From NCBI GenBank assembly GCA_964035575.1, contig OZ037837.1:1178001-1242000 (forward strand): a stretch of DNA of 64,000 bases, read 5' to 3'. Position numbers and translations under genes: made by a program. This DNA is from Rhynchopus sp. YZ270_cl-10 (taxonomy: Eukaryota). The notes under the pieces are model-generated. The model was not told the DNA's origin and made no database searches. It saw only the letters and a program-made list of their open reading frames with translations. Shown piece by piece: positions 1-64,000 of this stretch (position 1 is the first letter of the stretch; each line of letters starts with the position of its first letter).

Positions 1-515
1 TAGACTTGACACCACTCAGCAGTATTGCACACATAGGTGATTGGTTTCTCTCCGAATGCAAGAGCCTCATAGCACTAAACATGTCACCACTTCGCAATGT
101 TACGATAGTTGGTGATTGGTTTCTCGGGGACTGCAGGAGCCTCACAGAGCTAGTCTTGACACCACTCAGCAATGTTACACAAATAGGCGAAAGCTTTCTT
201 GCTAAATGCACAGGCCTCACAGAGCTAGACTTGACACCACTCAGCAATGTTACACAAATAGACGAAGGCTTTCTTGCCAACTGCACAGGACTCACAGTGC
301 TTGACTTATCCCCACTCGGCGCAGTCATGCACATGGGTGTGCTACATGCTGACGAGTACACTTCGTTGAAGAGCATCCACCTCTCCGGCTGCAGCAGCGC
401 TGTGTCGAGTCGAGTACAGGAAAGCAACCTGAAGGAGCTTGTTGATGCACGTCCGAAACGTAGCAGAGACGAATCTCCCGAGCAGTGCCGCAAGCGACGG
501 AGAGGCTCAGAATGA
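1..515 (+). CDS. C-terminal part of a 25-aa LRR (BspA/TpLRR-like) protein, probably of the Ubl-LRR family; starts before the window
   Basis: Repeated LxxLDLTPLSNVTQIGxxFLxxC units; ends RPKRSRDESPEQCRKRRRGSE* (bipartite NLS-like); TGA at 513-515. Confidence 0.85.
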   Translation, partial: DLTPLSSIAHIGDWFLSECKSLIALNMSPLRNVTIVGDWFLGDCRSLTELVLTPLSNVTQIGESFLAKCTGLTELDLTPLSNVTQIDEGFLANCTGLTVLDLSPLGAVMHMGVLHADEYTSLKSIHLSGCSSAVSSRVQESNLKELVDARPKRSRDESPEQCRKRRRGSE

Positions 516-1808
516 TAGAAGGCCGGTGCGTTTGCAACCGGCAAGAGCACAGTCAGCCGCATCTGCATCGATGCGTCAGAGGCAACCCGCAGTACCATGG
601 TCCGAAGCTTCTGTGAACTGTTGTTACGTTTTTGCTCTCGTTTGTCGGTCTTCCCACGAGAAGGGGTAATAGGGGAACAGGGGAATAGGGGAATAGGGTC
701 GGGGTGGGTACGACATTGGGGGATTCACGCATACTTTGTTTCGATTTCTTTTCCTGAAGAAGGGTTTTATTTGGGGAGGGGAGGTGGGGTGTTTGGGTAA
801 GTACAGTGTGAAGAACAGCGAAGACAGATTATTATCTAAAATAAGAAAACAGCCCCTTTTAGACTACTCTGCCGTGGTGTCGGATAAGGGGGGCTATAGA
901 GCCCCCCTAGACACGGCGCGAACTTATCTGCCAATACGTTCGGTCATGTAGTTGATGAGGTGTCGGGTACGAGAGTCCTGACCAGGTACCGCGTCCCAGA
1001 CCCACGTTTCCTAAACAAGCACCACTGGCGTGAGATTCACTATGCGAGGTGAGGGCACCGATCAAAGGGGGCGGAACTCTTGCAAAAGAGAAGGGCGTCC
1101 TGGTGGGCTCGCCCCACGACGCACTAGTCATGGCCATACATGTGGTACCAGTCAATTGACAGGTGTTTTGCCGGTGGCTATTGCCTCCCAGGGAAAGGGA
1201 CTCTCGAAAATTTTTTTTGCCCCCCTTTTAGGGCTAGTTTCGACCATTTGAGGGAACACGCAGCAAAATTTGGCACTTTTTGAGCATCTGTGGGGGTCTA
1301 AAACGCGGTTTTGTACCCGATTTTTCGTGGGTTTTACCGAAGTCAATTTTTGACCCCCCCCGGGGCGCCTGCCACCCACCCGAGTCACGAAATGCGAATG
1401 GGGCAGGACCCAGAGTGTTAGTGGGGCACATCCCACGTGTTCAATCTTGCAGTCTGTCACTCTCACGATTACGGTATTTTCCTGGAGTCAGGCCAGCTTA
1501 TTGCACATGGGAGAGCTGCCACATCCAGGGTGAGATGTGCTGCCTGTTAATGACTTCTCGAGTCCGCATTGCACTTCGCGGTAGCCCCAAGGGAAGACAC
1601 CCTTCTTCAGAAGCCAGGTAGCGAATGCTGCCCCACCCACCCCCTCTACACTGTCCGCGTAGATCCCCCCACTACTAGGATCCTGTGAAGAAAAACCGTG
1701 GCTGCTATCTAGTGATAGTAGTCTATAACTAAACATTTTTTTTTGTTTTCGCCGTGCTTCACACTCTTGTTGACCCCTTCATCGAATCTCATCAGGAACT
1801 TCAAAATT

Positions 1809-2840
1809 ATGTCGAAGGAGCAACACGCAGACAGCACACTAAGCGAGAAGGCACCAACGAGAAGACAGCCTTCTGCAGACGACTGGACAGACCCTGCAGT
1901 GTGTCAGGTGCTCATTGATGCAGGGGCAGACATCGAGGCAAAGGACGACATGGGACGTACGCCTCTGCACCGCGCCTGCAAGAGTGGGGACCTTGCAGTT
2001 GTGAAGATGTTGGTCAAAGCAGGTGCGAGAGTGCGTGCCAGGGACGACATGGAGCTCGCATGTATTATGCTTGCTTCTTCAACCAGTGGGAACACTGAGA
2101 CCGTGCGCTATCTTGCGGGCTTGCCACAGGTGGATTTGAGTCACAGACAGGGACTCGATGACTTCACTGCGTTGCACCTCGCTGCAGCAAAGGATGCAGA
2201 CGTGGTGCAGGTGCTCCTTGATGCAGGGGCAGACACCGAGGCAAAGAGCGCCCACAGGCAGACACCTCTGCACAAGGCGAGCTTCTTCGGTGAACTTGGC
2301 ATTGTGAAGCTGTTGGTCAGAGCAGGTGCAGACGTGCGCGCAAAAGACAGAAAGGGTCACACCTGTCTTAGTCGTGCGTCGCTCGCGGGACACACTGAAG
2401 TTGTACGTACTCTTCTGTGCATGCCAGAGGTGGAAGTGCATCACCGAGATAGGTCCGGCAACACTGCATTGCACCACGCAGTGTTAAATAAGCATGCAGA
2501 TGTGGTGCAGGTGCTCATTGATGCAGGGGCAGACACCGAGACAAAGAGCGCCTTCTCGCACACACCTCTGCACAAAGCGAGCGACAGCGGGGCACTTGAC
2601 ATTGTGAAGATGTTGGTCAGAGCAGGTGCAGACGTGCGTGCCACAGACAGCAGCGGATACACATGTCTTATCAGTGCATCGTGCCGGGGCCACACTGATA
2701 TCGTACGCTATCTTGTGGACCTGCCGGAGGTGGATGTGAATCACCGAGGCAACTCCGGCCACACTGCGATCGAATACGCAAGGCAGAAAGGGGACCTAGC
2801 TGCGGTGCACATTCTCCTCGAGCACGGTGCGGAAACGTGA
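1809..2840 (+). CDS. Ankyrin-repeat protein (~343 aa)
   Basis: Multiple GxTPLHxA...GxxxxVxxLLxxGAD motifs; built from three ~300 nt tandem units; first ATG at 1809. Confidence 0.9.
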   Translation: MSKEQHADSTLSEKAPTRRQPSADDWTDPAVCQVLIDAGADIEAKDDMGRTPLHRACKSGDLAVVKMLVKAGARVRARDDMELACIMLASSTSGNTETVRYLAGLPQVDLSHRQGLDDFTALHLAAAKDADVVQVLLDAGADTEAKSAHRQTPLHKASFFGELGIVKLLVRAGADVRAKDRKGHTCLSRASLAGHTEVVRTLLCMPEVEVHHRDRSGNTALHHAVLNKHADVVQVLIDAGADTETKSAFSHTPLHKASDSGALDIVKMLVRAGADVRATDSSGYTCLISASCRGHTDIVRYLVDLPEVDVNHRGNSGHTAIEYARQKGDLAAVHILLEHGAET

Positions 2841-3588
2841 CAACGTCGACCCAGCACCGGGTACTTTTTTTTTGTGTATTGTGTCAGGCTGCAACCAGCA
2901 CCTACTTCGGCAGCTATTATGCAGAGCACGTCTGAACGACAGCGAGCAACAACCTTTTTTCCCCCTTCCCGTTTTTCGCCTTCTGAGCAACAAGCAAAGA
3001 GAAACAAGTCTCTCGAGCATTTTTGTAGTTCGTTTCCTCTTCCCTGTGTCCACCTTAGGTAGGGAGATCTTATCTAGCCTCTCAAGGTGTCAAAGGGCTC
3101 AGCTTTGCCATACTGAGGACATGTATGAGGAGCTGAAATTATGTGTGTGTGTATGTGTGTGCTTCTTCTACGGCGTTAAAGTGGTTGCTCATGAGACTGT
3201 CGATGTTCGGCGCAAAATAAGAATTCCTCCCTCATATGTTATCCTAAAGAGACCCCACACCATTTAGCAGTACTGTAAGGCACTGAAAGTGCGTTATGTG
3301 GCGTTGGAGAGTACTTTAAACAAAAGGAGGGCGTCGGGCTGCTATATCTTTTTACCTCCTGCTACGTTCCCCACTCTGGCCCCTCCGTGAACGTATCTTT
3401 TGCACAAATTGAAAACAGATTCCCACCCCCATTTTGATTTTTTTTTTGTCGCATTTCTTTTGAACCTTTAAACGTACAATCATAACCACCCCACCACCAC
3501 CACCACCACCACCACCCTAGGCAAACTACAACACATCATTCACTAACGGGCTTCCCCCCGCCCGCCCCCCTTTTTTCTGCGTGCTCCA

Positions 3589-6500
3589 ATGGAGCCCACA
3601 GAGGACGTGCCTCAAGAGGTCGCACAGGTGGCTGAAGAGGCATCTGCACAGGCAGCTGAGGTGACAGAGACACCACCTGCAACAGCGCCAGCGCCGGAAG
3701 CGGAAGCAACACCAGCGGAAGCAGCCACAGAGCAGGAAGCGCCTGCAGCAACACCAGCACCGGAAGCCGCAGCTGACAACGAGACTGCGGCGACCGAGGA
3801 GCCTGCGACCACCCCACCCCCTACGGACGCTATGGAGGTAGAGGATGCCCCTGCCCCTTCCTCCCCTGCTGCCCCTGCCGCCCCTGCCCCTCCACAGGGC
3901 CCCACCGTGGAGACGCTGCAGGCAGAGGTGCGCGAGCTGTCCTCTCGGATGGAGGAGCTGGTGGAGGAGAAGGAAGGCCTCACGACAACGAACATCCGTC
4001 TCTCTGCACGGCTGTGTGAGGTGGCGGGGGAGCGTGATCGAGGGAGCAGCCCTGCACGGAACGCTGAGCAGGCGGCACTGCAGACTAGCATCAGCACGCT
4101 GCAGGCAGAGCTTCTTGCCGCACGCAGTGAACGCGCTGCTGCGACTGCCACCGCACAACTACTCCGCGACACAGAGATCCCTGCACTGCGCACCCGCCTG
4201 ACGCAAGCTGAGATCATCGCGAAGGCGAAGACCGACGACCTCACCGCACAACAACAACGCCAAGAGGAGCAACACGCAGAACACGAAGCCAGCATCCAAA
4301 CCCTCAAAAACGAGGCACGCGCAGCAAAGGTTGCCGAGGTCGAAGCGCAGGCAGAGCGCGACGCATGCCGCTCCCGCGCCGAGGCACTCCAGGTCCAGGC
4401 CGACAGCGCCGAGCGCACCCTCCACGCCGCACAGGACGCACACAGACAGGACCGCCGCGCCTTCCTCCAGAGCGAAGACACACACCGCCTCGAACTCCGC
4501 TCCGCACGCCTGCAGCTGAAGAGCCTTACCGGCGACAACTACATCCTCAAATGCCAAAGCAACACTGCACGCGAAGAAGTCGCTCAGGTCACCAACCGCC
4601 TCCGCGAGGTGCAAACCGCACACGGCAGAGAGGAGGCCATCCGCGCCTCTGAGCAGACCTCCATCGAGCGCGACCGTGAGTTCATGCGTGGGGAGATCGA
4701 GCGGTTGAAGACCTTTGTCCTGCGGCTGGAAGAGGGCAAGACAGACGTCGATATCCTGAAGAAAATCATGGGCAGCGACAACGTTGCGGTCAACGACGAC
4801 GCGCTCCGCCGCCTCAGCGCAGCACAACGCCTTCTCGCGGAAGAAATGGGTCTCAGCATGAGCGGGGCGTACTGCAGCTGGCTCGACCTCCGCGAACGCC
4901 TTGTCATTGCAGAAGAGGAGCGGGACAGACTTATTGAAGGGCAAAACCGTGTCATCAAGGCCTGCGAGGCTATGGCTCCTGCTATTTATCATCAAAAGCG
5001 TGAGCTTGTTGAGCGTGAAAAGCAGCTGTATCGGTACCAAGGCCTGCATGCTGCCGGGCTTAAGGAGCTGGAGCATATCAAACAGGAGCTTGAGAAGAGC
5101 AGGAAGCAGGCGCAGGAGGCAGCTAGCTCGAAAGCAGCGTTGCAGACGCAGTTGAATGAGACTCAGAAGAACCTGAAGGCGTGGGCTGGAGTGGAGCAGA
5201 TCCAGCACGAAGACAAGAGGGATGTCAACGTTGCCAAGGTTGTGGAACGCAACGAACACCTTGAGGCCAGCCTCGCGCAACTCCGTGTCAAAGCCGAGGC
5301 AGCAAGCAGCAGTGGCGAACACGAGCGTGCTGTCGAAGCTGCTGTGCTTCACCGCATGAAGAGCATTCGCGCCGAACACGACAGATTGGTCGCCGACCAC
5401 ACCGCCATCTCCGAAGCCCTGACGCACGCCCACACCCAACGTGACAATGTGTTAAACCTTCTCTACACACACGCTACCCACAAAGCGGACACAGTCTTGA
5501 CACACGAGGTGCGTACGCTCGCTGCCACATACGACACATCGTTGAAAGCAACCGAGACAACAGTGTCAACAGAGGTGCAGCTGGCCAACGAGACCATGCA
5601 GCAGAAGACACGGCAGGTGGAGTCTCTCCGTACAGAGCTTGCACAGCGGGACGAAAAGTTGTTGCGTCTGTCTGGCGATCTGGATGACGCCGGCAACAAG
5701 GTGTCTGAGGTGGAAGCGTCCCTCAAGAGGCAGCGTGTTGCCAATGAGGCCCTCCAGGCGCAGCTGCTCGAGCGGTTTGCAAGCACCAAGCACAGCGACG
5801 CTGCAGGGAACAAACACCACAAAGACTTCATTGCGCTGCACGAAGAGAAGACGGCCCTGGCAGAAAAGCACCGTGCACTAACAAGCGAGTTGCAGGAGGT
5901 GAAGCATGCGGTATGTCGTGGGAAGGCTTTTTATTGGCATCGAAGAGGTTTCCTCTTGGCCAGGGAACGCACTCAGTGGGAGCGTATTGCGTAATAAAAA
6001 GTATCAACACAAAATATTACACACTTCGCGCACAAACAAAATATATCACGAATATTTTTTGTCGGAAAATAGCTCAACGAACAGTGCCCTTTACCTTGTA
6101 AAAAAACCACTTTCTTAAGGTGGGCACTCATACGAGGTGTATGTTTTCTGGAAAGTTTAATACCTACCAACCCATCACAGCGCGATATGTTCGGGTCTGA
6201 AGTCACCATCCTGACTGAGTCCAAGCAAAAGGCCGAAGAAACGTGCCGGCAGTTTGCCGAGTACAGCCAGAAGTATGTAACTCATTTCCCTACCACCCCA
6301 CCCCCCGGACATCCACTCAATGTGGATGCCAGAGAGTTCCAGGACGATAACTTCAGCACTCTTTTCTCCGTTTTTTTAAAGCCCATCAAAGCCCACGGCC
6401 TCTACGATGATGCCTGGTTGATGCACCTTCTCGTTTCCCAATCTCGCTCTTCTGTCACCTTGGCACCAACCAAAGCGCGAAAAAACCCCGTCCTTGCATT

Positions 6501-9500
6501 GCAGTGGGAGGACCACCCTGCAGGTCTGCATACCCAGCTCGGAGGGTTTAAGCTCAGGATTGAGTGTGTGCACATCTTGCGCAGCTCCTCGGGCTGGTGC
6601 GTTTCTGCAAGCTCCCATGTGTCGGGGGATGTGTAGGTGCCTGTGCAGGTCTTCTGCGAAACCAGTCCCGTACTCGAACCCAGCGCTCTTGTGCTGATGT
6701 TTTGTTTTCCACGTCTTTCTTTTCTTTCTTGTTGACCTTGTGGTGGAATAAATTCTTGGCCGTCGCCGTTTGGAACTGCTTGCAGTGTTGAACACTGCAA
6801 GCGTTCGCAATGACCAGGTCACTTGCATCGTACGTCCCGTCATCGGGTCCAAACACTCCAGTGCTCCGCAAAAAAAATGCCACCTCCAGATCGATGGGGA
6901 CATCACGCAAGCGGCATAAACCCAGCCGTGGTCGGCGTACTGCTTCTCCCTTTTTTCGGTTACCGCTACAACATCACCGCCGTCGTCATCCAGGTGTCCA
7001 TATCCTTTTTGACCAGATCTCACCCCTAGCGACGTTTATCTCAACCACACACTCTTCTAACCCCCTCTCTCCCCCCCTCACAGAATGGAAAAGCTCGTGA
7101 TCGACCTGCAAAGCCTCCAATCCGATGTGAAGACAGGCCAAGACGACCGTCTGCAACAAGCCCTTCTTCACGTGGACGAGCAGGCTGCCCGCATCGCCTC
7201 TTTGGAGGCTGACCGTCGCGACCGCGCTGCCGAGAGCAGTGCACAGGAGGAACGCATGCGGCTGCGCTACCGCTTGGCGAAGCAGGAGCAGTTCCGTCTC
7301 GAGGATGAAGTGCGTCGTGTGAGCGATGAGTTTGGCCAGAGCAGCTACGACCTCAGCATGGTGCAGGACAAGCTGGTACACAGCCAGGAGCGTTGCGACT
7401 TCCTGGAGCACCAACTCAAGAAGCTTCTCCAAGGTGCCGAGCCGACACCCGATGCCGATGTTGCCGGCACAGCCTCGGCCACTGCGGCACTCCAAAGCCA
7501 GGTTGCCTCGCTCACAGCAGCACGGAACAACCTGAAAACACAGCTCGACGCAGCACGCGCCTCGGCAGAAGGCAGCACCGCAGAAGGGAATGCACTCATG
7601 GCACGTAACGAAGAGCTCGCAGCAGTCATCAAGGACCGTGATGAAGCAATAGAGAACAGCAAGGCCCGTGAAGAGGAGAGGGTGAAGACACTCAAGAGTC
7701 AGCTGCATGAGGTATGTTGTGTGGTTTTGTGTTGTGGGGGTGATAAAACGAAAAAAGTTGTATTTTTTTGTCAGATGTAAACCACGAAAATGGATGTAGG
7801 ACTGCATGGTTTGGGTGTCCATAGTACCAAGGTACACTGTCATGAGAGGGATTTGTGTTTTCAAGTCAACCTTTGTCTTCTTATTAGTTTGTCACATCAT
7901 GAAGTCAAATGCTGTTCATAATCTGTTGGAAGAGTGTAGCTGCAACAGCAGTCTTCTCACGTAAAGGACTCTGATTTTGGGCCATTTTTTAAAACAGTTC
8001 TTGAGAGTTGAAGCTAGGCAAGAAACCTTTCTCACATCTCCACTCCCATACAGGCACAATCTGTGAACAAAACGACAGCCGAAGCCATGAAGTCGATCAT
8101 ATCTGAGAAGGAAGGATACGCCACGTCGGTATGCTTCACTTCACGATTTTTTTTGGAAGAATTTTTTCAAAAATAAAAATTGCTTCTAAAAAACTTCCTA
8201 TGCTTTACCCCCCCTCACTCTTTTTTGGTCAAAATACTCAGAAAATTTCCACTTTTTTCCTCCCTTCCCCCCTTTTTTGCCATTTTGAACCATTTCAGAC
8301 ACCCTTTTTATAATCAATACACATAAATTCTTCCTTACCACTTTTTCAAACACCCCACAGTACGGCAAGATCGAACTTGAGAAGATGGCTTTGGTCGCAG
8401 TCAAGGAGCAGGACGACGAGAACATCAGAAAGCTTCAGGGCCTGCTCCAGGAGGCACGCGACACACACGCGAAGCTCAACACACAGCTTGGGGGCATCGC
8501 CGCTGAGAACAAAAAGCTTCGTGTCGAGCTGGCTGAGGTCAAACTGCAGCTCGGCAACGAAACCGCCAAGAACAAAACCATTGTCAACCTCGAAGGCGAA
8601 AAGCTTGCTGGAGTCCAAAAACTTGCCGCACGCTTGGAACAGGAGAACAAATCCTACAAGACATCCATTGCCGAGAAGGACACACACATTGCAAAGCTCC
8701 TGAAGAACGACGCGGCACAGAGAGTCACACCGAGACCTGAACAAGCGAAGATCGCAGGCCTCGAGAAGGTGGTCAGCAGCAGAGACGCAACCATTGCAAA
8801 GCTCACTGCTGAGGCGCAGGGCTGGCAGCGCAAAGCGGAGCTTGCCGATGCGGCAGGATCCAAGCCCGTAGAGGAAGACCCAAGCATGAAGCAAATCGTG
8901 GCCCGTCTCCAAAGCAAAGTCACCATGCGTGAGGCCCGCAGTACAAAGCTCTCCCAAGAGCTCTCGGACAAGACAGAGGAGCTGCAGGTGCAGAGAAAGG
9001 AGCTTGAGAGCATGCGCATCCAGCTGGCTGACATGCGCAAGGAGAAGGGAATAGCCGAGTCGGACCGTGACAGTGCTGACCAGCGTGTGGATAAGGTGTC
9101 CCGTGAGATTGACCTGATCGATACGGCAAAGGTATGTGATGTGGGTGGGTTGTGTTTGTGAAAAATGTGGGGGGGAGTGGGGGTGAGCGTAATCTACACG
9201 GGGTTTGGCTGTGTCTGATGTTGCAGTTTTGGTAGTGTGGTTTGGGGCTGTGGGTAGAGAGCCTCCCCTCCTTGTGTGCAGAATTTTTGGTGAATATTGC
9301 TGAGGGCTTGCTAAAGGTGCTTGTGGTGCACTCATGTTCATTTGGATGATTTTTTTTTTGTGTGTGAATCATTTTGGTCCGTGTCACTGAGTGTAGGGAT
9401 GCGATCAAGAATTAAACTCTTCCCCCCAAACCCCCTTTCATCTCTAGTTTTCTTTATCCAAACGTCGAGTGGACGGCGTAATAATTTTGAGTCTTGCCCT

Positions 9501-11865
9501 CTTGTATGGACCCTGTGGAACATCGTTGTCCCTGTGATAGTAGGCTAAAATCAGACAAGATTTTTTTTTGTTCTTTTTTCATTTGTAATACGTCATTAAC
9601 AATTTACAGAACTCTGCTCGCGAGGCGACACGCCTTGAACGTGAGGTCAAGCAGCTGAAGGAGACCATCCGCAGTCGCGAGGCAGACCTTGAGACAGCAC
9701 GTGGTGCATCGGAGGCACTGCAGGGGAGGTGTGGTGTGCTCGAGGCAGAGGTTGCCACGCTTGTGGGCGAGCGCAACCGCGACAAAGACCTGCTTGAAGA
9801 GGCGCGTGCAGCAGCGATGCAGGCGGACGCTCGCACGGCACAGGCGACAGCAGCGCTCAAGGATGTGAAGGACCTGCATGCAGAAGCTGTGCAACGTTTG
9901 CAGGACACCGAGGCACGCATGCAGTGCGAGGCGAACAGTGCTGCACAGTTGCAGGCACAGCTCCAAGCACAGCTGCAGGAGGTGCGGGGTGAGCTTCAAC
10001 AGCTGCAGGAACAACAACAACAACAACAGCAGCAGCAGCAGCAACAACAACAACAACAACAACAACAGCAGCTCGCAGCAGCAGCAGCAGCAGCAGCCGC
10101 AGCTGAAGCAGCTGAAGCTGAAGCAGCAGAAGCAGCAGCAGCTGCAGAAGCAGAAGCAGCAGCTGCAGAAGCAGCAGAAGCAGCAGCTGCAGAAGCAGCA
10201 GAAGCAGCAGAAGCAGCAGCAGCAGCAGCTGCAGAAGCTGAAGCAGCAGCAGCCGAGGAACCTGCAGAAGAAGCTGAGGAAGCAGCCGAGGCAGACGCCC
10301 CCCACCACGACACCGCCAGCACCTCCTCCCGCAAGCGCGCACGCTCCTCAGACGCGCCTTCCGAAGGTGCCGAGCCCGACGTCGACGCACCGCCGAGCAA
10401 ACGCCCCTGCATCGAACGCAGCAGCGGTGTCGCCATCGACGTCTCGCCTGTCCCGGACGACCAGCCTGACCAGGAGGGCCTCCCACCTGCCGAGGACGAA
10501 GAGCAGGAGGAGTGGGTCGAGGGTGAAGGCGAAGGCGAGGGGGACGTTGAGCTCATGGAGGACGGAGAGGTGGAAGGAGACGGAGAAGAAGCGGGGGAAG
10601 GGGCACCTGCAGAGGAGATGCAGGAAGGTGAAGAAGAAGGAGCGGCAGAAGAGCAAGAGGCTGAGGCTGAGGCCGAGGGTGTTGCAGACGAAGAAGCCGT
10701 GCTCGCAGACATGACCATGGGCGAAGAGCAGCAGGGTGAAGAACAAGAGGAGGAAGAGGAGGGGGCCGACGTTGAGGGGCAAGTGGAGGGCGAAGGAGCA
10801 TCAGGTGTAGAGATGGAGGCTGAGGAGGCTGAGGAGGAAGTCGAGGCTGTGGAGGCTGTGGAGGAAGTGCCAGCAGGGGAGGGGGACGGGACAATGGAAG
10901 CCGACCTTGAGACTCCGGTATGACAAGCACTGTCTTGCACAGAATTTTGACTGATTTGCGTTGAAAAGAGAAAAAAAATATAACCACTCATTTGCTAACG
11001 AATGTTACTAATGCCTCTTTAGGTTTGAAGATAGTGTTTATTGGTGTGGCTGAAAGGGGGTGTCATTGTTGTGCTACTTTCTGCTATTTTTTTTTTTTTT
11101 TGCTATTCTGGGCTGGATTTTTTGGTGCGGCTGAAGGGAGGTGCTACTTTCTGCTATTTTGGGGGTCGTCGGCCAAACCATTTATGTTTATCACATACTT
11201 TTTTTTTACGCCAATAGATTTTCCAGGACTAATTTCAGGACGTAGTCATCCTCGCTGCATTGATCGATGTATTTGACAAAATATCAGTCCATCGAATATT
11301 TCATAATGCACATCCCCCTTTTTATCATTTTCACCCCCCCCCCCTTCAGGTCGACCCCTCGCTTATTGCACAAGACTCAACACTGTTCCCTTACTCCCAA
11401 ACCTCTGACATGCCGGAGGATCAGGAACAGGAAGGTGCCTTCGACGGAACACTTGACGCGATGGACGGAGATGCGTCTGAATCCCCTGCAGGCGTAGAAC
11501 CCGAAGCTGAAGAACCCGAGCTGGGGCAACCTAGTCAGAACGACCAAACAGAAGACCCCCCGTCCGACCAGGTGCAGGGGGAAACCACACCTACACCCTC
11601 CCCTGTCCCTGTCTCCATGTTTGTGCCTGAGGCGGGAAGTGCGTTTGGTGCTGCACTCAAAGGTGGCGCGTCACCCTTCGGTGCGCCTGCGGTTAACCCA
11701 TTCGCGCAGCCAGCGCAAACAGGACCAAAAAGCAACCTCGCAATGGGTTGGGGTGCGCCAGTGAAGAAGGATTCGTCGCCTGCCCCTGCCACCTCCCCCT
11801 TCGCCCCTGGGGCGACTACACCGCCCCCGCAGAATCTTTTCTCGCAACCGCCACCGAAGAAGTGA
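3589..11865 (+). CDS. TPR/Mlp1-like nuclear-basket coiled-coil protein, 7 exons (3589-5910, 6181-6272, 7084-7711, 8054-8128, 8361-9131, 9610-10917, 11350-11865), ~1903 aa
   Basis: All six introns start GTATG and end CAG, and the exons join in frame (5712 nt). Long coiled coil with segments resembling TPR/Mlp1 (GLSMSGAYCSW...EAMAPAIYHQKRE; NVAKVVERNEHL; QRDNVLNLL), then an acidic, disordered C-terminus with SPFG/NPF motifs. The exon structure is seen directly; the orthology is recalled similarity. Confidence 0.75.
10011..10255 (+). repeat. Coding (CAA/CAG)n and (GCA/GAA)n microsatellite encoding polyQ followed by an Ala/Glu tract
   Basis: Directly visible trinucleotide repeats inside exon 6. 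Confidence 0.95.
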
Positions 11866-12702
11866 AGGAAAAAAAGTTTTGAATTTTTTTTAAAAAAGGA
11901 CGAAAAAGATCGTAACACCTCTGAATTTTTTTGGAGGAAAAAAAGGTGGGGGGGATGGGAGTTGGATATTTCAGGGAAAAAAGGAAAAAAAAGAGAGAGA
12001 AAAGGGGGAGAGGGGGATGAAATGTTAGGATATGAGAGGTCAAGCGAGGTTCTTAAAGTCATTTATTACATTTGTTTTCTTATTGGAAAAAAAAAAATTG
12101 TTGGAGTAGTGTAGCTGCCATTTTGACGGTCTTTCACTGTCTTCACTCCATGTGTCACACTCAGCATTTTCTTTTGTTGTTGGTGGTAAAGAGGAGGGGT
12201 TTTGTGCATTTATCCAGGGCTGGCTTGTATTGTTTGTGGTCAGTCAGAGGTGCCTGTATCAACAATTACCGCGTATAACGTGGGTAGCGTACCAACTAAA
12301 AAGATAAACGGGGGTTTTTTAAATACCTATTGTTATTTCCCCCCCCGCGTCTTCATTTTTTTTAATTTTTATCGAAGGGAAAAAAGGAGCGAAGAGCAGC
12401 GGTTTCTTTAACCGCCGAGAGAGCGAGGGGTTTGAGGGTAGTTTGTTTTTCGGGGGAATTTTTTTAGGTACATTGTCACGAGGGCTTTGTATTTCAAGTT
12501 AGCGATGTAAGGTGTTCATGTACAGGTATGATGGGATTTCATCTCTTCATTCGTTTCCTGAGATGCGTTTTTCGGCACGTTTTTCAGCTACTCTTTGTTT
12601 TTCCCTCCCCCACTTTTCTGCATGTCTTCTTCTTTTTCTTTTTCATTTCCTCTCTTGTTTATTGCAGTGTCTAAAGGGGGGGGCGGAGGGTGGGGGTGGG
12701 TG

Positions 12703-12740
12703 CACGACGTTGAAGTAAATAACTTTACTTCAACGTCGTG
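12703..12740. repeat. Perfect 17-bp inverted repeat with 4-nt loop
   Basis: CACGACGTTGAAGTAAA-TAAC-TTTACTTCAACGTCGTG. Confidence 0.9.
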
Positions 12741-12957
12741 TGTGGGGGTACCGTGCGTCTGGGTCTGCGTCGAAGCATGCATCCCACCCTTCCCATCAGG
12801 TGTTTTCAGATGAAAATTTTTTTGACCAAAAAAAAAACAAAAAACACCCCTAAAAAACCGGTCCCTAAAAAAACCTCTGGCAGGGAGGGGGAAAAAAACT
12901 GCGTCATTTTTTAAAAAAAAAATTGAAAGGGAGGGGCTGAATTTATCCACAAAAAAA

Positions 12958-13523
12958 CACGGGTCAGGAAAGATCTTTTGTCTTTTTTTGTCTTTTTTTG
13001 TCTTTTTTCGAGAATCTCGGGAGAAAAAAAAAAAAAAATCAAGATTTTCAGGATTTTTGTCTTTTTTTTTCAGGATCTCTCGAGATCTTTGAGATCTTTG
13101 AAAAATCCTGAAAAAAAAAGGAAAAAAAAGGAAAAAAAGAGAGAAAAAGATGAAAAAGATCTTGAAAATCTTTTTTTTCTCAAAAAAAAGATAAAAAAGA
13201 TTTTTGGGATTTTGAAAAATCTTTTTGGGAAAAAAAAAAAAAAAGATTTTGAAAATCTTTTTTTTTTTTTTTCAAAGATTTCTCAAGATCTCGAGATTTT
13301 TCATGAAATTTCATGGATTTTTCCAGGATTTTTCAGGATTTTTTCAGGATTTTTTCAGGATTTTCAAATCTTTTCTCTTTTTTTTTTTCTCCCATCAATT
13401 TATTGATTGCATATGATGAAAATACTTTTTCTCCCAAAAATCTTTTTTTTTTTTTTTTTTCGGGAGAAGAGGATTTTTTTTCTCGAAAAAAAAAAAAAAA
13501 AAAAAGATCTTTCCCGACCCGTG
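12958..13523. mobile_element. MITE with 22-bp TIRs (CAC...GTG termini) inserted in an A-run
   Basis: Left CACGGGTCAGGAAAGATCTTTT vs right AAAAGATCTTTCCCGACCCGTG (1 mismatch); interior made of AAGATC/GATTTT subterminal motifs and A/T runs. Confidence 0.8.
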
Positions 13524-14416
13524 AAAAAAAAAAAAAAAAAAAAGCAAAAAAGCTGTGGCTGTTTTCAGATTGTTTTGAAAAGGTGGCTAAGCACAAAGCT
13601 TTCGTTACATCTTAATTAAAACATTTTCCTTTAAAAACAGCAACACGCAGTGTTTTCAATTTTTTTTTGTTTTTTTTTGTTTTTTGTGGGTGGTGAATCA
13701 TAGAAAAGAGTTATGGGGACAGGGGTTAGGGGTTGGGGGTGTTGTAGAGCATCGTATACCGCCGAAGGAGTTTCGCACCTTTGATGGCATTTCATTTCAT
13801 TGTGGGGGGGCTTTTTTTTGTGTTTTTTTTTGTGGGGGGGACAGGGGTACACTGTCATGAGACAGATTTGTATTTCACGCCCCCCCTTCATTTTTTTTCT
13901 TTGAGATTCGTTGTCAAGAACAGCATGCTTATAATATAAAAACAAACAAAAAGAGGAAAGGCTGCGTGGAGTTCACACGAGAAACAAGCGAGGTGTCTAC
14001 CACGTCATCAATTTTTCAAAAAAAAAAAAAAAAAAAAAAAAAAATAGGAAAACAAACCGCAAGAAGAAAAGAGAGAAATGGTTTTTTCTCATATGAAAAA
14101 AAGTACTCTGAGAGATTCGTTAAGGATTCGTATGACATAATATTAACTTTTTGTCAGCGGTGTGACAAAAAGTGAAATTGTGTTTTTAGCCTAAAAATGG
14201 GTGGGGGAGATGTAAAAAGTACTTTTTTTTTTACTTTTTGTCACACTTGATCTGCCTTTGTTTTTGGTGGGATTTTGGGTTGGTGTGGCATAATGTTGTG
14301 GTCTTCATGCCCAGGTCATATCCTGCTACTTATTTCTCGGCATTGTGTTGGGATTTGTGTATTCAATATAATTTATGCCTTACGAACACTTATCGATCTC
14401 TCAGAGTACTTTTTTT

Positions 14417-15477
14417 TATATGGCAGCGTCCGCGAAAGACCCCCCCCCTAAAGCTAACATCCATGCTTATTGGTATTTCACTAATTAGAATTTTGGTATT
14501 TTATAAGATTTTTTTTTAAAATGAACTCAGAGTTAAGTTTCTGAGTTCATTTAAAAAAAAAATCGGTGAAAAATTCCGAGTAGGTATTAATTTAAATAGG
14601 AAAAGCTATGTCAACAGCTATGTGTCCCCTTATTTTACCTGTGAATACTAAGGATATAGGAAGGAATTCACTAATATCTGTCTCTAAACCCATTATCAAA
14701 AAGGGGGGGGAGGAAAGGGGGGTGGAGGCTTGTCGCCCCCTCCGAACACTCTAAATAGAGTGCGAAAGAGCTTCACGATCCGGGTCGTCTGCGGCGATGT
14801 CGACTTTCTCGCAGAAACCCCCCTTTTTTGAGTGACCCTATTGACCTCTGTGATGAGTCTCTCCAAGAGTTACAGACAATTGTCCTCCTGTTCCTCCTGT
14901 TCCTCCTCCGTCTCGCTCTCATTGTCCTCCTGGGGTGCCGGTGATGCAACTACAGGAGTAGTAAACGGCGGACACCCCTTTTCTCCTGGTGGTTCTCTTC
15001 TGCATATGGAGAGACATATGCTTCGAGCTCCACACCTCGCGCATCCAGCTCCTCGCGTCCCACCCTTTGCCCCCCTGCCAGTGAACCCCTGCATACACCT
15101 GCAGCTCGGCGAAGTTTTTTAGGCCTCGGAAAGGCCGGGTTTTCAGCTCCTGAGCGAATGCTTTGGCTGCTGATTCCATTTCCCCCTGTTGTGTTGTTCT
15201 GTGGGTGGTTATATGGGTGTTTGTGAGGATTTCCTTGTATATCCTTAGTATTTACAGGTAAAATAAGGGGACACATAGCTGTTGACATAGCTTTTCCTAT
15301 CTAAATTAATACCTACTCGGAATTTTTCACCGATTTTTTTTTTAATGAACTCAGAAACTTAACTCTGAGTTCATTTAAAAAAAAAATCTTATAAAATACC
15401 AAAATTTTAATTAGTGAAATACCAATAAGCATGGATGTTAGCTTTAGGGGGGGGTCTTTCGCGGACGCTCCCATATA
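14417..15477. mobile_element. Non-autonomous DNA transposon with ~250-bp TIRs, TA/TATA flanks
   Basis: 14417-14670 is the near-perfect reverse complement of ~15225-15477; the TIR has an internal hairpin ATGAACTCAG-N10-CTGAGTTCAT; the GC-richer core holds a short minus-strand ORF (14919-15179). Confidence 0.85.
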
Positions 15478-15487
15478 GAGAAAAAAT

Positions 15488-15718
15488 TATATATTGAGCA
15501 AAAAGCGGACTTGTCACACTCGTGTGGTTCTCACCAATCAGTTGGTTTTTTGTATCACTCGCTTCGCTCGTGATACAAAATTCTATGTCACACTCGCTTC
15601 GCTCGTGAGACAACATAAATTACGTCACTCGCTTCGCTCGTGACGTAAAAGAACCAACTGATTTGTGAGAACCACACTCGTGTGACAAAAAGTCCACTTT
15701 TTTTCACCTCAATAAATA
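15488..15718 (-). mobile_element. ~230-bp palindromic element folding into a four-arm structure with three GCGAAGC-capped hairpins
   Basis: Outer inverted repeat of ~60 bp plus three internal copies of CACTCGCTTCGCTCGTG, each with its own complementary flanking stem. Confidence 0.75.
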
Positions 15719-16696
15719 GCTATTCTTTTTTGGCTTTTTTTTTTTTTTTTTTGTGCTTTCATCCGGGGCTGGCATTGTATGAGTTAGTCAGAGGTTCCTT
15801 CGTCAATAACGACCGTTTTTTCCTCTTCAAAGTATTGGGCGAGCGACAAAATGCTTGTTTATTGATTTGGGCTGGAAATTAAAAGAAAGATAAAATGCAT
15901 GCAGCTTCGGTACATTTTTTTTTTTTTAATTTTTGAATGTCGCCCAACAAAACCTTCTTCTTGTGAGAGACGTTTGCAAATCGTACTCCATCTCTGTGCT
16001 TTCTTTTAAGAACCCTGTGAACAAAAAAACCGTGGCTGCTATCTAGTGATAGCAGTCTGTGATCAAACAAAATCCTTTGGGACGTTGCTATGTGGATACA
16101 AAACGAAGAAAATCGAGGAAAAAGAAAATGCGCAGATTTCACAGAAGTGGTGTCAACACGTTGTCAATTTAAAAAAAGAAAAAAAAAAAAAAAAAAACAA
16201 ATAAACACAAAACAACCTACCTGCCAATAGGCGGGAGGGTGGGTATACGGGGAAAGGTTAGCAGTCAAGCGCATCCAAGACGTTAGGTGAGGGGGGTGGG
16301 TGTGGTAAAGAAATGAGGGGGAAAAAAAAAGAAGCCAAAAAGGGCGTAATTGAAGATACCCCCCTCTCTCCACCCCTCTTTTTATCATTTATATCCTTGC
16401 GGCCCAAAACACATCCTTCCATCCCAGCCCCCCCTTTTTTGTCACCTCATGAAATGAAGGAGGAAATAGAAACAACGCACTTTGAACACTTTGCGGTTCT
16501 AGGGACGAACCGCGCTGCAGGGCCACTCCTCACCAAACAGGTCGAGGTGTTGTGCGTTTCACCACAACCTCTCCCATGGGTTTTATCATGTGATGAGTGT
16601 TAAGTTTCTATTTTGTGCTCCCTGTTGAATCTTCCCCACCTTCAGCTCCTTGACAGCGTCCCCCCTTTTTGATAGGGATTATTCCGTGCGTGCATT

Positions 16697-16927
16697 GCTT
16701 CGTGGAGCTTGCAGAGTGCTGCGGAGGACTCCTTCAACTGGTTTCATATGTCACTCACCCAACCCCTTCCAGACACCCCTGCACCCTCCCACCTCTCCGA
16801 AACACACAATGTGGGTGACACGCAGCCACCGCACCACAGATGCCGAGCTGTGAGAACTGTGGCCTGCACAGCTGCAGTGCGGGATGTGCACGGAGAGGTT
16901 CTGCTGCGACACACCTGTGTGCAATGA
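16697..16927 (+). pseudogene. Degenerate 5' fragment of the B-box gene family
   Basis: Matches ~59500-59735 and ~44245-44425 (upstream region plus MPSCENCG... start), with indels and an early stop. Confidence 0.8.
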
Positions 16928-17125
16928 TGATCTCATGCCTTGTACCTGACGCAGAGGGGCTGGCGAACTGAGGCAAAGAGAACGTGCAGCCGCATGGGAG
17001 AAGGGATCAAGGTGACAGCTTGCCACACCTTCGTTGTTCGTACTGACGCACCTGAGGATGTTGTCCCAAGGCCAGAGCTCTCCATCCATGGAATACGCTC
17101 AATCATCTTCTGCATGGCGTCCTGC

Positions 17126-17240
17126 GTGGTGATGCTGGGGTGGAACAGGGACGTGCCCAGCCATGGGGTGCTTTCGTGCATTTGTCTGGCACCTCGGCTT
17201 GCCGTGGTTGCAGCACGAGAGCACCTTTGGCGTTCTTGCT
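17126..17240 (+). promoter_or_regulatory. Conserved ~100-nt structured upstream element, copy 1 (others ~28010-28105, ~29510-29590 degenerate, ~38659-38758, 46543-46657)
   Basis: Stem GGTGCT(T/C)TCGTGC / GCACGAGAGCACC plus outer AGGGACG / CGTTCTT pairing; each copy lies upstream of a gene start. The repeat is certain; a regulatory role is inferred. Confidence 0.6.
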
Positions 17241-17561
17241 GGGGTGGGTGGGGTGGGGTGCGCTGGTGTGGGGTGCCTATCTTGGGTGGTGTTTTTATTC
17301 AGTGTGTGGGTTCACTTTCGCGACATGGCACTGTGCCGTCTGTGCCCTCAGGCAGGTGGCAGCTGTGCACATCTCCCCACTTACCCTGGGAGAGGTAGAG
17401 GGGCAGCGGGGTGTGTGGGAGGAGGGGGAGAGGCAGTGGGTGGGGGTGGGATCGCAGCAGTGGTTCAGAACTCTCTGCTTGGTCACAGCAAGACTGCCCA
17501 GAACACATCACCACAACACACCAACCTCTGTGAACAGACACATACAAGACACATCAAGAAG

Positions 17562-20500
17562 ATGGGATCCGGAGCGACGAAGCCTGAAAAGGACGAGATT
17601 GCAAAGGGAATCACAGAGAAGGAGAGGCCCGTGGACGCAGTGGACAGCGTGGACGGGAGGACAATGCTGCACAGTGCCGTGCTTGCGGGGGACGTGGAGG
17701 CAGTGCGGTTTCTTGTGGAGAACGGGGCAGGGAACGTGCGTGACAGGGACGGGAAGGTGCCGCTGTGGTACGCACTGCAGCACAGGGACGCGGATGTGCG
17801 GGGGCGACTTGAGGCGGAGCTGGGGGCGCATGCAGCACAGATCCTTGTAGAGGTGGAGGATGCTGTGCAGGTGTACCTCACTCACGGTGTCGCCACAACA
17901 ACAGCAACAGGTGTGGCAGTGGAACGGAGCAGTGGAGATGCAACGACAGCACCTCTTACTGACCCTCACATGGACATGGCGAAAGACACGAACACTTCGA
18001 CTGGAGACAGGCACCTGGGAGAGGACGATCTTGACGGGGACACGGGTGCACTGCGGCACACAGACGGACGGAAGGTGGAGTTCCTGCGGAAAACAGACGA
18101 CAACAGCAGCAACAACAACAAGAACAGCAATGGAGGTGAAGACCTGCTGTGCTGGCTGCGTGGTCTGCCAAAGGTGGATCCGCCGTTGGGCTACACAGAC
18201 GAACACGTGCGGCACATGGAGGCGGGGTTCCGTGTGGTGTGCAAGCGTCTGCTGGAGGACATGAGAGGACGGAGGGAGGCTGCGGGGACACGTGGTGGGC
18301 ACGTGGGGGTGGAGGACTGGATGGCGGCACGCGACCCGTTTGAGCTGCTGCTGTCGGGGTTCCTGTTCACGTCTGACTGCGTGGAGTATGTGCTGGACAG
18401 CGGCGGGGATGTTGTGTGCGACGAAATGGACGGGACACCGCAGATTGCGAAAGGGCCTGACGGGAAGCTGCGGTACATCAAACTGACGGAGCGTTCTGTG
18501 CTGGACAACCACGGGAGTGCTGCTGATGTGAAATCACAGTCGCTTGCGCTGTACGCAACGATGAACACTGCGATGCGTGCTGTGGGGCAGCTGGCTGCTG
18601 TGAAGGAGTGGAAGGGGACACCTGAGAAGACAGCACCGAACGTGTTTGAGCTGTCACCTGCACCCCCGCAGCTGCACGTGATTGCGACCTTTGCGCCGCT
18701 GATCCGTGGTCTGGACCGGCTGATTGGGAGCCGTCGGAAGCAGATGCGGACTGTGTTCCGTGGGATCAATGTGAACGTGTCTGCGAAGTACGCGCTGAAT
18801 ACGCACATTGTGTGGAACTGCTTCACGTCGACAACACTGAAGCAGGATGTGGCTCGGAGCTTCATGTACGGGAAGGGGGGCACGTTCTTTGTGGTGGTGG
18901 CGAAGGAGGGTGCTGCAGACGTGAAGTTCTCGTCTGTGTATGCTGGGGAGGACGAGCTGCTGTACACAGCGAACATCGAGTACCGGGTGCAGTGGAAGCT
19001 TTCGCCTACGCTGCTGCGGATGATGGGTCTGCGCTTTGATGTGATTGTGATGCAGGAGGTGTGTTCTGGTGTGGGGGAGACGAGTGCGGCTGAGCAGGTG
19101 GGTGCGCTGCAGGAGGTGATGGGACACACAGTCGCGTTCTTCAAGGACTACCTTGCGCAGTACGTGGAGGGGCGTGTGGGGGACGACACACGTGTGGATG
19201 AGTCGGAGACACGTCCGCTGATGGAGGAGGTGCGGAGGTGGCTTCGTGCACGTGGAGGTGGAGGTGGGAAGCAGATGTCTTCCGTGTGCACACAGGCAGC
19301 AGCGGGCACAGAGCGCAAGCCTGATGTGGAGGCGAGAGAAGAAAGACAAGGGACGTGTGGTGTGCTGTGTGTGATCGGAGAAGGAGGGAGCGGGAAGACG
19401 TCTGCTTCGATTGCAATTCTGAGCGACCTTGCAACGTCTGCGAGGAAGAGCGAAAGCACCAGCAACGAAGACACAACGACAAACACGGACAGAAACAGAA
19501 ACAGCGTGGTGAGTGATGTGACTGCGGATGCGGATGCGAAGCCGTACTTCCCTGTGTTTGTGGCGCTGCCGACAGTGAAGCAACACCTGCTTGAGAAGGG
19601 AGGGCTGGACAGGTTTGTGCTGGAGTCGTTTGCGCTGCGGGAGGCGGACCGTGCGTTCCTTGCGGAGACGTACGAGGTGGTGCTGGTGCTGGACTCGCTG
19701 GACGAGGTTGGGCTGACGCAGGAGGATGTGGGTGCTGTGGTGTCTGAGGGTGGCCTTCTGTGCCGGCACCCATGGGTGGAGGCACACTGCAGCGTTGTTG
19801 TGACTGTGCGTGGTGAGTACCTGAAGGGTGTGGACACGTCTCCGTCTGGTGTGTGTGGGGCTGGTGTGCGTACTCTGTACATGCAGCCGTTCACAGAGGT
19901 GGATGCGAGAACGTACATCAAACGTGCAAACACAGCCTGGGAGAAGGAACACAAAGAGGAGAAGGAGAAGTCAGCCCACAAGGAGGAGTGCACAGTCTTT
20001 GTGCGTGAGGAGGACGTTGAGGGACTTGTGCAGCTGCGGAACCCGTTTGTGCTGCACATGGCGTGCCACGCGCAGTGCAGCGGGAAGGCTTCTGAGGAGG
20101 TGATCTACGAGACCTACCTGGAGACGTGGACGAAGAAGGAGATGGCGTCTGGTGGAGTTGCTGTTGCTGTTGCTGTTGCTGATGCTGTTTCGGATGTGTC
20201 TTTGGAGGATGTGGTGCGTGCAGGGGAGCTTGTTGCATGCAGGATGCTGGAGACAAACGAGTGGCAGGGGACTGTGGGTGTGGCGTCGGAGGTTCTTGAT
20301 TCGCAGCACGGTGTGTGTGAGGCTGTGCGGGATGCGTGCTTCCGCTGCCTGCCGTTCCGGATTGAGGACTTTGGGGAGGAGCGGAGTGCGTTCACGTTCC
20401 GGCACAAGTCGCTTGGGGAGCACCTTGCAGCACGGCGGCTTGCACGTGATCCAGCAGGGACACTGGGGACGCTGGTGCAGCGGAGCTTCAGCAAGGACTC

Positions 20501-22817
20501 GCAGCGTGTGCTTGGGTTCTTTGCGGCGCTGGTGTGTGGAGACAGTGAGCTGTACGAACGTGCCTGCACAGAGCTGCTTGCGGCTGTGAAGGCGACACGC
20601 GGCAGTGCAGGTGCAGGTGCAGGTGTAGTTCCAGGTGGAGATGCAGGTGTTGGTGGGGAGGGTGCTGTGACAGCAGGGTCGAATGCAGCAGCACTGCTGG
20701 CACGTGCACGCATCCCTGTGAGTGGGGAGGACCTGAGCGGGATCCGTGTGTCGAACTGCGACCTGCGCGGGTCTCTGTTTGTGGAGACGGCGCTGACGGG
20801 TGCTTCCTTCTCGAACTGCTGGCTGGAGCACACTGAGTTCCACACCTGCGACATGGGTGGCACGATGCTGCCGGACTGCTCCCTTGGCACACCACTTCCT
20901 GTACTGCAGCATCGTGCCTATGATGTGGCAATGGCACCTGATGGCAGTCAAATGGTTACAGCTGGCCAAGACGGCAGTGTACATGTGTGGAGTATGTCTT
21001 CTGGGGAAGAAGTGATGGTTTTGAAAGGACATTCGAAGCACGTCAATGGAGTGGCAGTAACACCTGACGGCACCCGCGTAGTTTCGTGCTCCGCTGACAG
21101 AACTGTGCTTGTGTGGGATATGCACACTGGGGAGGTAGTGTTCGTCTTGGAAGGCCACGAAGGAGATGTGTGCGAAGTGGCAGTCACTCCCGATAGTTCC
21201 AAGGTTGTTTCAACTTCTCGTGAAGACGGCATCCGTGTGTGGGATCTCTCGACGGGAATGGAAGTGCTGGCAATGAAGTCGCCTGGCATTCGCAGCATGG
21301 TTATTACGAAGGACGGAAGTCAAATAGTGACATGCTCTTACAAGGTGCTGTGCGTATGGGATCTGGTGACGGGGAAGCAGGAGATGCAGTGGCCTTGTCA
21401 TATGATGTATTCGCATGCACTGGCAGTCACTCCCGATGGATGCCATGTTGTTTCGTGTATTGATGGCGCACATCTTTGGAACCTCTCCACTGGGGCAGAG
21501 GTGATGGTGGTCCATGCCGGCGCTGGGTTGAGAGCAGTGGCAGTCACTCCCGATGGATGTCACGTGGTTGCTGGATCTAGAAGCGGCAATGTGCACGTTT
21601 GGAGCATTTCGACTGGGAAGGAGGTGACGGTGTTGCAAGGGCATACTTCTCTTGTCCATGCAGTTGCAGTGTCACCAGATGGATGCAACGTGGTTTCATG
21701 CTCCCAGGACGACGGTACTGTTCGAGTGTGGAACATCACAACCGGGAAGGAGACACCAGGTTTCGAAAGATTCCCACACGGGCCTGTGGCAGTTGCCCCT
21801 GATGGATCTATCATTTCGTACCGTGGCAAGAGGAAGTCCATCTGGAACGCATCCACCGGCAGGCAGACACATGTAGTTGAAGCACGGATACATAATGAGG
21901 GTGTTGCCGTGTACCCAGATGGCTCTCGTGTAGTTTATTTCACTTGCGACGACGCTGGCGAAAGGAGAGCGTGTGTGTGGGACGTTGCGACGGGGAAAGT
22001 GCAGCCTTTGTGCACAGATTCCAGTGAGTTTGCGGTGTTCTTGAAAGGGTGTGGAAGACTGCGTCCCTTAGCAGTGTCTCCCGATGCATCTCACGTGGTG
22101 ACCTGTTCACAGACTTCACAGAAGAGAGGCACTTGCTGTATGTATGTGTGGAGCATGCCGACTGGGAAGAAGGTGTCAGAATATGCAGGAACTACTTGCT
22201 GTCCCGACGGAATGGTAGTGACTCCTGATGGACTGCATGTGGTTTCACACTATAGTTCAAGCTGTGATGTTGGCAAAACCGTACACATGTGGAAACTTCA
22301 CACTGGAGAAGACACGATGGTGTTCAAAGGACATAGTGAAGATGTCTACGACGTCGCCGTTACTCGCGATGGATCTCGTCTTGTTTCATGCTCTGAGGAC
22401 GAGACTGTGCGTGTGTGGGATGTTGCCAGCGGGAAGGAGGTCTTCATCTGGCAGCATTCCTGCTACGTGTACTCAGTAGCACTGACACCTGATGAAGCTC
22501 ACGTCGTGTCGAGTACGGACAGTTTTATGAGTGTTTGGAGCATGACCACTGGTGAGAAGGTGGCAGAGATCAGGGCACATTGTGATTTGCACAACGTTGC
22601 TGTGAGCCCTGATGGACGCGAAGTGATGTGCGCTTGCGAGGATAACACTGTGCGTGTGTGGACCATCTGCACTGGGGAAGTCGGCACGATTGATGGGTTG
22701 CGGCTGAAGAGAGTGATCGGTGTCCCTCCAACAGTTCCTCGTGCATTAGGCTGTCGCAATGCTGATGCTGTGGAACCTGAACTTGCGAGACGGATTCTTT
22801 GTGCTGTCGAGGAGTGA
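17562..22817 (+). CDS. NLR-like STAND protein: N-myristoyl motif - ankyrin - ADP-ribosyltransferase (R-S-E type) - NACHT NTPase - pentapeptide repeats - WD40 repeats (~1751 aa)
   Basis: MGSGAT start; GRTMLHSAVLAGD ankyrin; ART motifs FRG (18756), FTSTT (18822), EDE (18948); Walker A GEGGSGKT (19377-19400), Walker B LVLDSLDE, RNPF, FRHKSLGEHLAA; DLSGIRVSNCDLRGSLF pentapeptides (~20680-20880); >10 WD40 repeats GH...VAVTPDG...VWD (~20900-22680). Confidence 0.9.
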   Translation: MGSGATKPEKDEIAKGITEKERPVDAVDSVDGRTMLHSAVLAGDVEAVRFLVENGAGNVRDRDGKVPLWYALQHRDADVRGRLEAELGAHAAQILVEVEDAVQVYLTHGVATTTATGVAVERSSGDATTAPLTDPHMDMAKDTNTSTGDRHLGEDDLDGDTGALRHTDGRKVEFLRKTDDNSSNNNKNSNGGEDLLCWLRGLPKVDPPLGYTDEHVRHMEAGFRVVCKRLLEDMRGRREAAGTRGGHVGVEDWMAARDPFELLLSGFLFTSDCVEYVLDSGGDVVCDEMDGTPQIAKGPDGKLRYIKLTERSVLDNHGSAADVKSQSLALYATMNTAMRAVGQLAAVKEWKGTPEKTAPNVFELSPAPPQLHVIATFAPLIRGLDRLIGSRRKQMRTVFRGINVNVSAKYALNTHIVWNCFTSTTLKQDVARSFMYGKGGTFFVVVAKEGAADVKFSSVYAGEDELLYTANIEYRVQWKLSPTLLRMMGLRFDVIVMQEVCSGVGETSAAEQVGALQEVMGHTVAFFKDYLAQYVEGRVGDDTRVDESETRPLMEEVRRWLRARGGGGGKQMSSVCTQAAAGTERKPDVEAREERQGTCGVLCVIGEGGSGKTSASIAILSDLATSARKSESTSNEDTTTNTDRNRNSVVSDVTADADAKPYFPVFVALPTVKQHLLEKGGLDRFVLESFALREADRAFLAETYEVVLVLDSLDEVGLTQEDVGAVVSEGGLLCRHPWVEAHCSVVVTVRGEYLKGVDTSPSGVCGAGVRTLYMQPFTEVDARTYIKRANTAWEKEHKEEKEKSAHKEECTVFVREEDVEGLVQLRNPFVLHMACHAQCSGKASEEVIYETYLETWTKKEMASGGVAVAVAVADAVSDVSLEDVVRAGELVACRMLETNEWQGTVGVASEVLDSQHGVCEAVRDACFRCLPFRIEDFGEERSAFTFRHKSLGEHLAARRLARDPAGTLGTLVQRSFSKDSQRVLGFFAALVCGDSELYERACTELLAAVKATRGSAGAGAGVVPGGDAGVGGEGAVTAGSNAAALLARARIPVSGEDLSGIRVSNCDLRGSLFVETALTGASFSNCWLEHTEFHTCDMGGTMLPDCSLGTPLPVLQHRAYDVAMAPDGSQMVTAGQDGSVHVWSMSSGEEVMVLKGHSKHVNGVAVTPDGTRVVSCSADRTVLVWDMHTGEVVFVLEGHEGDVCEVAVTPDSSKVVSTSREDGIRVWDLSTGMEVLAMKSPGIRSMVITKDGSQIVTCSYKVLCVWDLVTGKQEMQWPCHMMYSHALAVTPDGCHVVSCIDGAHLWNLSTGAEVMVVHAGAGLRAVAVTPDGCHVVAGSRSGNVHVWSISTGKEVTVLQGHTSLVHAVAVSPDGCNVVSCSQDDGTVRVWNITTGKETPGFERFPHGPVAVAPDGSIISYRGKRKSIWNASTGRQTHVVEARIHNEGVAVYPDGSRVVYFTCDDAGERRACVWDVATGKVQPLCTDSSEFAVFLKGCGRLRPLAVSPDASHVVTCSQTSQKRGTCCMYVWSMPTGKKVSEYAGTTCCPDGMVVTPDGLHVVSHYSSSCDVGKTVHMWKLHTGEDTMVFKGHSEDVYDVAVTRDGSRLVSCSEDETVRVWDVASGKEVFIWQHSCYVYSVALTPDEAHVVSSTDSFMSVWSMTTGEKVAEIRAHCDLHNVAVSPDGREVMCACEDNTVRVWTICTGEVGTIDGLRLKRVIGVPPTVPRALGCRNADAVEPELARRILCAVEE

Positions 22818-23445
22818 GCGCACTGTTCGTACTTGCTCTTTGTGTTTGCCTCTTTTCCAAGACGAATGCAGTCTGAGTGACGAGCACGAATGGTGTTGAC
22901 ACTGCCTCGCACCCGGGCTTATTGGCTACGACCGTCGCCCAGTTTTTACGTACCCGCGCTACACCATGCACATGCTCGAACACGTCATCGTACGTGCCAA
23001 AATTACGAACTCCGGCCGGGAAATGACATCATCCCTGACAACAAACTTGTAGAAGCCAGCGCAGCTGATGCTGTGCGATAACGAATATGATAAGGTGACT
23101 AAGCACGAGAGGCTTAGGTTCATCTTATAAACTTTTCCTTACTTTTCGCCTTTGCAGTTCGGGAGGATCTTGTCTTATTGTTCCGTTTTACAACGGGGGG
23201 AAGCACTTTGCATAGTTACACAGTTACAAAGCTTTCAAAAGCACAAATGCACAAGGAAAAATAAAATGCCCATACACATACAAAATATTGTTTTTCAATT
23301 CCACAGTTACAACCAAGTTTCCAAAAACAAAAGACCTCCCCCCTTGCAACTGTTTGTTGTCGACTAAATGAACAAACCATAGAAGAAGAAACATGATCTA
23401 ACTATCCTAAGCAACCCAGCCCTTCCCGAATCAAACAATCTTCAA

Positions 23446-24149
23446 TCAAGCCACCATCGCCACCAGAGCCACCAGAGCCACCAGAGTGCGCGCATCAATC
23501 ACTTCCGGGCCAGTTGTACGCCGAGTTGTCCTGACGAGTCGGCATGGGTCCATTTTCTTCCCGCACACGATGACACTCGTACCCTTCTGCCGGTCCTCAT
23601 TGGAGAACGTCTTCTCGGTGCAGTCGGTGTCCTTCAGCACCCACCTGCCATCTGTCTCGCGGTGTCCAGCAAGGTAGTGCCCGTCACGCCTCCCAGTCGC
23701 GTCACAGAACAACACCGCGAACATCAGTCATCGCGTCAACGGACCTTGACGCGTGCGACGCCTGCCACGTGTTTCCGGTTCTGGCCCTCATCGCATTGTT
23801 CTTCAAAGTATTTTAAAAGAGTTTGGGTCCTCTGTCCACTCGGGGGTGCTGCCCATTTGCGAGACTTGTCGAAGGCGAAGAGGATTACCATCTCGAGCGC
23901 TTCCACAAAGTCTTGGTCCACATCGTCACCAAAATAAAGCTCAGAGCACAATTCCTCTGCGAACTGCTGGCACCGCTTGTCGGTTTTGGCGGCCATCGTG
24001 TTGATCCGGACAAACTCCTTCACAATCACGTCGGGTGGGCCGTGCTCCAGCAGTTCACGCAGCGTCAGGAGGGTGTTTCCGACGCGGTAGTACTTACACC
24101 CTTTAAATGCGAAGTACTTGATTTGGATGTCTTGTGGGAAACGAAGCAA
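23446..24149 (-). pseudogene. Interrupted minus-strand coding-like fragment of unknown origin
   Basis: Two consecutive ORFs (23736-24149, 23446-23724) with coding-like composition; similarity between the upstream regions of the two adjacent Ubl-LRR genes breaks at ~24165. No family recognised. Confidence 0.3.
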
Positions 24150-24201
24150 CTAAGTCAGTAGGTACCCAAAACATCTGCACAAAACAGAGAGACACAAAAC
24201 C

Positions 24202-25122
24202 ATGGAAATGTGTGTGGAGAGCTTTGACGGAGAGAAGTACACAATCGATGTGGGTGTGGATGACACAACTGCGGACATACGGCGGAAGGTGGCGTCTGCA
24301 GCAGAGTTGTGCGAAGACGGCTTTGACATAAGCTTTGGCGGGAAGGCGATGGCAGAAGGAGACGACACGACGCAGCTGAGTGCTGGAGACACAGTTGTGC
24401 TGACGAAGACGAAGTCGGAGAAGGACGACGCCATTGCAGCTCTTCGTGACTTGGGTGAGATCCTGACGGCAGAGAGGTTCAAAGGTCTGACAGATCTCAA
24501 GCTGATTCATTTGTTTCTGCAGGCGGAAGTTGTTACTGAGATCCACCAAGAATTCTTAGCATATCGCACCTTCGAAGAACTTGATCTCAGTGGTGTGTCG
24601 GGTGCGACTAAAATAAGCTCCATGGTGCTGCTCGGCTGCGCCTTTTTGCACACTGCTGATTTATCTGGGTGGAGCAATGTGACACATGTTGAGTCAGGCT
24701 TCCTCTACAGCTGCACCTCGTTGACCACACTTGACATATCTGGGTGGCACAATGTGACGCAAATAGGATACTATTTCCTCTCCAACTGCAGTGCATTGCG
24801 GACTGTCGACCTCTCTGGGTGGGGCAATGTGATGCGAGTTGAGGACGACTTTCTCTCAAAATGCACCTCCTTGACAGCACTTGACTTATCTGCGTGGAGC
24901 AATGTCTCGCAAATAGGCTGTACCTTCCTCTCCAGGTGCGAGTCATTAACAACACTTGACTTGTCTGGGTGGACCAGTATAGAACACATAGGGAGAGGCT
25001 TCTTGAAAGGAAGCCACATACCTGCAGACAGCATCAACGTCAGTGGATCGGGCAGGGTTGTGTCAGAATATGTGCATATCCATGACATGGAAGAGAACAG
25101 ATGTCAATGTGTGTGCATATGA
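24202..25122 (+). CDS. Ubiquitin-like domain + LRR protein with C-terminal CaaX-like motif (306 aa)
   Basis: N-terminal MEMCVESFDGEKYTIDVGVDDTTADIRRKVA (beta-grasp/ubiquitin pattern); 25-aa LRRs LDLSGWSNVTxIGxxFLxxC; ends RCQCVCI*. Confidence 0.85.
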   Translation: MEMCVESFDGEKYTIDVGVDDTTADIRRKVASAAELCEDGFDISFGGKAMAEGDDTTQLSAGDTVVLTKTKSEKDDAIAALRDLGEILTAERFKGLTDLKLIHLFLQAEVVTEIHQEFLAYRTFEELDLSGVSGATKISSMVLLGCAFLHTADLSGWSNVTHVESGFLYSCTSLTTLDISGWHNVTQIGYYFLSNCSALRTVDLSGWGNVMRVEDDFLSKCTSLTALDLSAWSNVSQIGCTFLSRCESLTTLDLSGWTSIEHIGRGFLKGSHIPADSINVSGSGRVVSEYVHIHDMEENRCQCVCI

Positions 25123-25809
25123 AGCGTGCACATCTCGAGGCGAGCTGCCCACTCACGCTGTTAACTGAAGTCTGTACTTCTGCTACCCCAAGCAGACTAC
25201 GGCAGTAGAACCATGCACAGACTTCCGCAGCCTAGGTCACTGATGCGCATCCTTGCCTACCTGCGTTTGACCTGCTTGACACAGTTGGAGTCGCGCGCGA
25301 TGCGCCTCATCTCCGTGCACACAGGCCTGTCCGCAGAGCATCTGCGCCACGCTGGGGGAACAATTTGACACAAACGCAGAGCGGCAGCATCAACGTGAGG
25401 ATTGAACAAAGAGTTGGATATACAATGCATGGGTTGCCACATTATGGGATATGTCAATGTGGTATGGAGTGAATGTGTGCATGTGAGGCATGTGCATCTT
25501 TGAGATCTACAGCTGCTCATTGCCTTCTAACAGCGGCCTTTTGACTGCGCATTGCACCCCCCAAAAAAAATATGACCGAAAAAGACGAAAAATACTGTTT
25601 TGAAAATTTTAGTACTTTTGAGCCATTTGTCTACATCACAGCCTTGCAGCATACAGTTCTGCACACAGAGGTGTCCCCTTTGTCTTGCACCTCAATCGTC
25701 TTAGTGGTCACATCGTCTGCCTTCTTCTTGTCTCCTTCCCGTTCTGCAAGTTGTGTGCTTCTTCTTGCCCCACTCAAAACATCTGCACAAAACAGAGAGA
25801 CACAAAATC

Positions 25810-27024
25810 ATGGAAATATGTGTGGAGAGCTTTGACGGAGAGAAGTACACAATCGAGGTGGGTGTGGATGATACAACTGCGGACATACGGCGGAAGGTGG
25901 CGTCTGCAGCAGAGTTGCGCGAAGACGGCTTTGATATGAGTTTTGGCGGGAAGGCGATGGCAGAAGGAGACGACACGACGCAGCTGAGTGCTGGGGACAC
26001 GATTGTGCTGAAGGAGAACTTGTCGCAGAAGGACCGAGCCATTGCAGCTCTTCATGACTTGGGTGAGACACCAACGGCTGAGAGGTTCGCAGGTCTGACA
26101 GATCCTGGGGTCATTCGTCTGTATCTTTATGCCGAGGTTGTTACTGATATCCACAACCAATTCTTGCCAAATTTCTCGTTGCAGCAGCTTGACCTCAGCG
26201 CTGTGCCTGTTGTGACTAAAATCGGTTACAACTTCCTCTACAACTGCATCACGTTGACCACAGTCGACATGTCTGGGTGGAGCAGTGTGACGGAGGTGGG
26301 GTCTTCCTTCCTCCGAGGTTGCGTCGCGCTGAGAACAGTTGACTTGTCTGGGTGGGTCAATGTCACGCATATAGAAAGCTTCTTCCTATCCGACTGTGCC
26401 GTAACAACGCTGAACCTATCTGGGTGGACGAATGTGACGCACATTGGGTTCGCCTTCCTATACAAATGCAGCGCGCTGACGACGGCTGACCTCTCTGGCT
26501 GGAGTTATGTGCGCGAGATCGGCTCCTCCTTCTGCCATGGCTGCACCGCGTTGAGAGCTGTTGACTTATCTGGGTGGACAGGTGTGACGCAGATTGACGG
26601 TCATTTCTTCCGCGACTGCATCGCATTGACCAGAGTTGGCCTCGCAAGGTGGGGCAATGTCAGAAGGGTGGCTGACCACTTCCTCTCCAACTGCGTCGCA
26701 TTGACGCAACTTGACCTGTCTGGGTGGAGCGGTGTTACGTTTATTTCGCACTACTTCCTCTTCAACTGCGCCTCATTGACGCAGCTTGACTTATCTGGGT
26801 GGAGTAGTGTCACAAAAACATCGCACCACTTGCTCAGCAACTGCACGGCATTATCACAACTTGACCTGTCTGGGTGGAGCAGTGTGGTGGAGATGGGTCA
26901 CGGCTTGCTTGAAAATTGCAGCTTACAGACAGATGCCATCAATGTTACCGGATCGAGCCGTGTCGTGGCAAATGGCATACGCAGGCCTCGACAGCGGTCG
27001 CAGTCATGTTGTTCGTGCTCGTGA
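25810..27024 (+). CDS. Ubiquitin-like domain + LRR protein, tandem paralogue (~404 aa)
   Basis: Ubl domain nearly identical to the 24202 copy; more LRR units; ends RRPRQRSQSCCSCS*. Confidence 0.85.
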   Translation: MEICVESFDGEKYTIEVGVDDTTADIRRKVASAAELREDGFDMSFGGKAMAEGDDTTQLSAGDTIVLKENLSQKDRAIAALHDLGETPTAERFAGLTDPGVIRLYLYAEVVTDIHNQFLPNFSLQQLDLSAVPVVTKIGYNFLYNCITLTTVDMSGWSSVTEVGSSFLRGCVALRTVDLSGWVNVTHIESFFLSDCAVTTLNLSGWTNVTHIGFAFLYKCSALTTADLSGWSYVREIGSSFCHGCTALRAVDLSGWTGVTQIDGHFFRDCIALTRVGLARWGNVRRVADHFLSNCVALTQLDLSGWSGVTFISHYFLFNCASLTQLDLSGWSSVTKTSHHLLSNCTALSQLDLSGWSSVVEMGHGLLENCSLQTDAINVTGSSRVVANGIRRPRQRSQSCCSCS

Positions 27025-27127
27025 ATGGGGTGTGTGGGGTGGTTTTTGTGTTCATTGTAGTGCCTTGCTTTGTATTTTTCCAATTAAAATTATGTTCGGG
27101 GACATGACTCTGTGTAACATACACAGA

Positions 27128-27385
27128 GAGTACTCGATCTTCGACTCCCAAAAAAAAATGAGAGAAAAGTAGTCCCCTTTGTGAAACCCAACACTTTTTT
27201 CGAGTACTCGGCCGAGTACTGTTTTTTTCCCCCTTTTTTTTCCTACTCGATCGAGTACTCGAGTGCCAGAACGAGTGAATTTAAAAAAAAGAAAATTGGG
27301 TGGAGCGAGTACTCGGAGTTGTCGAGTGGCCAGTTTTTTTTTCCATCTTCGAGTACTGGTTACTCGACCTTTGTACAACCAGGTG
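27128..27385. repeat. Cluster of (C)GAGTACTCG palindromic motifs, probable transposon subterminal remnant
   Basis: Several GAGTACTCG/TACTCGA copies in ~260 bp; no matching TIR pair found. Confidence 0.5.
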
Positions 27386-27935
27386 TTCAGGTTGGGCACT
27401 CTACCAGAACATCGGTTGGGTTTGTGTATCGGATAACTAATAGGGGTAATTATTGCGCAGAATATGGCCCCATGTGTTTGTGTATGTGCACAAAGGGCAG
27501 GCTCACCTTCCAAGATGCCCCCTCTACTTTTGTCGTTATTCTGTTGCAATGCGTGGTAGTTGATTTGTTCAGCTCAAGACCGTAGGTTGTGTTTCTCAAG
27601 CATAGTTAGAGAAGTGAAACTGCCTGAGCGAAACGAGGGTGGTTGGATTGTGTTAAAGTTGCAGCATTGTGTGTGCAGCATTTATGAAGACAAAGCAGCG
27701 TGTGGTCTTTTTAACGTGGTTGTCGACCCAAAAGAGGTTTTGTTTGTATTTTTTATCTGGCTTTTTATTGTTGGCCGCAGGGTACTTTGTGCTTTCATTC
27801 GGATGGTTGTCATTGTGGGCCAGTCGGAGGTGCCTGCATCAGTGATGGTAGGCTGTGGAAGCGAACAACAAAAAATTTACCCCTCCCCGTTTGTAGTATT
27901 TTGAGCATCAAGCAAAGAGAAACGAGTCTCTCGAG

Positions 27936-29290
27936 CATTTTTGATTTTGTACGAGGTGGGAGCTGTGTGCATCACCACTACAGGTCCGGTGTGCTGGTGT
28001 GGGGTGCCTAACAGGGACGTGCCCAGCGATGGGGTGCTCTCGTGCATGTCTAGCACCTCAGCTTGCCTGAAGTTGCAGCACGAGAGCACCTTTGGCGTTC
28101 TTGCTGGGGTGGGTGGGGTGGGGTGGGGTGTGCTGGAGCACTACCCTGTGGGTATGGCAACCAGTGGGGGACAGACCTGCACTACACGATGTGTTGAGGA
28201 GGGTCACGTATGTGCCGTTACCAGGGAGGGTAGGGAGGGTGATACGTGTTGCGGTGAAGGCCTGTGGGTTGGGTTGGGTCAGGGAGATGGAGGTGCACAG
28301 TGTTGTGGGTGTAGGGTTTTGGGTGTGGCGCTTCCCCTCCATTGTTGCGGTGTGGTGATGGGAGGGGAAGTTGTGGCCGGCTGTGGAGTGCTTTTGTGCA
28401 TTTGCCCCTACTGATGGAACCATGCCACTTCACACCGCTTCACACCACACTCACCCAACAACACCCACGTGCAGCCTCCCACACACACCACAACACACCC
28501 TTTCTTAAAATGTCGTCCCCGTGTGAGGCTGCCAAGACATTCGTGGACCTTCGTGTGGCGAAGAAGAACGACGAAGCAAAGCAGCACCTCGCAGACGACT
28601 GCGTGTGGACGGTGCCGACGATGACGGGGAGCGACACGAAGACCGGGAAGGACAACGTTGCGGCCTTCTGGGTTGAGCAGGACAAGAGTCTCCCGACAGT
28701 TGTGTCGATCGACGACTTCGAGCCGACGGGCGACAACGCGGCTGTGCGCAAGATGGTCATCAAGAAGATGATGATGAAGATCAACCTCACCCAGACCATC
28801 ACCTTCAACTCCGACATGAAGGTCGTCTCCTCTGTGACCGCCAAGGCATGAGGGGTGCGCTCATCCTGTCACGGATGGTTCTGCCTCCGTTTTTATTCTT
28901 TGTTCAAATGTGCGGATTTTTTTCGAGTGGTTTTGATTTTGATTTTGCTTTTGGCTTTGGTTTCTTGGTGACTAAGCACGAGAGGCTTCGGTTCATCTTG
29001 CAAACTTTTCTGTTGCTTTCTTTTCCACGCAGCTTTGGATGATGTGTATGCCCCTTGGGGGGCACCTCTGTTTTTCCAATATCTGCTGTTTACTTTGTGC
29101 TGTGCTATTATATTTTTCACCTGATTTTTCCCACTTCTTCTCTTTTCTCCACAACAAGACAAACCTCTGTGTACACAACCAGTCTCAACACAGGAGGTCA
29201 TTGTCGATGCAACAGAAACAGCGAAAAGAACGAAACCCCACCACCCACCCACTACCCCACCTCACTGTTTGCTGTGCCCACCCACCTCCA
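27936..29290 (+). repeat. ~1.3-kb segmental duplication, partner ~38586-39910
   Basis: Near-identical blocks including the upstream hairpin element, the SnoaL-like gene and the 3' region. Confidence 0.9.
28510..28851 (+). CDS. SnoaL/NTF2-like small protein (113 aa), copy 1
   Basis: Pattern AKTFVDL...DEAKQHLADDCVWTVP...GKDNVAAFW...ITFNSDMKVVS typical of the NTF2/SnoaL fold; GC3-rich codons. Confidence 0.7.
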   Translation: MSSPCEAAKTFVDLRVAKKNDEAKQHLADDCVWTVPTMTGSDTKTGKDNVAAFWVEQDKSLPTVVSIDDFEPTGDNAAVRKMVIKKMMMKINLTQTITFNSDMKVVSSVTAKA

Positions 29291-29712
29291 CCACGACCAC
29301 TCCTTCAACACATTCTCAACAGTGGTTGTTCCATTCCGCCTGAGCGGTGCTTTTCGTTTTCCCAAAAGTGGTCCGTTGTTGTGCCAAGCCCCAACACCCT
29401 TGTACCCTTGTGTTAGCAATCTGTGAAAGAGAAGGCAGATGGTATTTGGTGCAGTTTGTATCATTTTCCTGTTCTCCTGCTAAACTGTACCTTTTCCGTG
29501 CCACGGCTGGCCGTGGGGTGCTTTCGTGTATATATGTCTGCCTCTAGGACCTCGCCTTGCCTGTGGTTGCACCTTTGTGTTCTTCCTTGCGCCAGGGCTG
29601 CTTTGTGGTGTTTGGATTCCTCACCCGTGGCTCTCTTGGCAGTGCGGCTGTATCGCTGCCAGGGCTGGGAGGAAGGAACGTGGGGGAGTATCTGGCACAA
29701 CACAAACAGGGA

Positions 29713-29854
29713 TACCGTATTCGTAAAAATATTCGACCGTAAAAAAAAAAAAGGTCAAACTTCCAGAAAAATTCTGAAAAGGTTGAACATTATTACGGTC
29801 GAATATATTTACGGTCGAACATTAGCACGGTCGATAATTTTTATGAATACGGTA
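29713..29854. mobile_element. Tc1/mariner (pogo-like) MITE with TA TSD; truncated related copy at ~61672-61725
   Basis: TA|CCGTATTCGTAAAAAT ... ATTTTTATGAATACGG|TA; internal (T)CGACCGT/ACGGTCGA repeats. Confidence 0.8.
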
Positions 29855-30545
29855 ATCCACATGCACTGGAATTTGTGTTCTCTAATTTTTATCAAAAAGC
29901 TTTCCCTTTAGTCCTTTCTGCCACACTCTTATTTGAATAATGAGGTGGGTGCCGAAGCCGTACTTCTCGTCACTTTCTGGGATGCATATCATTTGTGTCT
30001 CCCGTGCAGATGAACTGCCAAGGTGGTTTGTCGCCTGCCCTGATCCTCCACCACTCACAACAGAAATCACACAAAACACCAATGGAACTCAACATCGAGG
30101 GATTTGATGGTAAGATGTACTTCGTCGATGTGGATGTGGATGACACAGCGAAGGACCTGCGGCGGAAGGTGGCAACTGCAGTGGGGTTTGCTGAAGACAG
30201 CTTTTACATCCACACACAGGGCTTCGGAGGGAACCACGAAGGAGACGACATCAACATCACAGCGCTGAGTGCTGGGGAGACAGTCTCCCTGAAGCAGACG
30301 AAGAAGCAAGAATCCATGGCAGCTCTTTGTGCATTGGGTGAGACAGACCTCACACCAGAGAGGCTTTCGCGTGTCGAAGACCCCAAGGTGGCGCTGTTGT
30401 TTCTGCAGGCAGAAGTTGTAACTGCGATTCCAAAGAGGGTCCTGGCAGGCACTAATTTACGTAGGCTTGATCTGAGTGCCCCGTTGGCTGTTACTGCGAT
30501 TGATAGTGGCTTCTTATCAGGTTGCACGGCGTTAACCTCCATCGA

Positions 30546-33500
30546 TGAAGCTGCAGGAGGTCCTGAAGCAGAACGAGAGCCTGGCTGCGGAATGTGCGCG
30601 CATGCGGGATGAGTTGGACAAGGCGAAGGCCGAGCGTACCGAGGCCGAGCGCAGCCAGCGTCCGCGGGACAACGCGCAGGACCGCACAGAACGTGGGGAA
30701 CGGGACGAAGCCGCTGACGAGGCGGACGGACGTGAGCGGGTGGAGAGGGAAGGGATCCACCGCGGCACCAAGCAGCAGACGAAAGGCAAGAATGGGAAGG
30801 GTAGTGCCCCTGGGAATAAGCAGGTCCGCGGTGACGGGCAATATTAGCCACGGCCGTGGGCCTTGCCCCACTCAAGGTGATGTGCAGCAACGTGACGGCG
30901 CTACAGACGAACGGGAGTGCCCTGCTGAAGGTTGCTGGTGATAGTGGTGTGGATGTGGTGTTTGTGCAGGAGACGAAGACGACGGAGGCGACGCAGAAGC
31001 AGCTTACCTCCGCGTACCGCGACCTGGGATGGCAGGTGGTGTGGGGCAAGGCGTTACCCCCATGGAGGTCGGTGGATGAAGCGAAACCTGGGGGTGTGGC
31101 GATACTGGTGAAGATGGGCATCCCAATCCTTCCCCACACACCTTCATCGGACTTGGAGAAGAGCCTTTGGAACTCGACGCGATGGGTGCGAACGAAGGTG
31201 GCTTACGGCAACGGAAGCGAATGGCTAGACGTCACCTCCGTGTATGCGCCAGTGGCAGAACCAGAGGCCAGAGAACAGCTGCTCAGTGAGGTATTCGAAG
31301 CGGCGACGGTGCTTGGTGACGCTCCGGGGATCATTGCGGGTGACTTCAACACCCAGCCAGCAGACTCGGGGGTGTTGGAGGCAGCATTGGCCACGGGGTG
31401 GTGGAAGGACACCGCGGGGGAACACGCCGACGTGCTTGGGAGGGAGCCGGAGGCCACCTATGTGACGGTCGACAAGGGCAAGGAGATCAGCGAACCGAGC
31501 AGCCTTCTCCGGACTCACCGAAGTGGAGGTAGTCGAAGGGACCGGCATCCCGAAGCACAGGCCGGTGTCGGTCAGCCTAGACGTTGACGTCTATCGACAG
31601 CTCGTCCTTTCGCACTCACTGCCGAGAGCGTTCCCGCTTGAGATGTGCGGAGAAGGGGTGAAGAAGATGGCGAAGGAGTACGCGAACAAGGAGCTACAGT
31701 GGGGGGCATGCACACATCCTCAGGACTTGTGGGTTCAGTGGAACAAGTGGGCGGAGAAGTTTCTTTTGGAGGCATGCGCAGAGGAGATCGACGGCCCGAC
31801 GAAGGCGTACTGCGGAAGGGGACGAACCTGCGACCCGAAGCCGAAGCACGTGACGGCGAAGCAAAATGCGGAGGGTGATGTGCTGACGGTGCGTCAACGC
31901 AAGCTGACGAAGAACGCCGGCAGATTGGACGAGTGCCGACTGTGGTACGCGAGAACGGGTGGAGGGGTACCGCCTGTTGACGCCCACAACTGCTGGCGCA
32001 AGGCACACCAGGAGCTGAGAGTGTTGCTGGATGACGACACGCTCAGCAGCGAGATGCCGCCTGAGGAGGAGATACGGAGGTTGTGTGGTGTGGTGCGTGC
32101 GAAGGTGTCCGCAGTGAGCACCCGGGTACGGCTGCAGCGACTGGAGGACTGGAAGCAACGCATGCGGGATGCGTGGCACAACGCACCGAAGGCGATCTAC
32201 GACTTCTGCAAGGGGTCAAAGTTCCGACAGATGTCAGCGCTGAAGGACGCTACGGGTGGGTTTACCGCCAACTGCACGGAGATGGACGATCTTCTGCACG
32301 AAGCATGGATGCCGACCCTGCAGCGCTATGCAGATGACCCGGAACCTGACTGGAATGCGTTCAGGTCCACCTTTAAGGAGGACATTGAAGGGAGGGGTGA
32401 GAAGATGCAGCTGGTGAAGCTGACTGGTGAAGACCTGCAGAAGACGCTGGGGAGGATGAAGTCGCGCACCTCCGCTGGGGTAGAAGGCTGGCGCATGGTG
32501 GAGTTGAAGGCACTGCCGCTGTGTCTGCTGGACAAGCTTGCGGATGTGTTTGATGCGATTGAGTGCACAGGAGTGTGGCCACCCTCGTTGATGCGGGCAC
32601 TCATCTCGCTCATTCCGAAGGGCGAAGGAGACACACCTTTGGAGCAACGGCCGATCACCGTGACGTCCTGTGTGTACAGGCTGTGGGCTGCGACACGGCT
32701 CACGAAGCTGATCAAGTGGCAGGAGAGTTGGATAGGGAAGGGGCAGCATGGGTTCAGAGCCAAGCACAGCACCGCACATCTGTACTGGCGGCTGGCTCTC
32801 AAGATGGAGAAGGCGATTCTCTCGGGCGAGGACGATGAGGTGTGGGGGTTCACTGTGGATTACGCGAAGTGCTTTGACCGGGTACCACACCACATTGTGT
32901 TGTCTCTGGCAGAGGAATGGGGAGCACACCAGCGCATACTGAGTCCTCTCCGCTCAGCATATGCTACGATGGAACGGCGCTTCAAGCTGGGTGGTATTGG
33001 TGTAGGTAAAGCGTTCACTCCCACAAACGGGATCTTGCAGGGGTGTCCGTTGTCTGTGGTGCTGCTGAACGCTTTGATGGCGGTGTGGGGTTCTGCTGTG
33101 GAAAGGAGGACAGATGCAGAAGCCCTGGGGTACGCTGATGACGTGTACGCTGTGGCCGACGCAGAGGCGCCGGTGCATGACGCTACTCAGGTGACGAAGG
33201 AGTTCGTTGACGCAACGGACATGGAGGTGAAGCGGCAGAAGTGCGTGGGGTTCACCACCAAAAAGGTGACCACAAAATTTGGGCTGGAGGAGGATGCCTT
33301 CTTCCCCGACAAGAAGGAGTTCAAGTCGGTGGGAGCAGACATGTTGCTTGGGAACGGCCATTTCGGACCCATTGCGTGTGAGCGTGTGAAGAATGCGGTG
33401 GAAGTCTTCCACAGAGTTGCGAATGTGCCGCTGTCCTTTTCGGAGAAGGCGCTTATTGGCAGCAGGGGTCCGATGATGGCAGCGCTGCATGGGTGTGAAG

Positions 33501-35692
33501 TCACTGCCTTCACGGTGAAGACATTGCAGGGGCTGAAGGCGGGGGCGGAGGTTGCTGTGTGGGGCCGTGGGAGGAAGATGCGCTCTTCCGCAATTGTGTG
33601 CCATGTGCTGTCGCCTGCAGGGATTGATCCTCACTCAGCGATCGCACAGCGAAGGATGGGGACCTTTCTGCGGATGATGACGCAAGAGGAGCTGCAGAGG
33701 GAGGCAGAGGAGGTATGGAGGCTGGTACGAGACCGCAAGACGGAGGTGCTCCGGCAGCGCGTCGACAGGATCGCAGAACTCGCACGTCTGAGGCAGCAGA
33801 ATCCTGGCGTTGAGAACCCCCGGGTGCCGGTGAAGAAGCTGAAGAAGGGGGTGATCGAGTTGCTGTGGGATGACCTGGAGCGGTACGGATGGAAATGGGA
33901 CGATTTCCAAGGCTGGACGACGCATACCGGGATGAGGGTGAGCATCCAGCAGTATGAGAGCGGCAAGTGGCTGCACGAGCTGCGGGTGGGCATTCGCGCG
34001 AAAGCATTCCGAGCGACGGCGGAACGCAGAACAGGGATGAAGGGGATCGAGAGCGGCGTGGACCGGCAGCTGACGAACGAGCTGTGGAGAGACGCTTCGA
34101 CGGACAGGTACGTGGCAGGTACCATTCGAGGCACTTTGTCAGGCTCGACGGTGGTGGGTGTGCACTTGCAGGAATGGGGAAAAGACGTGTCGTCGCTGTG
34201 CAGGTACTGCGACATGGCGATTGAGACGAGGGTGCACACGTGGTGGTGGTGCCCGCGGTGGGACTCGCACCGTGGAGAAGATATCGACGAGCTCCGGATC
34301 ACGCTCATGAACGCACCTCCATGCTTCATGAATCACGGCCTGGTGCCCGAGGTCTTCTTGCAGGAGTTAAGCGCGAAAGAGAAGGCGAAGCTGGTGAAGC
34401 GTGTGCAGGGGATGATGGCGGCAATCATCATTGCGCGCCATGCGTACGATCGGGAAATCGGGCGCTGCGACAAGAAGAACGCGCCGAAGCTGGGTGGGAT
34501 GTCGATGTTTCCTTGGGGCTGGAAGCCGCCGCAGGAGGCAGAGCTGGAGACGTTCGACCCGCTTGAGCGTGTACTGTGGAAAAGTGGACATATCCACAGC
34601 GACAAGTGGACGGAAGACCTTTTCTGGGCGATGAAGACGTGGCTCGCTGCACTGCGTTGGCCTGATGGCACAACGCCCCCCATCACGCAGATAGAGCTCA
34701 TGTTGGATTTCGAAGTCTTCTCGGGGTTGGATGTGCCGGGGGTATCAGTGGGGAAAAGAGCTGAATTTTTCGGCAGTATGTTGCGACAGGCAGAGGTGAT
34801 GGCGGGTGGTAGAACGGTGTGGAAAGGTGTTAGGTTGACTTCGGTGCGACATCTGGGGGAGCTGGGGGCCGGAACCCACGTGGGGTATTCTGTGAGACCT
34901 GTGCTGACGTATTCGGCAGAGGTTGAGCAGTACCTGCGTGACATGCGGCTGAAGGCGACCGAGAAGAAAGCAGCAACAGCGGCGCAGCAGCAGAAGAAGA
35001 AGAAGAAGGGAACGGGATGGGGTGACTGCACTGTGACTCACTCTGCTTCTGACGAACGCTCCGCAAGGGGTGAACAATGGAAGCAGATGGCAGAGGCACA
35101 GGTGCAGGCAGAGACGAGACGGAGGGAGTCAGCGATTGCCGCGGTCGCGGCAGCGCAGAGAATACGTGCAGACGAGAGGAGGAGACAGACGCCGGCTGTC
35201 CGGGTAGAGGCGCAGAGGAAGCAGGGGAACATGCAGGTGTGCGTCACACACAGTAGGTTGCGATGCGAGGACTGCACCCTCAACCGCAACCACATCAACA
35301 ACTGTTGTGCGATGCACCACTGCGATGCGAACATTTTGGAGGCATGCGATGAGGCACTAGACTCGTGTGAACAGCACAGTATGTCTGCGTGCGGACAGTG
35401 TGCGGGGGCAGCGACACCGATGACGGCGAAGCAGTGCTGTGGCAAGCACCACAACTGCAGAGGACACGACAGAGGAGCTTGCGATATTTGTGTGGCCAGT
35501 GAGAGGAAGAAGAAGAACCGTGACGGACGCCCGATGATTGCTTCGCCGGCGAACTGCTGCAAGAAGGGTCTCCACGACGTGAATCAGACGCGTCTGGTGT
35601 TTCGATAACGATGGTGTACACGTGGTGCCATCCTCATAATTAGGCTGCTGGTCGGCTAATTGTGGGGGTGGGTCACGTTAACAAGTTTAAGT
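30546..35692 (+). mobile_element. 5'-truncated non-LTR retrotransposon (APE-RT LINE)
   Basis: Flanked by CGTTAACCTC(C/T)ATCGA at 30530-30545 and 35693-35708; ORF1 remnant to 30847; APE motifs SNV, VQET, GGVAILV, SVYAP, AGDFN; RT motifs RPITV, QHGFR, DYAKCFD, GILQGCPLS, YADD; CCHC knuckle; 3' stem-loop and CAAGTTTAAGT tail. Confidence 0.92.
30856..35608 (+). pseudogene. LINE ORF2 (endonuclease - reverse transcriptase - zinc knuckle - Cys/His-rich tail), frameshifted near 31490
   Basis: The endonuclease ORF 30856-31587 and the RT ORF 31523-35608 are in different frames; the RT frame carries the last APE motif (PKHRPV). Confidence 0.88.
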
Positions 35693-38600
35693 CGTTAACC
35701 TCTATCGACTTTGCAGGATTGGGCAGTGTCAGAAGCCTTGAGTACAACTTTTTATCAGATTGCACGGCGTTAACCTCCATCAACTTTGCAGAATTGGGAA
35801 GTGTCAGAAGCCTTGACTTATTCTTCTTACCACGTTGCACAGAGCTAACCTCAATCGACTTTGCAGGATTGAGCAATGCCACAAGACTTTGGGGCTGCTT
35901 CTTATCAGGTCACACAGCGTTAACCTCCATCAACTTTGCAGGATTGAGCAGTGTTACAAGCGTTGGTAGCCACTTTTTATCAGGTTGCAAAGGATTAACC
36001 TCCATCGACTTTGCAGGGTTGGGCAATGTCACAATCCTTGAAAACTACTTCTTATCAGGTTGCAAAGAGTTAACCTCCATCAACTTTGCAGGATTGAGCA
36101 GTATCACAAGCCTTGGTAGCCACTTTTTATCAGATTGCACGTCGTTAACCTCTGTCGACTTTGCAGGATTGGGCGGTGTCACAAGCCTTGGTAATAGGTT
36201 CTTATCAGGTTGCAAAAAGTTAACCTCAATCGACTTTGCGGGATTGGGCAATGTTACAAGTCTGAGGACTCACTTCTTATCAGAATGCACGGCGTTGACC
36301 TCAATCGACTTCACAGGATTGAGCAGTGTCACAATCGTTGGCGACTTCTTCTCGTTCGGTTGCACGGCGTTAACCTCCATCGACTTTGCAGGATTGGACA
36401 GTGTTACAAGCCTTGGGAATTTATTCTTATCAGGTTGCACGGCGTTAACCGCAATCGACTTCACAGGATTGAGCAGTGTGACAAGCGCTGGATTCTATTT
36501 CTTGCGTGGTTGCACAGCGTTAGCTTCAATCGACCTTGCAGGATTGGGCAGTGTCACAAGCTTCGGGAACTACTTCTTATCAAATTGCACGGCGTTGACT
36601 TCAATCGACTTTGCAGGGCTGAGCGGTGTGACAGAAATTGGGAGAAGTTTTCTGAAAAACAAAAAAAGAACACGGTATCATGTGCAGAAAACGTTACCCG
36701 CTACTTTATTTTACAACGTACCGCCTAACCTAGAGGTTTTATTCCGATTTACAAAGTGACAGTCCGAAATTTGGGTACTAAGTTACTTCCAGTGTGGTCG
36801 GGATCCGTCCAATGAAAATAACGTCAGTAGAAAAGTTCGAGAATGTAGGTTTTATTATTTCTTTTACTTACGTATCAGCGTTACTATTTTTTGTTTTGAA
36901 TTGGCCCCACAGTCTGGGGTTGCTCTTGTAACGCAACAAATGGCGGTGAAAACCCCTCCCCTTTTTCCCCCTCGTGTGAAGAGCTGTTGCAGTGTGTGAT
37001 ACCGACATAGAAAAAAACTAAATTAAACCGGGTTCGTCCAGTGTTTTCCTGTTTTCTCTCTCTTTTGGTTCAATCTCTGCAACGCTCTTGTAAAACGTTC
37101 CTTTACCCCACACTTAGTTTTTACGGTCGACTCACTCTTTTCAAGATTTTATGATCTTAATATGTGTCAACATGTACACAGTCATATCAGGGTTATTTTT
37201 TATTTCCACCAGTACTGTCACGAGAGGGTTTTGTATTCCAAGTCAACTTTTTGTTTTTGAAGCAACTTTTGTGATTAAGTCAGCAACTCTGCATGCGTAG
37301 CGTACCAACTAAACAAAAGACGAAACGGGGTTTTGTGTGACTGAGTGTGGGGATGCGTTCAAGAATTAAACTCTTCCCCCCAAACCCCTTTTTTGTCTCT
37401 GTTTTTCTTTATCCAAACGGTATCATAATGCTTTCAAATTTTATTTGAAAGTATATGAATTTGTCTTTATCCAAACGGCAAGTGGATGTGTAATAATTTG
37501 AGGGACATTCAATGTACAAAGAACGTTTCTGTCGCGATTAAATTCGAGAATACCGTTGTTTCCTTTTGTACCCCCTTTTTCACCTCTCTCCGCCCTTCTC
37601 CATCCCATGTCTGTGCTCTACACCAGCTTCATATACCTCACAGACAAGCTTCTTCTGGGAAATTCGGAAAATACGAATAAGATAATATTTTTTAAAAAGA
37701 CAGGGATAGGGGATTTTTATACAGGAAGACAAAGGAACCAAGACAACAAAAGCGGTCCAAGCGGTCGGTCATCAGAGTGAAAAAGAAATCGAGGTCAATG
37801 TGAACACTGGTGTGGATGCATCAATGCACAACAAGAACGATCAAAAATAAAGAGACACAAACATACTTTTGTTTTCCCGTTTTTGCGGTATGCACCTCTC
37901 TGCACCTCTCTGTCGCCGTAGGCACCATTCCCTGCCATTTGCAGTAGGCGTCGTTGCCGTTGCTGCGTTTGGGTGTTGCAGCCGTGCTTGTCTCCAGTAT
38001 CGCAGAAAAGCGTGGCCAGTCGGCCCTCTTCCAATTCCATGTCTTACGCTTTGCTGTTGCTTGTTGTGTAGGTCGGTGTCTCGCACTGCACTGTGCCCAC
38101 TGGCAAGATGGTCCGATGTCCCTCCTACCCGCACGCCCATTTGGTGAGTGAGACGTCCTTTGAGGTGATGGCTACGTCCGGTGACGACATGGTCGTTCTG
38201 CTGTAGTCTCGTTGGCCTGGCTGTGTCGTTAGCAATCCTGAAGCTGTGTTACAGCGTCCACACCTGCCGCATGCTTTTGTGTGTGTTCACGCTTGAACGT
38301 CTGTGTCCGTCAAACGCAGTGCATCCAGTTTGGCTGGCCTTCAGTATTTAGGACCTGAGCGCCGTTCAATGCCTGCCCTCAGTAGTGGTATGCGGGCAGT
38401 CGTTGTCAAGTGGTGGAGTCGGGTTGGGTTTGGCGCGTGGTGTGTGTTGTTGTGTCACCTTCCGCTAACTAAGTGTTAGCTGCTGCAGCTGCGTCAGCTT
38501 TTCCCGCCTCGCCACCTTCTCCTTCGCAAGGTCGCATATGTGGCATGCCTTGAGCAGACAGCCATCGAGATCACCAACCAAATTTATTTTTGATTTTGTA

Positions 38601-39163
38601 CGAGGTGGGAGCTGTGCACATCACCACTACAGGTCCGGTGTGCTGGTGTGGGGTGCCTAACAGGGACGTGCCCAGCCATGGGGTGCTCTCGTGCATTTAT
38701 GTCTAGCACCTCAGCTTGCCTGAAGTTGCAGCACGAGAGCACCTTTGGCGTTCTTGCTGGGGTGGGGTGAGGTGTGCTGGTGGCACCTGGACCACTACCC
38801 TGTGGGTATGGCAACCAGTGGGGGACAGACCTGCACTACACGATGTGTTGAGGAGGGTCACGTATGTGCCGTTACCAGGGAGGGTAAGGAGGGTGATACG
38901 TGTTGCGGTGAAGGCCTGTGGGTTGGGTTGGGTCAGGGAGATGGAGGTGCACAGTGTTGTGGGTGTAGGGTTTTGGGTGTGGCGCTTCCCCTCCATTGTT
39001 GCGGTGTGGTGATGGGAGGGGAAGTTGTGGCCGGCTGTGGAGTGCTTTTGTGCATTTGCCCCTACTGATGGAACCATGCCACTTCACACCGCTTCACACC
39101 ACACTCACCCAACAACACCCACGTGCAGCCTCCCACACACACCACAACACACCCTTTCTTAAA

Positions 39164-39505
39164 ATGTCGTCCCCGTGTGAGGCTGCCAAGACATTCGTGG
39201 ACCTTCGTGTGGCGAAGAAGAACGACGAAGCAAAGCAGCACCTCGCAGACGACTGCGTGTGGACGGTGCCGACGATGACGGGGAGCGACACGAAGACCGG
39301 GAAGGACAACGTTGCGGCCTTCTGGGTTGAGCAGGACAAGAGTCTCCCGACAGTTGTGTCGATCGACGACTTCGAGCCGACAGGCGACAACGCGGCTGTG
39401 CGCAAGATGGTCATCAAGAAGATGATGATGAAGATCAACCTCACCCAGACCATCACCTTCAACTCCGACATGAAGGTCGTCTCCTCTGTGACCGCCAAGG
39501 CATGA
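39164..39505 (+). CDS. SnoaL/NTF2-like small protein (113 aa), copy 2
   Basis: Protein identical to 28510-28851; one synonymous difference seen (ACG vs ACA). Confidence 0.7.
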   Translation: MSSPCEAAKTFVDLRVAKKNDEAKQHLADDCVWTVPTMTGSDTKTGKDNVAAFWVEQDKSLPTVVSIDDFEPTGDNAAVRKMVIKKMMMKINLTQTITFNSDMKVVSSVTAKA

Positions 39506-40076
39506 GGGGTGCGCTCATCCTGTCACGGATGGTTCTGCCTCCGTTTTTATTCTTTGTTCAAATGTGCGGATTTCTTTCGAGTGGTTTTGATTTTGATTTT
39601 GATTTTGCTTTTGGCTTTGGTTTCTTGGTGACTAAGCACGAGAGGCTTCGGTTCATCTTGCAAACTTTTCTGTTGCTTTCTTTTCCACGCAGCTTTGGAT
39701 GATGTGTTGCCCCTTTGCGGGCACCTCTGTTTTTCCAATATCTGCTGTTTACTTTGTGCTGTGCTATTATATTTTTCACCTGATTTTTCGCACTTCTTCT
39801 CTTTTCTCCATGACAAAAACCCCTGTGTACACAATCAGGCCTCAGGATACAACACGGAAACAGCGAAAAGAACGAAAACCCCATCACCCACCCCACCCCC
39901 ACCTCACTGGTGGCAGTATTGTGATAATTGCCCAATCATAGTACTAAATATACATCACAATACGTTTACATTGTGTTATGTATTATGGCCAATCAGCACA
40001 ATGCAGCTACCACTACACACAACCCCCCCCTGCCCCCCCACCCCTTTCTAGAACCATTTACACATACAGCACCGCT

Positions 40077-41357
40077 ATGAAACGATGTACAGCACTCCTT
40101 CTTGGCAGGCACCAATACCCTGCCTTCACGCAGCTACGGAGGAGGTACGCCCGCGTCTGGGAAGCGGACCAGGACGTAGCCCCGACCACAACCACGGACG
40201 CAGTCGCATGCTTGGAGGATAATGTACGGCGGTGGCTTGCAGCTCCGAGTATGCGGATGCTGCATGAGTGTCTGGAAGGGGCGACACCCAAAACAGTTGA
40301 GGTGGTGATGACGATGTGTGATGAGGTGGGGTGGTGCCTGGGTGACATAGAGTTAGAAGCGTTGTTGAGAGTGCCAATGCATGTGGCAGGGCTGGCTGAG
40401 TTTGGGGTGGCGGTCGAGCGTGGTGGGCATGCTCTAGGGGAGCGCAGCGCTCTTCGTCTGCTGCGCGTATTGAGTGAAGCAGGGGCCACCGAATACGCAT
40501 CAGTACGATGCAAAGCGGGCTACGCTGCAGCCAGAGTCATGCAGCACGCCGCATCCCACGGTGTCGCTGTGCCACCCAACATCGTTCTCGAGGTCTTTGA
40601 CCTTGTGGGACACACCCTCGATCTTGACTTGGTCCTCGCTCTACCACAACGCGAATCACTCTCCGCACAATTCAAACCTACGATGTATGAACGTCTCATG
40701 ACGCTTGCCAACGCAACGCAACGCTATGCGGATACGTTACAACTCTTTGATGAATGCCTGACACACTGCGAAGCTAACGACAAGGTCTGCAGCCGTGCTG
40801 TCCTTGCGCTCTGCCGCACCACTGCACTGCCGCCTTTGTCTGTTTTGGACGCAGTCTCGCTTCGTTGCAACGCCGTTGGAGTGCTGTCGTACAGCGCAGC
40901 GCTGTCTGAGGCCGACACTTTGTCAGGTGCGTTAGACGTGGCACGGCGTATGCAAGCTCGTGGATCTGCACCTGATGTGACCGCAATGCAAGCATTAGTG
41001 CTGCGTGCTCTGGAGGAGGGGTGTGTGGATGAGGCGGAGCGATGGTATGAGAAGGTTCTTACAGCTGCAGCACCTCGGCCACAGATGTTGATGTCTTTCA
41101 TGGAGGTGTGCGCACGGAAGTGCGAGAAGGCAGAGGATCGCTACATGACCCTGGCAGAATCCTGCTTCGACGTTCTGCTCGCAGAGTTGACGCCACTCAA
41201 GCGAGACCGCAAGGCAGTTCTTCCCCGTGCCGGTGTCTTCCTATGTCGCCTCTACGCTAAGTATGGTATGCACGATGACGCACGATGTACAGACGCAAAG
41301 ATCGATGCGTTTCTCAACACAGTACGCGGTTATCATCACGCCAAGCTTGCGCGGTGA
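40077..41357 (+). CDS. Degenerate PPR-like helical-repeat protein, probably mitochondrial (~426 aa)
   Basis: Arg-rich, acid-free N-terminus MKRCTALLLGRHQYPAFTQLRRRYA; PPR-like motifs MYERLMTLANATQRYADTLQLFDEC and ALDVARRMQARGSAPDVTAMQALV...GCVDEAERWYE. Confidence 0.65.
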   Translation: MKRCTALLLGRHQYPAFTQLRRRYARVWEADQDVAPTTTTDAVACLEDNVRRWLAAPSMRMLHECLEGATPKTVEVVMTMCDEVGWCLGDIELEALLRVPMHVAGLAEFGVAVERGGHALGERSALRLLRVLSEAGATEYASVRCKAGYAAARVMQHAASHGVAVPPNIVLEVFDLVGHTLDLDLVLALPQRESLSAQFKPTMYERLMTLANATQRYADTLQLFDECLTHCEANDKVCSRAVLALCRTTALPPLSVLDAVSLRCNAVGVLSYSAALSEADTLSGALDVARRMQARGSAPDVTAMQALVLRALEEGCVDEAERWYEKVLTAAAPRPQMLMSFMEVCARKCEKAEDRYMTLAESCFDVLLAELTPLKRDRKAVLPRAGVFLCRLYAKYGMHDDARCTDAKIDAFLNTVRGYHHAKLAR

Positions 41358-41956
41358 AGAAGAAAAGGAAGAAGAACGGAAAAAAATAATAAAATATGGA
41401 GAAAATATATGGCATGGTTTGGTACTCCCTCTGGCTTATGCTGGCCCTTTGTTGCTGCTAAGGGATGGGGGTAAACCCTCCAGAGGCTGAGGTTGTGGGA
41501 GGAGGAGGGGGAGGGGTGACACCCGGTGTCTCGAAGTGTACGTAGCCTAACCCCGTCGAGAGTCGTGAAGAATGATAAAAGAATGAGTGGAGCACATCCT
41601 CTGGTGTCTTATCACTACGGGTTTTTGATAAAACAACTTGTTGTCAATTCTAAAAAAAGATTGGGAGGCAAGCGCTTCGGGCAAACAAAAAACGGATTGA
41701 AAAAAAAGACAGAATCGTGCTTGTTTTCTTTGTTAACCACAACAACCGTACTTCAGTTTTTCAGATGGGTTTACGGGTGTGCGAGCTACGGAGAGAGGCT
41801 TTCAGAATGAACTCATCTGCGCAGGGGAGAGGCCAGAGATGAGGGGTCTGTGGGTGTGCCTTTGTGTTGGTCCATGGGATGCCCGGGTGGGGTTCTCGTT
41901 TCCATTTTTTGTGTTTATTTTTTAAAAAAATGAAGAGGGGGGTATTGAATAACACA

Positions 41957-43372
41957 ATGCAGGTCTTCGTAGGAACGCTTGTGACACCGAACCCGAACAA
42001 GCCGGGGGTGATTGAGTGTGTGGAGGAGGCTGTGGTCTGCGTGAACGGTGCGGGTGTGATTGAGTATGTGTGGGATGCAGGCGCAGGTGTGCTGCTGTCT
42101 GCGACAGAGCTGTCTGCGGGCACAACCTGCGACGCTGTGGCGCACGATGTGGCGGCGTGCAAGGAGCACGGCACACTGCACACCATTACAGGGAAAGACT
42201 TCCTGACGTCGGGCCTTGTGGACCTGCACCACCACGCACCGCAGGAGGAGTTCACCGGCACGGCGACCGACACGGAGCTGATGGCGTGGCTCGAGCGCTA
42301 CACGTTCCCCTCGGAGATGCGCATGGAGTGCACGAAACGTGCGCTGGAGGACTACCGCCGTGTGGTGACGTCGTCGCTGCACAACGGGACGACAACGTCT
42401 GTCTACTTCGCAACCATCCACGCTGCGTCCTCCATGGTGCTTGCGGAGCAGTGCTACGAGCTGGGCCAGCGTGCGTACATCGGGAAGGTGTCGATGGACA
42501 GAGAGTCGCCGGAGGGCTACTGCGAGGAGACCGAGGCTGCGTCTGCGGCCGCTGCACAGTTCTGCACTGCAGCGATGAAGCGATTTGGGGATCTGGTGCA
42601 CCCAATTGTGACGCCACGCTTCGTGCCCACATGCTCTGAGCCGCTGCTCGAGTCTCTGGGGACCTTCCGTGCACAGCACCCGGGCCTGCTTGCGACAACA
42701 CACGTGAGCGAGAGCCTGGACCAGGTCGCCTTCGTCGCGTCGCTTGCAGAACACCACGGGGGCGAGGTGCGCGACCTGCCCATCCTCGACAGGACGGGGC
42801 TGCTGCGTGACTCCATCATTGCGCATGCTGTGTACCTCACAGACGACGAGCTGCTGCGGTGCAAGGAGGTCAACGCAGGCATTGCACACTGCCCGCTGTC
42901 GAACTGCTACTTTGGGCACACTGCGCTGCGCACCAAATACATTGTACAGGAACTGGACGTCAAGGTGGGCCTGGGCACTGATGTTGCGGGCGGCTACGAC
43001 TGCAGCATGCTGAACGCTGTACGCCACTGCGTCACGTCGTCACTCCACGTTGCCCAGATAGAAAACACAGCAGCAGTCTCGCCACTTCCCCCGAAGCACG
43101 CTATGGACTACAAGTTTGCGTTCTGGCTGGCGACTGTGGGTGGTGCACAGGTGTTGCAGAGGGACGACCTGGGTGCCATAGTCGCAGGCCGTCAGTTCGA
43201 CGCCATCCACGTCAACTCACAGGCAGCACCCTACCGCTTCTACGTGCGCGAGCAGGACACCCTGATGGACATCTTCCAGAAGTGGGTCAACCTTGGGGAT
43301 GACAGACACATCGCCCGCGTGTGGGTTGCAGGCAAGCAGGTAGTAGGGGAAGGGAAGCACACAGCCCCCTAG
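41957..43372 (+). CDS. GDA: Guanine deaminase (amidohydrolase superfamily, ~471 aa)
   Basis: GLVDLHHHAPQ, WLERYTFPSE, NGTTT..YFATIH, VTPRFVPTCS, THVSE, AHCPLSN, VGLGTDVAGG and GDDRHI motifs. Confidence 0.93.
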   Translation: MQVFVGTLVTPNPNKPGVIECVEEAVVCVNGAGVIEYVWDAGAGVLLSATELSAGTTCDAVAHDVAACKEHGTLHTITGKDFLTSGLVDLHHHAPQEEFTGTATDTELMAWLERYTFPSEMRMECTKRALEDYRRVVTSSLHNGTTTSVYFATIHAASSMVLAEQCYELGQRAYIGKVSMDRESPEGYCEETEAASAAAAQFCTAAMKRFGDLVHPIVTPRFVPTCSEPLLESLGTFRAQHPGLLATTHVSESLDQVAFVASLAEHHGGEVRDLPILDRTGLLRDSIIAHAVYLTDDELLRCKEVNAGIAHCPLSNCYFGHTALRTKYIVQELDVKVGLGTDVAGGYDCSMLNAVRHCVTSSLHVAQIENTAAVSPLPPKHAMDYKFAFWLATVGGAQVLQRDDLGAIVAGRQFDAIHVNSQAAPYRFYVREQDTLMDIFQKWVNLGDDRHIARVWVAGKQVVGEGKHTAP

Positions 43373-44299
43373 CCCAGTTGTGTGTCCCATGAACGAAACG
43401 TGGGGCAAGAGAGAGGATCTTTAGTGGGTGCTATCCGGGGCTGTGGGGGAGGAGACGAAGAGTGAAGTGAGGGGTATCTTCAGTGGATTTGTATTGATGT
43501 TGTATATCAGATGTCAACCACGAAAATGGATGCAGGACTGCATGGTTGGGTGTCCACCCGGTGCGTCGGTCATGTACCGAAGGTGCACTGTCACGAGAGG
43601 GCTTTGTATTCCAAGTCAAATTATGTGTTCTGGGTGCTAGTGATTGTTACCCCCGTTTTAGAATCAACAGAGAGAATGTGTACGTTAAGATTTCTTTGTT
43701 TATGGTGTCGAGACAAAAAAACCAAGTTTTCAAAAAAAAAAGGCATTTTGCATTTTGTACACTATTTGTCACGTGCCCACCCTTTTGTCATATCTACCCT
43801 TTTGTGTTGTGATGGAGTGTGGGAGGAGGAGGGGCAGTGGGTGGGGTGGGTGGAGTGTATGTGCCGTAGGTGCACCGCCCTCGTGGCACACATGGGTCAT
43901 TCCGAAAGCACTCACCACAACACAACCACAGCAGCACAACTAACGAAGCAATAACAGCAACACTGTTTCCATGGATAGACATGAAAAGGAGTTCCGTGTG
44001 TCTAGCTTCGGCGAACGGCCACCTTCCAAGTTCACATCCAAGCTGGCACGTCTTCTCTTCTGGCATGCTCTCCGTTCACATCACGTAGCGACTGCACTTG
44101 CTGCAACAACCGGCAGCGAATCTGTGCAGCGCAGACGTGAGTGCCGTAGTGGCGGTTACTTCCTGGGGGAGACGATCAGCCTCTCACTCACCTTTCCTGT
44201 GTGCTGCAGTCTTGAACGCACACTCTGTTTCCATCCCATGCCACCCACCCAACCCTTCCAGACACCCCTGCACCCTCCCACCTCTCCGAAACACACAAC

Positions 44300-45667
44300 A
44301 TGGTGTCTGACACGCAGCCCACCGCACCACAGATGCCGAGCTGTGAGAACTGTGGCGTGCCTGCACAGCTGCAGTGCGGGGTCTGCATGGAGCTGTTCTT
44401 CTGCGACACACCTGCGTGCTATGACGCTTGCCATGCAAGGCCACGTGACCGTGAGGCACATCGCGCTTCTGTGACTGCGTACGGGACGTCGTCGAAGTGT
44501 GCACATCACCCCGACCAAGTGCTATGCCTCGTTTGTGTAGACCCTGCGTGTGGAGACGCGTTGATCTGCATGCGTTGTGACAAGTGCGACACACATGCGG
44601 GACACAAGACAGTCGACATCACGGACTACATGAAACGTCAGTGCAACATCCTCCACTCGCACGTGGCAGACCTGACAACACGGCGGATTGCTGCAAAGGA
44701 GACGTGCCATGTGCTTGAGGCACACCCACCCACGGAAGGCAGGTACAAAGACCTTCTCCTGCAGACACACGTCGGGCACCTCGTGATGCGTGAGGATGTG
44801 TCGCGCAGCGAAGTCGTGTGTGAGGAAGAGGTGGCACGGAGCTTCCTCACACAGGCACTCAGTCGTGAAGGGGAGGTGTGTGCGCTGAAGACGTTTGTTG
44901 CGAAGGCAGGACACATGATTGCTGAGTGCGAAGCGGTGTGCCAGCTTGGGGACGACCAGGTGTTGCGTGCGGTCACAGAGTCGCAGGTTGTTGTGCGGAG
45001 CATCAACAGCATGGCAGCGAGTGGAGACCGCCACCGCCTTGTGGGTGCTGCATATCCAACGTTTTCCCTGAAGCGGTCTGTTTCAAACGTGCACAACGCC
45101 CTTGCCCAGATAATGGCGAGTTTGCCACTTTTTGGTGATGGTTTCCCGTCAGGTGCAGCAGGGTTCCCGTCGTTTGCCCCGAGCTGCAGTGCTGCTGGTG
45201 CAGCGTCCTCAAGCGCCGCAGCAACTGGTGGTTTCCCATCGTTTGCAGCAAGCTCGTCCAGCGCAACAGGGGGCTTCCCGTCGTTCGGCCCCAGTAGTGG
45301 AAACACATCAACAGCGACAGCAACAACAGCAGGCTCCTCAAGCGCTGCAGCAGGTGGTTTCCCCTTCACTGCGAATAGGTCCGCATCAGCGAAAGGTGGC
45401 TTCCCTTCGTTTGCAGCATCAACAGAAGCAGCAGCCTCCAGCACGACAGGGGGGTTCCCTTCCTTCTCTGCATCCAGTTCATCTGCACCTGCAGGCGGAG
45501 GGTTCCCTGCATTTGCCCCTAGTACCACAACAGCAGCTTCAAGCGCAACAGGCGGTGTCGCTTCATTTGCAGCCTCGTCTGGGCTTAGCTTTGGAACATC
45601 CCCTACTGAGACTGCACCGCCTTCCGTCACCCCAGCTGTCGCAGCAACAGGCTGCACCCACAGTTGA
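44300..45667 (+). CDS. TRIM-like tandem B-box + coiled-coil protein with GGFPSFA low-complexity tail (455 aa)
   Basis: CENC...CGVC...C...C...CH and CAHH...C..C...ICMRC...HAGH zinc motifs, then a helical region, then ~8 GGFPSF-like repeats in Ala/Ser/Thr spacers. Confidence 0.75.
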   Translation: MVSDTQPTAPQMPSCENCGVPAQLQCGVCMELFFCDTPACYDACHARPRDREAHRASVTAYGTSSKCAHHPDQVLCLVCVDPACGDALICMRCDKCDTHAGHKTVDITDYMKRQCNILHSHVADLTTRRIAAKETCHVLEAHPPTEGRYKDLLLQTHVGHLVMREDVSRSEVVCEEEVARSFLTQALSREGEVCALKTFVAKAGHMIAECEAVCQLGDDQVLRAVTESQVVVRSINSMAASGDRHRLVGAAYPTFSLKRSVSNVHNALAQIMASLPLFGDGFPSGAAGFPSFAPSCSAAGAASSSAAATGGFPSFAASSSSATGGFPSFGPSSGNTSTATATTAGSSSAAAGGFPFTANRSASAKGGFPSFAASTEAAASSTTGGFPSFSASSSSAPAGGGFPAFAPSTTTAASSATGGVASFAASSGLSFGTSPTETAPPSVTPAVAATGCTHS

Positions 45668-47067
45668 CCTGAGTGCATTACAACGCGTTAACAGGACTGG
45701 GAACATGTTACTTGGCAACTGCCCATCGCTGAAGACTGTGGATGGACAGGACATGTGTAGCTATGCTGTATACAATGTTCTACCAGAGCACTTGCGCCAT
45801 TTTTCTTGAAACCAGGTTATTTTACTACTTTTTGCCACATACTTGGGTAAGGTGGGAAGGGGAAGAGAACACAACCACCAAGCACTTTTGCAGGTTATCA
45901 AGTGTTCCTTGATAACTTTTTTTCCCCCCACTTTTTTTTGGGTTGATGGGGACAACCATCACAACGAGACCGCACATAAAAAGGAAAGATCTGTTACATT
46001 ATATCTAGAAGCCCCCTCTCCCCTCCCTCCCACGGCCTCTCCCTCTCCCCTCCTCTCTCCCCCACGATCCTTCAGATGCCCAAGCACACGAGGCTTGCGT
46101 CATGTTCCTAACTTATGCTTATTTTAGACGTATGCACACAAGTGGCATATTTGTGCAAACTTTGCCCTCATCACCTTCAGCACTTCATGCAATCGCAAAT
46201 CTGTAATCAAGTCAAATATTTAAAGAAGAAAGAAGAAAAATGGTAGATTCTTAGAAGCAAACAACAAACAACCTGTTTTTTTATCCTCCCCGTTTTTTTG
46301 TCCTTTGCAACAAGCAAAGAGGAACGAGTCTCTCGAGAATTTTTTTATGGTTTACCGAATATCAGCAGGGGTGGCTTGGCTGCGCTTGGGCGTTCTTTTG
46401 GGTTTGGGGCACGGTGCACTGGGTGGGCTGGTGGGCGGGATCGCAGGAGGGAGACGTCGTTGTCGGAGGACACAGGTGCAGGGCACGTTGTGTGGTAGTG
46501 CAGCACGACTGGTTCTGGCTCGATGTGCAGTGTGTTGTCGTTGTGGTGATGCTGGGGTGGAACAGGGACGTGCCCAGCCATGGGGTGCTTTCGTGCATTT
46601 GTCTGGCACCTCGGCTTGCCGTGGTTGCAGCACGAGAGCACCTTTGGCGTTCTTGCTTGCGTGGGGCGGTGCTGTGCGAACGTGGCTGCATACATTGATG
46701 ACTGCCACCCTGCTTTCCCGTGCGTGCCTTCGTGCACAACAGGAAATGGGGTGGGTGGGTCGGTGGCAGTGCTGCTTGCACCAACACGACATGCACACTA
46801 TGTTTGGACAGCTCACACATTCGCACGGTGCGCTCACCAATGGGGGTGCTCTTCCGCACCACCTCTATGCAGACCTGAGCTCTCTGCTCTTCACTAAAAA
46901 TGACTCTACCGCAGGACTAGACTCACTGCACCACACCAGCACACTGGGAACCTCCCATTGAGTCCTGCCACTATGCCGTGCACATTTGCCCCACTCACCC
47001 CAGCCCCCACCCACCCCACTACCCCACATCCACACCACCCACACCACCCCAGGCAGGCCTAGTGACG

Positions 47068-49029
47068 ATGGGACGGCTCATCTTCACCTTCACCGCGCTC
47101 CTAGCCGTAGGTGTGTCGCATGCAGAACGGCTCTACTTCCTCACGGAGAAGGGCCTCTCCTCCGTTCTGACCTCAGGTGACGAGCGGGAGGACTACAACG
47201 AATGGTCTGGGGCGAGCGCACACTGTTCACACGACGCACGCGGGCTGGGCATCGATGAGATTGAGGGCTGGGCGAGCGTCACCTGCGGGAACGAATTCTT
47301 CAAGGCAAACTTTGCGGAGGACCCGAACGCGCCGTTTGAGCTGATCGACTTTGGCCCGCAGGTGAAGGACTCGCAGGGCTTCTACGGGACGGCGATCAAC
47401 ACCGACACACACACTGCGTACGTCGCGTCCTACGAAAGCTCCTCCACCTTCAACGGCTGGAAGGTGCGCGGCAACTACCTCCGCGGCTGCACCACCGTCA
47501 CGAGCGAGACCTACTGCGTGGAGAAGGGCCCATGCTACTGGATCAACGACAAATGCCTCGTCAAGGACAAATACACATACAAATCCCTCAAGACCGCTGC
47601 CGGCCCTGTCGGTGGCGGCCTCTACGCAGACGAGGACAACGTTGTCTGGCTCTCCTACAACCTCCCGACAGGCACCGGCACGGAAGGCGGAGGCTACGTC
47701 GGGGCCAAGAAGGACTCCAAGGAGGTATACTACCCTCACGTCCACGACACATTCCCGGAGGGAAACTACGGGAATCAGGACATTGGGTACCCGCAGATGA
47801 TCAACGACGCGCTGTACGTCTGCTCGCAGACAGAGGACTCCACCGATCTCTATAAATTCGACGCCACGCACGACCCAGAGTTGGTCATTCCCGATCTTCC
47901 TAAGTTCCGTGGGACCTACATCGGTGCGGATCGGCCGATTAGACAGCCGTCCTTCGCAGTGATTGATGCCGATCGCATTTTGCAGGTCAACAGCGCAGGC
48001 ATCGATGAGTACAGTCTGTCGACACACCTTTTCCAGACGGTCATATCCGAACGCAACATCGGCCCGCTTTTCTACCGTCTGCTCCCAAAGAAGAAGACTT
48101 TGGTGCCTGGGGACACACCATCACCCACAGAGGCACCGCCAACACCAGCACCACCCACCACCGCTGCGCCCACCAGAAAGCCGGGCACCATTTTCTTCGA
48201 CACCGCCGTACCAACGGACGCACCGCCGACTAATCTTCCGGCAGGCAAGACCCTCGCGCCCCCTGTTTTCCCTGGTATCCCTCTCCCTCCTGGTGAAACA
48301 TTAGCGCCTGGGGCTACTTTGGTTCCAGGTACAGCTCAACCTGGTGCAGCCGCGGGGGGAGTGACAACAGACCCGGTACAGGGCACAGAGGAGGAGGAGA
48401 AGAAGGATGATGGGGTAGGCATCGAGGTAGTGTTGATCATTGTCGGGGCAGCGTTGTTGTGTATGTCGTTGGGGCTGTTGGCAGGGTTTGTGTTGTGCAA
48501 GAAGAAGCCGCCTCCGCAGACACCTGCCCCTTTGGTGGAAGCTGTCGCCCCAGCTCCGGTTTTATATGAGGCGAAGGAGGCGGGGTTGCCGGAGTCTCCT
48601 ACTAGCGTGCCGCCGAGTCCGCATTGGTTGCCTCTGTCGGATAGAAATTTTTCGGATTGTCCGTCGTTGATTCAGACGTGTGAGTTGTCTGTGATCGCGC
48701 AGATGAGAAGCCCTGCAGGAGATGTGAGGCATCAAAGCGAAAGTTTTGCGGAGATTACGTCTGCAGGGGCAGGGAGAGGAAGTCTGCAGTCGAGCAGCAT
48801 GCAGTCTGGGAGTTACGCACCGCCGCGTCGGAGATCTGCGACACATGCCCAGCACTTTGGAGAGCTTAGTCCTACCACCTCGCACCACAGTGTGCCGCTA
48901 GTGCCAAGGGCAAACTCACCCCCCTCCCTCTTCACCCCAAAAGAACGCTTCAATTCCGTCCACGACAAAGCAAAGCACCATACACACCACAACAGACACA
49001 CCATTTCCACGGCGACCTTGAGTGTATAG
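47068..49029 (+). CDS. Type I single-pass membrane protein (~653 aa)
   Basis: Signal peptide MGRLIFTFTALLAVGVSHA; beta-rich ectodomain; Pro/Thr stalk; TM VVLIIVGAALLCMSLGLLAGFVLC followed by KKK; Ser/Pro-rich cytoplasmic tail. Confidence 0.85.
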   Translation: MGRLIFTFTALLAVGVSHAERLYFLTEKGLSSVLTSGDEREDYNEWSGASAHCSHDARGLGIDEIEGWASVTCGNEFFKANFAEDPNAPFELIDFGPQVKDSQGFYGTAINTDTHTAYVASYESSSTFNGWKVRGNYLRGCTTVTSETYCVEKGPCYWINDKCLVKDKYTYKSLKTAAGPVGGGLYADEDNVVWLSYNLPTGTGTEGGGYVGAKKDSKEVYYPHVHDTFPEGNYGNQDIGYPQMINDALYVCSQTEDSTDLYKFDATHDPELVIPDLPKFRGTYIGADRPIRQPSFAVIDADRILQVNSAGIDEYSLSTHLFQTVISERNIGPLFYRLLPKKKTLVPGDTPSPTEAPPTPAPPTTAAPTRKPGTIFFDTAVPTDAPPTNLPAGKTLAPPVFPGIPLPPGETLAPGATLVPGTAQPGAAAGGVTTDPVQGTEEEEKKDDGVGIEVVLIIVGAALLCMSLGLLAGFVLCKKKPPPQTPAPLVEAVAPAPVLYEAKEAGLPESPTSVPPSPHWLPLSDRNFSDCPSLIQTCELSVIAQMRSPAGDVRHQSESFAEITSAGAGRGSLQSSSMQSGSYAPPRRRSATHAQHFGELSPTTSHHSVPLVPRANSPPSLFTPKERFNSVHDKAKHHTHHNRHTISTATLSV

Positions 49030-49433
49030 GGGGTTTTAAAAAAAAAGTGTGGAGGTTGGACGCTACGTGGTTGTCAATTTTTCAATGTTTTTTTGGGTGG
49101 TTATTGGTGTGTTGGAATATGGGGGGCTAAGAAAACCGACTAAGGATTCAAAGAAAGTTTTTGGGGGCTTAACTAAAAAGGCGCCTCGGCAGCGTTAAAG
49201 TGACGAGAGTGACCAAGTAAGCGATATTTTTCTTTAAATTTGGTTGAATTGTATTATTGATGTATTGGAAAGGTGTTTGTAATTATTGTTGTTTTGTTTT
49301 GTTTTGTTTTGTTTTTGATTTTTTGATTTTTTTGTTTTTTTGATTTTTTGATTTTTTGTTTTTTATGTAGTATGGTGGAGTACAGCCTCGGGAGGGTGTC
49401 TACTCGATAGTACAACCAAGTTTTCAAGAAGAG

Positions 49434-49466
<33 letters not shown>

Positions 49467-50099
49467 AGAAAAGAACCCTTTCAACTCGTACACTAATATA
49501 CAAAAGATATCAACGTAAATAGGTCGGGGAGCTCCCCTGTTATCGTTATTGTTCAAAACTAAAAAAAAAAAGAAGCGAAAAAAAAATTTTTTTTTTGGAA
49601 CAAGATTTGCATTTCTGAAGGCGTTCAGTCGCTTCGGTCGTTCTCGAAGGTTTCAGTTTTATAACCTTTTCTCTCTTTTTTTCTTCTGAGCACTTAAAAA
49701 ATTTAACTTTTACTCCAAAAAAAACTGCGAACCTATTATCCCGTGATGATAGGCCCACCCCACCCCACCCCCCTTTACGTGGGTCAGTTGGAGGTGCCTG
49801 CATCCACAATTATTCTTTGGTTTTTTTGTGGTAATTTTTTTTTTTTTTAGGTTCGGTTCAGGGGTGTCGCTAATTCGGGTCCAGGGTCCCGACTTTTTCA
49901 AAACCAAAAAAAAAATTTGCACCCCTAGTAAAATCTGTGTAGGAAAAAAAAAAATTTGCACCTAATACAGGGTGGGTTTAATGTGTTAACAACTTGTTCT
50001 TTTTTTAAGAGAGAGGCCACCGTGAACTCGGTTGTGTCAGAACGTTCCAAAAACGAGGTTTTTGGGGGTCAGGGAAAATCCCCAGGTGCCGCCCTCACC

Positions 50100-51006
50100 C
50101 AGGGTCCTAGCTCAGTAGAACGGAAAAGGTGGCCCACCTTTTCCGTTTTTTTTTTTTTTTTTTGGGATTTTTTTACACGGTGCAAAAAACCGGTTGGCCA
50201 AGGAGGTCCTCAGTGTCGTCAGCCAGTCCCCTTTGCTGTTAAAAACAGCGACTTGGCGTGGTCAATTTTTCCGCGCGAACAGGGATTACGCTCCACGTGT
50301 GGAACGTATGGAAATCCATACGTGAATTGTTTTTGAAAAGGTGGAATCCATACGTGTCCATACGTAGGTAATTTGGGTTTTGGATTGGGGCTGGGGTGGG
50401 GTAGGTGAGGGGTGGGGCTCCGCCCCCACCTCTCACCTACCCCCTACAGAATTCTATTTGTAGGAGACAATTTTCTATTTTACCGGAAAAGGAGCATGCA
50501 GCATGGCGAAAGAAAAAAGTAGCGTACCGTGCGCCTGCGGCGCTAGATTGCAATACACCCTTCCCATGACATAATAGGCAATTTTAAGCGCAATTTTTAG
50601 AAATGTTGCGTACCGTGGCTTCGCCAGAAACTTTCGTTTTAGCAAAATATGGAAGTAAAGTTTACGGAACTGGACCATAGTTACCAACGAAAGTGCCATT
50701 TTATGTCAAGATTTTTTAAAAATGTTGCGTACCGTGGCTTCGCCAGGAACATTTGGATGCCATGGCTGATGATTTCTCCAGTTCTTCGAACTTTCACAAC
50801 CCTTCTCAACCAACTTTGCCAGGGAGAGCGCGCGCGAAGCGCGCGCGGTTTTTAATTGTTTTTGCTTAGAATTGTACGTGTTGAAAATCCATACGTACTT
50901 TTTTTATTTTGGGGGAGCTGCGTAATCCCTGCGCGCGAAGCGCAGAAAAAATTTTTTTGAGCCACCTTTTCCGTTTCTTTTTTTTTTCTTCTGAGCTAGA
51001 ACCCTG
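50100..51006. mobile_element. hAT-type element (middle), 16-bp TIR, 7-8-bp TSD CCTCACC(C)
   Basis: CCTCACC|CAGGGTCCTAGCTCAG ... CTGAGCTAGAACCCTG|CCTCACC (1 TIR mismatch). Confidence 0.8.
50280..50931. mobile_element. hAT-type element (inner), 12-bp TIR, 8-bp TSD CGCGCGAA
   Basis: CGCGCGAA|CAGGGATTACGC ... GCGTAATCCCTG|CGCGCGAA; subterminal TCCATACGT repeats. Confidence 0.9.
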
Positions 51007-52058
51007 CCTCACCCCGCGAAGATTTTTTTTTTTTGGGTGGGATTTCCAGATTTACCTTACCCTGTCTTACCCTTTTTTTTTGAAAACCGGGGTTTCCTTA
51101 GTAAAGGTACCATAGCGTGTTTTTGCGCACACATGTGACCCCAGCGTGGAGAGCAATCGGCTCGCACAATCAAAAGAACGCAGAGAAAAAGGAAAAAGCA
51201 AAAAGACAAAAGTTGGGTACCGTGCGCCTGCGGCGCTACCTACTGTTCTCAGTGGTGTCAAAAACACCACAATTTCATCTGAATTTGGGTTTTCAGACTT
51301 GAAAATGACCCATGTTTAAGAGTATGGGTTCATATTTTGCGAAAATTTAAGTCACTAAAAGTTTGTCCATTTTTCCGTATATCCCCCACCACAGCCTGGG
51401 ATTGGCTCGGAAATGCCACAAAACACTGTTTTTTCGCCCCCTGGTAATGGAAAAAAAAATCCCACGTAAAAAAAAAAATTTGCACCCCGATTTCAGATTT
51501 TTCAAAAATTTCCCCAAAATTAGCGACACCCCTGGTTCGGTTGCAGAAGTCATTTTTTTTCTTCTTGTACCTCTTGTGATCGTGGTATTTCAATTTTGCA
51601 TAGCTTCTTGCTTCAACATCTTCCGAAGACGTAAAGAATCTACGATCCATTCCACCCCTATTCTCTCTCTTCCCCTTTCCCAAAAAAGCAAAGGCAAAAC
51701 GCTCTAATCTCTTTCGCACAACAACAACAACACAACTTTCTATAAATGAAATGAAGGATACACAAAGTACGCAAGAGTCTCTCCTTTCAGCCAACCTCAT
51801 TTCAATAATTTCAAAGGTACATTTTAAAATTCGTATTCAGTAGGTATCCTCTATTTTAAAGGCCATAGTTGCTTCCACTCTCTGGGGGATGGAAGATCGG
51901 TTTATCTCTAGCCTTCAAGGTGATTTACTACAAATACAATTTTGCAGCTAAGCTATGCTCTGTAATACAAAAAAGGCTTTCAGCCAAACATCGAACATAG
52001 TAGCGTGACCCTTAGTAACCCCTACGAGGTGGGGCCGCTTCAACAAAAAAAATAAATA

Positions 52059-52248
52059 TGGGGTAAGGACATAGTGTGACTTTTGGACAGTTCAGACCCA
52101 CAAGGTTTACGATAAAGACAGTTCAGAACCACAAGGTCTGAATTGTCCAAAATGCAAACCTTGTGGTTCTGAATTGTCTTTTATCATAAACGTTGTTCTG
52201 AACTGTCCAAAAAGTCACACTTGAGGGTACCAGAATGTCCTTACCCCA
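52059..52248. mobile_element. Foldback-like MITE (almost entirely inverted repeat)
   Basis: TGGGGTAAGGACAT ... ATGTCCTTACCCCA termini; internal GACAGTTCAGA/TCTGAACTGTC repeats; no clear TSD. Confidence 0.7.
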
Positions 52249-53801
52249 ATACATAATAGCCATTTTGGGACAAGTGAGGCACAAGTGAGGCACGTGATTA
52301 TTTTGGGCAAAATAGCCGAAAAAGTGATCGTAAATATGATTCTCCACCCCGCAGGGGGTCTGGCGAGTAGTTCCGAGGGGGTTTTGACACTTCTGTGATT
52401 GTCTGAGCACTTTTTTTTGAATTTTTAAGGTGAAAAAGCACCCTAAAAAAGAGGTAAATTCGGGCATTTTGAGCGGTTCCGTCCCTCATAAATACGCCTG
52501 GGACCCACACAGGACCCCTAAAAGCCCCAAAAACCATACATTTCCACCCCGGGACCCCAGAAGATGTGGACTGAGGTGTTTTTCGGGTGTTTAGAAGGAG
52601 TTTTGTCTGATTAGAGCAATTTCTTGGCAAGTGCTAAATTTTGGCCCCCAAGCGTTACGTGAGCGTTACGCATTTTTGGGGTGTTTTTTCACAAAAAACC
52701 CATTTTTTTGAGACAAGAAATGCTCTGTTAAGGTCGTCAGGTGGTTTATTGGGATATATGGGTGATCCCCAGGGCGATTTGCGGCCAGGTACGCCCATTT
52801 TAGTGGATTTCTTCACCGAAATTTCAAAAAAATGGTTTTGGACAGCAAGTCCTTAAGGATTTCCTTCTACGTGGCTCCCCCTAACCCCCCCCGGTACAGC
52901 CGGTCATTGTACCAAGGTATACAGGTCACGAGAGGGCTTTGTATTTCAACTCTACTTTTCTTTTGTATGATGTGGATGCAATGCAAAACAAGAACGATAC
53001 ACACAGAAAGAGAAACAAGACATGCTTTGAAGAAGAAAATATATTTGAGTAGAAAAAACACACTTCTATAAAAAAAAGATTGCGCACACTGTTTCAGTGA
53101 CTAACTGAAACAGTCTAAAAGTACCTACAGAGGGAAAGTGAACGGTTGTGTTCAAGGAGCAAAGAGTGATTTGTTTTTTTTTGTTTTGACTTTTTTTTTT
53201 GTTCTTCTGGCTGCTATCTAGTGATAGTAGACTAAAAAATCAAACAAAAAATTTTTTTTTGTTCTTCTTTCCCCCCCTTCCCCCCCCTTTTTTTTTCAAG
53301 GTACGTTTTTCATCTTTTTAGTTTTATTCTTTTTTCTCCCCCCCTATTTTTGGAACTGAGGAAGGGGTGCAAACAACTCTTGGTTGACGGACCCACAAAG
53401 GACTCGCTCCAAGTACCACCCTCTCCTTGCCCATCGACTCGGTTCTTTCACCAAAATCCGTTTTTTTTTTTTTTTTTCTATTCCAAAAAAAAATTTAAAA
53501 AAAACTCCAGCAGTGCCAGGGTGAATTGCATGCACTGCACCCTTTTACTGTAGGTAATCGTTAAAAAGAATGCGTGGAGCTCACACGAAAAAAAAGCGAG
53601 GTGTCTACACGTTATCAATTATTCAAAAAAAAAAATTAAAAAGCAATTCTTCGTTCTTGAGGTGACTAAGCATGAGAGGTTTAGTAACATCGTCCCATAA
53701 CTTTCCCTCCCCCATTTTTTAAGGTGGCTAAGCACGAGAGGCTTAGGTTCATCTTATAAACTTCTTTTTGTTTTTTTTTTTAGATACAGCTGTACAGCGA
53801 T

Positions 53802-53910
53802 CCACCTGATTTTTACCCCCGCGTATAGTCGCGTAAAGGCGTGTACGGACGATCCGTATATGCCTGTACGGACCTATACGCGCCTTTGTGCGGGGTAAAA
53901 AATCAGGTGG
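53802..53910. mobile_element. 109-bp MITE with ~20-bp TIR and 5-bp direct flank GCGAT
   Basis: GCGAT|CCACCTGATTTTTACCCC ... GGGGTAAAAAATCAGGTGG|GCGAT. Confidence 0.75.
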
Positions 53911-54168
53911 GCGATGACACATCTAAAAACGCACACACAATTCCATATCGGCTGTAAGTGATTCATCTCGCCCTCTTTCGGGTGAGCACCAGGCGAGAAG
54001 GAAAAAAAGCTCCGTTTTTGGTGTGGCTGAATGAGGGATGCACAAAGTGCGCAGAAGTACACAAGAAGTGCGCAACAATCACCCCCTAAGGGGCAGCGAC
54101 TCCCTTAAGAACCTAGGGACCCCCCTTCAGCTACTCCAATTTTTTTTTTTCCTTTTTTTTTTTTTTCC

Positions 54169-54359
54169 AGTTTCCTAGGGGGGGCCTAACGGCTTCACTG
54201 GCTAGGGCTCTAGCAGGTCCCTCCGCACATAGTGTGCCTGCCTTCAGCACTCAGGGTAGCATTCCCAGCACCTTTTACCTTCAGGCAGACCTCCACAGAG
54301 TTTCAGGAGGGGTGCCATAAAAGGGCCCGGATGCAATTTATCGTCCAGCCCAGGGCGTG
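54169..54359. repeat. ~190-bp GC-rich dispersed repeat, second copy 57280-57474
   Basis: The two copies align throughout with scattered substitutions and indels. Confidence 0.85.
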
Positions 54360-56368
54360 GAAAAAAAGGGTTCATATTTTTTTTTGTTTATCAACTTCAC
54401 TTTTTGTTTAGTTGGTGCCCTACCCACGTCATACGCACTCTCTCATTCGAGGGAGTTTTTTATGGGCTAAGTTTGGCTTTTTTTTTCTGTTCTTTTTTGA
54501 TGCAAACGAACAAAAAAAAATATTTTCTACCCCCAAATCGCCCAGAAATGGATATTTTAAAAAAGGTATTTGAATCATTTCCCCACCACAAACACATTTT
54601 TTTTTTCGTCTTTTCAAAATTTTAGCAAAGATAAAAAGTCGTCGTCAATTGTTCATTTTGTGTGTATACTGTGCCGCATATTTGTTTGGGATCAGGCGGG
54701 CCGTCTTCAAAGCACCCTATCCCATTCAGTGCGTCAGGTGTGCACACAGAACCCCTGTCTCTCTTTTTTTTCTTTGCTTTTCCCCCCCTTTTTCCTTTTC
54801 TGTTTTGTTTTTGACAGGGTTGATGCATCGATGTCCATTTTTGCGTTTTTTTATTTAGTTCAGTGATACGTTTTTGGATGATTTTTTCGTTTTCTTTTTC
54901 AAAGGTAATTACAAATGCACTCCCAGACTTTGGTCTGCCTTTTAAACTTTCTGCATTTTTTTTTTCTTTTCCTTTTTGAATTTTTTTTTTCTTCAAAATA
55001 AAACAAAAATAAACAGAGGCTCCCAAGCATGGCTCATTGCCTCATTTGCACGACACACTGCGTTTTGCGGGCTTTCAGTGAAGCCCCTCCCCTCTTCCCC
55101 CCCTTCAGATACATTCTCACTCTCTCTCTGTCCCTCACCTTCTACGTTCTTTCAGAAGCAAACGACTAGTGTCTTTGTTTTTGAGGGGACAAAAAATTTC
55201 TCTTTTCAAAAGAAGGGGGTGTGGGTTGTTGAGAAATTGGGAATAGTGCTGTGGATAAATACACCTCGTACGGGAGCCTGTGTTGTGGCAAAATATGGGG
55301 GGATTTTTCCCCCCCTTTTTTTTCATTTCTTATTTGAAATTTGAAACCAGCAAGAAATTGGTTAAATAGAATCGTCGGAAGGTCATAGATGGTCGTCCGG
55401 CCGAGTCGGATGGATAAACGGGGGGAAAAAAAAGGGGTTTTTTTTCCACATTTTTATTTTATTTTGTCATATATCCTGAAGTCAGATTCTATTTTGATGT
55501 TATTTTTATTGGTTACATCTTCCCCACCAGCTGCAACGATAGTAAATATGTGTTTTTCACTGCAGAGGCGCCTTCAGTTTACAAGGTTTCTTTGTGACTA
55601 AGCACGAGAGGCTTAGGGTCATCTTATAAACTTTTCATTTTTATCAGATGACAACCTCTAAATAGATGCAAGAATCAACCCAGTGCACTGGTCAATGCAC
55701 TACAAAGTAATAGTGTCACGAGAGGGTTTTTTTTTTTGTATTTCAACCTTTAGTGCTTACTGTTTGTGTTATAAATAGTAAGTATATGAATGTAGTATTT
55801 CAAGTTAATTTGGTTGATGTGTGTATAGTCGGCCATCAGCTCCTCACACAATATGTATTTATAAGGTAGCCACCAGCTTACAAGCTTTCTTCGATCTGCG
55901 TATTGATCTTAAGAGATTTGTGTGGCTAGAAATGACCCAATACCGGGTGCTTACTACACAAGAACTACACAAAATGGACTTTCCCCTAGCCATACCGATC
56001 TTGTTGTCAATTCTATGATTGGGAGGCAGCGCTGCAGGGCAAACAAAACGGATTGGAAAAATGCAGAAGCCTGCTTGTTTTCTTTGAGTACTCAATTAAC
56101 CACAACAACCAGGCTTCAGTTTAAGCACATTTTTTTTTTTTCACCTTTTTGTTTTCCGGATTTGAGCGCACAAACAAAAGACCCGATATTTTTTTTTGTT
56201 GTACATTTTTGATAAACTAATCACGGTCAGCCGCCCCGGTGGTTTGCAGCTTCACTGTCACTCCCTCATCTCTAGGGGTTTTCCTACAGAAACTACTGGG
56301 AGGTGAGCTACCTGCTACTTGCTACCTTCACCCTTTTGGCAAAAAAAAAAAAAGCGATGCGCGTCTGT

Positions 56369-56486
56369 CGGGGAAAGAAGACCCTGTTGAGTTTGACTCT
56401 AGTCTGACTTTGTGCAGTGACATGAGAGGTGTAGTTATAGGTGGGAGGCTTCAACAATGAAATACCACTACTCTTATCGTCGCTTT
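56369..56486 (+). rRNA. Isolated 28S (LSU) rRNA fragment, ~120 nt, non-functional copy
   Basis: CGGGGAAAGAAGACCCTGTTGAGTTTGACTCTAG...GAGGTGTAG...GGTGGGAG...TGAAATACCACTAC matches the universally conserved eukaryotic LSU segment downstream of the R2 site; the flanks are not rDNA. Confidence 0.85.
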
Positions 56487-56491
56487 GGAGG

Positions 56492-56608
56492 TACCCTAAT
56501 ATTCGCCCCTGGTTGCCCCAATTCGCGCCAATTCGCGTTTTGTACTTAGCCGTTTTTTCGCGAAAAAAAACGCTAATTGGCGCGAATTGGCGCGACACGA
56601 TTAGGGTA
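56492..56608. mobile_element. Small inverted-repeat element with AATTCGCGCC motifs
   Basis: TACCCTAAT ... ATTAGGGTA termini; repeated AATTCGCGCCAATT / AATTGGCGCGAATT. Confidence 0.55.
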
Positions 56609-59600
56609 TGAAATTCGCGCCAATTAGCGTTTTTTTCCACAGGGGGGACCCTTTGGTCGTCGAAATTCCCCAGCCAAAATTGGTCACAAAATCGGCCGAT
56701 TTTTCAAAAATCTCAAAAAAAAATTTTTTTTTTTTTTTTTTTTCACAAGTGCTTTTGAGGCCTGCTCACTACACCCTAGGCACCCTTCTGAGACCAAAAA
56801 GTCCAAAAAAGCAAGAATTGGGCTGTTTTGAGCATCTAGAGTTTATTCCCCAGCCATTTTCTGCACCACCAGTGCACTTTGTATGGGCCAGCGCCTTGTC
56901 AAAAAATCGAAAAATCTCAAAAAAAAAATTTTTTTTTTCGGGAAAATTTCGACCACTGAGGTGGGTCTTTGGGCACCAAAAAATGCAAAAAAATGCAAAA
57001 ATCGGGTGTTTTGACCATCTGTGGTTACACAAAACACACTTCTGTGTACAAGCCTACACCAATACAGTGGTAATACAAGGCGATTTGTACTCAGGTAGCT
57101 ACGTAGCCTTCAGGGAGGCAATCGTGTGCTAATACAGAAAGTATCAGTCAAGGCTGTCCTTACAGACGCATGCCAAAGCGGCCGCCACATGGGTGGGGAC
57201 TTTAGATTGAAGTTTCATCATTGTACTAGCCCAGGGAGGGTTCCCGGCTACCGGCGAGGTCTCTTCCAATCCGTTCCCTAGTTTCCTAGGGGGGCCTCCT
57301 TGGCTTCACTGGCTAGGGCTCTGCAGGTCCCTCCACACATGTTGTGTGCCTGCCTTCAGCACCCAGGGTAGCATACCCAGCACCTTTTACCCTCAGGTCA
57401 GACCTTCATAGAGTTTCAGGAGGAGTGCCACAAAAGGGCCCCCGGATGCAATTTAACGTCCAGCCCAGGACGTGCGATTTTTGACCAAAAAAAAATTTTT
57501 TTTTTCGCCCAAAATCGGGCGTGGTACGTCATAAAATGGCCCAAAAAATCCAAGGAAAACCTTCGATTGGGCAAATTATGAAAAAAATTTTCAAGTGAAA
57601 TTTTCAACCAAAATACGGTCATTTTGTTCACACAGTAATTCTACGTCATGCTAGCTTCCTGTGCAGAACTCCAGCAATTCACCAATGCTGGCATCTATCT
57701 TTCCATTATCGCCATTGCACTTCGGTCATTTTGTGCATACCCTGTGACTGTGGTGGCTAGAGAACACGCACATGCAGACCCGTTCCTTGCAATTTCCAGT
57801 GTTGTGTTTATCAATGCATGCATCCAGAGGACCTCTGGTTTACGAAATCGTAGGCACTCCTGTGCAAAAATGAAGTCGGTTTTTGACCCAAAATCGGGGT
57901 GGGTGGGCCATAATTTGCTCCAAATTTGGCCGAAAATTGGGATTTTTCTGAAAATTTTCATTGTGCCCAGCAAAAATCCTTGATTTTTTGAAGAATTTTC
58001 CAAAAAATATGCTATACCCCCTATGACTGGACCCAACTCCCCTCACCCTTTTTTCCCCCGAAAAAAGCCCCCCAAATTCCTAGCTTTTTTAGCGTTTTTA
58101 TTTAAAATCACTATTTTAGGGTACCTCCTTACTTATCCAATGATGGGGAGACGGCACCTAATTTATTGGTCTGGCCCTCTGGGTCTTTAGGTTTTCCGAT
58201 TCCAGCGACAAAACTGTTTTTGTTCGGGAGATTTTTTTTTTTTCTTTTTTCCGGATGGCTGACATTTCTTTTTTTTTTTTCGCGCACCCGACTACCTTCC
58301 CGTCCCCCCTCGTTGGGTTGCCAAGCCTGAACAAAATTGTCAAGCAAAAAAAAGAAGAAAAAAAAGAAAAACTGCTTCACTGTACCGTTCAGGCTTTTGT
58401 CATCCCCTCCTCACCATCCTCTCACACATTACTTTTTAGATGTGTGCACATGAGAGACACCATTCCCTTTCACATGTTTATCCTGAGATGTCTACGCGCG
58501 AGAGGCTTAGGTTCATCTTCCTTTTTTTTTTTTTTTGCCATATTTTTTTTTTTTAAATCTCCCCTCACCTCTTTACGGTGTTATTTTATTTTGTCTTCTT
58601 TTGCTGCACCTTCTCCTCCCTCTCCAGGGAGCTGGAACGTACACGAAATAATTTTTTTCCCCCCCTCTTCGTTTTTCATTTTCATTTTTCATTTTTCAAA
58701 GATGATTCCCGTGCAGTGAGGGCAATGCATCTCGGTACCTTTGTTAAGTTATCGGGTATGTGGAGGCTCACGTTCATCTAATAAGAAACCTTTCATTTAT
58801 TTTTTTTGTTATTTTCCGTGCAACTCTTTTTCAGTAAAAAGCATTGTCTTTCGTTTTTTGTTTTTTGTTTTTTGTTTTTTTGTTTTGCATTTTTTTCATT
58901 CTGTAAACAAACAGCTTTCACATTAGTGACTCCCCCCCCTTCTTCTCCCCTTTCTTCCCCCCCTTCTTTATACATGAAATGTCATAAGAAACCAGACAAA
59001 AAAAAAAAGCTGCCCCATTTTTCTACCATTTGCCAGCGTTTCACCACCCCCTCTCAACCCTCTAGACGACTCGCTGCGTTCTACATAGGAAAAACAGCCC
59101 TCTGTCCAAGCTGTTACGTGAAGGATGTTAGGGGGGGTGGTGGGGCTTGACCACACAGGCGGGATGTACACCATTGCAGCATGATGGAACCACCATATGG
59201 ATCACTGCAGTGTATGACTGCTTTCATGATCTTACGCTATGTAGGACCACCGACACAAGCCGCTTGGCGCTTTGTGTACTGCTTCCAAATAGCTCCAAAG
59301 GTGGTGGTGGATATCCCATCTCTGAGTACCTCCGTGGTGACGGAGGGGATGGACGATAGAACGAACCCCGTGGTGTAGTCACCCCCCCACCCTGCCCTGT
59401 TTGTGCTGCAGGGCAGGTGCACAACACAATGGCGTCATGAGGTGCTGCCTTCAGGTGTTGTGCACCTCGTGCACTGCCATCTGCGAGGACTGTGGGGCAC
59501 CGCTTCGTGGAGCGTGCGGAGTGCTGCGGAGGACTCCTTCAACTGTTTTTATATGTAACTCACCCAACCCCTTCCAGACACCCCTGCACCCTCCCACCTC

Positions 59601-59612
59601 GAAACACACAAC

Positions 59613-61337
59613 ATGGTGTCTGACACGCAGCCCACCGCACCACAGATGCCGAGCTGTGAGAACTGTGGCGTGCCTGCACAGCTGCAGTGCGGGAACTGCA
59701 TGGAGCTGTTCTTCTGCGACACACCTGCGTGATATGACGCTTGCCACACAAGGCCACGTGACCGTGAGGCACATCGCGGTTCTGTGACTGCGTACGGGAC
59801 GTCGTCGAAGTGTGCACATCACCCAGGCCAAGAGCTGTGCCTCGTCTGTGAAGACCCTGCGTGTGGAGACGCGTTGATCTGCATGCGCTGTGACAAGTGC
59901 GACACACATGCGGGACACAAGACAGTCGACATCACGGACTACATGAAACGCCAACATGACATCCTCCACTCACACGTGTCAGACCTGACAACACAGCGGA
60001 CTGCTGCAGAGGAGAAGTGCCGTGTGCTTGAGGCACTCCCACCCACAGAGGACAGGTACAAAGACCTTCTCCTGCAGACACACGTCGGTCACCTCGTGAT
60101 GCGTGAGGATGTGTCGCGCAACGAAGTCATGTGTGAGGAGGAGGTGGCACGGAGCTTCCTCACACAGGCACTCAGTCGTGAAGGGGAGGTGTGTGCACTG
60201 AAGACGTTTGTTGCGAAGGCAGGACACATGATTGCTGAGTGCGAAGCGGTGTGCCAGCTTGGGGACGACCAGGTGCTGCGTGCGGTCACAGAGTCGCAGG
60301 CCGTTGTGCGGAACATCAACAGCATGGCAGCGAGTGGAGACCGCCACCGCCTTGTGGGTGCTGCAGACCCACACACAACGTTTTCCCTGAAGCTGCCTGT
60401 TTCGAACGTGCACGACGCCCTTGCCCAGATGTCTGCACTTGTTGTGCCTGTACTTGTGCAGGGGTTGGATGGAGTGGAACACGAGATTGAGGTGAGTGTG
60501 GATGACACGGGCAGGGACTTGCTTCGGAAGGTGGCGTCTGCAGTGGGGTTGCGTGAAGACTGCTTCGACATGACTTTCAGAGATGAAGTGATTGCAGAAG
60601 GAGAGGACGTGGTGCAGCTGAGGGGTCACAGGGTTGTTGTAACGCAGACCAGCACAGAGAGGAGGAAGCAGGATGCCATTGCAGCACTTCGTGCGTTGGG
60701 TGAGACAACACTTACAAAAGCAAGGTTGAAGCAGGTGACTGATCCGAAGGTGGCTTGCTTGCTCCTGCAGGCACAAGTTGTGACTGCGATTCCAGACAAG
60801 TTCTTCTTGAAAACTGCAGTGACGTGCATTGATCTCAGTCATGCGTCTGCTGTGACTGTGATTGGGAACGAAGTCTTTCGTCACTGCACATCTTTGACCA
60901 AAATTGATTTGAGTGGATTGCAAGCTGTCACCACGATTGGGCACTTGTTTATAGGCGAGTGCACATCATTGTCGAACGTTGATCTTAGTGGATTACAAGC
61001 TGTCACCTCGATTGGGGGATGGTTCCTCGCAGGGTGCACATCGTTGTTGACAGTTGATTTGAGTGGATTGCAAGCAGTCACCACGATTGGGAACTTGTTC
61101 CTCCACGACTGCAAATCATTGTCGACAGTTGACTTGAGGGGATTACGATCTGTCACCTCGATTGGGGACAGGTTCCTCCACGGGTGCATGTCATTGTCGA
61201 CAGTTGATCTGGGTGGATTACAAGCTGTCACCCATACTGGGGGCTTGTTCCTCGACAAGTGCCCATCATTGAAGACCTTGCATGGAAAAGACAAATGCAG
61301 CAGTGTCGTACTCAGCAAGTTACCACAGCACTTATGA
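59613..61337 (+). pseudogene. B-box/coiled-coil - Ubl - LRR fusion gene with in-frame TGA at 59730
   Basis: 59613-60430 is near-identical to 44300-45111; then Ubl (VQGLDGVEHEIEVSVDDT...RKVASAVGL) and 25-aa LRRs; the paralogue's TGC (Cys) is TGA here. Confidence 0.8.
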
Positions 61338-62146
61338 GTGAGAAGCAAGAAACGCGTTCACTTTGCAGCAGTTGGTGTTGTGCATCTTCACCCCTCGCAC
61401 TGTGTGGTCAGCTGCACGACGGCTGCTCTGCACTGTGCTGAGATGTGCTTCTTTATTATTTGTGCATTGTTCGGTGTGATCTGGTTCACGAAACCTTCAA
61501 AAATTTAACCTTTCCCCATTTTTCTGTGGCACCTCTTTTACCCTGCTCCCCTTAGGTGTAAGGCCAGTAATGTTTTACGTCACAGCGTTTCACTTCTTGT
61601 AATTGTCTACAAAAAGGAAGTTTTCAGCATACAAAGATAGACAGTATTTTTTTCTGCACTTTTTTTTGTAGTACCGTATTCGTACAAATTATTGACTGTA
61701 CTAATGTTCGACCTTTTCAGAATTTGGTTACAAATGACGACAAAATGAAATTCTTTTCCCCTTCATTTGGGTTTGTGCATATTTTATGTGAGAGCAATGT
61801 GCAAGGTTGGACCCCTGTAGTCATGATAAAAGCCATGATGCCATTGAGCGACTCATAGGCGCATGAGTGATAGACGTTGTCGCTGTGGTATCCCGCCGTC
61901 GTCAGAGGAAGGTGTATTTTTTTTTTGAAACAACTGCCTTGCAAAGGTTGTAGGGGAGGAAATGAAAACATATCTGAGTGTGCCCGAATTTTTGATGTGA
62001 GCGATGTAAACACGACACAACTTATCCACAGAAAAGTTTTTGATTTTGTCCCTACACACTCCACAAAAATTCGGTGCGATCAACGAAAAATTCTTTTTCT
62101 GATTTCGTTTCTTTCTTTATCAGACTAGCTCAAACTCAGATAACAG

Positions 62147-62193
<47 letters not shown>

Positions 62194-62335
62194 ACACAGG
62201 AGGGTGTTCAAATTTCCCGTTTTTCCCTTTTCTCCCGTTTTTCCCTTTGTCTTTGCCATTTTTTTTTCCAAAAAAAAAAAAATTTTTTTTTTTTGACGAG
62301 GCAATTTTCACTTAGGTGAAAACTTTCACTTAAGG

Positions 62336-62459
62336 TGAAAAAAAAAATTTTTTTTTCGAAAAATTTTTGGCCCCCTGGGGTGGGTCTTGGGGCACCGAAA
62401 AATGCCAAAAAACGCAAAAATCGGGTGTTTTGAGCATCTGTGGTTACACCATATACACG
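62336..62459. repeat. ~125-bp direct repeat, also at 63866-63989, diverged at ~56920-57040
   Basis: Shared GGTGGGTCTTGGGGCACCGAAAAATGC...TCGGGTGTTTTGAGCATCTGTGGTTACAC. Confidence 0.85.
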
Positions 62460-63048
62460 TCTCTGAACAAGCCTATACTATACCCAAAAGTGGCTAGGCA
62501 AGGCCGTGTTTGACCAAAAAAAAAATTTTTTTTTTTCAAAAAAACCTCAGTCCGGAAGTATCACCTCAACCGGTTACCTGCCGTAAAAGAGAGAGAGGTT
62601 ACAGAACTATTGTAAGAAATTAAAAAAAAATTCAAAAAAAAATCGAGTTTTCGTCACCTGTGGGTGGTCGTAGGATCGAAATTTGCGAAAAATTTTCACT
62701 TTTTTTTTTTGACCCAAAAAATTTTTTTTCGACAAGGCAACGGGAAAAATGACTAAGGGGAAAAGGGAAAAAAGTTTTATTTTGCCTGGACGGGGATGGG
62801 GGCGGCTTTGTCTAGATTGTTTTTATTTTGTAGTCTTTTGTTGGGTTAAGGGGATTGGCAGACAACACTGAGGACCTCCTTGGGCCACAGCTGTTGGCGT
62901 TGTCTAGCTCTACCCGGCTGTACACGGTCGGCCTGAAAACAGGTCCGAATCTAGGCTATGTGAACGAAATAAAAATAGCCAAAAAAGAAGGAGAAAGGGA
63001 AGAAGGGGGGGGGAGAGGGGAGAAAAAGTAAAAAGAAGTCTCTAAAGT

Positions 63049-63846
63049 CTATGCGGCGGAGCGAAGGCGCGTCTGCACAAGACTCCTCAGGCGATTGCAC
63101 AGCGTCGACGCCTTCCTCAGCTCCTCCTGACTCAACATCGGCCTCACTGCAGTCCTCCACCGCCCACAGTACTCGAAAGCCTCCGCCGCCGTCATAGAGT
63201 CCCCGCCTTGGGAGCTGAAATGAGTGGTAGTGGGATAGAACAACCCCTCCCACTCATCCGCGGTCTCTGGAATAGGCAAGTCAAACCCGGGGCAGGGCGC
63301 TATGTCATTCCATACCGGCACAGGGTTCGGGAGGGCTGGTGGTGCGGATTGGTAGCCACTCTCCGATGGTGTGTCTGTGCTGGGGACCGAGGTTGCGCCA
63401 GGCAAGGGAACTGCGTGCTGGGACCCGCCAAGGAGGTCCGCGGAGTACGCACTGTCTTGCGAGGCGACGTGTGGCTGCTCACTCGTGTCAGCGTGAGAGT
63501 GAGCTGCCTCAGAGGACGTGTATACGGGGAGGGCTGGGGTGGTGTTTGAATAGCCACTCTCCGTATGGGTCCTTGATGGCTGCGCCTGCGACGTAGCGAC
63601 CTGCGGAACAGCGTGAGGCTGCTCTCTCGTGCTGGTGGATGAGGGAACAGCCACATCAGACGCGGGTACGGGGAGGGCTGCGTGGGTGTTGTAATAGCCA
63701 CTCTCCGTATTTGTCTGATGCTGCTGAGACTCGTCCGATGCAGAGTGCGCCTGCGACGAAGTGCCAGGTTGGACAGGGGTCTGCACGACCTGGGGCGCGT
63801 GGGAATTTTGAGGATCCTCTATTTTGAGGATCGTTTTCACAGTCAC
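63049..63846 (-). CDS. Hypothetical protein fragment with three ESGY..PALP repeats, between direct repeats
   Basis: 265-codon open frame, GC-rich versus its flanks, with repeats preserved in frame; no ATG start seen, so it may be an exon or remnant. Confidence 0.4.
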   Translation of the reverse strand: MTVKTILKIEDPQNSHAPQVVQTPVQPGTSSQAHSASDESQQHQTNTESGYYNTHAALPVPASDVAVPSSTSTREQPHAVPQVATSQAQPSRTHTESGYSNTTPALPVYTSSEAAHSHADTSEQPHVASQDSAYSADLLGGSQHAVPLPGATSVPSTDTPSESGYQSAPPALPNPVPVWNDIAPCPGFDLPIPETADEWEGLFYPTTTHFSSQGGDSMTAAEAFEYCGRWRTAVRPMLSQEELRKASTLCNRLRSLVQTRLRSAA

Positions 63847-64000
63847 ATTTTACCTTAGCAAAATCTGAAAAAAAAAATTTTTTTTTCGAAAAATTTTTAG
63901 ACCCCTGGGGTGGGTCTTGGGGCACCGAAAAATGCAAAAAAACGTAAAAATCGGGTGTTTTGAGCATCTGTGGTTACACCATATACACGCCTGTAACTCC

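Follow-up and report, generated by a model that had tools for sequence, protein, structure and literature searches.

An NLR-like gene with a predicted ADP-ribosyltransferase effector belongs to an expanded, diversifying euglenozoan family

Gene model and domain layout

The window, a stretch of 64,000 nucleotides from Rhynchopus sp. YZ270_cl-10, carries an uninterrupted reading frame on the forward strand encoding an NLR-like protein. The features of this gene and of its neighbours are as follows.

17562..22817, + strand: intronless ORF, NLR-like ankyrin-ART-NACHT-pentapeptide-WD40 protein of 1751 aa (one stop-free frame; Pfam; collinear with homologues)
17562..17582, + strand: MGSGATK start, predicted N-myristoylation motif (consensus match; MGSGASK in most paralogues)
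17628..17795, + strand: ankyrin repeats, aa 23-78 (Pfam Ank_2 above cut-off)
18132..19070, + strand: R-S-ExE (ARTC-type) ADP-ribosyltransferase (ART) domain, aa 191-503 (Pfam, alignment-based model, profile match)
19077..20591, + strand: NACHT-type STAND module with NBD, helical domain 1, winged helix and helical domain 2, about aa 506-1010 (motifs, fold)
20730..20885, + strand: pentapeptide repeat linker, aa 1057-1108 (Pfam; 96% identity among paralogues)
20892..22676, + strand: 14 WD40 repeats, aa 1111-1705, hypervariable in the d-a loop and b-c turn (Pfam, turn motifs, alignment, DNA variants)
1809: ankyrin gene (Pfam)
24202, 25810 and 59883: Ubl-LRR genes (Pfam)
44300 and 59883: B-box-like genes (visible C/H spacing)

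A sequence-only reading of this DNA had proposed a single intronless ORF with ankyrin repeats, pentapeptide repeats and a WD40 array, and this layout holds. The Ank_2 match covers residues 23-78 (32.4 bits, cut-off 27.3), the Pentapeptide match runs from residue 1057 to 1093 (21.7-27 bits, cut-off 20.2) and the WD40 score is 197.8 bits. The 14 WD40 repeats, counted from their turn motifs, form two putative seven-bladed propellers.

An MG[SCA][AGS] start, mostly MGSGASK, occurs within the first 200 residues of 68 of 77 homologues and the extensions upstream of it are unrelated between homologues; position 17562 is therefore the likely start. The myristoylation-type start of the sequence-only reading is present as a predicted motif, an MGxxxT/K match, the consensus for N-myristoylation being MGxxx[ST]. 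Such a start suggests that the receptor may be tethered to a membrane. An alternative in-frame ATG at 17163, which would give 1884 aa, was rejected in view of the starts of the homologues.

Ubl-LRR, B-box and ankyrin genes nearby had been suggested to form one immune repertoire with the receptor. Pfam supports the Ubl-LRR and ankyrin genes but gave no B-box match in the neighbouring genes, where the call comes from C/H spacing, and nothing beyond adjacency links the neighbours to the receptor as a repertoire. A LINE splits a further Ubl-LRR gene, and the window also has several duplications.

The ADP-ribosyltransferase domain

The catalytic residues of the ART are intact, and the R-S-ExE set read from the sequence could be located at R400 (18759), S423 (18828), E463 (18948) and E465 (18954). 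Pfam ART (PF01129) matches residues 373-476 at 24-29 bits against a cut-off of 22.3. An alignment-based model of residues 191-1113, built from a 31-sequence alignment, has a mean pLDDT of 85.7 and a pTM of 0.83; a single-sequence model of the ART region reached a pLDDT of only 31. In structural comparisons with VIA-align, residues 191-503 superimpose on HopU1 with Z 15.6 (rmsd 3.8, 206 aligned) and on ART2.2 with Z 15.2 (rmsd 2.9, 191 aligned). The ARTs Vis, HopU1 and ExoS also appear in a Foldseek search with the model, and the nearest solved ARTs include the injected bacterial effectors HopU1, ExoS and the Tre1-type entry 6drh. The proposal that 18540-19000 would take an ART fold is thus supported, the region modelling as an ART and matching ART2.2 and HopU1, but the span was too short; the structural matches extend over residues 191-503, about 18132-19070.

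A 17-sequence ART profile matches ART2.2, Vis and HopU1 with E values of 1e-11 to 9e-11 (1e-11 for ART2.2), and a PDB search with the ART as a single sequence returned noise only. Matches to rotifer and haptophyte ART clusters in the ESM Atlas score below 0.9 and are leads only. ExE is the mark of arginine-specific R-S-E ARTs, and its presence points to arginine ADP-ribosylation as the predicted activity. It is retained in 74 of 77 close homologues and gone in the other 3. Among 94 more distant ART-NTPase proteins, R-S-E-E is found in 76 and R-S-Q-E in 7; degenerate motifs or gaps account for the remaining 11. The ART motifs are retained across Euglenozoa. Of the features of the R-S-E clade (ARTC), as it is defined in the available part of PMC9503650, the R/S/E triad is found in the sequence, together with ExE, and the ART fold in the model.

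The STAND NTPase

Pfam NACHT (PF05729) scores 15.1 bits, below its cut-off of 26.7, and nSTAND1 (E 7e-4) is likewise below cut-off. Two relatives, P0092 (41.4 bits) and P0117 (26.9 bits), exceed the PF05729 cut-off. NACHT-class STAND proteins carry a Walker A motif, a Walker B of the form hhhhD[GS]hDE, a sensor-1 arginine, a proline motif in helical domain 1 and a histidine motif in the winged helix. All of these are found in the gene: Walker A GEGGSGKT (606-613), Walker B LDSLDE (710-715), sensor-1 R750, NPF and FRHKS. Foldseek ranks NLRC4 (E 9e-11), NOD2 and NLRP3 first, and from residue 506 onwards VIA-align gives NOD2 at Z 14.3 (rmsd 5.4, 394 aligned) and NLRC4 at Z 14.0. Because motifs and fold agree, the module is assigned to NACHT despite the weak Pfam score, as the sequence-only reading had it.

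Family size and distribution

A word-index search returned 77 proteins including the query, of which 65 share at least 60% identity across residues 200-1110. The N-half of 58 relatives besides the query is at least 82% identical, which answers the question whether this might be a single-copy housekeeping gene. It is not; the family is large, young and diversifying, and the tree of its WD framework is star-like. The 65 members are spread over 22 putative contigs, with 27 on '1,539,504', 7 on '1,020,051', 6 on '798,917' and 4 on '1,300,354', the last being that of the gene itself; membership of one contig is a proxy taken from equal listed size only. The guanine deaminase of the window has a 92%-identical twin on '798,917', which carries six family members, and two or more assemblies or haplotypes may be mixed among the close members. 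For this reason the analysis was repeated on the 27 proteins of one putative contig, or 24 after removal of 3 truncated ones. No second copy was found by tblastn within the 64-kb window, and a metagenome scan found no relatives.

Two of the proteins, P0031 and P0052, have all of their last 745 residues in common and show 103 differences before that, a pattern that suggests either that copies exchanged a whole sensor or that the assembly is at fault. Truncation or rearrangement is seen in a few copies (P0011, P0019, P0065, P0026).

Relatives were found among diplonemids, in a kinetoplastid and in Euglena. Among 30 homologues whose names were looked up, the named ones are 12 distinct proteins from Lacrimia lanifica (4), Flectonema neradi (2), Apiculatamorpha spiralis (2), Diplonema papillatum, 'Hpha' (presumably Hemistasia), Euglena gracilis and Pigoraptor chileana. 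Since most of the EukProt records, which account for 11 of the 12, bear transcript-assembly names, the relatives are likely transcribed. The D. papillatum relative KAJ9461234.1 is annotated only as 'putative WD repeat-containing protein'. For the guanine deaminase of the window, the closest match with a species name is also from D. papillatum, at 47% identity, so the DNA is from a different species, likely a diplonemid. Pigoraptor is cultured on a kinetoplastid, and the P. chileana record could be prey contamination. In a FastTree phylogeny of 92 of the 96 ART-NTPase proteins (4 were too short and left out), the gene groups with D. papillatum, Lacrimia and 'Hpha' with a support of 0.88. A search with the D. 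papillatum protein P0088 returned just 3 relatives, at 43-52% identity, so the burst of the family is lineage-specific. Some branches look single-copy, and the distant branch of P0088 also looks conserved.

A library-wide phmmer search gave 209 proteins at E 0.001 or better. With our own profiles the ART lies ahead of the NTPase in 157 of 221 proteins scanned, a count biased by the ART in the query. Among NTPase-bearing matches with more than 120 residues in front, found with the same ART-containing query, just one is without an ART. Pentapeptide repeats and WD40 occur together in 44 of 94 distant ART-NTPase proteins. Among 33 chosen relatives, Pfam found other sensors, LRR in P0105 and P0145 and TPR in P0119 and P0176, and other add-ons, namely SAM, RCC1-like and endonuclease/phosphatase domains. 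Because the ART precedes the NTPase so widely and the sensors and add-ons differ, the ART-NTPase core seems fixed and the ends variable, as seen with an ART-containing query. The modularity expected from the sequence is therefore found in the sensors and N-terminal add-ons but not in the effector, which stays constant.

Hypervariability of the WD40 repeats

The close paralogues share 92-97% of the ART residues with the query, whereas identity in the two WD40 halves is mostly 70-85% and 55-80%. When 59 C-terminal parts were aligned, entropy proved to be periodic along the WD40 part, with peaks at -8, -7, -5 and +11 and a weaker one at +13 relative to the residue preceding each PD turn. The PDG and xTG turns of the opposite face are conserved. 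With a threshold of 2.5 bits, chosen after the data were seen, 47 of 48 columns at or above it fall in two loops of the top face, a face assigned from the repeat register; these loops make up 168 of the 595 columns.

In the HNWD repeats of Podospora, positive selection acts at codons 7, 9, 25 and 27, which lie in the d-a loop and b-c turn at the top of the propeller (Paoletti et al., available part of PMC1805685). The equivalent sites here are hypervariable in 35 of 56 columns as against 13 of 539 elsewhere (Fisher p 4e-31). When the HNWD-site mask was slid along the repeat, each of the 40 other offsets scored lower. Of the four positions, the fourth has the weakest signal, with a mean of 1.69 bits.

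The pattern is the same in the 24 one-contig proteins, in which 35 of 35 hypervariable columns lie in the loops. Their pairwise identity is 0.98 in the ART, 0.98 in the NTPase, 0.87 in the WD framework, 0.52 in the loops and 0.32 at the four sites, and no column has more than 15 residue types. Across 53 full-length paralogues, conservation is highest in the ART (mean distance 0.023 versus 0.53 for the top loops), and 52 of the 53 have a distinct top-face code.

DNA variants were drawn from assembled contigs of possibly related strains. In a stretch of two repeats (21003-21272), 23 variants with a share of at least 20% came from contigs of two public runs. The ratio of non-synonymous to synonymous changes is 15:1 in the loops and 2:5 in the framework (p 0.003), and about 5 of 49 framework synonymous sites differ. 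For the whole gene, 40 of 587 variants from four runs were scored, 38 of them lying within the ORF, giving 10:14 in the N-half, 6:1 in the loops and 5:2 in the WD framework. All these counts are rough, coming from thresholded tables, and their rows are not independent since each change was scored singly against the codon of the window. The 5:2 ratio runs contrary to a clean framework signal.

The repeats within the gene have a mean identity of 34% in amino acids and 47% in DNA, with a maximum of 68% over a 22-aa core. The variation lies between paralogues at fixed repeat positions and does not come from repeat shuffling. Shuffling as in HNWD was ruled out by the paralogue pairs, none of 1378 showing an identical repeat in an otherwise diverged pair. 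The roughly 50 mapped hypervariable residues predict a ligand-binding face. Because this predicted face differs in almost every copy, the proteins are likely fast-evolving immune receptors.

Proposed function and alternatives

The gene is a real, intact member of an expanded and diversifying euglenozoan family of NLR-like proteins with an ART effector. It has an N-terminal effector, a central NOD and C-terminal superstructure-forming repeats, the layout by which NLR-like proteins are broadly defined (PMC4986451, available part). The protein is probably an intracellular receptor for non-self, that is, for foreign ligands.

By analogy with the STAND proteins Apaf-1, HET-E and Avs, the WD40 propellers would keep the NACHT module closed in the ADP state. 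Binding of a foreign ligand to the predicted top face would release the switch, and nucleotide exchange and ATP-dependent oligomerisation would then cluster or unmask the ART. The active enzyme, judged by its ExE motif, would transfer ADP-ribose onto an arginine of a host or invader protein. Alternatively it may hydrolyse and deplete NAD+, as with the NIR/TeTIR NADases on NACHT-WD40. As an outcome, the infected cell would stop growing or die, or the invader would be damaged. The MG start could hold the receptor at, for example, the plasma or food-vacuole membrane. As candidate ligands, proteins from intracellular bacteria or from giant viruses come to mind first.

A broader proposal, whose chances we consider even, is that Euglenozoa have an NLR-like immunity of their own with a stable ART-NACHT core and interchangeable WD40, LRR or TPR sensors. 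One diplonemid branch would be in a live arms race with dozens of receptors, having converged without repeat shuffling on an HNWD-like diversification of the binding face, and its arginine ADP-ribosyltransferase would disable the invader or kill the infected cell. If so, ADP-ribosylation would join the known outputs of NLRs and receptor-repertoire immunity would exist in a free-living unicellular eukaryote. A functional protein would represent a new effector chemistry for STAND/NLR receptors, and HNWD-like sensor diversification would be an independent development in a distant eukaryotic supergroup. With an assayable predicted enzyme and a switch of known logic, the family offers a handle on the detection of intracellular bacteria and viruses by single-celled eukaryotes. 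Diplonemids rank with the most abundant microeukaryotes of the sea (PMC10161547, available part).

The alternative that survives best, though it is unlikely, is allorecognition or incompatibility during cell fusion, mating or cannibalism. The same switch and effector would then respond to a polymorphic protein of the cell's own species, as het-e and het-c do in Podospora. The closest evolutionary pattern is indeed that of the HNWD genes, whose tested role, in the available part of PMC1805685, is allorecognition. On the other side, the dozens of co-existing specificities on one putative contig would better fit the surveillance of many ligands.

Doubtful too is a role in non-immune sensing or signalling, in which the propellers would read varied molecules from within the cell, from prey or from the environment, with the ART acting as a regulatory modifier. 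Saturating variation of a binding face together with recent expansion is typical of antagonistic coevolution and not of stable signalling, and both are seen here, the expansion being star-like. Two points speak for such a role, the single-copy appearance of some family branches and the case of TEP1, NWD1 and NWD2, which bear NAD-consuming N-terminal domains and have largely unknown roles (10.64898/2026.09.04.749371, available part).

It is very improbable that the protein is an offensive effector against prey or host cells, with the NACHT-WD40 part letting the ART fire only upon a protein of the target cell. This would be a Crinkler-like logic. It would agree with the injected bacterial effectors among the nearest solved ARTs and with the description of diplonemids as predatory or parasitic (10.64898/2026.01.29.702485, available part), but the eukaryotic ART2.2 is an equally good match. 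Further, the protein has 1751 aa and an MG start with a polar N-terminus, in which no hydrophobic signal-like stretch is seen by eye.

The least probable reading is neutral proliferation by segmental duplication or retroposition of an intronless gene, gene conversion evening out the N-half while the WD40 loops drift; the LINE and duplications of the window, the shared end of P0031 and P0052 and the few damaged copies would suit it, but the variation is confined to one propeller face, 32% amino-acid identity at the four sites is hard to reach by drift when so few framework synonymous sites differ, and the ART motifs are kept across Euglenozoa.

Comparison with known systems

The ART-NACHT-WD40 family was not found described in the full-text literature searched, subscription journals being outside its coverage. 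In the same literature no paper was found for ADP-ribosyltransferase with NACHT in microbial eukaryotes, and only the TeTIR paper for NACHT, ADP-ribosyltransferase and WD40 in protists. A 2015 review of the natural history of ARTs by Aravind and colleagues may mention ART-STAND fusions. None of the terms NACHT, WD40 and ADP-ribosyl occurs in the main texts, as available, of the paper on the D. papillatum genome and of a preprint on a diplonemid genome (10.64898/2026.01.29.702485), and ADP-ribos is absent from the available part of a survey of fungal NLRs (PMC4986451). A sensor-effector role has been proposed for an LRR-ART protein without an NTPase (PMC7955679, available part).

The arginine-specific mono-ARTs of the R-S-E clade (ART2.2/ARTC2, Vis, HopU1, ExoS) share the modelled fold of the effector (Z 13-15.6, with rmsd 2.9-3.8 across 164-206 residues) as well as its R, S and ExE. 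Their identity to the ART of the gene is 15-21%, and they are secreted, injected or ecto-enzymes that are not gated in cis by a STAND NTPase.

For the NACHT-pentapeptide part, the nearest ESM Atlas clusters are bacterial NACHT-pentapeptide proteins of cyanobacteria and planctomycetes (cosine 0.95, 198 of 256 features shared), for which no ART family is displayed. They provide a lead to a possible bacterial origin. As to bacterial Avs/bNACHT defence proteins, the 2023 PADLOC library of curated defence-protein profiles gave no match to the ART-NACHT part; three full-length relatives match one of its models, in the WD40 region only.

Animal NLRs (NLRC4, NOD2, NLRP3) share the NACHT fold but differ in having LRR sensors, and death-fold adaptors instead of an enzyme. 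Apaf-1 carries two propellers, and its WD40 region is matched by the family profile in a full-alignment PDB search that gave mostly WD40 matches. It differs by an NB-ARC and, again, a death-fold adaptor in place of an enzyme.

TEP1, NWD1, NWD2 and other NIR (TeTIR, DUF4062)-NACHT-WD40 proteins share the NACHT-WD40 scaffold and an NAD+-consuming N-terminal enzyme, which in the gene is predicted. Such proteins occur widely among eukaryotes, and protists have them too (bioRxiv 10.64898/2026.09.04.749371 and 10.64898/2026.09.21.753143), and the available parts of these two preprints describe no ART effectors. Their effector is a TIR-like NADase, whereas here it is predicted to be an R-S-ExE ART fold.

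The HNWD/NWD family of Podospora anserina (HET-E, HET-D, HET-R, NWD2) shares the effector-NACHT-WD40 order, the organisation as a multigene family and four hypervariable positions in each repeat, which lie in the same loops and have the same spacing of 2 and 18 codons. Its effector is a HET or prion-forming domain; here it is an ART, and scans of the N-half found Ank and ART only, with HET absent. The ankyrin repeats, the MG start, the pentapeptide linker and the unicellular euglenozoan host are additional differences. Internal repeats in HNWD are up to 100% identical through concerted evolution, in contrast to 34% in amino acids here. Because it has neither the HET domain nor the homogenisation of internal repeats, the gene is not an HNWD member. 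The family is likely to work in the manner of the HNWD and Avs-type receptors, yet lies outside the former and probably outside the latter.

Variation within the ART-NACHT family

The ADP-ribosyltransferase (ART) domain is degenerate or low-scoring in P0065, P0070, P0073, P0143 and P0157, family members that keep the NACHT-WD40 portion; these are possible sensor-only or decoy receptors. Three members are rearranged: in P0065 the pentapeptide-WD40 portion comes first and Ank-ART-NACHT after it, P0026 reaches 2932 aa, and in P0118 the NTPase-WD40 unit is present twice. These rearrangements represent either tandem read-through or gene-call artefacts.

Sequence flanking the P0001 gene

Immediately upstream of the gene are a fragment that matches the B-box-like genes at their 5' ends (16697-16927) and a dispersed repeat, some 145 bases long (17119-17268), other copies of which occur at 27984, 38633 and 46543. 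At 23090-23140 there is a pyrimidine-rich tract where hundreds of unrelated contigs align with T-rich loose ends. Such matches may mean that the tract is a sequence in common use, resembling a processing signal or repeated, or they may reflect low complexity.

Neighboring genes and their rearrangements

Three paralogues encode ubiquitin-like and BspA-type LRR regions (Ubl-LRR):

24202-25122, paralogue 1, ending in a CaaX-like CVCI
25810-27024, paralogue 2, ending in a Cys-rich tail
59883-61337, paralogue 3, with a B-box-like region at the N-terminus

The CVCI and Cys-rich ends are possible prenylation signals.

Another Ubl-LRR gene is broken by a LINE; its 5' portion stops at about 30545 and an open LRR tail restarts at about 35692.

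30010-36720, stretch covering the split gene and the LINE
30880-31587, LINE endonuclease
31643-35608, LINE reverse transcriptase

The copies of a 1.35 kb direct duplication, 95% identical, sit on either side of this split gene (27937-29275 and 38586-39917). A second duplication, 94% identical, pairs 44243-45111 with 59558-60430. The two share a B-box-like N-half, followed in one copy by a low-complexity GFPSF-repeat tail and in the other by Ubl-LRR, a recent domain swap.

The window also contains long open reading frames:

3589-10923, coiled-coil ORFs with an acidic tail

A Pfam scan gave no match for these ORFs, which by eye look like Tpr/Mlp nucleoporins.
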